This document shows positions 1 to 64,000 of a DNA stretch of 64,000 bases, in pieces. Each line of letters opens with the position of its first letter. Position 1 is the first letter of the stretch. Made by a program: the position numbers and the translations under genes. Under the pieces are notes generated by a model, which was not told where the DNA came from, did not search any database, and was given only the letters and a program-made list of their open reading frames with translations. The DNA comes from Myxococcota bacterium (GTDB lineage Bacteria; Myxococcota_A; UBA9160; UBA4427), in assembly GCA_041690055.1 (NCBI GenBank), contig JBDNFB010000068.1, positions 8,114 to 72,113 of the forward strand, given 5' to 3'.

Positions 1-1
1 G

Positions 2-250
2 CAGCGCGATGGTCGCCCGCTCGAATTCCTGGGGACGTACAACCCGGGCGTTGAGCCGCCGGCCGTTCGACTCGAACTCGACGCGATCGAAGTGTGGCTC
101 GGCAAGGGCGCGCAGATGTCGGGCACTGTGAAGAGCCTCGTGAACCAGGTTCGTCGCAAGGGCAACACCTACTCCAACGTCCATACGTATACGCCGCCGG
201 AACAGCCTGTTGCTGTCGCTGCTGCAGAAGAGGCTGGTCTCAATGGCTGA
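2..250 (+). CDS. rpsP: 30S ribosomal protein S16, C-terminal part (5' end outside window)
   Basis: Frame 2 reads RDGRPLEFLGTYNPGVEPPAVRLELDAIEVWLGKGAQMSGTVKSLVNQVRRKGN, the conserved S16 core, with stop TGA at 248-250. It heads the conserved rpsP-KH-rimM-trmD-rplS operon. It is absent from the ORF track because it has no in-window start. Confidence 0.85.
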   Translation, partial: QRDGRPLEFLGTYNPGVEPPAVRLELDAIEVWLGKGAQMSGTVKSLVNQVRRKGNTYSNVHTYTPPEQPVAVAAAEEAGLNG

Positions 251-482
251 TCGCGGAGATGATTCGGCAGACTTGGTTGAATTCCTGGCTAAGGCCATCG
301 TGAGCAACCCCGATGACGTCAACGTCATCGTTGAAGAAGACGGCGACCTGATCGAGCTCGAGACGGCCGACGGAGACCGAGGCCGCGTGATTGGCAGACA
401 GGGCCGCGTGGCCAAGGCGCTTCGCGCCATCCTGAATGCCACGGCAGAGGGCGAAGGCTCGCGGCTCGACATCGTCGACTAG
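243..482 (+). CDS. KH-domain RNA-binding protein (YlqC/UPF0109 family)
   Basis: ORF 210-482; the ATG at 243 overlaps the rpsP stop. GRVIGRQGRVAKALRAIL carries the GxxG KH signature. The position between rpsP and rimM is conserved. Confidence 0.8.
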   Translation: MADRGDDSADLVEFLAKAIVSNPDDVNVIVEEDGDLIELETADGDRGRVIGRQGRVAKALRAILNATAEGEGSRLDIVD

Positions 483-587
483 TTTTGAGGAAAGCGGCGG
501 ATGCGCCGGTGACCTTCGTTTTTTACGGACTAGCCGGGCTGTGTTGTCTAGTTGCTGTGTGCGAGTCAGTTGAGCTTTGGTCGCTTG

Positions 588-733
588 TTGCTGTTCGCGG
601 AGGCGCGGGGCGATGTTGGGTCGATTGCCGTTCGCGGACTCCTTGGTTTTCTTGCTGCGTTGCCGTTCGGGGACTGCCTTCGTTCTCTTGGCTTTGTGGC
701 CATTCGTGGGCTCGCTGCCCTTTATTGTGCGTC
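588..733. repeat. Four degenerate ~36-nt direct tandem repeats in the KH-rimM spacer
   Basis: Unit starts are at 588 (ttgctgttcgcggagg), 625 (ttgccgttcgcggactcc), 660 (ttgccgttcggggactgcc) and 697 (tggccattcgtgggctcgc), giving periods of 37/35/37 nt. Units 2 and 3 align over almost their full length. Confidence 0.6.
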
Positions 734-775
734 GGCTGAGCTGTATTGATCCGCTCTGCGGCGGCGGGCGCTGAT

Positions 776-1309
776 ATGCTTTTACAAGACCGAATTGTGT
801 TAGGCGAGATCGCCGGGGTGCATGGCCTCGATGGAGAGATCCGCGTGCGCATCGCAGGCGATTCTCCCGCGCATCTGCTCACTATGGAATCGGTTTGGGT
901 CGGTCGGACCACGACGGACCCTGAATCAAGGCGATACACGGTGCTGGACGGGGGCACGGGACGAGGCGGCGAGGTGCGTTTGCTGCTGGAGGGCATCGAT
1001 CGGCGCAGTCGGGCCGGCGAGTTGGTGGGGCAGTTGGTGACCGCTCCGGCGAATGTGCTGGAGCCTCTGCCTGAGGGCGAATTCTACTGGTACGAGCTGA
1101 TCGGCTGCGGAGTTGAGTCGGAAGCCGGTGAGCAGGTCGGAACCGTGCGTGAGATCTGGGAGACCGGGGCGCACGATGTGCTTGTCGTGAAGGACGAAGA
1201 CGGCGTGCGGCGACTGATTCCGACCGCGGCGGAGCTGATGAAGGAAGTAGACCTCGAGGCCCGACGGATCGTCGTCGTCGATTTGCCAGGCCTGCTGGAG
1301 CCTTCTTAA
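776..1309 (+). CDS. rimM: 16S rRNA processing protein RimM
   Basis: ORF 746-1309 with an ATG at 776. LGEIAGVHGLDGEIRV is typical of the RimM N-terminal barrel. Operon position between the KH protein and trmD fits. Confidence 0.85.
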   Translation: MLLQDRIVLGEIAGVHGLDGEIRVRIAGDSPAHLLTMESVWVGRTTTDPESRRYTVLDGGTGRGGEVRLLLEGIDRRSRAGELVGQLVTAPANVLEPLPEGEFYWYELIGCGVESEAGEQVGTVREIWETGAHDVLVVKDEDGVRRLIPTAAELMKEVDLEARRIVVVDLPGLLEPS

Positions 1310-1422
1310 AACAGACGAGGCCCCTCCTGAAACGGGGAGGGCCCCGGCGGGAAACGAGAAGGCCCCCGGCCCCAAAAACGAGAAGAGCCCCGGCCAGAAA
1401 CGAGACGAGGCCTCGCCGAACC
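1308..1422. repeat. Five degenerate 21-25-nt direct tandem repeats in the rimM-trmD spacer
   Basis: Units: aaaacagacgaggcccctcct (1308), gaaacggggagggccccggcgg (1329), gaaacgagaaggcccccggcccc (1351), aaaaacgagaagagccccggccag (1374), aaacgagacgaggcctcgccgaacc (1398). Core is AAACGAGA-N-GGCCCCGGCC. Confidence 0.65.
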
Positions 1423-1465
1423 AGGCCGTGCCAGGCGACGCCACGCGGGGAAAGGGAGCGATCCG

Positions 1466-2185
1466 ATGCTAAAAATCGACATTCTCACGCTCTTTCCCGA
1501 TCTTTTCGGGCCCTTCCTTGAGACCGCCTTCGTTGGAATCGCGCAAAGGGACGGCGCGGTGCGCATAGAGACCCACGATTTGCGCGATTGGACCGAGGAC
1601 CGGCATAGGACCGTCGACGACAGCCCCTACGGCGGGGGACCCGGCATGCTGATGAAGCCCGAGCCTCTGGTTCCCGCAATCGAGGCGCTAGCGGGGCCCA
1701 AGGGCTCAGACCGCCCGGGACAGGTCGCCTATCTCTCGCCACAGGGTCGGCCTCTGGACCAGGACAAGCTGTCCGAGCTGGCAGCGGGACCGCCGCTCTT
1801 GCTCGTCTGTGGGCGATATGAGGGGGTTGACCAGCGGGCTCTGGACCTGGCCGTCGACGAAGAGATCTCGATCGGGGATTTCGTCTTGTCCGGCGGGGAA
1901 GTGCCGGCGATGGTCCTGATCGAGGGGCTGGTCCGGCTTTTGCCAGGTGTTTTGGGAAATCCGGACTCGATTGAAACAGAATCGTTCCGAGGGGGAGCCT
2001 TCCTTGAAGGTCCGCACTACACTCGGCCGCCGATTTACCGAGGGCTCTCGGTGCCAGAAATCCTCCGCTCGGGCGACCACGCCGCGATCGAGAGCTGGCG
2101 CCGTGAACAAGCTCTCGCTCGGACGCGCGAACGCCGACCGGATCTGCTGGATCCGAACGGAAACGAGAAAGCGCGTCGACCATAG
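1466..2185 (+). CDS. trmD: tRNA (guanine37-N1)-methyltransferase TrmD
   Basis: [37 protein letters not shown] and [11 protein letters not shown] are TrmD signature blocks; operon context agrees. Confidence 0.95.
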
Positions 2186-2255
2186 ACAATCGAGACAATC
2201 GAGAAGATAAGCCGACCGGTCTTACGAGATCTTTACGGAATTTGAGGAAAGTACG

Positions 2256-2948
2256 ATGCGCACTCTAGATTTTATTGAGCAGGAAACTCTTCGTCGTGAC
2301 CTGCCGCCTTTCAAGGTCGGTGACACGGTTGCTGTGCATGTGCGCGTTCGCGAAGGCGACAAAGAGCGCATTCAGGTCTTTCAGGGCCTCGTGATTCGCC
2401 GCAAGGGTGGAAGCGCCAGCGAGACGTTCACCGTCCGAAAGATTTCGAGCGGTGTCGGCGTGGAGCGGATCTTCCCCGTGCAGTCGCCCCTCGTGACCAA
2501 GGTCGAGATCAAGGCGCGCGGTTTCGTGCGACGCTCGAAGCTCTACTACCTGCGCGATCTCTCGGGCAAGAAGGCGCGCCTGCAGACGAAGGTGCGAGAC
2601 CTTTCTGATGTGATGTCGCCGGAAGAGGCCGATGCTGCGCTCAAGAAGCTGAACGAAGTGCCGGAAGTCGCCGAGACCAAGGTCGAGAAGAAGGCCAAGG
2701 CGGAAGCCGCCAAGGGCGACAGCAAGCTCAAGGGCAAGGCACGCAAGAAGGCGCTGGCCGAAGAGAAGACCAAGCGCATGGCCGAGCTCAAGAAGGAAGA
2801 CGAGGCCCGAGCCGCCAAGAAGGCCAAGGCAGAAGCCGAGCAGGCTGCTGCCGAAGCGGCTGAAGCCGCCGCCGCTGAAGCCTCTAACGCCACGGAAGGC
2901 ACGGAGACCACAGAAGGCGATGCGGCTGAGGGCAAAACCGAAAGCTGA
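2256..2948 (+). CDS. rplS: 50S ribosomal protein L19 with long K/A/E-rich C-terminal extension
   Basis: The first ~115 aa are L19 ([60 protein letters not shown]). Residues ~116-230 are a low-complexity Lys/Ala/Glu tail. Confidence 0.9.
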
Positions 2949-3006
2949 ACCAGAGCTGATCGGAAGCGGATCGGAAGCTGATAGACACGCCGAGCGTGGG
3001 CGCCGC

Positions 3007-3549
3007 CTAGAAGGCAGCCATCCAATGCTCGAAGGTCCAGGCCTCATGAAGCTCTTTCGAACGAGCCGAATGAGCCGAATGAATTGACCGCCGTACCCGA
3101 CCGGGTACGGCGGTTTCTTTTTGGGGGACCGGCAGGTTGCCTGGAAAGGTGCTTGGTAAGGTGCCTGGCGACGTGCTCGGTCCGGCGGACGCACCGACCG
3201 ACCGGCCGGGCTCGGGATCGCCCTCCGCGCCGCGCACGCAGGTCACGACGTCGAAGCGGCGGCCGCGCGTGCCTCGGGCGGCCTCGGGATCGGTTTCAAG
3301 CCATGCCCAGGCGCCTCGGCGGAGCCTTCTCTGTTTGCGCGCGTCGACCGCCTCTGCGGCGAGCCCATGTGAGGTTCCGTGCCGCGCCTTCACCTCGACG
3401 AAAACCAACAGGGATCCCTTGCGCGCGACGAGGTCGATCTCCACGCGATCGGCGCGGACGTTGCGTGCGACGATGCGATATCCTTTTGCTTCAAGGTATT
3501 CAGCGGCGCGATCCTCTCCTTCGAGGCCAAGCTTGCGGCGTTTATGCAT
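3007..3549 (-). CDS. yraN: YraN family (UPF0102) endonuclease-like protein with extended C-terminus
   Basis: GEDRAAEYLEAKGYRIVARNVR...VEIDLVARKGSLLVFVEVKAR...RRFDVV is the YraN/UPF0102 pattern. It is divergent from rsmI, as in many bacteria. The last ~70 aa are unconserved-looking. Confidence 0.8.
   Translation of the reverse strand: MHKRRKLGLEGEDRAAEYLEAKGYRIVARNVRADRVEIDLVARKGSLLVFVEVKARHGTSHGLAAEAVDARKQRRLRRGAWAWLETDPEAARGTRGRRFDVVTCVRGAEGDPEPGRSVGASAGPSTSPGTLPSTFPGNLPVPQKETAVPGRVRRSIHSAHSARSKELHEAWTFEHWMAAF
3086..3121 (+). terminator. Rho-independent terminator candidate downstream of rplS
   Basis: accgccgtaccc (3086-3097) / gggtacggcggt (3102-3113) form a perfect 12-bp stem with loop gacc, followed by tttcttttt. 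It lies inside the 3' end of the antisense yraN ORF. Confidence 0.6.
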
Positions 3550-3592
3550 GCGTAAAGAGTTCCTTTATGACCGGGGGCATCCAGATTAGACG

Positions 3593-4446
3593 ATGGGCAC
3601 GCTCCACCTTGTCGCGACACCGATTGGTCACCTGGAGGACGTGACCTTCAGGGCTCTTCGTGTTCTGCGGGAAGCGGACTGGGTGTTCGCCGAAGACACG
3701 CGCCGGACGCGCGTCCTACTGGATCATTTCGAGATTCCGCAGAAGCCTTCTTCGCTGCACGCGCATAACGAGGTTGGGCGCATCGAGCGCATTCTTCAGG
3801 CCCTGGCCGAGGGGCAATCGGTCGCGCTTGTCTCTGATGCAGGGACGCCCCTGGTCTCGGACCCGGGTGCGAAGCTGGTCGCCGCAGTCGCCGAGGCGGG
3901 CTTTCGGGTCGAGGCAGTGCCGGGGCCTTCGGCGCTCCTGACGGCACTGACTGTCTCGGGATTGAATACGGATCGCGTGCTCTTCCTGGGCTTCTTGCCG
4001 CGGAAGGCGGGCGCGCGGCGGCAGATTCTGGAAGCGCAGATCGGGCGGTCGGAGACGCTCGTGCTCTTTGAGTCGCCGCGGCGGGTCGCGACGACGGCGG
4101 CGGAAATGGCGGAGATTCTCGGTGACCGTCCGGCCTGTCTGGCGCGTGAATTGACGAAGCGGCATGAGGAAGTCATCCGCGAACCGCTTTTGGCGCTGGC
4201 GAGTCGGTTCGCGGAAGAGGGGCCCCGCGGTGAATGCACGCTGGTGGTGGCTGGGGCCTCCGCGGAGGAGGCCAGCGAGGCGCGCGCCTGGCTCGACGAA
4301 GACGTGGATGCGGCGATTAGGGCAGGGTTGGCGTCGGGGGATTCGACCAAGGATCTGGCGAGCGCACTCGCGAAGAAGACCGGACGGCCAAAGCGCGCGC
4401 TGTATGCGCGGGCGATTGCGCTTCGCGAGGAAGCGAGAGGCGGGGC

Positions 4447-4450
<4 letters not shown>
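3593..4450 (+). CDS. rsmI: 16S rRNA (cytidine1402-2'-O)-methyltransferase RsmI
   Basis: GTLHLVATPIGHLEDVTFRALRVLREADWVFAEDTRRT and SDAGTPLVSDPG are tetrapyrrole-methylase-fold RsmI blocks. Confidence 0.9.
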
Positions 4451-8426
<3,976 letters not shown>

Positions 8427-8563
8427 TCAAGGGGCCTCTCTCCGACGCCGATGTCTGGAGAGCATCCGAGGAACGCATCCGGGCGCTCGCGACCATACCA
8501 CGGTCGCGAGGAGAGAGTTGGGGAATCCCAGCTCGTCCAGAAGGGCATAGTAGGGCACTCTAA

Positions 8564-9457
8564 ATGGCAATCAGCGTGGCGACAGCGCCCGCGTCGGACC
8601 GGTCCGGAAGCGGGACCGTTGCGGAGGCGGTAATCGAAGGGGCGCAGAGCGCTCTCGGCGACGCCCTTGCCCGAGTGGCGGAGCTCGAAGCGGAGCTAAC
8701 GCAGCAGGCACGCCTGCGCACCGAGCTGATCCATCTCGTGAGCCACGAGCTGCGCACACCCATCACAATCATCTCTGGCTTCAACCGACTCGTGCGGAGC
8801 GAGGCCGTGATCCCGCTGAGTGAAGAACAAGACCGATTCATCGGCGAGAGCCTCAAGGCCTGTCGCCGTCTCGATCGTTTCGTCGACGATCTGTTGGCGG
8901 CTCGACCCGACGGCGCCACGCCGATGGCCGTGGTGCAGCGCCGCGTTTCGACGACGGATCTCGAAGGTGTGATCCAGGCGCAGCTTGAGTCGATGGCGCC
9001 GCTTTTGGCCGATCGCCGTCTCAATCTCGAGTGCGTTTTTGAGGCGCCGAGGCTTGCCCTTTCACTGGATCTCGAACGCATCGAGCAGGTCGTGACGAAC
9101 CTACTCTCGAATGCGATTCGCTACGGGCGTCCGGGCGGATCAGTGCGGGTTTCGGTTCGTCGGAGTCAGTCTGAAGATGGACGGCAGAATCGTTTTCCGA
9201 TCGAAGTGGCGGTCGAGGATGACGGGCCGGGTATTCCTGTGCCCGATCGCGAGCGGCTCTTCGAGCCCTATGTGCGCGGGCGGGCCAAGCAGGACCGATC
9301 GCAACTGAACGGTGACGGACTTGGCATCGGGCTGTCAATTTGCAGGCGCATCATCGCAGCGCACGGTGGATCAATTTCGGTGGACGCGAGTTCGCTGGGT
9401 GGCGCGCGATTCGAATTTAGACTGCCGAGTGCGCCGCACTCGGACTTGGAGGGGTAA
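8564..9457 (+). CDS. Soluble histidine kinase without recognisable sensor domain
   Basis: H-box LVSHELRTPITIISGF, N-box VVTNLLSNAIRYG, G1 VEDDGPGIP, G2 GDGLGIGLSICR. Only ~55 aa (coiled-coil-like) precede the H-box, and there is no hydrophobic segment. Confidence 0.85.
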   Translation: MAISVATAPASDRSGSGTVAEAVIEGAQSALGDALARVAELEAELTQQARLRTELIHLVSHELRTPITIISGFNRLVRSEAVIPLSEEQDRFIGESLKACRRLDRFVDDLLAARPDGATPMAVVQRRVSTTDLEGVIQAQLESMAPLLADRRLNLECVFEAPRLALSLDLERIEQVVTNLLSNAIRYGRPGGSVRVSVRRSQSEDGRQNRFPIEVAVEDDGPGIPVPDRERLFEPYVRGRAKQDRSQLNGDGLGIGLSICRRIIAAHGGSISVDASSLGGARFEFRLPSAPHSDLEG

Positions 9458-9460
9458 ACG

Positions 9461-10909
9461 ATGGGAGCCGCGCTGAAGAAAACAGCCGCACGTAGGATGT
9501 CCGAGGACGAAGCGCCAAAACCACCGCGCGCGTTAGTCGTGGATGATGCCGAGGGCATGCGCGCCTATCTTGCGAGTCTTTTTGAGAGCCGCGGGTTCGA
9601 CGTGGATACGTGTGATGATGGGCGTCGTGCGCTGGCGCTGCTGGAGAGCGGTGCGGATCCGGATGTCGTGGTCCTCGACGTGATGATGCCGGGCATCGAC
9701 GGCATGGCGACGCTCGCCTTGATCAAGGAGACCTGGCCGGAGCTTCCGGTCCTGATGGTCTCCGTGATCGGAAAGGCCAGCACGATCGTCGACGCCATGC
9801 AGCTCGGGGCAGCGGACTATTTGACCAAGCCTTTCGAAGAGGGCGAGATCGACGCCGCCCTGGACCGGCTTGGCCTGCACTCAAGCGGAAAACGAACGCA
9901 TTCGAGCCAGTCGCCGGAGGGGCGCGGGGAGACCGTATGGGTCAGTTCCGCGATGCGGGAAATTCGCGCTGTGATCGAGCAGATTGGCGAGACGGACGTG
10001 ACGGTACTGATTCAGGGAGAGAGCGGCGTCGGTAAGGAAGTCGTCGCGCGCGAGGTACATGCCGTTTCGAATCGCGTGTCGCAGCCCTTTGTGAAGGTGA
10101 ACTGTGCGGCGCTGCCGACAGATCTTCTTGAAAGCGAACTCTTTGGTTATGAAAAGGGCGCGTTCACCGGCGCGAATGGGCGCAAGCAGGGCAAGTTCGA
10201 ACAGGCGAATAACGGCACGATCTTCCTCGATGAGATTGGCGAGATGTGTCCCTCGCTGCAGGCGAAGCTGCTGCAGGTTTTACAGGATTCGGAGTTCACG
10301 CGCCTCGGTGGCAACCGCGAGGTGCAGGTCGATGTGCGTGTCGTCTGTGCGACGAACCGGTCACTGCTCGATATGGTTGCGGCGGGCGATTTTCGAGAGG
10401 ACCTGTTCTTCCGAATGAACGTCGTGGCGATCGAAATTCCGCCGCTGCGACAGCGACGGGAAGAGGTTCCTCTTCTGGTCGAGACCTTCCTCTCGCGGTA
10501 CTCGCTGCTCTACGAACGGCCATACCGCGGCCTCTCTCAGCCGCTGATCGAGGCGCTGGCCAGCTATCCCTTTCCGGGTAACGTCCGCGAGCTCGAGAAT
10601 ATGATCAAGCGCGTCGTTGTGCTCGAGAACGAAGAGTCGATCATGAAGGATCTGCGCAAGCCCCAGACCACTCGGTCCGAGCGTCGGGAGGAGCTGGATG
10701 CTCTCCTGTTCGAAATGGAAGAGACGGCGGGGGAACTTCCGCTACGAGAGGTCGGCCGGCGCTTTGCCAGGGAAGTCGAGCGTGAGGCGATCGAGCATAT
10801 GCTGAAAGAGACGGGCTGGAATCGCAAGCAGGCCGCTTTACGATTAGGCGTGAGCTACAAGACTCTCCTGCAGAAGATTCGCGATTGCGAGGTCGCGGTC
10901 GAGGCCTGA
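9461..10909 (+). CDS. Sigma-54-dependent response regulator (NtrC family, PrsR-like)
   Basis: Receiver (VVVLDVMMPGIDG), AAA+ Walker A GESGVGKE, GAFTGA sigma-54 contact loop, C-terminal Fis-type HTH NRKQAALRLGVSYKTLLQKI. It lies 3 nt after the kinase stop. Confidence 0.85.
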   Translation: MGAALKKTAARRMSEDEAPKPPRALVVDDAEGMRAYLASLFESRGFDVDTCDDGRRALALLESGADPDVVVLDVMMPGIDGMATLALIKETWPELPVLMVSVIGKASTIVDAMQLGAADYLTKPFEEGEIDAALDRLGLHSSGKRTHSSQSPEGRGETVWVSSAMREIRAVIEQIGETDVTVLIQGESGVGKEVVAREVHAVSNRVSQPFVKVNCAALPTDLLESELFGYEKGAFTGANGRKQGKFEQANNGTIFLDEIGEMCPSLQAKLLQVLQDSEFTRLGGNREVQVDVRVVCATNRSLLDMVAAGDFREDLFFRMNVVAIEIPPLRQRREEVPLLVETFLSRYSLLYERPYRGLSQPLIEALASYPFPGNVRELENMIKRVVVLENEESIMKDLRKPQTTRSERREELDALLFEMEETAGELPLREVGRRFAREVEREAIEHMLKETGWNRKQAALRLGVSYKTLLQKIRDCEVAVEA

Positions 10910-10914
10910 CCGGC

Positions 10915-12150
10915 CTAACGACTCTTCGATTCCGCGAGGACGCGTTCCATGAACGCGGACATCTTGCGGGCGAGATCGTCGCGGATGAATCCGTCTTCCA
11001 CCCAGCGTCGACCCGCGGCGGCACGGCGCGCCGCCGTCTCCGGATCCTTCATGACGGCCTTAATCGCGCTCACCATCTGGTCGGCCGCCTCGGGGTCAAT
11101 GACGAGGGCACCTTCCGCTTCGTCGAGCATGCGCCGGATCTCGCCTTTGGCCGCGAGGATGACGGGCCTTTCCTGCGCACAGAATTCGAAAATCTTGGAC
11201 GGGATCACGGTTTCGAAGACCGGGAGGTCGCGGAGCATGACGAGCAGGACGTCGATTGAGGCGATCCACTGGGGCATCGCTTCGCGAGGCTGAAGGCCGA
11301 GCATTTGAATATTGCTCAGGCCGCGCGCGGCGATATCGGCTTCGAGCTTGGCACGATCCGCGCCGTCGCCGATCAGCACAAACCGGATATCCGTAGTCGC
11401 TTTCATCTTCTCGGCAACATCAACTAGCAGCGTGAGTCCGTGGGCCAATCCGAGAGTCCCGACGTAGGCCACGGTGAAGTGATTCTGGAGGCCATGTTCG
11501 GCGAGGAGCGCCAGGTTCTTGGGGCGCGGCTTGAAGAGCGCCGGGTCGATGCCGTTATAGACCAGTTCGATATCGCCCGGGGCGACGCCTCGGGCGGTGA
11601 TATGGTCACGGAAAGTGCGCGTGTTCACGACGACACCAGCAGCGCTTTTGTAGAGCCAGCGCTCAAGGGCCTCAAGCGTCGAAAGAATCATTCCAGGCTG
11701 GAGCTGCCCCAGCTCCACTACCGATTTCGGCCAAAGGTCGCGGATCTCAAGGACGAAAGGTCGTCGCTTCAGCTTGGCGATGACGGCCCCCGCCACGCCC
11801 ACGAAGAACTGCGGGCTCGTCGCGACGACGAGATCGGGCTTCTTCGCCCGGGCCGATGCCAGGACCGCGGTGAGCGCGAAGAGCAGGTAGTTGGCGACGC
11901 GCTTCATGAAGCCGGAATTCGGCGTGAGGTACATCCAAGTCCGGATGACGCGGATGCCGTCGATTTCTTCTTCTTGAATCCAGCGATTTTCGAAGCCCGG
12001 AAAGATCTCTCCGCGCGGATGATTCGGGACGCCGGTAATCACGGTGACTTCGTGACCATCCTGCACCCAACGCCGACAATGCTCGTGGGTCCGGTTGGCC
12101 GGGGCGTTCACTTCGGGCGGGAAATAATGAGTGATGAAGAGGATCTTCAT
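10915..12150 (-). CDS. Glycosyltransferase family 4 (WbuB-like)
   Basis: MKILFITHYFPPEVNAPANRTHEHCRRWVQDGHEVTVITGVPNHP is typical of WbuB-type GT4 enzymes, and a C-terminal EX7E-like region is present. It is the last gene of the minus-strand wecB-exosortase-epsI operon. Confidence 0.85.
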   Translation of the reverse strand: MKILFITHYFPPEVNAPANRTHEHCRRWVQDGHEVTVITGVPNHPRGEIFPGFENRWIQEEEIDGIRVIRTWMYLTPNSGFMKRVANYLLFALTAVLASARAKKPDLVVATSPQFFVGVAGAVIAKLKRRPFVLEIRDLWPKSVVELGQLQPGMILSTLEALERWLYKSAAGVVVNTRTFRDHITARGVAPGDIELVYNGIDPALFKPRPKNLALLAEHGLQNHFTVAYVGTLGLAHGLTLLVDVAEKMKATTDIRFVLIGDGADRAKLEADIAARGLSNIQMLGLQPREAMPQWIASIDVLLVMLRDLPVFETVIPSKIFEFCAQERPVILAAKGEIRRMLDEAEGALVIDPEAADQMVSAIKAVMKDPETAARRAAAGRRWVEDGFIRDDLARKMSAFMERVLAESKSR

Positions 12151-12187
12151 CGGAGCGAGCCGTCCTGCTGCGACATGAGTCCGGTAC

Positions 12188-12835
12188 CTAGTCCGGCACG
12201 TAGGCGGTGAGCAAGGGCGTCACCTGATTCGCGAACTCGTTGAAGCGCGCCTCGGCGGCTTCGATATCTCCGAACTCGATCGGGACCGTGAAGCGGACGA
12301 GGGAACCGTCGGTTCGCCCGCGCATCGCTCGGTCGAGGAACATGTAGGAGATCTTCTCGTGATTGCGCGCGATCACGCGGCCCCGGGACTGGTACCAGAA
12401 GTAGACGAGCTGGCGCCGATTGCCTTTGGCGATCACGAAACGCTTCGCTTCGCCACCATGGCCCGCGGTGATCGGGATGATCGTGGAGTCGATTACGTCC
12501 CAGCCGCTGCCGGGGAGGCAATGTTCAGGCGGGTGGATGGCCGAGGCGGTTCCGGTGTCTCGATTGCGTGTTTGTCGTTCGTGGTAGCCGACGTAAAGAT
12601 GCAGAGCCGAGTTGGCGGCCTCATTCACAAAACCGCAAGACACATAGTCAGTGACCTGCAATGTGCGAATGATCTTCTCGTCTAGAACATCCCGGTTTGT
12701 GCATTTCCAATTGCCAATCTCGTTCGGGAATTCGACGAACTGCGCGCGATCAGGAATCACCTCTTCGCTATCGAAGTACCAGTAGACGTAGGTATTCAGT
12801 CCAAGAACCAGCAGCGCGGCGATCATCTTCAGCAT
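12188..12835 (-). CDS. epsI: Exosortase-associated EpsI family protein
   Basis: N-terminal TM helix, IHPPEHCLPGSGW and LVYFWYQSRGRV blocks characteristic of EpsI. The start overlaps the exosortase stop by 1 nt (TAATG on the minus strand). Confidence 0.8.
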   Translation of the reverse strand: MLKMIAALLVLGLNTYVYWYFDSEEVIPDRAQFVEFPNEIGNWKCTNRDVLDEKIIRTLQVTDYVSCGFVNEAANSALHLYVGYHERQTRNRDTGTASAIHPPEHCLPGSGWDVIDSTIIPITAGHGGEAKRFVIAKGNRRQLVYFWYQSRGRVIARNHEKISYMFLDRAMRGRTDGSLVRFTVPIEFGDIEAAEARFNEFANQVTPLLTAYVPD

Positions 12836-13773
12836 TAAGACACGGTCTCCGGGGCGTTAGGAGAAGAGGGCGAGGAGTCCGCTCCGTCGAAGCGGGCCAG
12901 GAGCCATTCGATCAGCTGCCCTTCCCCCAAGAGAAAGAAGAAAGCGAGACCGAAGGTAAATATGCCTTGGAAATCATGGACCACACCGCCGGCCGCTTCC
13001 TCGCCAAAATGATGCGCCAGAAAGCCCGTGAGGGCGACCCGGAAGGCGTTGACCGCGATGGCGATCGGAATCGTAGAGGCCACAAGGAGGAGCTGGATCC
13101 AGAGTACGCCCCGCTTGAAGAAATACGCAAAGACGACCCCCAGAGTCACGAGCGCCATGAGGCTACGGAGCCCACTGCAGGCTTCGTGCACAAAAAGTTC
13201 TGTATGCGCTAGATGAATGATATTGCCTTCGACGAGCGCTGGGATGCCGAGGGATTGCAGGCTCCAGACCGCGAACTTCGCCGCGATCAGCTGAAGCGGG
13301 AAGGCAATCGTGTTCACGAGCGATTGGGGGAGGGGGACCATCAGGAAGAGGAAGAAGAGTGGGAAAGCCAGGATCTTGAAGATGTCCTTCCCGAGCAGGA
13401 GAAGGATCAGGCCGATCAGGGTAAATACGAATCCCATGCGCATGGACATGAGTTCAGTTCCGAGTCGACCAATCGAGAGGGAAGTTAGGCCGATGAACAT
13501 GGGGATGAGGCCGAGCCAGGAGCCCTTGATGGGCGAGTCTTCGAGATCCCATCTGCGTTCATAGGCGAAAAAGAGGGCGAGGGGAACAATCAGAAATCCA
13601 TGCTGATAGTCCTCGACGACGCTCCAGTGATGCACCATGTTGCGCAGGATGGGAAAGTAGACGCCAAAGAGCAGGACGACGAATCCGCACGTGGCATAAA
13701 CCATCGTGCGGCGATCGAAGTCGCCGCCTGCCGCGACCGGACTGGGCGATGGCGTTCCTGTTGCTTCAGACAC
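12835..13773 (-). CDS. Exosortase (XrtA-like, EpsH family)
   Basis: Polytopic membrane protein with YQHGFLIVPLALFF, catalytic-Cys block HEACSGLRS, Arg block AVNAFRVAL and His block VVHDFQG. Confidence 0.85.
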   Translation of the reverse strand: MSEATGTPSPSPVAAGGDFDRRTMVYATCGFVVLLFGVYFPILRNMVHHWSVVEDYQHGFLIVPLALFFAYERRWDLEDSPIKGSWLGLIPMFIGLTSLSIGRLGTELMSMRMGFVFTLIGLILLLLGKDIFKILAFPLFFLFLMVPLPQSLVNTIAFPLQLIAAKFAVWSLQSLGIPALVEGNIIHLAHTELFVHEACSGLRSLMALVTLGVVFAYFFKRGVLWIQLLLVASTIPIAIAVNAFRVALTGFLAHHFGEEAAGGVVHDFQGIFTFGLAFFFLLGEGQLIEWLLARFDGADSSPSSPNAPETVS

Positions 13774-13799
13774 TCGGCGTTCTCCCGTTCCCTAAGCCT

Positions 13800-14969
13800 T
13801 CAGGCCGGCGACTTTTCGGAGACACTCTGGGCCGCCGAAGAACAAGACGTTAGATCCGACTCCAAGATATCAACGATTCGAACAGCGGCATTGCCATCCC
13901 AGAGGGCCGGCCGGCGGCCTTTCGTGGGCGGCGAGGTGCGAAGCGTATGGATGGCTTTCTCGATTTCGGCGGGGTCCGTCCCGACGATGGTGTTCGTCCC
14001 CTCGGTCACGGTGACGGGCCGCTCCGTGCTGTCTCGCAGTGTAAGGCATGGTACGCCTAGTGCGGTCGTTTCTTCCTGGATTCCACCTGAGTCCGTGAGC
14101 ACCATCTGGGCATCCGTCAGAAGTCGAAGGAAGTCGAGATAGCCGAGTGGACCCGTCATATGGAGATTGGGCTTCTCCCCGCCGAGGTTCTGCTCAATCG
14201 CGTTGGCGGTGCGGGGGTGGACCGGGAAGACCACCGGAATCTCGTCATTGAGCCGGCCGAGCACTTCGAAGAGGCGTCGGAGTTGGCCCGCGGAGTCGAC
14301 ATTGCTGGGGCGGTGGAGCGTGAGAACCGCATAGCCTTTAGGCGTGAGGCCCAGGCGTTCGACGGTATCGAGTTCAAGTGCTCGTTCCCTATGCGCTAGG
14401 AGCGTGTCGATCATGACATTACCGACGAAATGAATTTTCTCCTTCGGGATGCCTTCGCGCAGGAGATTCTCTTCTGCGGAGGGCTCGGTCGTAAATAGCC
14501 AATCGGAAACGGAGTCCGTGAGCACGCGGTTGATTTCTTCCGGCATTTTTCGGTCTCCGGATCGTAGGCCCGACTCGACATGCGCCACAGGGATATGCAG
14601 CTTTACCGCGGCCAGAGTCGCGGCAAGCGTCGAGTTAACATCGCCGACCACGAGAAGCGCGTGAGGTTTTCGTTCGATCAGCAGCTTCTCGATTTTGACC
14701 AGGACCTGCGCCGTTTGTTCAGCATGAGAACCCGACCCGACGCCGAGGTTCACATCGGGCTCTGGGATGCCGAGATCCCGGAAAAAGGAATCGGACATGG
14801 CTTTGTCGTAGTGCTGCCCTGTGTGCACAAGGATGGGTTCGAAGCGATCCGGTCGTCGCGCGAATTCCTTCATCAGCGGCGCAATCTTCATGAAATTGGG
14901 CCGGGCACCGGCGACGGCAAGGATGCGGAGGCGCTCAGCTTTTTCGGGGCGGGTCTGGGACATGGTCAT
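13800..14969 (-). CDS. wecB: UDP-N-acetylglucosamine 2-epimerase (non-hydrolysing)
   Basis: RILAVAGARPNFMKIAPL, VHTGQHYD, HVESGLRS and TDSGGIQEE are WecB/MnaA blocks. Confidence 0.9.
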   Translation of the reverse strand: MTMSQTRPEKAERLRILAVAGARPNFMKIAPLMKEFARRPDRFEPILVHTGQHYDKAMSDSFFRDLGIPEPDVNLGVGSGSHAEQTAQVLVKIEKLLIERKPHALLVVGDVNSTLAATLAAVKLHIPVAHVESGLRSGDRKMPEEINRVLTDSVSDWLFTTEPSAEENLLREGIPKEKIHFVGNVMIDTLLAHRERALELDTVERLGLTPKGYAVLTLHRPSNVDSAGQLRRLFEVLGRLNDEIPVVFPVHPRTANAIEQNLGGEKPNLHMTGPLGYLDFLRLLTDAQMVLTDSGGIQEETTALGVPCLTLRDSTERPVTVTEGTNTIVGTDPAEIEKAIHTLRTSPPTKGRRPALWDGNAAVRIVDILESDLTSCSSAAQSVSEKSPA

Positions 14970-15453
14970 GGCTTCCTGCGCTTCGTGTTTCGAGAGAGGG
15001 GAGCCCCGCAGGATCGACCTTCACCGCGTCTGGGCGGGCTGCGGTCGAAAGCGTCCTTCGGGGGAGTTCGGGGAATCGAGGCATCTTCTTTAGCATTGGG
15101 GGGTGGTCTCGGCCGGAGGGTAGGTGACGGAGTTCTGGACGAGTACGCGAGCCACCCGCGGCTTCCGTGCATGTTGAGAACGAACGCCCCCAAAGGGCAA
15201 CAAACGTCGAAAGGGGGATACGGCGGCGGCCGATGGACGGGAAGGTGGTTCCCGTCGGACCACTAAGTATCCATATTTGGAACTCTTTTCCCCAATCCGC
15301 GGAAAAATAAGTCCACCTATGGCTACGATGCGGCACTACTCGATGCGGACTGCGCTCGACCGTTTTTAATAACGCTGTTTTATTTCATAAAGAAGGCCAT
15401 TTTGTGGTGAAAACGATGCAGTCCAGCGAAGTCCGAGGAGCCGAGCTCATCCA

Positions 15454-16902
15454 ATGACGAGTCCTGTCACAGTTCTTGTGGTCGATGACGATCCCGGGAT
15501 TCGAGAGATTCTGAAGACGCTGGCAGAGCGTCATGGATACGACGTCCAAATTGTCGTCGACGGGGAAACTGCGCTCGCGGACCTCGACCGCACGCGGCCG
15601 GATCTGATCGCGCTCGATATGGCGCTGCCGGGCATGAATGGTCTGGAGACGCTTCGCCGGGTCAAGCAGCGCCTGCCCGACGTGCCCGTGGTGATGATGT
15701 CGGGGCAGGGGCAAGCGCGCACAATCGTGGACGCGATGCGACTCGGTGCCGCAGACTTTTTGCGCAAGCCTGTCGAAGTGGAAGAACTCGAAGCGTCGTT
15801 TAAGAAGGCGCTCGAGAGCCGCGCGCTGGAAGATGAAGCGACCGATCTGCGGGGCCGCGTGCGCACGAAGGTCGACGGCCTCTTGATGGGTGGCGACAAC
15901 CCGAAGATGCGGGAAGTCCAGGAGATCATCGAGCAAGTCGCAGACACGGACATCACGGTTCTGATTCGCGGCGAGAGCGGGACCGGCAAGGAAGTGGTCG
16001 CTCGCGCGCTATTCCAGCTTGGCAATCGGCGAAGTCGACCTTTTGTGAAGGTGAACTGTGCCGCCTTGCCCTCGGAGCTCCTTGAGAGTGAGCTCTTCGG
16101 TTTCGAAAAGGGCGCCTTCACCGGTGCGCAGAAGCGCAAGCTCGGCAAATTCGAATACGCGGACCAGGGCACGATCTTTCTCGACGAGATCAGCGAAATG
16201 GCACCCGGCCTCCAAGCCAAGCTGCTTCAGGTTCTGCAGGATGGCGAGTTCTCGCGTCTGGGCGGCGAGTGTGACGTTCGGGTGGATTCACGCATTATTG
16301 CTGCGACTAATCGGAACCTCGAAGACGCTGTGAAGAAGGGCGAGTTCCGCGAGGATCTCTATTACCGCCTGAACGTCGTGACGATCCAGATTCCGCCGCT
16401 GCGCGATCGGATCGATGCGGTCCCTCTGCTGGTTGAGCATTTTTTGGGAATGTACAACGAGCAGTACAATAAGAGCGTCGAAAAGCTTTCGAGCGAAACG
16501 ATGAACCTGCTGATGGGATACCACTGGCCGGGCAACGTGCGCGAGCTCGAAAATATGATCAAACGCATAGTTGTCCTCGGCAGCGAGCAGACCGTGCTTC
16601 AGGAAATAAGCCAGCGCGAAGCACCGTCTCTGCAGACCGGATACGTGGGTGGCCCGGGGGGCTCTGCGGCCAATGACGAGGAGCATGATCTCGCCGCGCT
16701 GGGAGCTGATTTCACGAGTGGCCAGGACCTTGATCTCAAGGCGATCTCGAAGCGCGCATCACAGATTGCTGAAAAGAAGGTAATCGAGCGGGTTCTTGGG
16801 CAGACCCGTTGGAACCGCAAGGAAGCCGCGGAGCGTCTACAGATTAGTTACAAGGCGCTCCTGTACAAAATGAAGGAAAACGGGCTCAGCGAGGGGCGGT
16901 GA
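15454..16902 (+). CDS. Sigma-54-dependent response regulator, second PrsR-like paralogue (no adjacent kinase)
   Basis: Receiver (LIALDMALPGMNG), GESGTGKE, GAFTGA, HTH NRKEAAERLQISYKALLYKM. Same length (482 aa) as, and collinear with, the 9461-10909 product. Confidence 0.85.
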   Translation: MTSPVTVLVVDDDPGIREILKTLAERHGYDVQIVVDGETALADLDRTRPDLIALDMALPGMNGLETLRRVKQRLPDVPVVMMSGQGQARTIVDAMRLGAADFLRKPVEVEELEASFKKALESRALEDEATDLRGRVRTKVDGLLMGGDNPKMREVQEIIEQVADTDITVLIRGESGTGKEVVARALFQLGNRRSRPFVKVNCAALPSELLESELFGFEKGAFTGAQKRKLGKFEYADQGTIFLDEISEMAPGLQAKLLQVLQDGEFSRLGGECDVRVDSRIIAATNRNLEDAVKKGEFREDLYYRLNVVTIQIPPLRDRIDAVPLLVEHFLGMYNEQYNKSVEKLSSETMNLLMGYHWPGNVRELENMIKRIVVLGSEQTVLQEISQREAPSLQTGYVGGPGGSAANDEEHDLAALGADFTSGQDLDLKAISKRASQIAEKKVIERVLGQTRWNRKEAAERLQISYKALLYKMKENGLSEGR

Positions 16903-16939
16903 AGCCACTTGCTAAGCCCGTATCGGTCGGAGAGCTGAA

Positions 16940-17542
16940 ATGAATCGCGTTGGAATGAAATCTCGCTTGGGGGCACTGCTCGCTTTGGTCGTGTTCGGCT
17001 TAGGTTGTGCGAGTGCTGGGGCGCCGCCGCCGCCAGAGCCGCCGCCGGGTGAGCGTGAAGAATACGTAATCGGCATTCCCGATCTTCTGAAGATCGTGGT
17101 CTGGCGCAATCCTGATCTGTCGGTGACTGTGCCGGTCCGTCGCGACGGCAAGATTTCCGTTCCGTTAGTCGACGATATCCAGGCAGAAGGACTGACTCCT
17201 GAACAGCTTAAGGAAGTGCTGACAGAGCAGCTTGCGGAGTTCGTGACCGCCCCAGATGTGACGGTGATCGTCGAAGAAACGCGGAGTCACACGGTGACGG
17301 TGGTGGGCGCTGTGGGTCGCTCGGGCCAGATTTCTTTGACGCGGCAGATGCGCGTGCTCGAAGCGATCGCGACGATGGGCGGCTTCAACGCTTGGGCTCG
17401 CAAGGATCGCGTCAAAGTCATTCGCGAAGTCGACGGTCAGACCGTCGAGTACGTATTTAACTACGGCGCATACAGCGCCGGCAAGGCAACTGCTTCGAAT
17501 CTCTTGCTTCGACCGGGCGACACAATCGTCGTGCCGGACTAG
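16940..17542 (+). CDS. Polysaccharide export lipoprotein (Wza-like periplasmic Poly_export/SLBB)
   Basis: Lipobox VVFGLGC. YVIGIPDLLKIVVWRNPDLSVTVPVRRDGKISVPLVDDIQAEGLT is the Poly_export signature. The C-terminus ends PGDTIVVP. Confidence 0.85.
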   Translation: MNRVGMKSRLGALLALVVFGLGCASAGAPPPPEPPPGEREEYVIGIPDLLKIVVWRNPDLSVTVPVRRDGKISVPLVDDIQAEGLTPEQLKEVLTEQLAEFVTAPDVTVIVEETRSHTVTVVGAVGRSGQISLTRQMRVLEAIATMGGFNAWARKDRVKVIREVDGQTVEYVFNYGAYSAGKATASNLLLRPGDTIVVPD

Positions 17543-17554
17543 CTGAGGGTTCGA

Positions 17555-18778
17555 ATGTTTCGAGCGCGGCTTGGAGCCGTATTGGGGTTGATCTGGATGC
17601 TGGCAGTAGGCTCAGCAGAAGCGGGGGAATTGGGTCTCGCCCTCGACGGTCGCGTCGGTGGTGACAGCAATGTCTTGCGCTCGAGCTTTGACAAGGTCGA
17701 TGATGCGTTCTTCGAATTTTCGCCACGATTTTCTGTCCGTGAGACCCAGCGTGAGTTGACCTACGATTTCTTCTACCGGCCTACCTTCACGACGTATGCG
17801 GAGACCGAGGGGATCGACGGGGTCGATCATCTGATTACAGGCTCAAGCAGCTGGCGGTTCACGCCGCGCGATAACCTGTCAGCGAGCTTGCGATACGGGG
17901 ATCGCCGACAACTGCGCTTCGACGATGCGGATCCCACGCCGATTCTGCTCCTGGTGCCGAGCGATCGCAGCCGGATTCGTCTAACAACCGCGCGGGTCTC
18001 TTATTCGCGGCAGCTGACGCCTGTCTGGTCGGGATACTTCTCCCTGGACCTCGACGATTTCGATTCAGCTCCTGATGATTTTGGTTCGCTGCCCGATACC
18101 CGCGCTTATTCGGGGCGAATCGGCGGGGACCACGCGTTCAATCAGAAGACGTCAGCAGGCCTCTCGGCTTCGGGTCGCTTTCGCGATACCAAGGCTCAAG
18201 GTCCTTCCTCGGCGAAAGCGCTCATCTGGGATGTCTCGATCAATCTGTCTCAGCAGCTATCGGATACGATGAGTATTTCCCTGCAGGTAGGTCCGTCTTT
18301 TATCTCGACCAAAATTGTTCCCGACATCGCACTCCGGGATTTTGTGCCAACGACCTTTACCCAGCAGACCTCGATCTTCGCTTCGGCGAACTTCGAGAAG
18401 AGCTGGAGGAAGGCTCGATTCAATGCTTCCTATGTTCGGTCGGAGTTTCGGGGCGGGATCTCGGTCTCCTCCACGTTTTCAGACGAAGTGGACGTCGATT
18501 TTGTCTACGATTTGACGCGCCGGCTCGTCGCCCGCATGAATGCGAGCTGGAACCAGCGGAAGCAGATCGTTGATATCGAAGGCTTCGGCAATCTGGATAC
18601 GACCCAGTGGCGGGCCGTCTGCACGCTGAGCTACCGCCTGAGCCGGCAGCTCAATCTTATCGGCCAATACGCATTTCGCACGCAAGAAGTCAAAGGCCGC
18701 GCCAACTTTACCGGTGTGGGGGACATTCACACAGGATTTCTTTCACTCCGTTACACATTCGACCCCATTATTTTCTAG
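17555..18778 (+). CDS. Putative outer-membrane beta-barrel protein of the EPS locus
   Basis: Signal peptide MFRARLGAVLGLIWMLAVGSAEA, alternating beta-strand pattern throughout, and a C-terminal aromatic residue (..LRYTFDPIIF). The position matches the uncharacterised OM protein of PEP-CTERM loci. Confidence 0.65.
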   Translation: MFRARLGAVLGLIWMLAVGSAEAGELGLALDGRVGGDSNVLRSSFDKVDDAFFEFSPRFSVRETQRELTYDFFYRPTFTTYAETEGIDGVDHLITGSSSWRFTPRDNLSASLRYGDRRQLRFDDADPTPILLLVPSDRSRIRLTTARVSYSRQLTPVWSGYFSLDLDDFDSAPDDFGSLPDTRAYSGRIGGDHAFNQKTSAGLSASGRFRDTKAQGPSSAKALIWDVSINLSQQLSDTMSISLQVGPSFISTKIVPDIALRDFVPTTFTQQTSIFASANFEKSWRKARFNASYVRSEFRGGISVSSTFSDEVDVDFVYDLTRRLVARMNASWNQRKQIVDIEGFGNLDTTQWRAVCTLSYRLSRQLNLIGQYAFRTQEVKGRANFTGVGDIHTGFLSLRYTFDPIIF

Positions 18779-18793
18779 GGGCTGGTACAAGTC

Positions 18794-20452
18794 ATGAATT
18801 CTGAACAAGGCAATCAAGTGATCGATATTATGGGCCTCGTGCGACGTCGCGGGAAGCTCATTGCGATCGTTTCTGGGGCCCTCATCCTCGTGACCTATTG
18901 GGTCGCGATGGCTCTCCCTAATATGTACGAATCTGCTGCCACGATTCTTGTGGAGCCGCAATCTGTCGATGAAAATCTGGTAAATTCAGGTGTGAACGAG
19001 ACGGATCTAAATGAGCGGCTTGGGATCATGACGTCGGAAATCTTGAGCCGCACTCGCTTGTCCAAAATCATCACGGAATTCGATCTCTACGAAGACGAGC
19101 ATGATGAGATGGAGCGCTTTGAGGTCGTAGATCTGATGCGCTCCTTTATCAGGATCGAACCCGTGACGAATGCCATTGAAGGTCGGCAGGCACGGAATCA
19201 GGATCTCAAGTTCAACACGTTCCGGATCGTCTTCCGGCACGACAGGCCGCTCATCGCGCGCGACGTCGCGCAGCGCGTAGCCAACGATTTCATTAATGCG
19301 AATATCAACAGCCGCACAGAGGTGACGAACAAAAGCCTCGAGTTCATGCAAGATGAGATCAAATCACTGTCTCGCGAACTGGCCACGGTTGAGGGCGAGA
19401 TTTCTGGGATTAAGGCTGAGAATGTGGGGAGCCTGCCTGAGGAATTCGATTCGAACCAGCGCACGCTTCAGTTCGCGATGGCCGGTCTGCGCGACGCGCA
19501 GCGGGTCTACGACGCGGCCATGAACGATGCGGCGTATTGGAATAATCAGGCTCTGACCTCTTCAGATTTTTCGTCGCCGTCCGACTCGACGAGCCCGACG
19601 CATCGCTTGCGCTCGCTCGAGTTGGAGCACAGCAGCATGCTTGCGCGTGGGTTCACGCCGCGGCATCCCGACGTGATTCGCGTCGAAACGGAGATGCGCA
19701 TGCTGAAAGGGCAGATCAGCTCCAATGCGGGAGCAGCGGACGATGTTGACGCCCCGCTCTCGATTGGTGAGCAGAACGCACGGGCGGAGGAAGGAAGAGC
19801 CGAGCTGCGCGCGACTTCCGCCGGAGAAGACATCGAACGGCTGCGCGCCGAGATCGATATCTACGAGAAGCGCCTAGCGGGGACGCCTGGCGTCGCGGAA
19901 CGACTCGACGCACTCACGCGTCGCTACGACCAGCTCGATCGCAGCTATCAGGATTTCAGTGCCCGCCTCCAGCAGGCCGGAGTGCAGGCGGATATGGAGC
20001 GCCGCCAGTTGGGTGAGAAATTCCTGATCCTCGAACCGGCGGAGAAGCCGCGTGAGCCGAGTTCGCCGAATCGGTTCCTATTGCTTGTGCTCGGTACGGC
20101 GTTGGGAATGGCGCTCGGTCTCGGTGTCGGACTTGTTGCGGAGATGACCGACTCGTCCCTCCATACATCGAATCAGCTGCAGGCGGCGCTCGGGATCCCG
20201 GTGCTTGTCTCTGTCCCCAAGATCATGCTCGAATCGGATCGGGCGGCACGCTCCCGAACGATCTTCAGGGAAGCGCTCGCTGCTGCGGCAGTGGTGGCCT
20301 TCGTCCTGATCGGTGGAGTGGCGACCTATGTCATCGTGAATGGCAATTTTGCGGATCGCAAAGCCAATCAGAAAGTAGAAGAAGAAGAAGCGTCGACTTC
20401 GGCGAGTCGATTGAGTCCCGGTGCTTTTGGGCAGGGACTCGGTCGTGGGTAG
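18794..20452 (+). CDS. Polysaccharide chain-length determinant (Wzz/GumC-like, PCP family)
   Basis: N-terminal Wzz block with TM (LIAIVSGALILVTYWVAMALPNMYESAATILVEP), long coiled-coil periplasmic region, and a second TM FLLLVLGTALGMALGLGVGLVAEM. Confidence 0.8.
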   Translation: MNSEQGNQVIDIMGLVRRRGKLIAIVSGALILVTYWVAMALPNMYESAATILVEPQSVDENLVNSGVNETDLNERLGIMTSEILSRTRLSKIITEFDLYEDEHDEMERFEVVDLMRSFIRIEPVTNAIEGRQARNQDLKFNTFRIVFRHDRPLIARDVAQRVANDFINANINSRTEVTNKSLEFMQDEIKSLSRELATVEGEISGIKAENVGSLPEEFDSNQRTLQFAMAGLRDAQRVYDAAMNDAAYWNNQALTSSDFSSPSDSTSPTHRLRSLELEHSSMLARGFTPRHPDVIRVETEMRMLKGQISSNAGAADDVDAPLSIGEQNARAEEGRAELRATSAGEDIERLRAEIDIYEKRLAGTPGVAERLDALTRRYDQLDRSYQDFSARLQQAGVQADMERRQLGEKFLILEPAEKPREPSSPNRFLLLVLGTALGMALGLGVGLVAEMTDSSLHTSNQLQAALGIPVLVSVPKIMLESDRAARSRTIFREALAAAAVVAFVLIGGVATYVIVNGNFADRKANQKVEEEEASTSASRLSPGAFGQGLGRG

Positions 20453-20467
20453 CGGGGCAAACTAGCG

Positions 20468-21361
20468 ATGTACAAAGAGTACTACGGACTCATACGCTCT
20501 CCTTTCGAGATGACGCCAGACCCCTCGTTTTTGTACATGGGCGAGGCGCATCGCGAAGGATTGGCCACCCTCGTCTACGCGGTGAACTCGGGCAAGGGCT
20601 TCGTCATGTTGACGGGTGAGGTCGGGACCGGGAAGACTACGCTGCTGCATGCGCTGCTTTCTCAGCTCGATTCTCAGACGAACTCGGCGTTCATCTTCAA
20701 CCCGCGACTCGATCCGATGGGCTTCTTCCGGATGCTCTTTGATGAGCTGGATGTGGGGCCGGCCTGCGATAGCAAGGCGGAGTATCTGCTTGCGCTGAAC
20801 CACTACTTGATCGAGAAGCTGGCTGCGAACGAGCGCGTGCTTCTGATTGTCGACGAGGCGCAGAATCTTTCGACAGAGATGCTCGAAGAGATTCGGCTGC
20901 TTTCCAACCTCGAGACACCGACCTCGAAGCTGATCCAGATCATGCTGGTGGGTCAGCCCGAGCTCCAGGATCTCGTGGACCAACCCGAGCTCCGCCAGCT
21001 GAGGCAGCGCATTGCACTTAGGCATAGACTGCGCCCCTTCAATCAGCAAGAAATCGATGCCTACGTGAATGAGCGGCTTGCTAAAGCCGGGTATACCGGG
21101 CGTGGGCTGTTCAAGAAGAAGGCGATCAAAGAATTATTCCGCGTGACGGAAGGAACGCCGCGGATGATCAACAACGTATGTGATGGCTCGTTGCTGGCTG
21201 GCTATGCACGACAGCAGTCGATCATTGGTCCCGAAATCATTCTTGAGGTCGCGCACGATCTCGGGTTGGTGGGCAAGGACGAGGTCGAGGGAACGGTCTC
21301 GCAGCCTGATGAGGCGCCTCCGAAGCGCTCACGAAGAAGACTATTCCGGTTCCGTCGCTAA
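20468..21361 (+). CDS. ExeA-like AAA ATPase (PEP-CTERM locus secretion ATPase type)
   Basis: YYGLIRSPFEMTPDPSFLYMGEAHREGL, Walker A GEVGTGKTTLL, Walker B LLIVDEAQNL: ExeA/GspA-like pattern. Confidence 0.8.
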   Translation: MYKEYYGLIRSPFEMTPDPSFLYMGEAHREGLATLVYAVNSGKGFVMLTGEVGTGKTTLLHALLSQLDSQTNSAFIFNPRLDPMGFFRMLFDELDVGPACDSKAEYLLALNHYLIEKLAANERVLLIVDEAQNLSTEMLEEIRLLSNLETPTSKLIQIMLVGQPELQDLVDQPELRQLRQRIALRHRLRPFNQQEIDAYVNERLAKAGYTGRGLFKKKAIKELFRVTEGTPRMINNVCDGSLLAGYARQQSIIGPEIILEVAHDLGLVGKDEVEGTVSQPDEAPPKRSRRRLFRFRR

Positions 21362-21393
21362 GCGAACTGGCCGAAAATTTCAGGAGAGAAAAT

Positions 21394-22242
21394 ATGCCCA
21401 AGCATTACGAAGCGCTTCAGCGCGCGGAAGAAGAGCGACGTAGAAAGGTGTCCGGCGTAGAATCGTCGGTCTCCGCCGCCGTCTCGTTCGAAGGAGCGGT
21501 TTCGCCTCCTTCGCCGCGCTCGAAAGCTCCCGGATTTTTCAGCCGACTCTTTAGAGATCGGAAGGCTTCGGAACTGGAGGCGCCTAACGAAGCGAATAAG
21601 CGCCGCATTGCTCTGCTTCAGCCCGACTCTTATGTCGCAGAGCAGTACCGAAGCTTGCGCGGTCGCCTCGACTCTTTGGCGGCGACGCGCACGCTCAAGA
21701 CGATCGCGGTCACGAGTGCGAACTCCGGCGAAGGCAAGTCGACTTGCGCTATCAATCTGGCGACCGTGACTGCCATGAGTGTCGGCCGCAACGTCCTGCT
21801 CATCGACTGCGACCTGCGTCGCCCGAAGGTGCATTGGACTCTTGGCCTGCAGCCGCAGGTCGGTCTCGCAGAGGTGCTGCTGAATCAGGCGAGCGTGGAG
21901 GATGCGATCCAGAAGTTGGATGGGCTCAGTCTGGACGTGCTGCCGGTTCGGTCGATCCCTTCGAATCCGTCCGAACTGCTGGCCTCGCCCGAGATGCGCC
22001 GAATGATCGAAGAAGTCGCGGGGCGGTACGACCGCATTATTCTCGATACGCCCGCCTGCCTCGGCCTGCCCGACGCCAAGAGTGTTTCGGAAATTTGTGA
22101 TGGATTGGTCATGGTCGTCCGAGCCGATGTGACGCCTCAGGAAGAAGTTCAGGCTGCGCTCGATATTCTAGACCGCAGGCGCGTAGTGGGCCTGGTCTTG
22201 AATGGTTCCGAGACGACCCGCGAACAATACGGTTACTACTAA
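21394..22242 (+). CDS. Tyrosine autokinase (BY-kinase catalytic domain)
   Basis: Walker A SANSGEGKST, A' LLIDCDLRRP, B IILDTPA. The short C-terminal tail ends QYGYY. Confidence 0.8.
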   Translation: MPKHYEALQRAEEERRRKVSGVESSVSAAVSFEGAVSPPSPRSKAPGFFSRLFRDRKASELEAPNEANKRRIALLQPDSYVAEQYRSLRGRLDSLAATRTLKTIAVTSANSGEGKSTCAINLATVTAMSVGRNVLLIDCDLRRPKVHWTLGLQPQVGLAEVLLNQASVEDAIQKLDGLSLDVLPVRSIPSNPSELLASPEMRRMIEEVAGRYDRIILDTPACLGLPDAKSVSEICDGLVMVVRADVTPQEEVQAALDILDRRRVVGLVLNGSETTREQYGYY

Positions 22243-22318
22243 TTAGTCCCTTACCTTTGGCTAAGCCCGGCTTAGTGGTTTCGACCGCTGCGGGGAATTC
22301 CGCCTGGAGATCCCATCG

Positions 22319-24525
<2,207 letters not shown>

Positions 24526-24567
24526 CCCACTTTTTGCGAAAAAGAGCACGAGGGAAAAGGAAGTCAA

Positions 24568-25887
24568 ATGAATATTGCAGTCATCGGAACCGGTTATGTC
24601 GGGCTCGTCACGGGCGCGTGCTTCTCTGAGTTCGGCGTTCAGGTGACTTGCGTCGATAAGGCCGAGGACAAGATCGATTTGCTGATCCGTGGCGAAATTC
24701 CGATCTACGAGCCCGGTCTCGACGAGCTGGTCGCGCGCAACGTGCGCAGTGGCCGACTTGCCTTCACCACGGATTCTGTGGAGGCGATCGATCAGGCACT
24801 GGTCGTGTTCATCGCGGTCGGTACACCCGCCGCCGCCGATGGCAGCACCGATCTTGCTTTCGTCGAAGCGGTTGCCCGCGAAATCGGGAAGCAGCTCGAT
24901 AGCTACAAAGTCGTTGTCACCAAGAGCACAGTCCCGGTTGGCACCGCAGACAAGGTTCGCGGCTGGATTCAGGAAGAACTCGATGCCCGCGGTGAGGCCG
25001 TGCGCTTCAGCGTTGCTTCCAACCCTGAGTTTCTGCGCGAAGGCGCCGCGATTGGCGATTTCATGCGGCCGGACCGCGTCGTCCTTGGCACCGATCCCAA
25101 TGATGATCAGGCGCTTGCGATCCTGAAGGATCTCTATCGGCCGCTCTACCTGAACGAGACGCCCTTCGTTGAGACAAACGTCCGGACGGCGGAGCTCTCG
25201 AAGTACGCTGCGAACGCCTTTCTCGCGACGAAGATCTCATTTATCAACGAGCTCTCGGTGCTATGCGAAAGCGCTGGGGGAGACGTTCAGCACGTTGCGA
25301 AGGCGATGGGGCTCGATCGCCGAATCGGAAAGAAATTCCTTCATGCCGGCCCCGGCTACGGAGGCTCCTGCTTCCCGAAAGACACGCTCTCGGCCGCGCA
25401 TTTCGCGAGAGAACTCGGCCACGAATTCTCAATCGTCGAAGCGTCGATCCGCGTCAACGATCGCCAGCGCACGCGCATGATCGACAAGATCGTGACCGCC
25501 CTCGACGGCGATGTGGCAGGCAAGACGGTTGCGGTGTTAGGTCTCTCGTTTAAACCCGAAACGGATGATATTCGCGAAGCGCCCGCCCTCGTCATCATTC
25601 GGGGACTCCTCGAGCGCGGCGCAAAAATCCAGGCCTACGATCCTGCCGCGATGGCGGAATCGGGTCGGCAGATTCCCGAGATGTCACTTTCAAAGGACGC
25701 GTATGGCGCGCTCGAGAACGCCGACGTGATGGTCATCGTGACGGAATGGAACGAGTTCCGAATGCTGGACCTCGACCGCGCGAAGGAAGTCATGGCCGAA
25801 TCCCGCATGGTCGACCTTCGGAACATCTACGATCCTGCCAGAATGGCCGCCGCTGGCTTCCGGTATTGGGGCGTCGGTCGCTCCTAA
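24568..25887 (+). CDS. ugd: UDP-glucose 6-dehydrogenase
   Basis: MNIAVIGTGYVGLVTGACF Rossmann fold, NPEFLREG, catalytic Cys block GYGGSCFPKD. Confidence 0.9.
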   Translation: MNIAVIGTGYVGLVTGACFSEFGVQVTCVDKAEDKIDLLIRGEIPIYEPGLDELVARNVRSGRLAFTTDSVEAIDQALVVFIAVGTPAAADGSTDLAFVEAVAREIGKQLDSYKVVVTKSTVPVGTADKVRGWIQEELDARGEAVRFSVASNPEFLREGAAIGDFMRPDRVVLGTDPNDDQALAILKDLYRPLYLNETPFVETNVRTAELSKYAANAFLATKISFINELSVLCESAGGDVQHVAKAMGLDRRIGKKFLHAGPGYGGSCFPKDTLSAAHFARELGHEFSIVEASIRVNDRQRTRMIDKIVTALDGDVAGKTVAVLGLSFKPETDDIREAPALVIIRGLLERGAKIQAYDPAAMAESGRQIPEMSLSKDAYGALENADVMVIVTEWNEFRMLDLDRAKEVMAESRMVDLRNIYDPARMAAAGFRYWGVGRS

Positions 25888-26138
25888 AACGGACACTGTT
25901 TGCGATGCCACTGGGGCTGTTATCGGCTCATCAGTAAGGCCACTCTTTTCAGCTTGACCTCCTCACATGGTCCCCGTCGCCGCCCCCAAAACCGTTTTTT
26001 GGGCCTGCTTGGCCTCGGAGGAAGGCCTCGGATCCCCCGATTGGAAAGCCGTATTTCCGGGTCTCAGATACACCTGAGCCGGAATAAGTCTGGTTTCAGC
26101 GTCTTCCGAACTTTTTTTGCCTCCATTGGACATATCGT

Positions 26139-26154
26139 TGTGACGTTGGTCACT
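26139..26154. promoter_or_regulatory. CRP-type operator candidate TGTGA-N6-TCACT
   Basis: tgtgacgttggtcact matches TGTGA-N6-TCACA at 9 of 10 positions, ~115 nt upstream of the Crp-family gene, whose recognition helix is RETVTR. Confidence 0.4.
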
Positions 26155-26269
26155 AAGTGAGGGTGGGGTTGCGACGTACGATCCAACTCGGATGGCAAAC
26201 TCGCATCGTCAGATCGGAACAACCGCAGGCGCGGAGGTTTCGAATCGGGCGCGCCGCGAGGAGGTTTAG

Positions 26270-26971
26270 ATGAATACGACAGGTACGGTTCGAAAAGATG
26301 TTCTCGATTCGCTTCGTGGGATTCCGCTCTTCACCCGCGTTTCCGATGGTGACCTCGAGGAGCTCGCCTCGCACCTGATTGAACGCCGCTTCCCCAAAAA
26401 TTCGACCGTGGTCGAGGAGGGGCTGCCTGGCGACTACATGTACGTGATTCGCCAAGGTCGCGCGAAGGTCACGAAGGCCTCAGAGGATGGCCGCGAGAAG
26501 ATCATGAACTTCCTCGAAGCGGGCGCATTCTTCGGCGATATGGCGCTGCTTGGGGACGAAACGCGGTCGGCCAGCGTGAAGACCCTCGAAGAGTCGACGC
26601 TTCTCGCGCTGTCGCGACGTGATTTCATCGACCTGCTCCGCCAGAGTCCGGACCTGTCGCTGGCCGTGATCGAAGAGCTGGCGAACCGCCTTCGCGAAAC
26701 CAATGAACAGGCACGCTCGCTTTCGTTCCAGGGTGTAGAAGAACGCACGCGCAACCTTTTCGAGCGCATCGCACGCTCGGAAGAAGGCTTCGTCGACCGC
26801 CGCATCACGCCCGCCCTCACGCATCAGCAGATCGCCGACATGGTCGGGACCTCCCGCGAGACGGTGACCCGCGCGATCAAACAGCTGAAGGAATCCGGCT
26901 GGTTGGCCCAGGAGGGCAAGCGCTATGTGATCCCCGATGGCGACGAAGCGCTGCCGCAAAGCTCCTTCTGA
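26270..26971 (+). CDS. Crp/Fnr family transcriptional regulator (CRP-type recognition helix)
   Basis: cNMP-binding domain (FFGDMALL...RSASV) and C-terminal HTH GTSRETVTRAIKQL. Confidence 0.85.
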   Translation: MNTTGTVRKDVLDSLRGIPLFTRVSDGDLEELASHLIERRFPKNSTVVEEGLPGDYMYVIRQGRAKVTKASEDGREKIMNFLEAGAFFGDMALLGDETRSASVKTLEESTLLALSRRDFIDLLRQSPDLSLAVIEELANRLRETNEQARSLSFQGVEERTRNLFERIARSEEGFVDRRITPALTHQQIADMVGTSRETVTRAIKQLKESGWLAQEGKRYVIPDGDEALPQSSF

Positions 26972-27158
26972 TCACTACGCTCGGTCCGCCGCACTTAGGT
27001 CCGTCGTCGCCAGGGATTCTGCATGCGCGTCGTTCAGTCAGAACGTCCGACGTCCGATGAACACCCTGGAGCGGAACGCTCCGTTTGTGGCGGGGCATCA
27101 AGGGATGGCGCACTCTTTCAGCCCATTCGGATTCCCCTCGGGCTCGCCGTGATCGGCG

Positions 27159-27172
27159 ATCGATTAATCGAT
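27159..27172. promoter_or_regulatory. Perfect 14-bp palindrome ATCGATTAATCGAT just upstream of the prsT-like start
   Basis: Seen directly at 27159-27172, 14 nt before the GTG at 27186. It is AT-rich in a GC-rich context. Confidence 0.3.
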
Positions 27173-27185
27173 TAAAGGACGCACC

Positions 27186-29804
27186 GTGACCTTTCTGGGA
27201 CTGGCTTCTCCATCTGAACCCCGTGGCTCGCATTGGCTCGGCGGAACTTGTTTTCCTGCCGCGTCGAGCACCGCTTTTACGCTGGTCCTCGGGCTTTCGG
27301 CCGTCTTGTTCTTGGGCGCGTGCCAAAGCGATGAGGAGCGGGCACAGGGATTTCTCGATCGGGGCAAGGCCTATATCGAGGATGAGAAGGCCGAAGAGGC
27401 GATCATCGAGTTCAAGAATGTGCTCCAGATCGATCCCGAGAATGCGGAGGCCCATGAGGCTCTCTCGCTCGCCTATCTAGAGGTACAGAAGCCGCGCGAC
27501 GCCTATTGGGAAATGTCGGAGACGGTTCGACTTGATCCTGAGAATGTCGACGCGCGCCTGCGCTACGGGACGATTTCTGCAGCGATCGGCGACCACGAGA
27601 TTTCGCTTGAACAATCCGAGGCTGTGCTTCGACTCGATCCGATGAGTTCTCCCGGATTTCTGCTGCGCGCGCAGTCGCGCGAATCGGTTGGCGATTTGGA
27701 AGGGGCCGAGTCGGACTTCCGTGCTGCGCTGTCGAACGATCCGTCCGGGCCCGCCTACCATTTCCTGCTGAGCGGTTTCCTTGAGCGGCAGCGTCGCCTC
27801 GATGAATCCGAAGAAGTACTTCGCGGTTTGATGGAGGTGGAGGAGAGCTATCTCGCAATGTCGTCGCTGGCGCGAACAGTCATCACGGCGGGTGACCGCG
27901 ACGACGAGGCGGTGCCGCTTCTGAAGCGCGCCGTCGCTCTCGCAAAAGAGGCGCCCGTCGAGTTGCCGAGGCGAGAGCCCGGTAAGAAGGGCGGAAGCAC
28001 CTCGCTGATCCCGAATGTCAAGCGCGGCGATGCCGTCTTGGCCGCCTACCGTTTGTTCTCTGCATTCCACTTCGACCGCGATCGCTTCGATCAGGCGATT
28101 GCGACCCTCGAAGAGGGTGTGGCGTCCGTCGACAGCAAGGCCAAGCTTGAGCTCATCTACCAGATGGCGGCGCTTCACCGTATGAAGGGCAAGAGCGAAG
28201 AGGCTGATGCACTGATCCATCGCGCGACACTCGAGTCGCCGGATAGCGCGACTGCGCAGCTCGTACTTTCGGCTTTTCTGGGACAGCAGGGTGACGCAGA
28301 AGGGGCGCTTAAGGCAGCGCGCGATGCCCTGGCAATCGATCCTGAGAATCAGGCCGCTCAGCTTCGCGAAGCCGAGCTTTTGGTTGATATTGGCTTCCGA
28401 AATGATGACCAGGAAATGATTGGTCGCGGTCGTGAGATCGTAGATGCCGTCATTGCGGAGCAGCCCGAGAGCCCTGAGGCTCATTTTGTTCGCGCGAAAC
28501 TGGAACTCGCGGGAAACGATATTGATGCGGCTCGCGAGTCCCTGGAGACGGTGCTTCAGGCCCGGCCCGATTGGGCCCAGGCGCGTTTCGTGCTGGGCTC
28601 GACGATGGCTGCGAGCGGCGACTTGACTCGTGCTCGCGTGGAGCTGGCTCGCGCCGTCGAAAACGATCCGAATCAGCTCGAAGCGCAGAAGCTGCTCACG
28701 AAAATCCATGCGCAGCTTGGCGAGCATGAGTTCGCGATCGAGCAGGGGCGTAAATATCTTGAGCAGCGACCGGCCGATGGGGAGGTGCGCATCGTTGTGG
28801 GGCAGAGCCTGATTCGCGTCGGCCGCGGCGAGGAAGCGTATAAAGAGGTCGATCAAATCCCGGAAGACCAGCGTGGTGCGCCGGAGTATTTCGCGCTCGG
28901 TCGGCTCGATCTGGCTTTTGGTCGCGAGGAGCTCGGCTCCAAGCGGCTGCGAAAGGCCGCCGAGCTCGCGCCCGGCAATCCGGCCGTCATGCGCGCTTTG
29001 CTCGTGCTCGACCGAGACCAGGATCGCTTGGCTGATTCCGTAGCGCGTGTTGCGAAAGCGCGAGCCGCGGCGCCAGAGTCCTCCGAGATCGCAGAGCTCG
29101 AAGCTGAAGTGAAGCTTCTTTTGAAGGACCTCGATGGGGCTCGCGCGGCGCTTGAGCGTGCTGTCGAATTGGAGCCGCGCAACGTGACGGCCCAGCTCGC
29201 TCTCGCCGACCTAGCACGGCGGAGTCAGGATCCGGCCGAAATGCTGAGTGTTCTTGAGCGCGCAACGAAGGCAGTACCCGAATCTTCGGATCTTCAATAC
29301 CGCCTTGCCTCCGCCTACGAACGAGAGGGACGCCGCCCCGACGCCATTGAGGCCTATGAAAAGTCGATCACGCTGAACCCGGACTTGGCAAAGGCGAAGA
29401 ACAACTTGGCCTATCTGCTTGCCGAGACGGGCGGCGATTTGGACCGAGCACTGGAGCTGGCGCAGCAGGCGAAGGAACAGCTTCCGGACGACGGTAACTC
29501 GGCGGATACGCTGGGCTGGGTGCTCCTCAAGCGCGGCGTGCCCTCGGCGGCGATCGGCTATCTCGAAGAAGCGACCGAACGTTTTCCGGAGGGCGCTTAT
29601 GAAGTACAGGGCATCGTCAGAAATCACCTGGCCGCCGCCTATGAGGCCAACGAAAACTCCGAGAAAGCGACAGCAGCAAGTCGTGAGTCGGTTGATTTCT
29701 TCGAGAAGCTTTCGAAGGTTGCAAAGGAGCGCGGAGTCGATTTTGCTGAGCCGGAATGGGCAGCGGAAGCCCGCCAGCGGATCGAGCGTCTGAGCCAGTC
29801 CTAG
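27186..29804 (+). CDS. prsT: PEP-CTERM-system TPR-repeat lipoprotein (PrsT-like)
   Basis: 872 aa with lipobox AVLFLGAC followed by TPR repeats along the whole length (e.g. AIIEFKNVLQIDPENAEAHEALSLAY). Size and architecture match PrsT, and it lies at the edge of the exosortase locus. Confidence 0.75.
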   Translation: MTFLGLASPSEPRGSHWLGGTCFPAASSTAFTLVLGLSAVLFLGACQSDEERAQGFLDRGKAYIEDEKAEEAIIEFKNVLQIDPENAEAHEALSLAYLEVQKPRDAYWEMSETVRLDPENVDARLRYGTISAAIGDHEISLEQSEAVLRLDPMSSPGFLLRAQSRESVGDLEGAESDFRAALSNDPSGPAYHFLLSGFLERQRRLDESEEVLRGLMEVEESYLAMSSLARTVITAGDRDDEAVPLLKRAVALAKEAPVELPRREPGKKGGSTSLIPNVKRGDAVLAAYRLFSAFHFDRDRFDQAIATLEEGVASVDSKAKLELIYQMAALHRMKGKSEEADALIHRATLESPDSATAQLVLSAFLGQQGDAEGALKAARDALAIDPENQAAQLREAELLVDIGFRNDDQEMIGRGREIVDAVIAEQPESPEAHFVRAKLELAGNDIDAARESLETVLQARPDWAQARFVLGSTMAASGDLTRARVELARAVENDPNQLEAQKLLTKIHAQLGEHEFAIEQGRKYLEQRPADGEVRIVVGQSLIRVGRGEEAYKEVDQIPEDQRGAPEYFALGRLDLAFGREELGSKRLRKAAELAPGNPAVMRALLVLDRDQDRLADSVARVAKARAAAPESSEIAELEAEVKLLLKDLDGARAALERAVELEPRNVTAQLALADLARRSQDPAEMLSVLERATKAVPESSDLQYRLASAYEREGRRPDAIEAYEKSITLNPDLAKAKNNLAYLLAETGGDLDRALELAQQAKEQLPDDGNSADTLGWVLLKRGVPSAAIGYLEEATERFPEGAYEVQGIVRNHLAAAYEANENSEKATAASRESVDFFEKLSKVAKERGVDFAEPEWAAEARQRIERLSQS

Positions 29805-29894
29805 TACCGGCTTATAGGACCGGGCTTATAGAACCCGGCTATGGGACCAGATATAGGACCCGCTGCAGGACCCGGAGTTAGAGAACCGGGAATT
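29802..29894. repeat. Seven degenerate 12-15-bp direct tandem repeats (core AGGACCCGGCTTAT)
   Basis: tagtaccggcttat / aggaccgggcttat / agaacccggctat / gggaccagatat / aggacccgctgc / aggacccggagtt / agagaaccgggaatt, starting at the prsT-like stop codon. Confidence 0.6.
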
Positions 29895-29943
29895 CGGGCG
29901 TGAGAACGATGTTGCTGCCTCGTGATGCGTGACCTACGTCCGG

Positions 29944-29980
29944 AGAAAAGCGCTGCCCCCATGGGGGTGGCGCTTTTCTG
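29944..29980 (+). terminator. Strong rho-independent terminator candidate
   Basis: agaaaagcgctgccccc / gggggtggcgcttttct form a ~17-bp stem (two G-U pairs) with a short loop and a U-rich 3' flank. Confidence 0.65.
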
Positions 29981-30120
29981 TTCAGGGGAGGCGGGTTGTT
30001 TCGGTGTCGGGAGTCAAGAGTTCCCAAGTGCGGGCCGATAAGTTCGCCGGAGGGAAACGTGCATCCGGCTATGAACGGGTGTCCTCCAACCGGCATTGCC
30101 TCCGCAATCCGGGACGGTTC

Positions 30121-31611
30121 ATGGAGGAACACATGAGGCGCAGCCATCTTTTTTCCGCTGTATTGGCGGTTCTTGTCACACCGGCGCTCGCCGTTGCACC
30201 AGCTTTTGCTGCCGCAGATGAGCAGCCTTTCGCAGAGGGGCAACCAAGCGTACAAGGGCAACCAAGCTCAGACGGACCCCCAAATGTAGCAAGTGTAGCA
30301 AGCGTACACGGGCAGCCGGGTTCGGCCGAGGCCGCTCCTGCGGCCACTGCTCAGAACAATGCGACTGAGGATCTGAACTGGGACCAGTTCGAGGATCCCA
30401 ACTTCAACCCCAGCGCATCGGAGCTCACCGACGCGAGCGCCCCGACCGCGGCGTCCGCTTCCGGTGAATCCGGTTTCGCTTCGACCGCCGCGATGGGCAG
30501 CGATGCGATCACCGCGGCGAGTGGCATCGTGCTTGGCCCGGCCGGGATCGACGATGAAGGCCGCAGCGGTCGGCTCCATACGGTCGCCAAGGGCGACACG
30601 CTTTGGTTCCTGTCCGCCGCATACCTGGGCACGCCCTGGGTCTGGCCGTCGGTCTGGATCGACAATGACGATATTGATAATCCCCATCTGATCCTGCCCA
30701 ACGACAAAATCTGGATCACGGCGAACGAAATGCGCGTGGTGTCCGATGCCGAAGCGGAGTCTTTCCTCGCGACGGAACCTGCAGCACCGGTTGCGTCGAC
30801 GGAGTTTGATTCGGAGATGGATGATTTCGCAGCCGCTTTTGATGGCGAGCCGTCGACGCTTGATGCGTTCCCCGTGTCCGTGACGGCGCAGACGACGACG
30901 AGTATCGGGGCCGGACGAGAAGTCACGGTCAGCCGTCGCCACGCGATGGGTTTTGTGAGCGCGGATCGAATGACGGGTGCATCCAGCATCGTTGACAGCC
31001 CTGACGAAAAGACTTGGCTTGTTGAAGGCGACAAGGTCTATCTAGGGATGGGCGAGGGCGACGTCACAGTGGGTGACCAGTTCACGGTCTTCGAGACCGT
31101 GGAAGAGGTTCGCGACGTTGGCTCCAACCGAGTCATTGGGCATCACGTCAACGTGCTGGGTTGGATAGAAGTGCTGGAGCTCACGGGGGATACCTCGGTG
31201 GCTGAGATCCGAATGAGCTACGCGGAAATTGAACGGGGAGCCTTCGTCGTGCCGCGCGAAGTTGCGCCGCGCCGAGTGACGGTCCAGACGACGCCGGATG
31301 CGATTGAGGGCGAGGTTGTGTTCCTTCCATTTTCGCGCACGACGATGGCCGATGGCGGCTACGTCTACCTGAACCGCGGCGAGTTCCATGGCGTCGAGGT
31401 CGGGAGCGAGCTCGAAATCTACGATCGCGGTCAGATTAAGCACGAAGTGTCGCGCGGCGTCGACGTACAGACTCCGTCCCGCGCGGTGGCGACCTTGGTC
31501 GTTGTTTCGGTGGATGCGGATAGCTCGGTGGCCTTTGTTCTGAGCAGCTCGCGGGAGCTTGCTGTCGGTGACACGGTCCGGCCGGCGTTGGGGAAAATGG
31601 CTCAACGTTAG
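30121..31611 (+). CDS. Secreted LysM-domain protein (TsaP-like?)
   Basis: ORF 29929-31611, but the terminator at 29944-29980 argues for an ATG at 30121 or 30133. Signal peptide MRRSHLFSAVLAVLVTPALAVAPAFA; LysM HTVAKGDTLWFLSAAYLGTPWVWPSVWIDNDDIDNPHLILPNDKIWI; C-terminal barrel-like repeats (GDKVYLGMGEGDVTVGDQFTVFE, GEFHGVEVGSELEIYD). Confidence 0.75.
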   Translation: MEEHMRRSHLFSAVLAVLVTPALAVAPAFAAADEQPFAEGQPSVQGQPSSDGPPNVASVASVHGQPGSAEAAPAATAQNNATEDLNWDQFEDPNFNPSASELTDASAPTAASASGESGFASTAAMGSDAITAASGIVLGPAGIDDEGRSGRLHTVAKGDTLWFLSAAYLGTPWVWPSVWIDNDDIDNPHLILPNDKIWITANEMRVVSDAEAESFLATEPAAPVASTEFDSEMDDFAAAFDGEPSTLDAFPVSVTAQTTTSIGAGREVTVSRRHAMGFVSADRMTGASSIVDSPDEKTWLVEGDKVYLGMGEGDVTVGDQFTVFETVEEVRDVGSNRVIGHHVNVLGWIEVLELTGDTSVAEIRMSYAEIERGAFVVPREVAPRRVTVQTTPDAIEGEVVFLPFSRTTMADGGYVYLNRGEFHGVEVGSELEIYDRGQIKHEVSRGVDVQTPSRAVATLVVVSVDADSSVAFVLSSSRELAVGDTVRPALGKMAQR

Positions 31612-31639
31612 TTCTGCCTGGCGACATCGAATGAATAGG

Positions 31640-31680
31640 GAAGGGCCCGCGCCGTTGTAGCGCGGGCCCTTCTTCGTTTC
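31640..31680 (+). terminator. Rho-independent terminator candidate after the LysM gene
   Basis: gaagggcccgcgc (31640-31652) / gcgcgggcccttc (31660-31672) form a perfect 13-bp stem with loop cgttgta, followed by ttcgtttc. Confidence 0.65.
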
Positions 31681-31705
31681 GCCGAGGAACCAAAGTTCAC
31701 AGGGT

Positions 31706-32941
31706 GTGAACGGGAGTTCGCTCGAAGCGATACGCGAAAAAACATGCTTCTTTGAGGTCCCTACCCGGTACCCAAAGAGGCTGATCACGGACTCTCTAAG
31801 CGACGTTTCATTTCAAGGCCTCTCCGCATCGACCGCACTCGAATGGCTTAGGCTTCAGCAGGTGCACGCCTTGCGACCCGAGGTTGTCGGCCCCGTGTTA
31901 CGCCAGGGGCGGCGTCCCGAAGAACTCGCACGCCCGCAGCCCCGGGAATCCGAGACCGTGGCGCGACTCGAGCGAATCGGGGCCACACTCGTCCCTCTGA
32001 CACATCCGGCCTATCCAGAAGGCCTTTCGATTCTGGACGACGCGCCTCTCGTGCTTGGGCTGAGGGGCTCGCCGGCGGTGCTTTCGACCGCCTCCATCGG
32101 CATCGTCGGCGCCCGGGCAGCGACCCGCGAAGCACGCTCCAATGCGCGCAGACTCGGTCGCGAACTCGCGAGTGCGGGGCTCACAATCGTCTCAGGACTC
32201 GCACGCGGAATCGACGCAGAGGCGCATCGGGGAGCGCTGGAGGCGGGCGGACGAACGATCGGCGTTCTGGCTTGTGGGATCGATCAGATCTACCCGCCTG
32301 AGCATCGCGACCTGGCGGAGGAGATGACCCGAAACGGTGCGGTCGTCTCGGAGCTTCCGCCGGGTACGCCGCCGCGCAGGAGCCATTTCCCGCTTCGCAA
32401 TCGGATCATCAGCGGTCTTTCGTTGGGGGTGATCGTCGTCGAGGCTCGTCAGCGAAGTGGTTCGCTGATTACCGTACGCCACGCACTCGCGCAGGGGCGG
32501 GAGGTATTTGTCGTACCGGGCGCAGTGTCAGGTCCTTTCGCAGAGGGCACGAATCAACTGCTCCGAGAAGGCGCTCGTCCGGTTCGTAACGCCGAGGATG
32601 TGCTCGAGGACCTCGGCGGATTCACAAAGCTGTGGGGGGAAGGAGCCCGGCTTGCGACGGCAAGGGAGGGGGGTGGCGCGGGTCTGCCGGCAGATCCGCT
32701 TGCTGTGCGGGTGATGACTGCGCTTGAGCCGGGCCCGCTCAGCCGAGAGGCTCTCCTGATCGAATCGGGAGTGGGGGCGGCAGATCTCGGTCGGCTTCTC
32801 TTTGAACTCCACCTCGTGGGCTGCATCGAGGAGGAGCGGGACGGCCGAATCTATTCAAGAAGGCAGGTCCCGGCTGTGCCAGGCGCACGACCGAAGCGAG
32901 GTTCGGCGCGGAGGACGGTGATCTGTGACGAATCCGAATGA
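31706..32941 (+). CDS. dprA: DNA-processing protein DprA (Smf)
   Basis: IVSGLARGIDAEAHRGALEAGGRTIGVLACGIDQIYPPEH and FPLRNRIISGLS are DprA Rossmann blocks. GTG start is uncertain. Confidence 0.85.
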   Translation: MNGSSLEAIREKTCFFEVPTRYPKRLITDSLSDVSFQGLSASTALEWLRLQQVHALRPEVVGPVLRQGRRPEELARPQPRESETVARLERIGATLVPLTHPAYPEGLSILDDAPLVLGLRGSPAVLSTASIGIVGARAATREARSNARRLGRELASAGLTIVSGLARGIDAEAHRGALEAGGRTIGVLACGIDQIYPPEHRDLAEEMTRNGAVVSELPPGTPPRRSHFPLRNRIISGLSLGVIVVEARQRSGSLITVRHALAQGREVFVVPGAVSGPFAEGTNQLLREGARPVRNAEDVLEDLGGFTKLWGEGARLATAREGGGAGLPADPLAVRVMTALEPGPLSREALLIESGVGAADLGRLLFELHLVGCIEEERDGRIYSRRQVPAVPGARPKRGSARRTVICDESE

Positions 32942-33108
32942 GGAGCCGGGAACCTCGGGGCTGGGCTATCCTAGATCTACCGCTTCGGCGGTCCCGTCCC
33001 CCCGTCAGATTGGCTTGGCCGATTGCTCTCCGTGCGTGCTCATATTCGAGGTGCCGGTCGGGCTGGGATGCATCCTGCGACATGACTGGGACGGAAAACG
33101 AGAGGAAG

Positions 33109-34545
33109 ATGGGAGTGGACAAGGGATCAGTGATAGGAGACGGAGAGACGAAGGCGGATGATTTCGTCATCGTCGTCGGTGCTGGATTGGCGGGCTGCGA
33201 AGCGGCCTGGCAATTGGCCCGTCGCGGCGTGCGCGTCGTTCTCTACGACATGAAGCCGGAAAAACTATCCCCCGCGCATCAATCCAAAGATTTCGCCGAA
33301 CTCGTCTGCAGCAATTCCCTGCGCGCGAATACATTGGGAAATGCCGTAGGGCTCCTCAAGGAGGAAATGCGGCGCTTGGGTTCGCTGACTCTTCGCGAAG
33401 CCGACCGGACGGCGGTGCCTGCCGGAAAGGCCCTCGCGGTGGACCGGGATCTCTTTTCGCAGGGGATCACGGAGGCGATCAAGAACGAGCCTTTGATCGA
33501 AATCCGCTACGAGTGCGTCCGGTCGATTCCCGACCATCCGCTCGTCATTCTCGCGACCGGCCCGCTCACGGATACGGACCTTGCATCGGATCTGACTGAG
33601 ACGTTAGGCGAAGAGTCTCTGTATTTTTACGATGCCATCTCGCCAACGGTGTATGCGGATTCGATCGACGAGTCGATCGTTTTTCGCGCTTCGCGCTACG
33701 ACGACGAGAAGGAAGAGAGCGAGCGTGAGGGCGACTATCTGAACGTGCCGCTCTCGAGGGAAGAGTACGAGAATTTTGTCGCGGCCTTGCTTGAGGCGGA
33801 GACCGTGCCGCTCCATGCTTTTGAAGCGGCGATGTACTTCGAGGGCTGTCTGCCGATCGAGGAGATCGCGCGTCGTGGCCCGCGTACTTTGGCCTTTGGG
33901 CCGATGAAACCGGTCGGGCTGACCGATCCGCGGACAGGGCGCTGGCCGCATGCTGTTGTGCAGTTAAGGCGAGAGGATCAGGCGGGCACGCTGTGGAATT
34001 TGGTCGGTTGTCAGACGAAGATGCGCGTCGGAGAACAGAAGCGCGTTATTCGCATGCTACCGGGACTAGGAAAGGCCGTCTTTGCGCGCTTTGGTTCGAT
34101 TCATCGCAACACCTATGTCAACGCGCCCATGCAGCTCGACGCATCGCTTCAGATGAAGGCGCGCCCGGGCGTGTATTTGGCCGGGCAGATGGCGGGCGTC
34201 GAGGGCTACGTCGAGTCGGCGGCGCTGGGGTATTTGGTGGGCGAAACCGTGGCTTGCCGAGTGCTTGGGCTGCCGCATGAAGCCGCGCCGGCGGATACGG
34301 CGCATGGCGCGCTGCTTCGGCATTTGCAGAACGCCGACGCGAAGCATTTCCAGCCGATGAATGTGAACTATGGGCTCTTTCCTCCGCTCACTAAAGAGGA
34401 GTCGACTTTTATCGCGAAGAGCGGGCGTCGGAAGAAGCTGCCGAAGCGGGAGAAGAACGAAAAGCTCGCGGTGCGTGCGCTGGAATCGCTGCGCGGATAT
34501 CGAGAGCGGGCCGATCGCGCGCTTGTGGCGGTGGCCTCCGCATGA
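33109..34545 (+). CDS. trmFO: Methylenetetrahydrofolate--tRNA-(uracil54-C5)-methyltransferase TrmFO (Gid)
   Basis: VVGAGLAGCEAAWQLARRG FAD fold, AELVCSNSLR, GQMAGVEGYVESAALG. ORF track start 32938 is probably too early; ATGs at 33082 and 33109. Confidence 0.9.
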   Translation: MGVDKGSVIGDGETKADDFVIVVGAGLAGCEAAWQLARRGVRVVLYDMKPEKLSPAHQSKDFAELVCSNSLRANTLGNAVGLLKEEMRRLGSLTLREADRTAVPAGKALAVDRDLFSQGITEAIKNEPLIEIRYECVRSIPDHPLVILATGPLTDTDLASDLTETLGEESLYFYDAISPTVYADSIDESIVFRASRYDDEKEESEREGDYLNVPLSREEYENFVAALLEAETVPLHAFEAAMYFEGCLPIEEIARRGPRTLAFGPMKPVGLTDPRTGRWPHAVVQLRREDQAGTLWNLVGCQTKMRVGEQKRVIRMLPGLGKAVFARFGSIHRNTYVNAPMQLDASLQMKARPGVYLAGQMAGVEGYVESAALGYLVGETVACRVLGLPHEAAPADTAHGALLRHLQNADAKHFQPMNVNYGLFPPLTKEESTFIAKSGRRKKLPKREKNEKLAVRALESLRGYRERADRALVAVASA

Positions 34546-35576
34546 CTTGGACTCAGGCCATCGAGGGCTTTGGACGCTATCTCGGCGTCGAACGGGGACT
34601 GTCCCCCAATACGAAGCGGGCCTATGAGTCGGACGTCAGACAGCTGACCGTGCATACCGGTGCGGACGTCGAACCCTCGGAGGTCGATGCCGACCATGTG
34701 CGCGCATGGCTCGCTAGCCTGCATAAGCGTCGCAGTCCGGCAACGATGGGACGGAAGTTGGCCTCTGTGCGTTCGTTCTTTCGTTGGCTGATTCGCGAAG
34801 AGAAGATGAGCGACGATCCAACCGCGGGTCTGCCCATGCCAAAGCTGGAAAAGCGCTTACCGCGACCACTCTCGGTGGACGATTGCGAACAGCTGATTAC
34901 CAATGACCAGAGGCCCGTGCGCCAGTCTGCGCCAGAGGGGGGCGAGCGGGCTACGCGGCACGCTTGGATGCAGCTGCGAGACCGAGCTCTGGTGGAGCTT
35001 CTCTACGGAACCGGAATCCGTATCGGAGAGCTGGTTGCGCTCGATGTGCGGGACCTTGAACTCAGGTCCCAGGAAGTCCGTGTGATGGGCAAGGGCGGGA
35101 AGGAGCGCATCGTGCCGATTCCTGAGAAGGCGCGCGGGGCGCTCGGGGCCTGGCTTGATGTGCGCCGGCATCCGGGTGTACTGAGCGAGCCTCTTTTTAT
35201 TTCTTTGCGGCCGCGAAAAGAGAGCGGTCCGCGGCGACTAGCGGCTCGGGAAGCGCGACGGATTCTTTCGGAACGCGCGGTTCGAGCCGACTTGGATGAG
35301 CATGTCCATCCGCATCGGCTGCGACATAGCTACGCGACCCATTTGCTCGATATGGGCGCCGACCTGCGCGAGATTCAGGAACTGCTCGGTCATGCAAGTC
35401 TTTCGACGACCCAAAAATACACGGCCGTTTCCGTGGAGCATCTGCGAGAAGTCTATGATCAGGCGCATCCTCGGGCCGTAGTGAAGAAGAAGCCTCGCAA
35501 GCGAGCCTCGGCTTCATCTTCGCCCTCCTCTCCGTGTTCTTCGGCGACGGAGCAGGATTCGGAGACGAGCGCGTAA
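34542..35576 (+). CDS. xerC: Tyrosine recombinase XerC/CodV-like with Ser/Pro-rich tail
   Basis: ELLYGTGIRIGELVAL (Arg I), HPHRLRHSYATHLL (HxxR), LGHASLSTTQKYT (catalytic Tyr). Position between trmFO and hslV. Confidence 0.85.
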   Translation: MTWTQAIEGFGRYLGVERGLSPNTKRAYESDVRQLTVHTGADVEPSEVDADHVRAWLASLHKRRSPATMGRKLASVRSFFRWLIREEKMSDDPTAGLPMPKLEKRLPRPLSVDDCEQLITNDQRPVRQSAPEGGERATRHAWMQLRDRALVELLYGTGIRIGELVALDVRDLELRSQEVRVMGKGGKERIVPIPEKARGALGAWLDVRRHPGVLSEPLFISLRPRKESGPRRLAAREARRILSERAVRADLDEHVHPHRLRHSYATHLLDMGADLREIQELLGHASLSTTQKYTAVSVEHLREVYDQAHPRAVVKKKPRKRASASSSPSSPCSSATEQDSETSA

Positions 35577-35648
35577 CGGCGGGCCTAATACATACGGGCT
35601 CGCGTGGTCCGGGTTGTCAGACTGGAAGGATAGGAGCTTGAGAACGAT

Positions 35649-36215
35649 ATGAGCGGTAAGCGAAATGAGCGAGAAGGCCTGGAACGGATTCGTTCGACGA
35701 CGGTTGTGGCGGTTTTACGCGATGGGAAAATCGCGCTGGCGGCGGACGGGCAGGTGACGCTCGGTGAGACGGTCATGAAGCAGAAAGCCGAGAAAGTCCG
35801 GAAAGTTGCCAAGGGCCGGGCGGTGGTGGGCTTCGCGGGCGGGGTCGCGGACGCGATGACTTTGATGGAACGGCTCGAAGGTAAATTTGAGACGCATCCT
35901 GGCAATGTGCGACGGGCGGCTGTGGAACTCGCCCGAGATTGGCGGACGGATCGCGTGCTGCGAAAGCTGGAGGCGATGCTGCTGCTTGGGGATGAGGAGA
36001 CACTTCTGATGGTGTCTGGGAACGGGGACGTGATCGAACCGGATGACGGCGTGGCGGCGATCGGTTCGGGAGGCGCCTTCGCTCTGGCCGCGGCGCGCTC
36101 GCTCGCCCGGCACACGGAGATGAGCGCGGCGGAGATTGCGGAGGCTGCGCTCCAGGTGGCCGCGGAGATCTGCATCTATACCAACGACAATATTACGATG
36201 GAGACCCTGCCTTAG
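35649..36215 (+). CDS. hslV: ATP-dependent protease subunit HslV
   Basis: TTVVAVLRDGKIALAADGQVT with the catalytic Thr; GSGGAFALAAAR. Confidence 0.95.
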   Translation: MSGKRNEREGLERIRSTTVVAVLRDGKIALAADGQVTLGETVMKQKAEKVRKVAKGRAVVGFAGGVADAMTLMERLEGKFETHPGNVRRAAVELARDWRTDRVLRKLEAMLLLGDEETLLMVSGNGDVIEPDDGVAAIGSGGAFALAAARSLARHTEMSAAEIAEAALQVAAEICIYTNDNITMETLP

Positions 36216-36302
36216 AATAGAGGCATGGGGCATGGGCGCGCGGAGCATAGGCGCAAGCGACTCCAATCGAGAGATCACTCGCGGAAGGCAGGCGGAAAAG
36301 GC

Positions 36303-37655
36303 GTGACCAACGAACATACTTTCACTCCACGCGAAATCGTTTCGGAACTCGATCGCTATGTCGTGGGGCAGCGAGACGCGAAGCGCGCTGTGGCCGTAGC
36401 TCTGCGCAATCGCTGGCGACGGCGACAAGTGCCGGAGGAACTCCGCGACGAAATCGCGCCGAAGAACATCATCATGATCGGTGCCACGGGCGTGGGAAAG
36501 ACCGAGATCGCGCGCCGACTCGCGAAGCTTGCGCAAGCGCCGTTTATCAAAGTGGAAGCTTCGAAGTTCACTGAGGTGGGCTACGTCGGTCGGGACGTGG
36601 AGTCGATCATTCGGGATCTGACAGAGCTTGCGATCCAGCTGGTCACCGAAGAAGAAAAAAGAGAAGTGCGCGCAAAAGCGGAGGCCAATGCAGAGGAGCG
36701 GCTGCTGGATGCGCTGCTCCCGCCCTCCGACATGGGCAGCGCTTCCTCCTCACCCGCCTCTTCGGAGAGCAGTGAGACGCGCGAGAAGTTTCGCAAGCTG
36801 CTGCGTTTGGGAGAGCTGGATGAACGGGAGATCGAGCTTGAACTCAGCGACGAAGGAGGCGCACCCTCGCTTTCGATCATGACGCCCCAGGGCGCCGAAG
36901 ATATGGGGATGCAGTTCAAGGATCTGCTTTCCGGGATGATGCCGAAGCAGACCAAGGCCCGTCGGATGAAGGTCGCAGATGCGCGAGAGGCGCTGATCGC
37001 GGAAGAGGCTCTGGCCCTGGTGGATTCGGAAAAAGTGCGCGAACTCGCGGTCCGGCGAGTTGAGGAGACGGGAATCGTCTTCATTGACGAGATCGACAAG
37101 GTCGCTGTGGGCAGCGGAGGGCGGCAGGGTCCGGATGTCTCCCGCGAAGGAGTGCAGCGTGACCTGCTTCCGATCGTGGAAGGGTCCACAGTGCAGACCA
37201 AGCATGGCCCGGTTTCGACCGACCATATTCTATTCGTTGCCGCCGGCGCTTTTCATCTGGCCAAGCCCTCGGATTTGATTCCGGAGCTCCAGGGCCGTTT
37301 CCCGATCCGAGTCGAACTCTCAAGCCTTGGGCGGGAAGAATTGGTACAGATTCTGACCGAACCGACGAATTCGTTAGTTCGTCAGTATACTGCGCTGCTC
37401 GCTACGGAAGAGATCGAACTCGATTTCGTGACGTCGGGAATTGAGGCGATCGCTGACGTGGCGGCGACCGTGAATGAGCGGTCGGCGGATATCGGCGCGC
37501 GTCGACTGCATACCGTGATGGAGCGGCTGCTCGAGGAATTATCTTTTAATGCGCCGGATCTGGGACGGCAGCGAGTTGTCGTTGATGAAGCGCTGGTCCA
37601 GGAACGACTGGGCGAGCTGTTGGAAGATCAGGATCTCTCGCAGTTCATCTTGTGA
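36303..37655 (+). CDS. hslU: ATP-dependent protease ATPase subunit HslU
   Basis: [33 protein letters not shown] aligns with the extreme N-terminus of HslU, so the GTG at 36303 is preferred over the ORF-track ATG at 36225. Walker [16 protein letters not shown]. Confidence 0.9.
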
Positions 37656-37686
37656 GTAGCGGGTTGTGAAAAGCGAGGGGGGAAGC

Positions 37687-39213
37687 ATGATTCAGTCGCA
37701 GAGTCGCGTTTTGATTGTCGATGACGAGACGTTTTTTCTGGAGGCCATCGATGAAATTCTGACGGCGGCCGGCCACGATACGATTCGAGCGGCAGACGGT
37801 GAGTCGGCGCTGGCGGCGGTGGCCGATCCGTCGGTGGGTGTCGTCGTTCTGGACGTGCGTCTTCCGGATATGGACGGGATTCAAGTGCTGGCGGCGATTA
37901 GGGAACGACGACCCGAAATTTCCATCATCATGCTTTCCGCGTCGACGGATCAGGAAATCGTGCTGGAGGCGCTTCGCCTCGGGGCTTCGGACTACCTTGC
38001 CAAGCCGCTTCATGATGAGGAATTAGCGCTTGCCGTGGGGCGAGCACTGGACGGCTTCGAGGCCAACGCCGGCAGGAAGCGCCTGCGAGCGCGGATCGAT
38101 CGGCTGGTGGACGGGATGGAGCGGCTTTCCCAACTCGTCCGATTGGCGGCGCCGTACGAGCGGGTCGAGGTTTTGCGACAGGGCATCGTGGATTCGGCGA
38201 GCGTGGTGCTGGAGACTTCGCGCGCTTCGCTCATGCTGGCGGACGCTGATCGCGAATGGCTTTCCGTTGTGGCGACGCGGGGGACCGACGTGAGTCGCGA
38301 GACGATGACCTCCCGCAAAGTAGGGGAGGGCGCTTCGGGCGCGGCTTTCGCCGAAGGCAGCGTGCTTTGCGTACCCGATGTGAACAAGGACGAGCGATTT
38401 GCCGGGCGCGGTGCCGGCGCCTATGCCAGCGAGACCTTCGCCGTTGTCCCGCTGGTCTGTCTCGGGGTGCCGGTGGGCGTGCTGTGTCTGACGGACTGCG
38501 AAGACACTGATTCGCTTTCGGCGGAAGAATCGAATGTGCTCCGATTGCTCGGGATGCAGATCTCGGAATTCTTGGCGGCCGATCCCGAGGTCGAGCGGCT
38601 GCTACTGGCTGCGAGTTCGATGGATGCAGAGGGGCTCGATGCCTCTTCATTCGTCGCGACCGGGAGCAGTGATGGCGATGCCGAGCTCGCACGCCTGGTC
38701 TGCGAGGCGGTTGCGGCTGAGGTGGAGCCGGAACGTGTGCTGAAGCAGGCCCTCTCGGCGGCCGCGACGCAGCTCTCGGCGGCGCCGGTGTCGCTCTTTC
38801 TCTTTTCCCCGGATCGCACGGTGCTCGTGCGCGAGGCCGAAGTGGATGGAGGCGTGATTGGGGACCGGCTTGAGTTGGCTCCGGATCGGGGACTCGTGGG
38901 CCAGGTCTGCCAGAGCGGGCAACTTATTGCGGCGGAGCGGCCCTCAGCCGATGCGCGGTTCGACGCGGCGGTGGACACAGCGAGCGATGGGTTGGAGCGG
39001 CCCTATCTATGCGTGCCGCTCAAATTGCGCGATAAAACGGTCGGAATCCTGCGGATCTTCCTGGAAGAAGGGAAATTTGCCTCTCCTCGGACGGCTGAGA
39101 TCCTTTCCGCATCGTTCTCGGCGGCCGTCCGCAACATCTTTCTGTACCGTAGCTTGCTTCAAAGTATCGAAGAGGTCGCGGATGCGCGGCGGGACGCACG
39201 TTCTAACGTGTGA
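37687..39213 (+). CDS. Response regulator with receiver plus two GAF-like domains
   Basis: Receiver RVLIVDDE...VVVLDVRLPDMDG...KP; then two segments with the GAF-like pattern (..ASLMLAD...L.VVATRG..; ..VSLFLFSP...YLCVPLKLRDKTVGILRIF). No output domain recognised. Confidence 0.75.
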   Translation: MIQSQSRVLIVDDETFFLEAIDEILTAAGHDTIRAADGESALAAVADPSVGVVVLDVRLPDMDGIQVLAAIRERRPEISIIMLSASTDQEIVLEALRLGASDYLAKPLHDEELALAVGRALDGFEANAGRKRLRARIDRLVDGMERLSQLVRLAAPYERVEVLRQGIVDSASVVLETSRASLMLADADREWLSVVATRGTDVSRETMTSRKVGEGASGAAFAEGSVLCVPDVNKDERFAGRGAGAYASETFAVVPLVCLGVPVGVLCLTDCEDTDSLSAEESNVLRLLGMQISEFLAADPEVERLLLAASSMDAEGLDASSFVATGSSDGDAELARLVCEAVAAEVEPERVLKQALSAAATQLSAAPVSLFLFSPDRTVLVREAEVDGGVIGDRLELAPDRGLVGQVCQSGQLIAAERPSADARFDAAVDTASDGLERPYLCVPLKLRDKTVGILRIFLEEGKFASPRTAEILSASFSAAVRNIFLYRSLLQSIEEVADARRDARSNV

Positions 39214-39258
39214 GTGTCAGGACCAGTTTGATTTGAGCATCGATACGGAACGGATACG

Positions 39259-40113
39259 ATGAAAGAGCTCGTCGACAAAGCGCGGGTCTTGATGGAATCG
39301 CTGCCCTATATGCAGCGCCTGATGGGGAAGACCGTCGTGATCAAGTATGGCGGTCACGCGATGACGGACGAGGCGCTTCAGGCGTCCTTCGCAGCCGACG
39401 TTGTCTTGCTTAAGCATATCGGGGTGCGGCCCGTGATTGTGCACGGCGGCGGCCCTCAGATCGAAGCGACGCTTGCGAAGATGGGGCGCCAGTCGACCTT
39501 TATCGAGGGGCGGCGCGTCACGGACGACGAGACCATGGAAGTGGTCGAGATGGTTCTGGGTGGCAAGCTCAACCGCGAAATCGTCGAACTGGTTCAGCAG
39601 GCGGGCGGTCGTGCCGTGGGGATTACCGGAAGCGACGGCGGTCTCATGCAGGTGAAGCGCAAGCTGATCGACGGGCAGGATCTTGGTCGCGTTGGGTCGG
39701 TGACGCGCGTTGATCCGAGTGTGTTGCGCGCTTCGATGGACGCCGGTTTTATTCCCGTGATCGCGCCGATTGGTGTCGACGAAGCGGGCGTCAGCCATAA
39801 CGTCAACGCGGACGAAGCGGCCGGTGCGATTGCCGCGTCGCTGGTGGCCGAGAAGTTGATACTGCTGACCGATGTGGACGGGGTGCTCGACGCAAATAAG
39901 AAATTGGTGAGTCAGCTGACCGTCGAAGAGTGCCGCGGACTGATTCGTGACGGCACGATCGAGGGCGGCATGATCCCGAAGATGGAATGTTGTATGCAGG
40001 CTCTTTCCGGTGGTGTTTCGAAGACGCATGTCGTGGATGGTCGTGTCCAGCATGCTGTGCTGCTCGAGATTTTCTCGGACGATGCGGGTGTGGGGACGCT
40101 GCTCGTTCCCTGA
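39259..40113 (+). CDS. argB: Acetylglutamate kinase
   Basis: VVIKYGGHAM, VIVHGGGPQI, NVNADEAAGAIA. Confidence 0.9.
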   Translation: MKELVDKARVLMESLPYMQRLMGKTVVIKYGGHAMTDEALQASFAADVVLLKHIGVRPVIVHGGGPQIEATLAKMGRQSTFIEGRRVTDDETMEVVEMVLGGKLNREIVELVQQAGGRAVGITGSDGGLMQVKRKLIDGQDLGRVGSVTRVDPSVLRASMDAGFIPVIAPIGVDEAGVSHNVNADEAAGAIAASLVAEKLILLTDVDGVLDANKKLVSQLTVEECRGLIRDGTIEGGMIPKMECCMQALSGGVSKTHVVDGRVQHAVLLEIFSDDAGVGTLLVP

Positions 40114-40208
40114 ACCGAAGGCGATGGAAATGAACGAACGCGCATGCTGCGGGGCAGAAGCGCGGCGTGCGGCTCGGTGAACCGCCGAGTGCAATCAACG
40201 GAGAAAGA

Positions 40209-41129
40209 ATGCCGAAGGATTTCGTGACTGTGGCGGATTGGGAAGCCGACGAGCTCTGGGCGATCACAGATCGAGCCGCGGTGCTGCGCGAGAATCATCG
40301 CTCGGGAAACCGCGAGCGCACGCTTGAAGGCATGACGCTCGCGATGTATTTCGAGAAGCCTTCGCTGCGCACTCACGTCACTTTTGAGGCGGGAATGGCG
40401 CAGTTAGGCGGACAGGCGCTTTTGATTCGGCCCGAGCAGGTGGGCTTCGGAACGCGGGAAACTTCGGGGGATGTGGCGAACGTTTTGTCTCGGGTTGTCG
40501 ATTGTTTGATGGCCCGCACGTTCTCGCATGAGCTGGTGGAGAAACTGGCGCGTGAAGCAACGATTCCCGTCATCAACGGATTGACTGATTTCCTTCATCC
40601 CTGTCAGGCGATGGCGGACTTGGCGACCATCGCAAGTGTGATGAATCCGCGCGAGGCCAAGATTGCATATGTGGGCGACGGCAATAACGTCGCCAACTCG
40701 CTGATCCTAATTGCGGCTGTCCTTGGACTGAAGCTTCGGGTCGCGACGCCAAATTCGCATCCGCCGGCCTCTCGAATCATGTCACAAGCGCGGGGGCTCG
40801 CGGCGGAGAGTGGCGCGGAGATCATGCTCACGGACGATCCCGTCGAAGCCGTGCGCGATGTCGATTTCGTGTATACCGATACCTGGACGAGCATGGGGCA
40901 AGAGGAAGAGGCCGAACAGCGCCGTCGCCTTTTTGCGCCGTATCAGGTGAATACAGAGCTGCTCTCCCATTCGGCCGATGCCTACATCCTGCATTGTCTC
41001 CCCGCGCACCGAGGAGAAGAGGTCACGGCGGAAGTACTCGATGGCCCGAAGAGCCTGATCTTCGATCAGGCCGAAAATCGCCTCCACGCCCAGAACGCGA
41101 TCCTCGAAAAGCTCTTGTTGAACCGCTGA
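40209..41129 (+). CDS. argF: Ornithine carbamoyltransferase
   Basis: FEKPSLRTHVTFE carbamoyl-phosphate site, HPCQAMADL, DTWTSMGQE, HCLPAHRGEEV. ATG at 40209 preferred over ORF-track start 40167. Confidence 0.9.
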   Translation: MPKDFVTVADWEADELWAITDRAAVLRENHRSGNRERTLEGMTLAMYFEKPSLRTHVTFEAGMAQLGGQALLIRPEQVGFGTRETSGDVANVLSRVVDCLMARTFSHELVEKLAREATIPVINGLTDFLHPCQAMADLATIASVMNPREAKIAYVGDGNNVANSLILIAAVLGLKLRVATPNSHPPASRIMSQARGLAAESGAEIMLTDDPVEAVRDVDFVYTDTWTSMGQEEEAEQRRRLFAPYQVNTELLSHSADAYILHCLPAHRGEEVTAEVLDGPKSLIFDQAENRLHAQNAILEKLLLNR

Positions 41130-41376
41130 AGCCGTTGTTGGGGGCTGAAGCTCCTATTTGAGGGGTTGACGAGGCTCCCTACTCTCCCTCGTTTTACCCG
41201 AGGGGATGTCCGGTCCGGGAAAATCAGCGTTGATGCAGGAAAGTCAGTGCTGCGCGTATTCCACACCCAAAGTTTGCACTCTGTTGGCCGATGAGAATCC
41301 GGTGGGCCTACGCAGATCGCGTGCGCCCCAACGGTGAGGTGCAGTGGGGTTGGGCGTTGACTCGGTCGACAATCCA

Positions 41377-42747
41377 ATGAATCGCGTAGTCGCTTTGGCG
41401 GCGAATTGCGACGCGACGCAGTTAAAACTGACTGCGGCGGAGGGCTATCTGCTGTCGCGAATCGACGGCAAGACACCGCTTCGCCTGCTGCGCGAGATCG
41501 GTGGAATTCCCCCGTCCAACGTCGATGAATGTGTCGAGCTATGGCTGGACGACGGCGTTATAGAAGTGGTCGCAGGAAAGCCGGAGGCTAAGCCCAAGGG
41601 CGCTTCGGCTTCGGCAGCCACGACCGCGACAGCTGCGACTGCTGCCACCGCGGCGGACAAGATGGATGCGGGTGAATCAGATGGTCAGCCCTTCCCGCCG
41701 CCGATCGACGAATCGATGCTCGACGAACGACTCGATATTAGTTTGGATATCCAACGACGGATTCTTGAATTCGAGGCGGGCCTTGGACGGCCCTATCACA
41801 CGCTGCTGAACATCGATGTGGGCTCTCAGCCCAAGACTGTCAAGCGCGCCTATTTCAAGCTCTCCAAAGAATTTCATCCCGATCGCTTTTTCCGAAAGCA
41901 GATCGGCGATTACGGTGCACGCCTCAATCGCATCTTCAAGAAGATCCTGGAAGCGCACGAAATGCTCTCGGATCCCGAGTTGCGCGGGGTTGAAAATCAG
42001 GCCGCCGCTTCGGATACGTTCGTGGAACCGCCGCAGCAGCCGACGAGTAGAGCCGCGCTTTCCGGTCCGGCTAAGACCGCGCCCGATAAAAACGCGCCGC
42101 CCGAGGCCACTCCCGCCGCCGCCCCGAAGCGACCACTCACCAAGCTGGAACGCCTGCGTCAGCGCATGCCTTTTAAGATCAATCACGCGGCGATCGCCGA
42201 ACGTCGAGCCCGCGCGGCCGAGATCTTCAAGGCTGCCGAGTATTCGCAGCGCGCGGGTCGCCTGAAGGAAGCAGAAGCCAACATTCGTATCGCGATTACC
42301 TTCGATCCGAGCCGCTCGGAGTTCAAGGAGGCGCTCGGTAGCTTGCGCATCGAGGCCGCCGGCGCGCGCGCAGCGAAGCTGATGGCTGCCTCAAGCGACC
42401 GCATGCCCGATAGCGAGCTGCGTGAGGTGCTGACGCTGCTTGAAGACGTGCTGCCTTACCGGCCACATGATCCGGACCTGAATGAACGCGCCGCACGCGT
42501 CTGTCTGAAGCTTGGGAAGCTGGATGATGCCGCCGAGTACGCAGAGACCTTGATTGCGCGCACACCGGAAGTGGCGACGTACCACTCGATGCTCGGCAAG
42601 ATCGAGCGTGAGCGCGGAAATAGCGATGAAGCCATGAGCGCCTTCGAAACGGCGCTCAAGTACGACGAAGAAGATGTAGACGCACGGAGGGCCATTGCCT
42701 CCATGCGAATCGGAGCGCGAGATGCCGCGCGAGGGGGGCGGTCATGA
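41377..42747 (+). CDS. J-domain protein with N-terminal wHTH-like module and C-terminal TPR region
   Basis: J-domain [33 protein letters not shown] with intact HPD; N-terminal [18 protein letters not shown] module; C-terminal TPR-like helices ([18 protein letters not shown].., [18 protein letters not shown]). Confidence 0.75.
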
Positions 42748-44315
42748 GCCGTGTGATCGGAATCGATCTGGGAACGACTAATTCTTGCGTGGCGGTGGTC
42801 GAGAACGGGCAGCCGACCGTGATTCCGAATTCGGGGGGTTACAAGACAACTCCCTCGATGTTCGGGATTTCGCAAGATGGCAAGCGACTAGTGGGACACT
42901 TGGCGAAGCGCCAGGCCATTACCAATGCGCGCAACACGGTCTTCGCTTCGAAGCGTTTGATCGGTCGCCGCTTCGACGATCCGGAAGTGCAGAAGTCGAT
43001 TGATCTCTGTCCTTACGAGATTGTCAGAGGTCCCAACGAAGATCCGCGCATCAAGGTCGGTGGCAAAACGTTCACCTGCCCCGAGATCGCGGGCATCATC
43101 CTTCGCGAGATGAAGCGCGTCGCCGAAGAATATCTGAGCGAGACGGTGCAGGAAGCGGTCATTACGGTGCCCGCCTACTTCAACGATACTCAGCGCCAGT
43201 GCACGAAGGACGCGGGTAAGATTGCCGGCCTCGAAGTGCTGCGCATCATCAACGAACCGACCGCCGCGGCGCTTGCGTACGGCATGAGCCGGCAGGGCGA
43301 CGAGAAGATCGCGGTCTATGACCTGGGTGGTGGTACTTTCGATATCTCGATCCTCGAAATGTCGGACGGTGTCGTCGAAGTCCTCGCGACTTCGGGCAAT
43401 ACCTTCCTCGGCGGTGAGGACTTCGATCGACGTATCGTCCAGCATCTCGTCGAGTGGTTCGAAGAGAACGAGGGTATGGATCTGCGCAGCGATACAATGG
43501 CGCTGCAGCGACTGAAGGACGCGTCGGAGAAGGCTAAATGCGATCTCTCCATGCGCGATGTGGTCGAGATCAATCTGCCCTTTATTGCCAGCGACTCGGA
43601 AGGGCCGCGACATCTCAATTACGAGCTGACGCGCGAGACCCTCGAAGGTCTCGTACATGACGTCGTCGAAGGCACACTGAAGAGTGTCGAGCAGTGCTGT
43701 GTCGACGCCGGCGTCACGCCTGCGGACATCGATCAGGTCGTCCTAGTCGGTGGTCAGACCCGCATGCCGCTGGTTCAGCGCCGCGTGACGGAGCATTTCG
43801 GAAAGCGCCCGCATAAGGGCGTGAACCCGGACGAGGTCGTGGGTCTGGGCGCAGCGGTCCAGGCCGCAGCACTCCTTGACAGTGACAATGACATGCTGCT
43901 GCTCGACGTGACGCCGCTGTCTCTCGGTATCGGGACCTACGGTGGCCACTTTGCTCGCTTGATCGATCGCAATACGACAGTGCCGGTCAGTAAGGGGCAT
44001 ATCTTCACGACGACGCGCGACGATCAGTCGGCGGTGAAGATTCGCGTTCTTCAAGGTGAGAGCGATATGGCCGCGGAGAACGATCTCCTTGGTGAGTTCG
44101 TTCTTTCGGGCATCCGCCCCGCGCCTAAAGGTGAGCCGGAGATCGAGGTCAGCTTCGACATCGATGCCAACGGCATCGTGAGTGTCTCGGCGCGCGATCT
44201 GGCCACGGGCAAGGAGCAGTCGATCACGGTCAGCTCGACGGGCACACTGTCGGATGACGAGATTGATGAGATCATCAACGAGCACGACCTCTACGAAGTT
44301 CAGTTGAAGGACTAA
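42744..44315 (+). CDS. Hsp70 family protein lacking the C-terminal helical lid
   Basis: [50 protein letters not shown]. It ends at 523 aa shortly after the beta-sandwich ([15 protein letters not shown]...). The ATG overlaps the J-protein stop (ATGA). Confidence 0.85.
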
Positions 44316-44350
44316 CTCGTAAACTATGGGTAAGGGATAGGGCGGGCGCC

Positions 44351-44923
44351 ATGGCGGATACGAACGAAGCTCGGGTTTCGGGATTGCTCCAAATGGGGCT
44401 GGAATCCTATGGAACCGGTGACGTGGCCCGAGCTTTCTTGCTCTGGCGCGAAGCGCTTGAGCTCGACCCGGGGAACGAAGAAGCGCTCGACTATATGCGG
44501 GATGCGGATCGTCGTTCGAAGCCGCGCGGTGGTCTGGAAGCGAGTGCGCCCGGAACGGTTCTCGATGATGTGCGTCGATTGCTGCACGACGAGAATGCCG
44601 ATGAGGCCTACGAGCTGATGACGAGCGTGGGCACGAACGGCGATTTCGAGAGTGAAGCGATGGTCGAACTCCTTCGTGCCACGCTCTACGCGGGATACCG
44701 CGCAGAGTTGGGCGATTTGGGGCAGGTTCCTCGCATCGTAGGAGAGGCCGCGGCGAGTCTGCAAAGTCGCAACCTGCCTCCGAGCGCGGGGTTCTTACTC
44801 TCCATGGTGGACGGCATGACGCCGCTTTCTGACCTGATCTCGCTCTCGGGCATGGATCGGTTCGAAGCATTGCGTTCGGTCTGCCGAATGCGCGAGGCGC
44901 GAATTCTGGAGTGGGACGTATGA
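44351..44923 (+). CDS. Small TPR-like protein with C-terminal wHTH-like module
   Basis: VARAFLLWREALELDPGNEEALDYM is a TPR-type repeat. The C-terminal AGFLLSMVDGMTPLSDL matches the N-terminal module of the J-protein. Preferred over the long antisense ORF 43743-44870. Confidence 0.6.
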   Translation: MADTNEARVSGLLQMGLESYGTGDVARAFLLWREALELDPGNEEALDYMRDADRRSKPRGGLEASAPGTVLDDVRRLLHDENADEAYELMTSVGTNGDFESEAMVELLRATLYAGYRAELGDLGQVPRIVGEAAASLQSRNLPPSAGFLLSMVDGMTPLSDLISLSGMDRFEALRSVCRMREARILEWDV

Positions 44924-45867
44924 GCGCGGCAGAAGAAAATTCTCTCCTCGGTTATCTGAACACGCCGATTATGGTGGGCGATCCGGACGGCAATATCGTG
45001 TACGCGAATCAGTCCTTTCGAGAGCGCTTTGGCTCTTCGGTTGAGGATCCGGTTGGGATGCCATTGGCAGCGGTATTCGGAGGTGGTGCACGCGAAGTGG
45101 TCTTGAAAGCGACCGCTGAAGTGCTCCAGCGCGGCCAGGCGGCTCGACTTCAGCTTCGCGAGGGCGGCTACGGCTACACGGGACTCGCTTCGCCTATCGA
45201 GGCGGAGGACGACCGCGTCGGCGTCGTCATGGTGATGCTCGAGGAGCAGTCGAACGAAGAGTATTTGACGGCGCTCACCGACGAGATCTCCGATCCGATC
45301 GCGGACGCACTGCGCAGTTTGCAGTCGCTTTCGGGCTTGATGAATGCGGACGCCACCCAAGACCAGCAGGCGCTGATCGATCGCAGCCTCCGCTCCCTGG
45401 AGTCGGCGAAAAAGTGGATGACCGAGCTACAGGTCGCAGTGCGCGGTGGCAAGCCGCAGCAGGGACGCTTTGATGTGTCGGCCTCGATTCAGCGCGTTGC
45501 CGAGCGTGCGCAGAAGGATGTGGCGGGAGCCGATCTCGCAGTGCTGATGCCGCCGAACCTGCCGCGGGTGGCCGGCAGGTCCGTTGTCTTCGAGCGCGTG
45601 CTGACCCAGTTGCTTCGAGAACGAATGCAGGAGACAGCGAAGGGCAAGCCGATCACGCTGCTTGCGCGTGCCCTTGGTGGCGAACAATCACGCGGTGTCC
45701 TCGTGTCCGTGGTTGATATCCCGGATGCAGATCGCCGCACGAGCAGTGGGCATCCGCCCGAAGCGGTCCAGCACGGGATGACCTCGATCGGCGGGGAGAG
45801 CATCTGCGTCGAAGACTCGATCGCAGGTCGCGTGACCTCATTGCGGCTCGCGATCGCGAGCAATTGA
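44920..45867 (+). CDS. PAS-domain protein with degenerate histidine-kinase-like core (pseudokinase?)
   Basis: PAS-like LNTPIMVGDPDGNIVYANQSFRERFG; DHp-like EISDPIADALRSL (Asp where the H-box His would be); LPRVAGRSVVFERVLTQLLRERMQ resembles the N-box region but lacks Asn. The ATG at 44920 overlaps the upstream stop (ATGA). Confidence 0.55.
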   Translation: MSAAEENSLLGYLNTPIMVGDPDGNIVYANQSFRERFGSSVEDPVGMPLAAVFGGGAREVVLKATAEVLQRGQAARLQLREGGYGYTGLASPIEAEDDRVGVVMVMLEEQSNEEYLTALTDEISDPIADALRSLQSLSGLMNADATQDQQALIDRSLRSLESAKKWMTELQVAVRGGKPQQGRFDVSASIQRVAERAQKDVAGADLAVLMPPNLPRVAGRSVVFERVLTQLLRERMQETAKGKPITLLARALGGEQSRGVLVSVVDIPDADRRTSSGHPPEAVQHGMTSIGGESICVEDSIAGRVTSLRLAIASN

Positions 45868-45917
45868 TCGCGAGGCGGATTCGCCGGATGGGTCTCCGCC
45901 CCGTATCGTCTGGTCAT

Positions 45918-47435
45918 ATGAACGCTTCGCCCGCCGCGTGCCGAATGGCTCTTCTGGTTCTTCTTGGACTGGTCCTTCTCGCTTGCCCGCAAGACGAGCT
46001 CGCAGACGCGGTTCTCAAGCCAGCGGCATGGCCCAAGGGTCGACTGGTCAGTGTCGCCGTCGTTGGTGAAGGCACGATCCTGATCGCCGCGGAGCACGGC
46101 AAAATCCATCGCAGCGATAATGCCGGCAAGACCTGGAAACGCGCGCGCGGTCCCGCGGTCAACTCGCTTTCGGCGCTGGCCATGGTCGACGCGGAGGTTG
46201 GCTGGGCGGTCGGAGACGGCGTGATCCTCAAAACCGACAAAGGGGGTCTCGCCTGGCGACGGCAGCGCCTCCCGCGCCGCGCCGACGAAGTTCAGCTCAT
46301 GGGCGTTGCCGCGCTCGACCGCGATCGTGCGATTGCGGTTGGAGCCGACGGCTTGCGCTTTTACACCCACGACGGCGGCGCGGTTTGGAAAGACGCTTCT
46401 GGGCCGCTGGTGGCTCCGTTAAACGAAGGGGCTGGCCCCGCGCCGCTCCGCGCAGTGCAGGGGGATTTGTACGATGACCTGCATGACGATCTATATGACG
46501 TCGCGTGCGAAGCCGCCAAGCTGAACCGCTGCTGGGCTGTTGGGGCTGGGCTTTACCTGAGTCGCGATGCGGGCGTCACCTGGGAGGCCGTTCCGATCTC
46601 GCATTTTGATTCGACCGAGCCGATTGAGTTTGCCTTTAAAGGCGTCGAAATCGCCGAAGAGGACGCCGCGCGGGTTCGGGCACTCGCGACAAAGTGGCGT
46701 TATGTCTCCCCGCTCTCGTGGCGAATTGAAGTGTCTCTGCTGGCTTCTGAAGTCGAGCGGATCAGTCGGCAACGGGATCCTGCCGCGTTGCTTGAAATCG
46801 TCGAAGCGCGCGCACAGGAAGCGCGCAGTCTGCTGGAAGACGTGGGCATCGATGCGACGCGAATCGAAGTGATTGGTGCGCCGCCTTGGAACTACGAAGA
46901 CTCCTTGGATGAAGACCCTGAACTTCTGGAACGTTATTTGGCTGAGCGCACGCAGGCCGTGGGCGGAGTGCGGATCCATCTCGAGGATGAGGCGCGCCTG
47001 CATGCCTTGGCTCTGTTCGGCGACGGTCATGCCGTCGCGGTGGGCGAGGCCGGAAAGGTCGCGCGTCGCGTGCAGACCGGCGGGGGCGCTTTCGCCTGGA
47101 AGGTCGAGGGGCGGAAGGGGACTCAGGATCTCTTTGCTGTGGCTATTGGGCCTGGTGACAGGCCTGTCATGGTGGGGGCACAAGGCGGATTTTGGGTGGC
47201 GGAGGCGAGCGACGACCTCGACGCGCCCGGTCGTTTCACACAGCGGGATGTGGGCGCGGGGCCCGCGGCCTTCGGTGCGATTCGGGATGTGGCCTTCGGC
47301 GAAGGTCCCGGCGCGGGGCCCGACCGGCTGGGTGTGGCGGTGGGAGAGCTGGGGCGAATCTGGGTCGCTGAAGGCATTCCCCCCGAGTGGAAGGTACGGA
47401 TTTCGCCTGCAGAAGGCACGCAACCGCAGTCGTAA
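45918..47435 (+). CDS. Lipoprotein with Asp-box (BNR) beta-propeller repeats, Ycf48-like
   Basis: Lipobox LVLLAC. Repeated S/T-x-D-x-G-x-(T/A)-W motifs: RSDNAGKTWK, KTDKGGLAWR, THDGGAVWK, SRDAGVTWE. Alternative starts at 45864 (TTG) and 45888. Confidence 0.65.
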   Translation: MNASPAACRMALLVLLGLVLLACPQDELADAVLKPAAWPKGRLVSVAVVGEGTILIAAEHGKIHRSDNAGKTWKRARGPAVNSLSALAMVDAEVGWAVGDGVILKTDKGGLAWRRQRLPRRADEVQLMGVAALDRDRAIAVGADGLRFYTHDGGAVWKDASGPLVAPLNEGAGPAPLRAVQGDLYDDLHDDLYDVACEAAKLNRCWAVGAGLYLSRDAGVTWEAVPISHFDSTEPIEFAFKGVEIAEEDAARVRALATKWRYVSPLSWRIEVSLLASEVERISRQRDPAALLEIVEARAQEARSLLEDVGIDATRIEVIGAPPWNYEDSLDEDPELLERYLAERTQAVGGVRIHLEDEARLHALALFGDGHAVAVGEAGKVARRVQTGGGAFAWKVEGRKGTQDLFAVAIGPGDRPVMVGAQGGFWVAEASDDLDAPGRFTQRDVGAGPAAFGAIRDVAFGEGPGAGPDRLGVAVGELGRIWVAEGIPPEWKVRISPAEGTQPQS

Positions 47436-47557
47436 CTGATTGATCCACATCGACAGTGCGCCTCAAGGCAGTCACTCTTTATTCCGATAGAATCGTGAGG
47501 TTCGCGACTTGCTGCGGCCCCAGTAGCCGTGTGTCCCCTACGGGGAGGAGTTCATCG

Positions 47558-49084
47558 ATGTCGGATCAGGATCTGAGCGCACCGATCCCAGTCCTGTTAG
47601 TGGGCGACGGGGCGCGCGCGACCGAGATGGCCCTGACGGCCAGCTTGGCGGCGTCCGGTCATTCCGCGCGCTTTTCCTGCGCGGCGTTTGGCGGCGTTGA
47701 TTCCGCTGCGGATGCGTCTTCCGGTGCTCAGCAAATTGTGCTGATCGCACTCGGATCCGATTCCGAGGAAATTCTGACCGATCCCGTTTGGCTTGCTTGG
47801 AGTCGACCGGGCGTATCCATGGCTCGAATTGCCATGTCGGACGAGACGCCGTCTGCCGATCTGGGTGTGCCCGTGCCTAATGCCCATGGAGCCGTCTCTG
47901 GAACCGCTTATGGAACCGCCGAAGCCGGCGACCAGATCATTTACCGCTTGCCGAGTTCGCAGTCTGATGCGCTGCCGATGGCGACGATTGTTGTGGCGCA
48001 GCTTCTGGATGCGGCGCGTAACGAAAGGGCCCTCCGCGATCAGCTTGATACCGAACGCGCGTGTGAACCTCTGGCTTCTTGTCTTGAGCCCGGCAAACTC
48101 TATCCGATGGCGCTCGAACTTCTTCTTGAGCGGCTTCATTGTCAGAGGGGCATCGCTTTTTTCTCGCCGAGTCCCGCCGGACGCGAAGCGGGTGTTGCGG
48201 CGCGCGGCTTTCCCGAGGAGGTGCGGGACCGGCTCTCTCGCATGCTGATCGACGAAAAATCCCTTGAATCGACCATGGGGCAGGGTGATGTGGGTGTCGT
48301 GCCGTGGGGCCCACTGCATCATGCGCTGGGTCAGCTGGGCTTGGATTCGCCCGGCCCTCTGCTCTCGGTCCCGCTTCGCGGGGAGGATCGTGAGTCGGGC
48401 CACGTCTGGGTACTTTCGGAAGGGCGACGCTTTGACAGCGAGGACCTCGCGAGCGCGACGACGATCGCGCGTCGAGTGAATGCGGCGCTGTCGACGGCTG
48501 AGCAGTACCATAACGCTAAGGAACGCGCGTTCATTGATGATGTGACGGGCGTCTACAACGCGCGCTATTTACTCGCGACCGCGGACAACGAGATTAAGCG
48601 CGCCGATCGCTACGGGAATCCGCTGTCCGTGCTCTTCCTCGATCTCGATCGCTTCAAGCAGGTCAACGATATCCACGGCCACCTGGTCGGATCCGATACG
48701 CTGCGCACGCTTTCGACCCTGCTCGGGCAGTCAGTGCGTCAGGTAGACACGCTTGCTCGCTACGGCGGGGACGAATTCACGGTGCTCCTCGTCGACACGC
48801 CGCATGACGCCGCACTCCGGATCGCGGAGCGCATTCGAAGCCGGGTTGAGGCGCATGTCTTCGAAGCGGGCCGCGAGGGCAGCTTTCGGCTCTCGATTTC
48901 GATCGGGGTGGCCAGCTGTCCCGAGCACGGCGGCTCCCGCGAGCCTCTGCTCGACGCGGCGGACAAGGCGATGTATCGGGCCAAGAGCCAGGGGCGGAAC
49001 CGGGTCTGTTCGGCGAACGATCTCGGCGAGGATCCCGGGAATGCGCCGAGTGAAGGCGCTTCCGGCGTAAGCGGCGGTCGCTGA
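47558..49084 (+). CDS. Diguanylate cyclase (GGDEF) with uncharacterised N-terminal region
   Basis: DDVTGVYNARYL, LFLDLDRFKQVNDIHGH, RYGGDEFTVLL; RxxD I-site (RQVD) five residues upstream of GGDEF. The ATG at 47558 is preceded by ggggaggag. Confidence 0.85.
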   Translation: MSDQDLSAPIPVLLVGDGARATEMALTASLAASGHSARFSCAAFGGVDSAADASSGAQQIVLIALGSDSEEILTDPVWLAWSRPGVSMARIAMSDETPSADLGVPVPNAHGAVSGTAYGTAEAGDQIIYRLPSSQSDALPMATIVVAQLLDAARNERALRDQLDTERACEPLASCLEPGKLYPMALELLLERLHCQRGIAFFSPSPAGREAGVAARGFPEEVRDRLSRMLIDEKSLESTMGQGDVGVVPWGPLHHALGQLGLDSPGPLLSVPLRGEDRESGHVWVLSEGRRFDSEDLASATTIARRVNAALSTAEQYHNAKERAFIDDVTGVYNARYLLATADNEIKRADRYGNPLSVLFLDLDRFKQVNDIHGHLVGSDTLRTLSTLLGQSVRQVDTLARYGGDEFTVLLVDTPHDAALRIAERIRSRVEAHVFEAGREGSFRLSISIGVASCPEHGGSREPLLDAADKAMYRAKSQGRNRVCSANDLGEDPGNAPSEGASGVSGGR

Positions 49085-49344
49085 GCCCACTGCGCTAACT
49101 GAGCGAGCGGGACCGGCTTCTGCGGATTGACAGCCCCTTGCGCTGTTGCTATCCAACTGTCCGATTTCGCAACGCTTTTTTGGGTTTAGGGCCTCTCGCG
49201 AGGCGCTGAATCATTAGCCTCGCCGAATCGATGCGACCTCCCAGCGCGACGCGTCCCGAACCCGCTCTTTTCCCGCCGAAACTAATCGAAGCGGGTCCAT
49301 GAGGCGGAGGGCGAAGTCCCGGCATGCGGCCGCTCGAAACGGCT

Positions 49345-49392
49345 CGGCTTTATCTGTCACCTTATCAGCCACTTTGTCTGCCACTTTGTCTG
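49345..49392. repeat. Four tandem 12-bp units (last two identical: ccactttgtctg) upstream of aspS
   Basis: cggctttatctg / tcaccttatcag / ccactttgtctg / ccactttgtctg, immediately followed by the palindrome ctgccaataggcag (49390-49403) and TTGACA (49405-49410). Confidence 0.6.
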
Positions 49393-49472
49393 CCAATAGG
49401 CAGTTTGACAACACGATGTACGGACCGCGGATTGCGCGGGCCCTTACGCAACGGCCTCGCCCAGGAGCTTGG

Positions 49473-51311
49473 ATGAGCACGCAGAGCGTCAAGCTCGATG
49501 GAATGGGATCTCTCGCACGCAGCCATCGCTGTGGTCAACTCTCTATAAAAGCGGGGAGTGTGGTGGACGGCCAGCCGAAGGTCGGCGATGAAGTCGTTCT
49601 CGCCGGTTGGGTGCATCGTCGCCGCGATCATGGCGGCGTGATCTTCGTCGACCTGCGCGACAAGACGGGTGTCGTTCAGGTCGTCTTCAGACCAGAGTCT
49701 GCGCCGGAAGCACACGAGCGCGCACATCATCTTCGCTCGGAGTGGGTCATCCTCGTGCGCGGCGAAATTGAAAGCCGCAGCGACGATACGATCAATCCGA
49801 ATATGCCAACGGGCACGATCGAAGTGAACGTGCGCGAACTGCGCATCCTGAATTCCGCCACCGTGCCGCCATTCCCGATCGAAGACGAAATCGAAGTGGA
49901 CGAGCAGGTTCGGCTGCGGAACCGGCTGCACGACCTGCGCCGCGCACCGCTTCAGCGCGCACTTCAGGTCCGAAACGATCTCGCCAAAGCCGTGCGCCAG
50001 TCGCTGTCTGAGCAGGACTTCATGGAGATCGAGACGCCGATGCTCGCGCGCGCGACGCCCGAGGGTGCCCGCGATTTCCTCGTGCCGAGTCGACTTCAGC
50101 CCGGCGATTTCTACGCCTTGCCGCAGTCACCGCAGATCATGAAGCAGCTTTTCATGATTGCTGGTTGCGACCGCTATTACCAGATCGCGCGATGCTTCCG
50201 CGACGAGGATCAGCGCGCGGACCGCCAGCTCGAGTTCACGCAGATCGACCTCGAACTCTCTTTCGCGAGCGTCGAAGAGATTCTGGCCGTCCTCGAAAAA
50301 GTGACGGTGGATGGTTCCCGCGCCTGCGGCGTCGAACTCGAAGCACCGTTCAAACGGATCACCTACGCCGACGCGATGGACCGCTACGGCTGCGATCGCC
50401 CGGACACGCGCATCCTGCTCGAACTCGTCGATCTGACGGATGTGTTCAAGACCAGCGAGTTCAAGGCCTTCCGCGGCGTCGCCGAATCCGGCGGCATAGT
50501 GAAGGCGCTGCCCATTGCTGACGCAAGATCGCTGAGCCGCGGCGAAATTGATCGCCTCGAAAAGTTCGTGCGCAAGGAACTCGGCGCGAAGGGCCTCGGC
50601 TGGATTCGCGTTGAAGACGATGGCACGTGGAAGAGCCCGATCACGAAATTTCTCGGAGAGCCGGAGACGGAAGCGATCCGGGAGCGCTGCAAGGTCGAGC
50701 CCGGCATGGTGATCTTTTTCCAGGCCGACGTGAAGGACAAGGCGAACACGATCTTGTCCCGCCTGCGCGAAGATCTGGGCAACAAGATGGGCCGTGTCGA
50801 CGGCCGCGCATGGGATCCGGTTCTGGTGGTCGACTTCCCGCTGCTCGAGCCCGACGAGAACGGCAAGCTTGGCTATGTGCATCAGCCTTTTGTTGCTCCC
50901 GTCGAAGAGGATTTGCATCTGCTCGATACCGAGCCCGAGAAAGTGCGCGGCACACATTACGATGTGGTCTTAAATGGCACAGAACTCGGATCAGGCAGTC
51001 TGCGTAATCATCGCGCCGATATCCAGCGCCAGATTCTCGAGATCATGGGCTACAGCGAAGCCGAGATGGAGAGGAGCTTCGGCTTCATGCTCGAAGCCCT
51101 TGAAACGGGCGCTCCGCCGCATGGTGGCTTCGCGTTCGGCTTTGATCGCTGGGTCATGAAACTTATCGGTGCGGATAATCTGCGAGATGTGATCGCGTTC
51201 CCGAAGACTCAGCGCGGACAGGATCTACTGATGGCTGCGCCCTCGGGCGTCGATGCCGATCAGCTCGATGATCTTTCGATTCGAATACAGCTTCCGCCGT
51301 CGAAAGACTGA
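49473..51311 (+). CDS. aspS: Aspartate--tRNA ligase
   Basis: OB-fold N-terminus (VVLAGWVHRRRDHGGVIFVDLRD), class II motifs FRDEDQRADRQLEFTQID and GGFAFGFDR. ATG at 49473 preferred over ORF-track start 49299. Confidence 0.95.
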   Translation: MSTQSVKLDGMGSLARSHRCGQLSIKAGSVVDGQPKVGDEVVLAGWVHRRRDHGGVIFVDLRDKTGVVQVVFRPESAPEAHERAHHLRSEWVILVRGEIESRSDDTINPNMPTGTIEVNVRELRILNSATVPPFPIEDEIEVDEQVRLRNRLHDLRRAPLQRALQVRNDLAKAVRQSLSEQDFMEIETPMLARATPEGARDFLVPSRLQPGDFYALPQSPQIMKQLFMIAGCDRYYQIARCFRDEDQRADRQLEFTQIDLELSFASVEEILAVLEKVTVDGSRACGVELEAPFKRITYADAMDRYGCDRPDTRILLELVDLTDVFKTSEFKAFRGVAESGGIVKALPIADARSLSRGEIDRLEKFVRKELGAKGLGWIRVEDDGTWKSPITKFLGEPETEAIRERCKVEPGMVIFFQADVKDKANTILSRLREDLGNKMGRVDGRAWDPVLVVDFPLLEPDENGKLGYVHQPFVAPVEEDLHLLDTEPEKVRGTHYDVVLNGTELGSGSLRNHRADIQRQILEIMGYSEAEMERSFGFMLEALETGAPPHGGFAFGFDRWVMKLIGADNLRDVIAFPKTQRGQDLLMAAPSGVDADQLDDLSIRIQLPPSKD

Positions 51312-51378
51312 TTCGGCCGAGCGCGGAAGTTAATGTGGGCTTGCGCGAGGCAGGCTCAAGCGTGAAGACCAGGCATAA

Positions 51379-52332
<954 letters not shown>

Positions 52333-52380
52333 GGCTCTTTATCTTCTTCCAACTGAGAATACAGCGGAGATCATCCGAAC

Positions 52381-53550
52381 ATGAATGTGCATGAGTATCA
52401 AGCAAAGGCGCTCTTCCGAGAGTACGGCGTGGCCGTACCGGAAGGTCATCTCGCGACGACGCCCGAAGAGGCCGAGCGCGCAGCAAAAGCATTGGGCACG
52501 CCCGTCGTTGTCGTGAAGGCCCAGGTTCACGCCGGTGGACGCGGTAAGGGCGGCGGCGTGAAGCTCGCCAAGAGCCCCGCGGAAGCGAAGACGGCGGCGA
52601 GTGAAATCCTTGGGATGACGCTGCATACGCCGCAGACACCTCCGGAAGGCAAGCTCGTTCGGAAGGTCTACGTTGAAGCCGGTTCGAATATCGAGAACGA
52701 ACTCTATCTTGCGATTCTTTTTGATCGCGCGGAAGAGAAGTTCGCGGTCGTGGCTTCAACCGAGGGCGGCATGGAGATCGAAGTCGTCGCGGAGAAGACA
52801 CCCGAGGCGATCCTCACGACTCTGGTTGAGCCCAATGTGGGTCTCCGCGAATACCAGGTGCGCGATCTTGGATTCCGCTTGGGCTTCGATGGGGCACAAG
52901 TGAAGAAGCTGGTCCCCTTCGTGATGGGGCTCTACAAGCTGTACATCGAGAAGGACTGCTCGCAGATCGAGATTAATCCTCTCGTGCTGACGGCCGAGGG
53001 CGACATCTTCGCACTCGACGGCAAGCTGAACTTCGACGACAACGCGCTTTACCGACACCCCGAGATCGCGGAGCTCCGCGATCCCGAGGAAGAAGACGAG
53101 CGCGAGCGCGCGGCGAACGAGATCGATCTCGCCTACGTGGGACTCGACGGCAACATCGGCTGCATGGTGAACGGCGCGGGCCTCGCGATGGCGACCCTCG
53201 ACATGATTCACTACTGCGGCGGCACGCCGGCGAACTTCCTCGACGCGGGCGGAGGCGCCGACAAGGAGAAGGTGAAGGAAGCCTTCAAGCTGATCCTGCG
53301 CGACGAGAACGTGAAGGCCATTCTTGTGAACATCTTTGGCGGCATCGTACGCTGTGACTTGATCGCCGAAGGCGTTGTCGCGGCGGCAAGTGAACTCGGC
53401 GTTGAAGTTCCGCTGGTCGTTCGCCTGCAGGGCACGATGGCGACGGAAGGTCGCGCGATACTGGCTCAGTCGAACCTCAATATCACGTCGGCTGAAACGC
53501 TGAAGGACGCGGGCGAACTCGCCGTCGCGGCCGTGAAGGGAGCTGCCTAA
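52381..53550 (+). CDS. sucC: Succinyl-CoA synthetase beta subunit
   Basis: [48 protein letters not shown]. Confidence 0.95.
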
Positions 53551-53551
53551 T

Positions 53552-54430
53552 ATGGCGATTCTTTGCGATAAGAATACGAAGCTGATTGTTCAGGGCATGG
53601 GCAATATGGGTACGTTCCACGCTGGGATTTCCCGCGAGTACGGAACTCAGGTTGTCGGTGGTGTCCATCCCGGTAAGGGTGGGACGGAGAAGGACGGTTT
53701 CCCGATCTTCAACACCGTTCGAGAAGCAGTGGCCGCAACGGGCGCAACGGCATCCGTGATTTTCGTGCCGCCGCCGGGTGCTGCGGACGCAATCCTCGAA
53801 GCCGCCGAGAATGAACTCGAACTCGTGGTCTGCATCACGGAAGGCATCCCTGTCGTCGATATGGCTCGCGCCAAGGCGGCCCTTCGCGGCGCCAAGACTC
53901 GGCTCCTCGGCCCGAACTGCCCCGGAGTCGTGACGCCCGGCCAATGCCGCATTGGCATCATGCCCGCGCAGATCACCCGCCCGGGTCCGGTCGGTGTGGT
54001 TTCGCGCTCGGGTACACTGACCTACGAAGCGGTCGATCAGCTCTCGAGATTGGGCATTGGCCAGTCGAGCTGCGTCGGCATTGGAGGTGATCCCGTCATA
54101 GGCACGAACTTCATCGACGCTCTGGAGCTCTTCCAGAATGATCCCGATACGAAGGCGGTCGTGATGATCGGCGAGATCGGTGGCTCAGCCGAAGAAGAAG
54201 CGGCCGAGTTCGTGAAGTCGAATATGACGAAGCCCGTCGCCGCGTTCATCGCGGGGCAGAACGCTCCGCCCGGAAAGCGCATGGGCCACGCCGGCGCGAT
54301 CATCGCCGGGGGCAAGGGCAAGGCGTCCGATAAGATCGCCGCGCTCGAAAAGAATGGCGTCGCGGTTTCTGCGTCTCCCGCGGAGATTGGCGAGACGCTC
54401 GCGAAGCATGCGCCTGGGTTGGAAGGCTAG
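53552..54430 (+). CDS. sucD: Succinyl-CoA synthetase alpha subunit
   Basis: [16 protein letters not shown], phosphohistidine loop GHAGAII. Confidence 0.95.
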
Positions 54431-54467
54431 TTCCTGCCTGTCTAGTCCGGCTCTGCACGTACTGATC

Positions 54468-54505
54468 GCCGCCGTCTCGGATTCCGAGGCGGCGGCTTTC
54501 TTTTT
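54468..54505 (+). terminator. Rho-independent terminator candidate after sucD
   Basis: gccgccgtctcgg / ccgaggcggcggc form a 13-bp stem (one G-U pair) with loop att, followed by tttcttttt. Confidence 0.65.
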
Positions 54506-54591
54506 GGAGCTTGCGATCGGCACGTCTTTCGTGAGGCCGCTGCTGAGCGGCTCGAATAAAGCTGTCGAGGGCCGTTTGTTCTGGTACGAGA

Positions 54592-55758
54592 CTAGACCAA
54601 GCCGAGGCGTGAACGGAGGCTCCCGCGCAGGCGCCCGTGGAGCTCCACTTGCCATAGGTTTTCGAGCAGAGCGCCGAACTGTGATTCGGAGAGCGGCCGA
54701 TCCGTCGGGAGTGGCAAGACCAGATCATCGTAGGCGGACTCGGGTTCGGTCCCGTCGGCACCGCTGCTTCCTCGCTGGCGATTCGCCTTTTTCTCCGCTC
54801 GGCGCGCTCGAAGTTTCTTCAGCCGATGTTTGATAGGCCGCCTAATGAGCCTCAAAATCGAAAAGGGTGGAAGCCCGAGCTCGCGGCGCGCAAGGACGGC
54901 TTCGCGGCCGTGTACGAAGTAGGCGTCCCGCACGAATTCATAGGTGGCTCGTTCCAAGTGGATCGGGTGCTGGACGAACGCGCGGGGCTCGTAGCTGATG
55001 CGAAGCTTGCGCTTCAGGATCTCATGGGCGAGCGCAGTATCTTCGCCGCCGCGGAGTCCAGTCCGCGGGTTCGGTCCGAGCCGCTGCGAGAAAGAGAGTG
55101 TTTCGAAGACCTCGCGGCGCACGGCGAAATTCGCACCGATGCAAACGCCCCCGAGCACGCCATCGCCGATGGGGTAGTCGAGAGGTTCCGGCCCGTAATC
55201 ATGCCGTGGGCCGATATAATGGGTCTCTCGCGAGAGCACGAGCTGTTTGAACCAGGGCGGGGTTTCGGCGGGGAACGTCGGGATGACCGGGCCTCCCATC
55301 GCGACCAGCGAGGGATCTCGCTGCGGATCCAAGAGTCGCTCATGGATCTCTTCTAGCCAGCAGGGGCCGGGCAGCGTATCGTCATCCGTGAAGGCGATGA
55401 CTTCGCCCCGTGCGAGCGCGATGCCTGTGTTGAGCGCCGCGCTTTTGCCCGGTTCGGGCTCAAACTCGATGCGGTCGCAAAAGCGTTGGAGGGTGATGAG
55501 GGCGGCGGGGCGGACTGCATTGCGGGCAACGTTGAAGACGAGCAGGATTTCGACTCGCTCTGGATCGGCCTGTGCCCGGATGATCTCAAGCGTCGTTCGG
55601 AGGAGGGGGGAATCGCGGATGGCAGCGATCAGCACACTGATCTGCGGCGGGTCTGCGTCAGGGCCCCTGGGCGTGGTGTGGCTGCCATGGGTGTTGCCAG
55701 TGTGGCTTGTTTTTTCGGAGGCGGCTGAGATGGTAGGCTCCTGGAGGATGGGCCCCAT
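54592..55758 (-). CDS. Glycosyltransferase family 2
   Basis: ISVLIAAIRD...ILLVFN...GKSAALNTGIALARGEVIAFTDDDT (GT-A fold with DxD). Confidence 0.75.
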   Translation of the reverse strand: MGPILQEPTISAASEKTSHTGNTHGSHTTPRGPDADPPQISVLIAAIRDSPLLRTTLEIIRAQADPERVEILLVFNVARNAVRPAALITLQRFCDRIEFEPEPGKSAALNTGIALARGEVIAFTDDDTLPGPCWLEEIHERLLDPQRDPSLVAMGGPVIPTFPAETPPWFKQLVLSRETHYIGPRHDYGPEPLDYPIGDGVLGGVCIGANFAVRREVFETLSFSQRLGPNPRTGLRGGEDTALAHEILKRKLRISYEPRAFVQHPIHLERATYEFVRDAYFVHGREAVLARRELGLPPFSILRLIRRPIKHRLKKLRARRAEKKANRQRGSSGADGTEPESAYDDLVLPLPTDRPLSESQFGALLENLWQVELHGRLRGSLRSRLGLV

Positions 55759-55801
55759 GAGGTTTTGCGAGGCGTGGGAATGCTAGCGTTGCGAAGACGA
55801 T

Positions 55802-56734
55802 ATGACGATTGACTGCGAATTCAGCCTTATCACCGAGTCGTATAATCTCACAGAGGGCACTGCCCTTGCGAGTTTTAGAGAGGCTATTCGACGCGCGCTT
55901 ACCGAAGTTGATCGTGAGGGTGGCGGCGAGGTACTCGTTGCAGATGTCGCGGGGGGCGACGCGGTCGCGGCCGTGATCGCCGAATTCCCGGATGCGCGGC
56001 GGGTCGCATGTGATGGGCTGTCCTACGACGCGGCGAAGAATCGTGCCGCGGAGGCGGCCCGTGGGCGCTACGTCGTCTACCTCGATGGTGACTGCGCGCC
56101 GGAGCCGGGTTGGCTTGCAGCTTTGATGGGCGCGCTCCGAGAGGGGCGGTCGGAGGCCGTCTGCGGGTACACGACCTATCGGGGAGGCTATTGGGCCAAG
56201 CTTCAATCTCTTCTTGATTTCGGCTTTCTGATGCCCGCCGAAGCCGGGCCGGCCGGCTGCTACCCCTGTAATAACTGGGCGGCTGTGCGGGAGAATCTTC
56301 TTAAGTTTCCGATTTCCGTCGATGTTGACCTGCGCTGTTCATGTTATGTCCATGCGCAAGAGATGATTCGGGACGAGCGTCCGATTCATTTGGTTCCTGA
56401 TGCGCGCGTGCTGCATGATCTGCCGCCCTTCTTTCAAGAGCGCTTTCGGCGTGGGGCAGATTTGGTGGCGGTGTGTTGGGTGGACCCGACGCTGCCCGAA
56501 GCGAAATACCTTGATTGGGGTTGGGCAGCAGTCCCAGCCTTTTACTCGAAGAATGTACGGATGGATTGGCGCCGACTACGACGATGTCGAAAAGAGCTGG
56601 AGATGTCCCAAGCCGGGGCAGCGCTCGCCGCGGCGCTCATCCCCCTCATTCGCATGGCCGATATCGTCGGCCTAGTACGCGCCGTTCGAGAGACGAAACA
56701 AGTGCTCAAGCGCCGGCAAAAAACGGCCTATTAG
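55802..56734 (+). CDS. Glycosyltransferase family 2-like protein
   Basis: YDAAKNRAAEAARGRYVVYLDGDCAPEPGWL (GT-A DxD region). Divergent from the other GT2 across a 43-nt gap. Confidence 0.6.
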   Translation: MTIDCEFSLITESYNLTEGTALASFREAIRRALTEVDREGGGEVLVADVAGGDAVAAVIAEFPDARRVACDGLSYDAAKNRAAEAARGRYVVYLDGDCAPEPGWLAALMGALREGRSEAVCGYTTYRGGYWAKLQSLLDFGFLMPAEAGPAGCYPCNNWAAVRENLLKFPISVDVDLRCSCYVHAQEMIRDERPIHLVPDARVLHDLPPFFQERFRRGADLVAVCWVDPTLPEAKYLDWGWAAVPAFYSKNVRMDWRRLRRCRKELEMSQAGAALAAALIPLIRMADIVGLVRAVRETKQVLKRRQKTAY

Positions 56735-56799
56735 GCAGGTCGCGTGGCAGCGCATCGCGCGCACATCACTCGCTCCTTAAGGCCGATTCAAGCTCTTGC

Positions 56800-57447
56800 C
56801 TAGGGAAGTGTCATGCCTGCCGTGCCCGCCAGGATCATTTGCGATCCAAAATAGGCGGGTAGGCCCCAAGCGGAGTTGATGAATCTGGCTTGGACGAAGC
56901 GTTCGCGTGCCACAGAAAGGTCCGAAGCCGCAAAGAGAGTCGCGCCGATGGCGATCGCAGGTGCTGCTGGAGCGCCGGCGGCGGTCGCCGCGAAGGCCGA
57001 TGCGACCATTCCACTGATGACCAAGGTATAAGCCCCGACCGCGATCTTGAAATCGTCCGGAATATGCGGTCGCAGCAAAGCGAGCACGCGCGCCGCAGCG
57101 AAAGCGAGGATCGCGCCGCTCGCGACAAGCGCGAGTGGGGAGACCCCGAGCCGAATAAAGGCGACCGCATAAGCCAAATGCCCCAGCAGGAATGCGCCAA
57201 TACCGAGCTGGAACCAGAGGGTTTGGCCGAGTGGGAGAAGCAGGGCGTCGCCGAGGGCGCAGAGCGCCAGGCCGAGCAGGAGGAGGCGGCCGTAGTCGCT
57301 ATCGAGGGCGCCAGATTCCAGCGCGAAGGCAAGGAAGCAAGCGGCGGCCGAGAGCTTGGCGACTGCGATCCCGGGGCGCCATTCCATCCGTTCGGCAACG
57401 AGAAGTGCGAACACGGCGACGACGACGAGCGGGATCCAGAGACTCAT
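56800..57447 (-). CDS. YhhN family membrane protein (lysoplasmalogenase-like)
   Basis: Seven to eight TM helices with the GDALLL, FLLGHLAYAVAF and FAASDLSVA patterns typical of YhhN/TMEM86. Confidence 0.6.
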   Translation of the reverse strand: MSLWIPLVVVAVFALLVAERMEWRPGIAVAKLSAAACFLAFALESGALDSDYGRLLLLGLALCALGDALLLPLGQTLWFQLGIGAFLLGHLAYAVAFIRLGVSPLALVASGAILAFAAARVLALLRPHIPDDFKIAVGAYTLVISGMVASAFAATAAGAPAAPAIAIGATLFAASDLSVARERFVQARFINSAWGLPAYFGSQMILAGTAGMTLP

Positions 57448-57456
57448 TCAGGCAAC

Positions 57457-58635
57457 TTAGTCGAGGGCGCGTAAACCGCCGAGTCGCCACTGTGCAATCG
57501 CCGCGAAAGCGATCAGAGCGGTGCCAAAGAGGCCGACGACGAGGGAGAGCCCCGTCCATTCCGCGATGAGGCCGCCGATCTGGGCGCCGATGGGCATGGA
57601 GACGATGATCCCCATGAGTTGGAGGGAGGTGACTCGGCCGCGGAATTCTTCGGTGACGATGATCTGGATCGCTGTGGTAACGGAGACGTTCACGAGCACG
57701 TGGGCGAATCCGACGACGACGAAGCCGGCGATGCCGATTGCGAAGTCGTTGGTCGAAGCGACGATCAGGAGGCCGACCCCGTAGAGGACGAGCCCGACGC
57801 GGATCATGAGTGACCGGGAGATTCTGTCGGCGACGCCAGCTGTGACGATGGACGTAATCGCCGCGGAAAAACCGATCGAAGAAACGAGCATACCGAGGCC
57901 TGCTTCGTCGACGAGGAAGACGTCTTTGGCCAGGCCCGCCATGAGCGGCTGCACACTCATCCCAAAGAGCGCCGTGGTCGTGACTGTGATGAGGGCGAGT
58001 CGGAGCGGAGCTTGAGTCCAAGAGACACGGGCGCCCTCAATCAGGCTTGCGAGGACGCTGCTGGAAGGGCTGCGTAGTTGAGTGCGCGGGGTGATGAAGA
58101 AGAGAATTAGAATCAGCGGCACATAACACACGGCGTTGATGAAGAAAGTCGTCGTTGCACCCCAGCCTGCGAGGACGAAGCCTGCGACTGCCGGGCCGAT
58201 CGCGCGGGAGAGGTTGAACTGGATCGCGTTCAGGCGATAGGCCGGGCCGATGAGTCGTGCGGGGACGAGTTCAGAGACGAACGCCTGATAGGCGGAGAGG
58301 TTCATCGCGGACGCGAATCCCATGGCGGTCGTGAGTGCCAAGAGGCGGTAAAGGTCGAGGGTGCCGGTGTGACTGAGGTAGAAGAGAGCTGAGCCGATCA
58401 GGCACTGCGCGGCGAGCGCGAGGAGCAGGACTCGCTTTCTCGAATAGCGATCCGCCCAGACTCCGCCGAGCGGCGATGCAATCAAGGACGGGGCGCTGCT
58501 CGCCACCGCAGAGATCCCCAGCCAGGTCGTCGAGTCCGTCATCTCGTAGACGAGATAGGGAACACTCAGACTGAGCATCCAGTTTGCGGACGCGGCGAGC
58601 ATTCCTGTGACGAATACCCACGAGAACTGGGGCAC
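57457..58635 (-). CDS. MFS transporter
   Basis: 12-TM pattern; GGVWADRYSRKRVLL is the MFS loop 2-3 motif. GTG start; the frame stays open upstream, so the start is uncertain. Confidence 0.8.
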   Translation of the reverse strand: MPQFSWVFVTGMLAASANWMLSLSVPYLVYEMTDSTTWLGISAVASSAPSLIASPLGGVWADRYSRKRVLLLALAAQCLIGSALFYLSHTGTLDLYRLLALTTAMGFASAMNLSAYQAFVSELVPARLIGPAYRLNAIQFNLSRAIGPAVAGFVLAGWGATTTFFINAVCYVPLILILFFITPRTQLRSPSSSVLASLIEGARVSWTQAPLRLALITVTTTALFGMSVQPLMAGLAKDVFLVDEAGLGMLVSSIGFSAAITSIVTAGVADRISRSLMIRVGLVLYGVGLLIVASTNDFAIGIAGFVVVGFAHVLVNVSVTTAIQIIVTEEFRGRVTSLQLMGIIVSMPIGAQIGGLIAEWTGLSLVVGLFGTALIAFAAIAQWRLGGLRALD

Positions 58636-58739
58636 ACGGAAAGGCGAGAGCGGCCCTACGCGACCTTTGAATTGATCTAAGGTCGGGGAGGGCGAGCTCG
58701 TGCTTTCGGGATCCGCTTCGTGCGGCGCTGCGGACGGGT

Positions 58740-59765
58740 CTAGATCGTCCAGGTATCGCCCGAGTGCAGCAGCTTCTTCAGGTCGCCGCGCCCCCGTTCA
58801 GCGATAGCGGTATCGACCTGGTCTTGAAGCATGTCCTCGTAGGTCGGTTTTTCGACCGCGCGGAAGACGCCGACGGGAAGCGGGAAATCGGGGCGTTGCA
58901 AAGTCGCGAGCACGCCGGCGTAGGACGAAGAGTCTTGGCTTTCGTCATGCACAATCACGCCGCGCGCGATCGGATCCTCGTCGTCGGCGAGATCGATCAC
59001 GCTGGGGGTGCCGGCCTTTGAGACGATGCCCTTGCGTGCGCCAGGGGCGCCGAAGACGAGCGGCTGCCCGTGTTCGAGAACGAGAGATGCGTCGGCGCGC
59101 GTCTTTCGGTCTTCGACTTCTTCCCAGACGCCGTCGTTGAACACGGGGCAGTTCTGAAGGATCTCGACGAAGGCCGTGCCCTTGTGGGCGTGCGCGCGCT
59201 TCAAGACTTCCTGAAGATGCTTCGCGTCGACGTCGATCGTGCGCGCGATGAACGTTGCGCCACAGCCGATCGCGAAGGCGATGGGGTCAACTGGATGATC
59301 GATCGCGCCCTGCGGCGAGGACTTCGTCGTCGTGCCGAGATCAGAGGTGGGCGAGTACTGGCCCTTTGTCAGACCGTAGATCTTGTTGTTGAAGAGCAGG
59401 ATCTGCATGTTGAGGTTACGGCGAATGGTGTGCAGGAGATGGTTGCCACCAATTGAAAGGCCGTCTCCGTCACCCGTCACGACCCAGACCGAAAGGTCGG
59501 GGCGGCTCGCCTTGATGCCGGTGGCAAAGGCCGGCGCGCGGCCGTGGATCGTGTGGAAGCCGTACGTGTTCATGTAGTAGGGGAAGCGGCTGGAGCAGCC
59601 GATGCCCGAGACGAACATGACGTTTTCGCGCGGGACGCCGAGGTCGGGCATGATCCGCTGAACGTTGGCCAGGATCGAATAATCGCCGCAGCCGGGGCAC
59701 CAGCGGACATCTTGATCCGAAACGAATTCTTTTCGAGTAAGCTTGACTGCCGCTTCGGCTGCCAT
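58740..59765 (-). CDS. korB: 2-oxoglutarate:ferredoxin oxidoreductase beta subunit
   Basis: RWCPGCGDYSIL and GDGDGLSIGGNHL TPP-binding blocks. Paired with the alpha subunit upstream. Confidence 0.9.
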   Translation of the reverse strand: MAAEAAVKLTRKEFVSDQDVRWCPGCGDYSILANVQRIMPDLGVPRENVMFVSGIGCSSRFPYYMNTYGFHTIHGRAPAFATGIKASRPDLSVWVVTGDGDGLSIGGNHLLHTIRRNLNMQILLFNNKIYGLTKGQYSPTSDLGTTTKSSPQGAIDHPVDPIAFAIGCGATFIARTIDVDAKHLQEVLKRAHAHKGTAFVEILQNCPVFNDGVWEEVEDRKTRADASLVLEHGQPLVFGAPGARKGIVSKAGTPSVIDLADDEDPIARGVIVHDESQDSSSYAGVLATLQRPDFPLPVGVFRAVEKPTYEDMLQDQVDTAIAERGRGDLKKLLHSGDTWTI

Positions 59766-59822
59766 GGGATGACTCCTTTTTGAAGGCCGGGCCCTCAGAG
59801 AAGTTGGATGTGTTAGGTCTGA

Positions 59823-61673
59823 CTAGGAATTGGACAGTTCGCGGATCGCGTCGAGGACTTCGCCGATTTTGAAGGGCTGACCCTCCACCTTGGCGAGGGA
59901 CTTCACGTCGACGAGGTATTTAGCGCGGAGCAGCATCGCGAGGTGGCCGTCCGAAAGCTCCGGCAAGAGCACCTTCTTGAAGCGGCCCAGGACATCGCCG
60001 AGGTCGTTCGGGAAGGGATTCAGATGCCGGATGTGAATCTGTGAGACGGTGAGACCCTCTTCGCGTGCGGCTTCGACGGCGGCCGTGATCGAGCCCTTCG
60101 TGCCGCCCCAGCCGACGACAAGAAGGTCGCCTGTATTGGGTCCGTTGATCTCAATCGGTGGAAAGTCGTTGGCGATGCCCTCGACTTTCCTGCGCCGAAG
60201 CTCATTCATCTTCCCGTGATTATCCGCCTCGTAACTCACGTTACCGGAGCCGTCCTGCTTGGTGAGTCCACCTATGCGATGTTCGAGTCCGGGCGTGCCC
60301 GGGATGGCCCAGGGGCGGGCCAGCGTTTCTGGATCACGCGCGTAGGGCTGGAATTCACCAACCTCGACGGGACTGGCGAAGCTGATCGGGTTTCGTTCGA
60401 GTGCGTCGACGTCCGGAATCATCCAGGGCTCGGAGCTATTCGCGATATAGCCGTCGGAGAGAATGATGACGGGCGTCATGTACTTCACGGCAATACGAAA
60501 CGCTTCGAGGGCGACGTGGAAGCAATCGCCAGGCGTCTCCGGCGCAAGGATTGGCAGTGGGCTGAGCGAATGACGCCCGAAGAGCGCGGCCAGAAGGTCG
60601 CCCTGTTCGGTCTTCGTCGGAGATCCAGTCGACGGGCCCGCGCGCTGGACGTTGATCGCAACCAAGGGCAATTCGACCATCACGGCGAGCCCGAGAGCCT
60701 CCTGTTTTAGAACGAAGCCGGGACCGCTCGAAATCGTGACCGCGAGCTGGCCCGCGAAGGCCGCCCCGATGGTCGAAGAGACGGCTGCCATTTCGTCTTC
60801 GGCTTGGAAGGTCTTCACGCCAAAATGGCGGAAGCGGGCGACTTCATGGAGCACGTCGCTGGCCGGCGTGATCGGGTAAGCGCCGAGAAACATCTCGCGG
60901 TCCATCTGTACGCTGGCGCCGATGATGCCCCAGGCGAGCGCTTGGTTGCCTGTGATGTTGCGGTAGGTCCCCGGTTCGAGCTTCGCCGCGGGGATAACGA
61001 ACGAGGCAGGAAAGAGTTCCGTGGTTTCGCCGAATGCGTATCCTGCCTTGAGGGTACGAATATTGCCCTCAAGCACAGCGCCCTTGAACTTCCCGCCGAG
61101 CCATCGCTGGGTGGCTTCCATCGGTCGACCGTAGAGCCAACAGAGAACGCCTAACGCGAAAAAATTCTTGCAGCGATCCGTTTCCCGCTGCGTCAGGTCG
61201 AGCCCCGTGAGCGCCTCACGGTTCAGCGTGGTGAACGGGATTTCTACGAGCTGGTACGCCTCACGCAGAGCGGGAAGCGGATCATCTTGGTAGCCCGCTC
61301 GGGTCATCGCCTTCTCGTTAAACGAGTCGATGTTAATGATGATCATGCCGTTCGGGCGAACATCGTCCGCGTTCCCGCGAAGGGCGGCGGGATTGAACGC
61401 GATCAGCACATCGGGACGATCCGCGGGCGTGTGAATATCATCGCTCGAGAAGTGGATCTGGAACCCCGAGACGCCGGCCATCGTGCCGGCAGGGGCGCGG
61501 ATCTCGGCGGGAAAGTCGGGGAACGTGGAGAGATCGTTGCCCGCAAGCGCCGTCTCGTCGGTGAATTTAGTGCCCGTGAGCTGCATGCCGTCGCCAGAGT
61601 CTCCGGCGAATCGGATCGCGACGCTGGTGAGCTGTTCAGTGGGCTTGGAGTCGCTAGAAGCTGTTGCTGTCAC
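59823..61673 (-). CDS. korA: 2-oxoglutarate:ferredoxin oxidoreductase alpha subunit
   Basis: 616 aa 2-oxoacid:acceptor oxidoreductase alpha pattern (IRFAGDSGDGMQLTG, GAYPITPASD); gene pair with korB. Confidence 0.9.
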   Translation of the reverse strand: MTATASSDSKPTEQLTSVAIRFAGDSGDGMQLTGTKFTDETALAGNDLSTFPDFPAEIRAPAGTMAGVSGFQIHFSSDDIHTPADRPDVLIAFNPAALRGNADDVRPNGMIIINIDSFNEKAMTRAGYQDDPLPALREAYQLVEIPFTTLNREALTGLDLTQRETDRCKNFFALGVLCWLYGRPMEATQRWLGGKFKGAVLEGNIRTLKAGYAFGETTELFPASFVIPAAKLEPGTYRNITGNQALAWGIIGASVQMDREMFLGAYPITPASDVLHEVARFRHFGVKTFQAEDEMAAVSSTIGAAFAGQLAVTISSGPGFVLKQEALGLAVMVELPLVAINVQRAGPSTGSPTKTEQGDLLAALFGRHSLSPLPILAPETPGDCFHVALEAFRIAVKYMTPVIILSDGYIANSSEPWMIPDVDALERNPISFASPVEVGEFQPYARDPETLARPWAIPGTPGLEHRIGGLTKQDGSGNVSYEADNHGKMNELRRRKVEGIANDFPPIEINGPNTGDLLVVGWGGTKGSITAAVEAAREEGLTVSQIHIRHLNPFPNDLGDVLGRFKKVLLPELSDGHLAMLLRAKYLVDVKSLAKVEGQPFKIGEVLDAIRELSNS

Positions 61674-62104
61674 TGCGGAATTTCTCGTGTGCCTGGGTGG
61701 CGGGTTGGAAGGTTAAAAAAATGGCGGGGTGTTCGCCGAAGAAGCCGAAACAAGAGACGTTATGCATCTGCGGGAGGTGGGGATTTTCGGCCTGCAGAGA
61801 ACGTTCGAGTGCTGATTGAGTCAGTGCCCGTATGGCTCTTTTTCGGTGGGAGTTGGGTCGTCGTGGGTCGGGATTCGGTTCCTGAGTTGGGGGGGGCCAT
61901 CCGCCCCTCAGATCACATGCTGTCGGCCCGCTCGGTCTCAAGCCTTTGGGGATTGTATCCCGCTGGCGTGCGCGCGAAAGGCTTTCTAGGATGCTGATTT
62001 GCGGAGTCGGTGGTCGCGAAAAAGGCTGTCCTGTCAGCCACTTTCGGGACTGACTGCCGTCCTGAGGCACTCAAGGTCTTCTGCGGATTGCCGATGAACA
62101 GGGC

Positions 62105-63223
62105 ATGTTTCGACGCCTTTCTGAACCATTGCCCCTGTCTGAGGCCAGCTTGCTGGCCCTAAGACCCGCGATGAACGCACCTGTCTTGAACGTCAATTTC
62201 TTGCCAGTGGGCCCTGCGCGCTCGGCGATTGTGGCCTTTGCGGAGGAATATGGCGGAATTGGGATGGCTTTGGGGATCCGCACGAACGAGGGCGGACACG
62301 TCGCTGTGATCCGGAATCAAGAGAGCGTCGACTTTGATACGCCAATCTCTCAGGCGCTGGAGCCCCTGCTCGCTGAAGCCGAACGGATGGGATTCCTTTT
62401 CGACGAAGACATGGTGGCGATCATGGCCGGGGATCAGGGCAGGGCGCACGCGATGGGGCTCTGGGCCCGGTTGATGGGCGAAGTGGAGATGCCTCCCGCG
62501 CCGCGCGCCGTGCCAGCGCAGCCCGCCGCGAATGAACCGATCTTGGAATTGTCGGACGCCAAGGTGCTCGTCGATAATCCAGCGAACCTCGAGTTTCCCG
62601 AGCTGGACCTTGATGATCTGGCCGATTTCGATGAGACCGAGATCGGCGCGGATGACGATATTCTCGAGCTGGATCTCCCGATGGAAGCTGCGCTTCCGCC
62701 CGCGCTCGCAGCGCCGGAAGCGCCAGAGGTCCCGGCCGCTCCAGCGGCGCCGCAGCAAGAAGCGAAGCCCGTTCCCGTGGCAGCGCGCACCGAAGATCGG
62801 TCCGCTCCAGAAAACGTGCCCCCCGCACGTGCCCCAGCCGCGCCGCCGCCCGTCCGCCGTGCGACGGACGCCAAGCCCACACCGCCTGTGGCGCCACGGA
62901 CCGAACGCCGGGCCGTCGCCCAAAAGAGCGCTCTGCCCGTCCGTGAGACTGTCCAGCCGGCGGCGGCTTCGGCTCTGCTGCCTTCAGCGAAGGTCAAGCC
63001 CGCCGCCGAAGTGTCCACCCAGGCCCCTGAGCAGACCCTTTCCAAGTTCCGCAATGCGGACCAGGTGGCTGCGCAAGCGGCGGCGCTGCCCCAGTCGATG
63101 CCGGCCAAATCCGAAGGCGAAGGCGGAAATGAACTCGGTCGGATTCCTCTCGTTCGCGTTCGACGCGAACGGGACGGTTCGAAACGCGTGCCTTATCTGG
63201 CGCGATTGCTTTCTAGTTTCTGA
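62105..63223 (+). CDS. Hypothetical protein: ~125-aa N-domain, acidic stretch, Pro/Ala-rich region, basic C-terminus
   Basis: Longest ORF in this interval in the only plausible frame. The N-terminal part has normal composition, followed by DLDDLADFDETEIGADDDILELDL, then a PAxP-rich region, ending GRIPLVRVRRERDGSKRVPYLARLLSSF. No family recognised. Confidence 0.5.
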   Translation: MFRRLSEPLPLSEASLLALRPAMNAPVLNVNFLPVGPARSAIVAFAEEYGGIGMALGIRTNEGGHVAVIRNQESVDFDTPISQALEPLLAEAERMGFLFDEDMVAIMAGDQGRAHAMGLWARLMGEVEMPPAPRAVPAQPAANEPILELSDAKVLVDNPANLEFPELDLDDLADFDETEIGADDDILELDLPMEAALPPALAAPEAPEVPAAPAAPQQEAKPVPVAARTEDRSAPENVPPARAPAAPPPVRRATDAKPTPPVAPRTERRAVAQKSALPVRETVQPAAASALLPSAKVKPAAEVSTQAPEQTLSKFRNADQVAAQAAALPQSMPAKSEGEGGNELGRIPLVRVRRERDGSKRVPYLARLLSSF

Positions 63224-63239
63224 GAGAAGGAAGACAACC

Positions 63240-64000
63240 ATGCAGCTCGTTCAAAAGAATACGCTCCGTCCCGATTCCGGAAAGCATCTGCGACGCCGAG
63301 AGGGCGGACTGCGTCTGACCGTGGCCGCGCTTGCGCTGGCTAGCCTCACGCTCTCGGGGTGTGCGTCGACGACCTATATCACTGACGAGGCGCCCACCGT
63401 GAGTGAGAGCCGAGCGAAGCGTGATCTCGGGATGGACTATTTGTCCTCGTACCGAACGGCGATGGCGATTCGGCAGCTTGAGGCTTCACTTGCCCTCGAT
63501 GTGACTGATCCGCAAACCCATCTCTGGCTCGGTGAGGCCTATCGCCGGAAGGGCCAGACGGAAAAAGCTGAAAACTATCTAAACGATTCGATCGCGCTCT
63601 CGGTCGCGCAGAAGGATACGGCCAGCGAACAGCAGGCTCGACTGAATCTGTCCGCGATGCTCTCTCAGATGGGTCGCTACGCCGAATCCCTGCCGCATTG
63701 TGAGAAGCTGTCCGCTGACGCGACCTTCTCTTCACCGTGGCTGCCTCTGACGAATTGGGGCTGGGCTCTGATGCAGTTGGGGCGCGACGATGAAGCACGC
63801 GTGAAGTTTCGCGAGGCACTGGATTTTTTCCCGCGCTACTCGCCCGCGCTCCTGAATCAGGGGATTCTCGAAGCGAAGCAGGGACATCGAATGGCGGCAG
63901 TCAAAGCCTTCGAGGCGGCGCTTGAGGCAGGGCGGTTACAACGCGCGGGCCGTGCCGAGGCGAATTTCCGCCTGGGCGAAATCTACGTTGCCCTGGGCCA
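63240..64000 (+). CDS. TPR-repeat lipoprotein (PilW/PilF/Tgl-like?), 3' end outside window
   Basis: My own translation from the ATG at 63240: MQLVQKNTLRPDSGKHLRRREGGLRLTVAALALASLTLSGCAST (lipobox LSGC), then TPR-like repeats (AIRQLEASLALDVTDPQTHLWLGEAYRRKGQ.., ARVKFREALDFFPRYSPALLNQG). The frame is open to the window end. Confidence 0.65.
   Translation, partial: MQLVQKNTLRPDSGKHLRRREGGLRLTVAALALASLTLSGCASTTYITDEAPTVSESRAKRDLGMDYLSSYRTAMAIRQLEASLALDVTDPQTHLWLGEAYRRKGQTEKAENYLNDSIALSVAQKDTASEQQARLNLSAMLSQMGRYAESLPHCEKLSADATFSSPWLPLTNWGWALMQLGRDDEARVKFREALDFFPRYSPALLNQGILEAKQGHRMAAVKAFEAALEAGRLQRAGRAEANFRLGEIYVALG

Follow-up and report, generated by a model that had tools for sequence, protein, structure and literature searches.

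A conserved J-protein/Hsp70/TPR trio of Myxococcota, predicted to be coupled to a PAS pseudo-kinase and neighbouring a separate diguanylate cyclase

Results

We consider it rather probable that the six genes at positions 41377 to 49084 of the window, by which we mean the whole 64-kb stretch of DNA from a Myxococcota bacterium that was analysed, represent three juxtaposed units and not one module, and that the first of these is a client-dedicated Hsp70 machine. The window was compared with about 55 related loci. The features of the block are as follows.

41266-41292, + strand: promoter-like element, CCCAAA-N16-CCGAT (variant of CTCARR-N16-CCGAT), 84 nt upstream of the J start codon at 41377
41377-42747, + strand: class-C J-domain protein (Pfam DnaJ, 1.1e-10; TPR_16, 9e-13)
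42744-44315, + strand: DnaK-type Hsp70, 523 aa (Pfam HSP70, 4.6e-214)
44351-44923, + strand: 190-aa partner protein (p190), with TPR-like hairpins and a C-terminal winged-helix-like domain
44920-45867, + strand: PAS and degenerate histidine-kinase-like protein (Pfam PAS_4, 5.2e-9)
45918-47435, + strand: BNR/Ycf48-like lipoprotein (Pfam PSII_BNR, 2.6e-8; BNR, 2.7e-7)
47462-47488, + strand: promoter-like element, CTCAAG-N16-CCGAT, 70 nt upstream of the cyclase start codon
47558-49084, + strand: diguanylate cyclase (Pfam GGDEF, 4.7e-43; TIGR00254, 2.7e-50; weak GAF)

Layout of the block

An earlier note on this DNA had described six open reading frames with two ATGA overlaps and spacers of 35, 50 and 122 nt, all of which were found in the sequence. 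The J gene stop overlaps the Hsp70 gene start (ATGA, 42744-42747), the 190-aa gene has its ATG at 44351, 35 nt past the Hsp70 stop, and its own stop overlaps the start of the PAS gene (ATGA, 44920-44923). The PAS gene stop (TGA, 45865-45867) overlaps a TTG at 45864, the lipoprotein ATG at 45918 lies 50 nt past that stop, and 122 nt lie between the lipoprotein gene and the cyclase ATG at 47558. The proposed J start at 41377 is conserved in position among relatives; an alternative GTG is present at 41344. The protein features named in that note also held up in Pfam searches and alignments: the HPD of the J-domain, the nucleotide-binding signatures and missing lid of the Hsp70, the kinase-like protein without its His, the lipobox of the BNR protein and the intact GGDEF domain and I-site of the cyclase. 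Some 30 consecutive + strand genes run from 15.4 to 54.4 kb of the window, and same-strand order is thus not special. None of the six proteins matched a PADLOC model of anti-phage defence.

The chaperone genes and their partner

The J protein consists of an N-terminal winged-helix-like domain of about 55 aa, a J-domain (Pfam DnaJ, residues 151-214) with FHPD present, and a C-terminal TPR region; it has neither a Gly/Phe region nor a zinc-finger, and only TPR besides the J-domain, as in class C. The Hsp70 aligns only to residues 1-519 of E. coli DnaK and measures 523 aa, versus 638 in the latter. Alignment to mortalin and DnaK shows the phosphate-1, phosphate-2 and adenosine motifs of its nucleotide-binding domain (NBD), VGGQTRMP among them; the conserved interdomain linker is present, and the beta part of the substrate-binding domain (SBD) aligns through DnaK residue ~519. 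The alpha-helical lid (SBD-alpha) and a C-terminal tail of the DnaK type are absent, the protein stopping after the start of helix A, and a conserved acidic tail, DLYEVxLK, forms its C-terminus. Against the NCBIfam DnaK models it scored 787.6 for PRK00290 (cut-off 648) and 758.6 for TIGR02350 (cut-off 822.55), and it fell below both HscA cut-offs (546.8 versus 620 and 540.9 versus 708.55). All close relatives have an Hsp70 of exactly 523 aa, versus 607-625 aa in Polyangiaceae and other Myxococcales; as judged from these alignments, loss of the lid is confined to this marine order and fixed in the clade.

The 190-aa protein, whose 240 homologues are annotated no further than "hypothetical" or "TPR", runs from TPR-like helical hairpins through a short disordered linker into a winged-helix-like domain that carries an invariant AGFLLSMxDG motif. 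The AF2 model has a pLDDT of 83, and the best structural matches of the C-terminal domain are the winged-helix domains of SEA/GATOR1 subunits (TMq 0.74, E 0.015). That domain is homologous to the N-terminal domain of the J protein (hhalign 97.9%, E 3.7e-13). In the loci examined, the family is always encoded directly 3' of the Hsp70 gene.

One could ask whether this protein is itself a co-chaperone that replaces GrpE, as a nucleotide-exchange factor or a substitute for the lid, and not a client or adaptor. The block has no GrpE gene, as the earlier note had said, the protein is modelled as all-helical with TPR-like hairpins, and the acidic tail of the lidless Hsp70 is a candidate site for TPR docking. 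However, in Polyangiaceae and other Myxococcales the family accompanies full-length Hsp70s that have a lid, and there its proline-rich linkers of up to ~450 aa are unlike any known exchange factor, and no structural match to GrpE, BAG or HspBP1 was obtained. Moreover, the 15 Hsp70s of M. xanthus use two GrpE proteins, and local absence of GrpE is normal (PMC11019930). We therefore give the co-chaperone reading little credence.

An ancient trio beside hslVU

Gene order in the relatives shows that the trio of J protein, Hsp70 and third protein is ancient and conserved across Myxococcota. In Polyangiaceae the three proteins measure 515, 607 and 292 aa and are followed by an M1 peptidase; Anaeromyxobacter paludicola has xerC-hslV-hslU-argD-argF-J-Hsp70-TPR with 4-nt overlaps, and then genes of the opposite strand. 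Among soil Myxococcales the order is xerC-hslV-hslU-J-Hsp70-third at one locus (L042) and hslU-J-Hsp70-third at two (L045 and L051), and the trio is also present at L057. Arginine (arg) genes always lie near it in the relatives.

Polyangiaceae apart, all lineages examined have the trio 3' of xerC-hslV-hslU, and this position could point instead to a general role in proteostasis. The trio would then serve the HslVU locus as a stress accessory and second-line chaperone, with the PAS and GGDEF genes as unrelated neighbours by inherited order. In M. xanthus, the J-protein MXAN_3015 co-purifies with the housekeeping DnaK1 (PMC11019930), and deletion of the adjoining Hsp70 gene, MXAN_3016, reduces oxidative-stress resistance (PMC8265645), both in keeping with such a role. 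However, heat does not induce MXAN_3016, which also fails to rescue an E. coli dnaK mutant (PMC8265645). As a partner, the third gene matches the J gene in conservation, and their products share a domain, which argues for a specific partner, and the persistence of the p190/PAS overlap at 29-35% identity is poorly explained by passive synteny. On this evidence a general accessory role seems unlikely to us, and we favour a machine dedicated to a client.

A coupled four-gene unit with a PAS pseudo-kinase

The comparison shows J, Hsp70, p190 and PAS to be an operon-like unit, with predicted translational coupling, in which the PAS gene was gained in this marine order only. The J/Hsp70 ATGA overlap is kept in nearly every close relative that has both genes, and p190 and PAS overlap, by ATGA or GTGA, in 25 of the 28 loci. 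The unit (Hsp70 of 523-530 aa, p190 of 179-194 aa, PAS protein of 315-321 aa) is kept with that second overlap in lineages where p190 and PAS identity is only 29-43%.

The PAS protein is by its sequence a predicted dead sensor-kinase, or pseudo-kinase. It is cytoplasmic and has a single PAS domain. In profile comparisons, its residues ~109-258 are weakly but consistently similar to the DHp/CA regions of sensor kinases, DivL, RetS and KinB (E 1.9e-4 to 4e-3). An Asp occupies the position of the phospho-His (TDEISDP versus AHEIRTP; D/E in the profile alignment), no Pfam or NCBIfam match to HATPase_c was found in the protein, and the N-box Asn and DxGxG (G1) motif are absent by inspection. DivL and RetS, which have the DHp/CA fold without normal autophosphorylation, are among its best profile matches (E about 1e-3); the window protein differs from them in its Asp for His, the lack of recognisable N and G1 boxes, its cytoplasmic location and its single PAS domain.

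The lipoprotein and the cyclase

The N-terminus of the lipoprotein, MALLVLLGLVLLAC, is by inspection a signal peptide with an LLAC lipobox Cys. Its gene is missing in at least nine close relatives, about one third of them (L006, L008, L010-14, L019 and L020), its identity where present is only 31-56%, and in deeper relatives it follows a DUF1329/LolA-like gene (L026, L055, L056 and one JGI contig). This distribution shows it to be a dispensable envelope protein, a variable neighbour outside the chaperone unit.

The cyclase comprises a degenerate receiver-like N-terminus, a GAF-like middle part and a GGDEF domain with an intact active site and an RxxD I-site five residues upstream (RQVDTLARYGGDEF). 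The GGDEF domain and I-site of PleD/WspR-type cyclases are thus intact here too, and deeper orthologues are REC-GAF-GGDEF or REC-GGDEF, with canonical REC domains at L026, L030 and L055 (E ~1e-24 to 1e-25). In contrast to PleD/WspR-type proteins, the receiver of the window clade has degenerated past Pfam detection: no Pfam REC match was found in the window cyclase or across its clade, and only a remnant (VLLVGD...ILTDP...) is left, in which the conserved Lys is gone (YRLPS versus YLIKP in canonical orthologues). All relatives keep the element upstream of the cyclase, irrespective of whether the lipoprotein gene or the PAS gene comes before it, and it is also present at L026 and L055, where the cyclase lies kilobases from the chaperone genes. 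The cyclase is thereby shown to be a separate unit with a promoter-like element of its own.

These observations bear directly on the proposal that the six genes make up a single operon that works as a chaperone-gated signalling module for c-di-GMP and exopolysaccharide. The junctions are tight, the spacers of the block showed no intrinsic terminator, a similar element precedes J and cyclase, and all six genes occur in order in about 16 close relatives. The last point is uninformative, since the whole hslU-to-sucD stretch is equally syntenic in those relatives. In deeper relatives, argG, a minus-strand ABC1 kinase gene and DUF1329 come after the PAS gene and before the BNR and GGDEF genes (L056 has an additional minus-strand AMP-binding gene there), and six-gene contiguity is therefore secondary: the lipoprotein and cyclase genes came to adjoin the chaperone unit only once the genes in between had been lost. 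Together with the dispensable lipoprotein and the cyclase's own element, and with a block that holds no exopolysaccharide gene, no stk-like partner and no counterpart of stkB or stkC (PMC4319316), this makes a single operon very unlikely, and the six-gene module of the earlier note does not survive the comparison. Its dedicated J/Hsp70 pair with non-chaperone partners does: J, Hsp70, p190 and PAS are co-conserved as a coupled unit across the related loci, and the lipoprotein and cyclase are not members of it. Nothing that we found ties the block to exopolysaccharide, the role once suggested for it.

Discussion

The M. xanthus counterpart of the chaperone pair is likely to be MXAN_3015/3016, rather than stk or sglK. 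MXAN_3015 is the best match of the window protein among the 13 M. xanthus J-domains given in a published supplement (39% identity, 63 bits; next, 50 bits), and it is also the best match of every family member tested (49-54% identity); the assignment rests on a comparison of J-domains of 64-72 aa and on synteny in other genera. MXAN_3015 is a class-C J-protein of 453 aa, and the product of the adjoining gene, MXAN_3016, is a 65.5-kDa Hsp70 with NBD and SBD and without a C-terminal tail (PMC8265645, PMC11019930). MXAN_3016 is non-essential, and its deletion also lowers sporulation (PMC8265645). It differs from the window Hsp70 in having a lid, and no PAS partner has been reported for the M. xanthus pair.

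The analogy with stk and sglK that the earlier note drew fails at the level of the locus. StkA, a short regulatory Hsp70 of 540 aa that is not heat-induced, has a signalling phenotype, as does SglK/GrpS, both being non-housekeeping Hsp70s, and stkA is followed by genes for StkB (SCP2-like, 141 aa) and StkC (89 aa) (PMC4319316), while sglK is preceded by a GrpE homologue (PMC11019930). These partner sets are absent from the window block: no Pfam SCP2 match was found among the genes downstream of its Hsp70, where the TPR/winged-helix and PAS proteins are encoded instead, and argF and the J gene stand upstream in place of a GrpE gene.

The likeness to HscB-HscA-IscU is one of logic. This is a dedicated Hsp70 system of Fe-S cluster assembly, in which the J-protein, the Hsp70 and their one target are encoded together. 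Here too a specialised J-protein and Hsp70 are encoded with a partner; the isc genes are absent, and the partner is a TPR and winged-helix protein. We infer that the first unit would be a client-dedicated machine like HscB/HscA/IscU. Because they share one winged-helix-like domain, the J protein and the 190-aa protein probably bind a common partner or each other, and the HPD motif would then set off ATP hydrolysis by the lidless, fast-cycling Hsp70. The conserved acidic tail of the Hsp70 may be where the TPR parts dock, much as HOP, Tom70/71, Sgt2 and PP5 clamp the EEVD of theirs; such docking is putative, since the tail reads DLYEVxLK and not EEVD, and these TPR proteins are among weak, generic Foldseek matches (E > 0.07). 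The co-translated PAS pseudo-kinase would be the most likely thing to be assembled, held or released. More tentatively, the pseudo-kinase might act on the cyclase by protein contact and not by phosphotransfer, and the chaperone cycle would therefore tune c-di-GMP output.

Two observations are only suggestive of a connection of the cyclase with the chaperone unit. First, the argF-J spacer is divergent except for the element before the J gene, which is conserved, and all 34 matches to CTCARR-N16-CCGAT in ~0.5 Mb of related loci precede J or cyclase, a hint of co-regulation. The similarity of the two elements is modest: when the cyclase sites were used to train a full-width PWM, the J sites did not rank first, and the likeness of the core motif, noticed post hoc, would arise by chance with a probability of 0.001-0.025 in a 200-nt spacer. 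Second, a canonical receiver goes with a PAS protein that has a nearby His, and a degenerate one with a PAS protein in which that His is gone; this joint loss amounts to one evolutionary event, and deeper lineages with a canonical receiver already have a degenerate kinase-like CA domain.

Taken furthest, these data may describe a phylum-wide client-dedicated Hsp70 machine, whose J-protein and partner share a winged-helix-like domain, and which in one marine order became lidless and was connected, through translational coupling and a promoter element in common, to a phosphorylation-dead two-component pair of PAS pseudo-kinase and pseudo-receiver cyclase. We regard this fuller picture as doubtful. 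If it is true, an ATP-driven chaperone cycle, instead of phosphotransfer, would set c-di-GMP output in these bacteria.

Results

The locus under study carries six genes which an earlier note had put forward as a candidate undescribed module, plausibly a chaperone-gated c-di-GMP/exopolysaccharide signalling unit.

Features of the locus in the window
36225-37655, + strand, hslU
37666-39213, + strand, receiver protein with two GAF domains, between hslU and argB
41266-41292, J element, CCCAAA-N16-CCGAT, a conserved island in the argF-J spacer
41377-42747, + strand, J-domain/TPR protein (J)
42744-44315, + strand, Hsp70
44351-44923, + strand, third protein of 190 aa (p190)
44920-45867, + strand, PAS pseudo-kinase
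45918-47435, + strand, BNR lipoprotein
47462-47488, cyclase element, CTCAAG-N16-CCGAT, upstream of the cyclase
47558-49084, + strand, GGDEF cyclase

All of the junctions described in that note were exact when re-checked against the window sequence. ATGA overlaps join J to Hsp70 (42744-42747) and p190 to the PAS gene (44920-44923), 35 nt separate Hsp70 from the p190 ATG at 44351, the PAS stop (45865-45867) overlaps a TTG, with the lipoprotein ATG 50 nt on at 45918, and the cyclase ATG at 47558 follows a 122-nt gap. Pfam and NCBIfam bore out the domains as well: DnaJ with HPD plus TPR, HSP70, PAS, BNR/PSII_BNR, and GGDEF with a weak GAF. The window has 61% G+C, and the six genes are flanked on the + strand by dprA, trmFO/gid, xerC, hslV, hslU, the receiver-2xGAF gene, argB and argF on the 5' side and by aspS, mdh, sucC and sucD on the 3' side. 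Their shared strand is unremarkable, because some 30 consecutive + strand genes (15.4-54.4 kb) surround them. Scanning the spacers between 39 and 51.5 kb for terminators and sigma-70 promoters found none, and the window gave no RNA family in Rfam, while PADLOC matched none of the six proteins to a defence system. The co-directional gene array also includes, further upstream, two sigma-54-dependent response regulators (REC, Sigma54_activat and HTH_8; 9461-10909 and 15454-16902). Towards its 5' end, the aspS ORF holds four copies of a 12-nt unit, CTTTATCTGCCA (49348-49395), encoding LSATLSATLSA in an N-terminal extension; the real aspS start is probably further downstream, leaving a cyclase-aspS spacer of more than 215 nt.

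A four-gene unit on a three-gene core

The 14 window proteins were run by tblastn against 52 loci from a p190-seeded scan (one genome per GTDB species; handles with L below). The close clade, whose p190 shares 59% identity or more with that of the window, consists of uncultured and mostly marine Myxococcota; its entire hslU-to-sucD stretch is syntenic, so that finding the six genes conserved within it means little by itself. The lipoprotein gene is missing from nine of these loci (L006, L008, L010-L014, L019 and L020), and where kept its product is 31-56% identical, versus 90-98% for Hsp70. Three more divergent lineages (p190 38-43% identical) have the order xerC-hslV-hslU-(REC-GAF)-argB-argF-[J-Hsp70(523-530 aa)-p190-PAS], followed by argG, an ABC1 kinase on the opposite strand, [DUF1329-BNR] and [REC-GGDEF]; L056 has an additional opposite-strand gene ahead of the cyclase, and in L026 the BNR gene is likewise preceded by DUF1329. 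Since no part of the window matches argG, ABC1 or DUF1329, which separate the units in these lineages, the six-gene contiguity arose by loss or relocation of intervening genes. The absence of the lipoprotein from nine loci, these intervening genes and a conserved upstream element belonging to the cyclase all argue against a single module, and the six-gene proposal is not supported. What is supported is a four-gene unit (J, Hsp70, p190 and PAS) built on a phylum-wide three-gene core.

This core, in which J and Hsp70 accompany a protein ending in AGFLLSMxDG, extends far beyond the clade of the window. In Polyangiaceae, the trio consists of a 515-aa J, a lidded Hsp70 of 607 aa and a third protein of 292 aa, and an M1 peptidase follows. 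Soil Myxococcales have xerC-hslV-hslU-J-Hsp70-third (L042) or hslU-J-Hsp70-third (L045 and L051), with third proteins of 443-635 aa containing proline-rich linkers, and the trio is also found in L057. The cultured Anaeromyxobacter paludicola has xerC-hslV-hslU-argD-argF-J(320 aa)-Hsp70(539 aa)-TPR(181 aa) with 4-nt overlaps, after which come unrelated genes on the other strand. Among close relatives, nearly all loci with both genes keep the ATGA overlap that translationally couples J to Hsp70. Our literature search found no description of the trio (a J/TPR-Hsp70 operon) as a unit in Myxococcota.

The trio is set among arginine-biosynthesis genes, with argB or argD plus argF upstream, argG downstream in deeper relatives and, in Polyangiaceae, an argB some 4 kb further on. 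A trmFO/gid-xerC-hslV-hslU cluster precedes it in most Myxococcota examined; these settings were read from window 32938-41129 and from L054, L055, L056 and L042. The place of the trio by the arg and hslVU genes may reflect either function or inherited gene order. A rival explanation would link the trio to HslVU in a general role in proteostasis.

Hsp70, the third protein and their shared features

The window Hsp70 has lost its lid: it aligns only to residues 1-519 of E. coli DnaK, which cover the NBD, linker and SBD-beta. It is exactly 523 aa long in all close relatives, 524-545 aa in deeper ones and 607-625 aa elsewhere, and the lidless form and the PAS gene are found in one and the same order, that of the window. 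The C-terminal tail, LSDxEIDEIIxEHDLYEVxLK, is conserved. An assignment as HscA was ruled out by a score below the cut-off.

A profile of the third protein matched about 1,200 clusters (50% identity) at E <= 1e-30; some top matches are giant generic TPR proteins, and many others are 190-1,100 aa long and end in the conserved ~130 residues. J begins with ~55 residues that are homologous to the C-terminal domain of the third protein (hhalign probability 97.9%, E 3.7e-13). AlphaFold models (pLDDT 83) have TPR-like hairpins followed by a small domain of four helices and two strands. Because the whole 190-aa model gave generic TPR matches only in Foldseek (E > 0.07), the C-terminal domain was modelled on its own; in structure it came closest to winged-helix domains of SEA/GATOR1 subunits (TMq 0.74, probability 1.0, E 0.015), with MarR/Lrp-type winged helices ranking next (E about 1). 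On these models the label TPR-wHTH, under which p190 was introduced, is reasonable yet weakly supported. With one winged-helix-like domain type in both, J and the small protein would be able to bind a shared partner or one another; a rival explanation makes the small protein a co-chaperone, acting as an exchange factor. In the soil Myxococcales MAG L045, the 635-aa third protein (8327-10234) repeats a T(Q/M)VFGAP-like motif (TQVFGAP) about seven times in its proline-rich linker, and the copies could be short linear sites binding Hsp70 or a partner.

PAS pseudo-kinase, cyclase and upstream element

The PAS gene is the fourth member solely in the order of the window, where in 25 of 28 loci an ATGA or GTGA makes its start codon overlap the stop codon of p190, even in lineages whose PAS proteins are only 29-35% identical. 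The protein is a dead kinase: its profile hits the DHp/CA regions of sensor kinases, DivL and RetS (E 2e-4 to 4e-3), Asp or Glu replaces the phospho-accepting His, and neither a HATPase_c domain nor a recognisable N or G1 box was detected, so that from its sequence the name pseudo-kinase appears justified. The cyclase is intact, keeping GGDEF and the RxxD I-site (RQVDTLARYGGDEF). Its receiver region is degenerate in the window clade, whereas in L026, L030 and L055 Pfam assigns the orthologues a canonical receiver (E about 1e-24 to 1e-25); PAS proteins of deeper lineages retain, in the H-box region but one residue off the canonical position, a His (FHREMQEP) that the window clade lacks. Joint decay of His and receiver is compatible with the two having once been a cognate pair, although it is one event, and deeper lineages have a degenerate CA domain already. 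The receiver-2xGAF protein is an orphan response regulator with a canonical receiver and no output domain, present at the hslU-argB position throughout the order (L030, L055, L056 and a JGI contig), and could be a partner of the pseudo-kinase.

The cyclase element is conserved with either the lipoprotein or the PAS gene as upstream neighbour, and the island in the argF-J spacer of relatives, CTCARR-N16-CCGAT, resembles it. A search of both strands of some 0.5 Mb of related loci gave 34 matches to CTCARR-N16-CCGA[TA], every one upstream of J or of the cyclase, also in L026 and L055, where 6-8 kb separate the PAS gene from the cyclase downstream of it. A core match as good as this would arise by chance with a probability of 0.001-0.025 per 200-nt spacer. 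Outside the order (Polyangiaceae and Anaeromyxobacter), J has no such motif upstream. We call the shared element suggestive because a full-width PWM built from the cyclase sites did not recover the J sites as top-ranked; the similarity is modest, and co-regulation of J and the cyclase is no more than suggestive. A near-copy, CTCAAG-N15-CCGAT (62070-62095), lies 10 nt upstream of an ORF without a Pfam match (62105-63223).

Discussion

Specialised J-protein/Hsp70 systems are a known kind, of which that in the window is a variant. Two Myxococcus xanthus loci had been offered as analogues: stk, with stkA (a 540-aa Hsp70), stkB (SCP2-like) and stkC (PMC4319316), and sglK, in an operon with a GrpE homologue (PMC11019930). 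Neither set of partner genes is present here, and this difference rules out the window locus being either. Among the J-domains of 13 M. xanthus J-proteins listed in a supplement (PMC11019930), that of MXAN_3015 (453 aa, class C) was the best match for the window J and for all tested members of the family, that of Anaeromyxobacter among them. The neighbouring MXAN_3016 encodes an Hsp70 of 65.5 kDa without a C-terminal tail that is non-essential, is not heat-induced and fails to rescue an E. coli dnaK mutant; deleting it reduces sporulation and resistance to oxidative stress and leaves motility and predation unchanged (PMC8265645). MXAN_3015 copurified with the housekeeping protein DnaK1 (PMC11019930). 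Judged by these J-domain matches, MXAN_3015/3016 is likely the M. xanthus counterpart.

We infer an Hsp70 system dedicated to a client in the manner of HscB/HscA/IscU, in which the conserved acidic Hsp70 tail may be a dock for TPR parts. In the order of the window, the likeliest object of the chaperone cycle would be the co-translated PAS pseudo-kinase. More tentatively, contact with the pseudo-kinase might modulate the neighbouring pseudo-receiver cyclase and so carry chaperone activity to c-di-GMP. Of the signalling role first proposed, a functional tie of the chaperone unit to the cyclase is possible but unproven, with the shared element suggestive, and the tie to exopolysaccharide finds no support. 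For annotation, the lesson is that recent gene loss, not an operon, can yield tight six-gene contiguity in one clade.

Bacteria rich in Hsp70 paralogues, myxobacteria above all, pose a lasting puzzle, since to our knowledge almost none of their extra Hsp70s has a known client. Here a three-gene unit is defined with an obvious candidate partner and a putative shared docking domain, MXAN_3015/3016 is a likely handle on it in a genetic model organism, and nature provides a lidless Hsp70 variant coupled to a pseudo-kinase. The target of a specialised bacterial Hsp70 therefore becomes directly testable.
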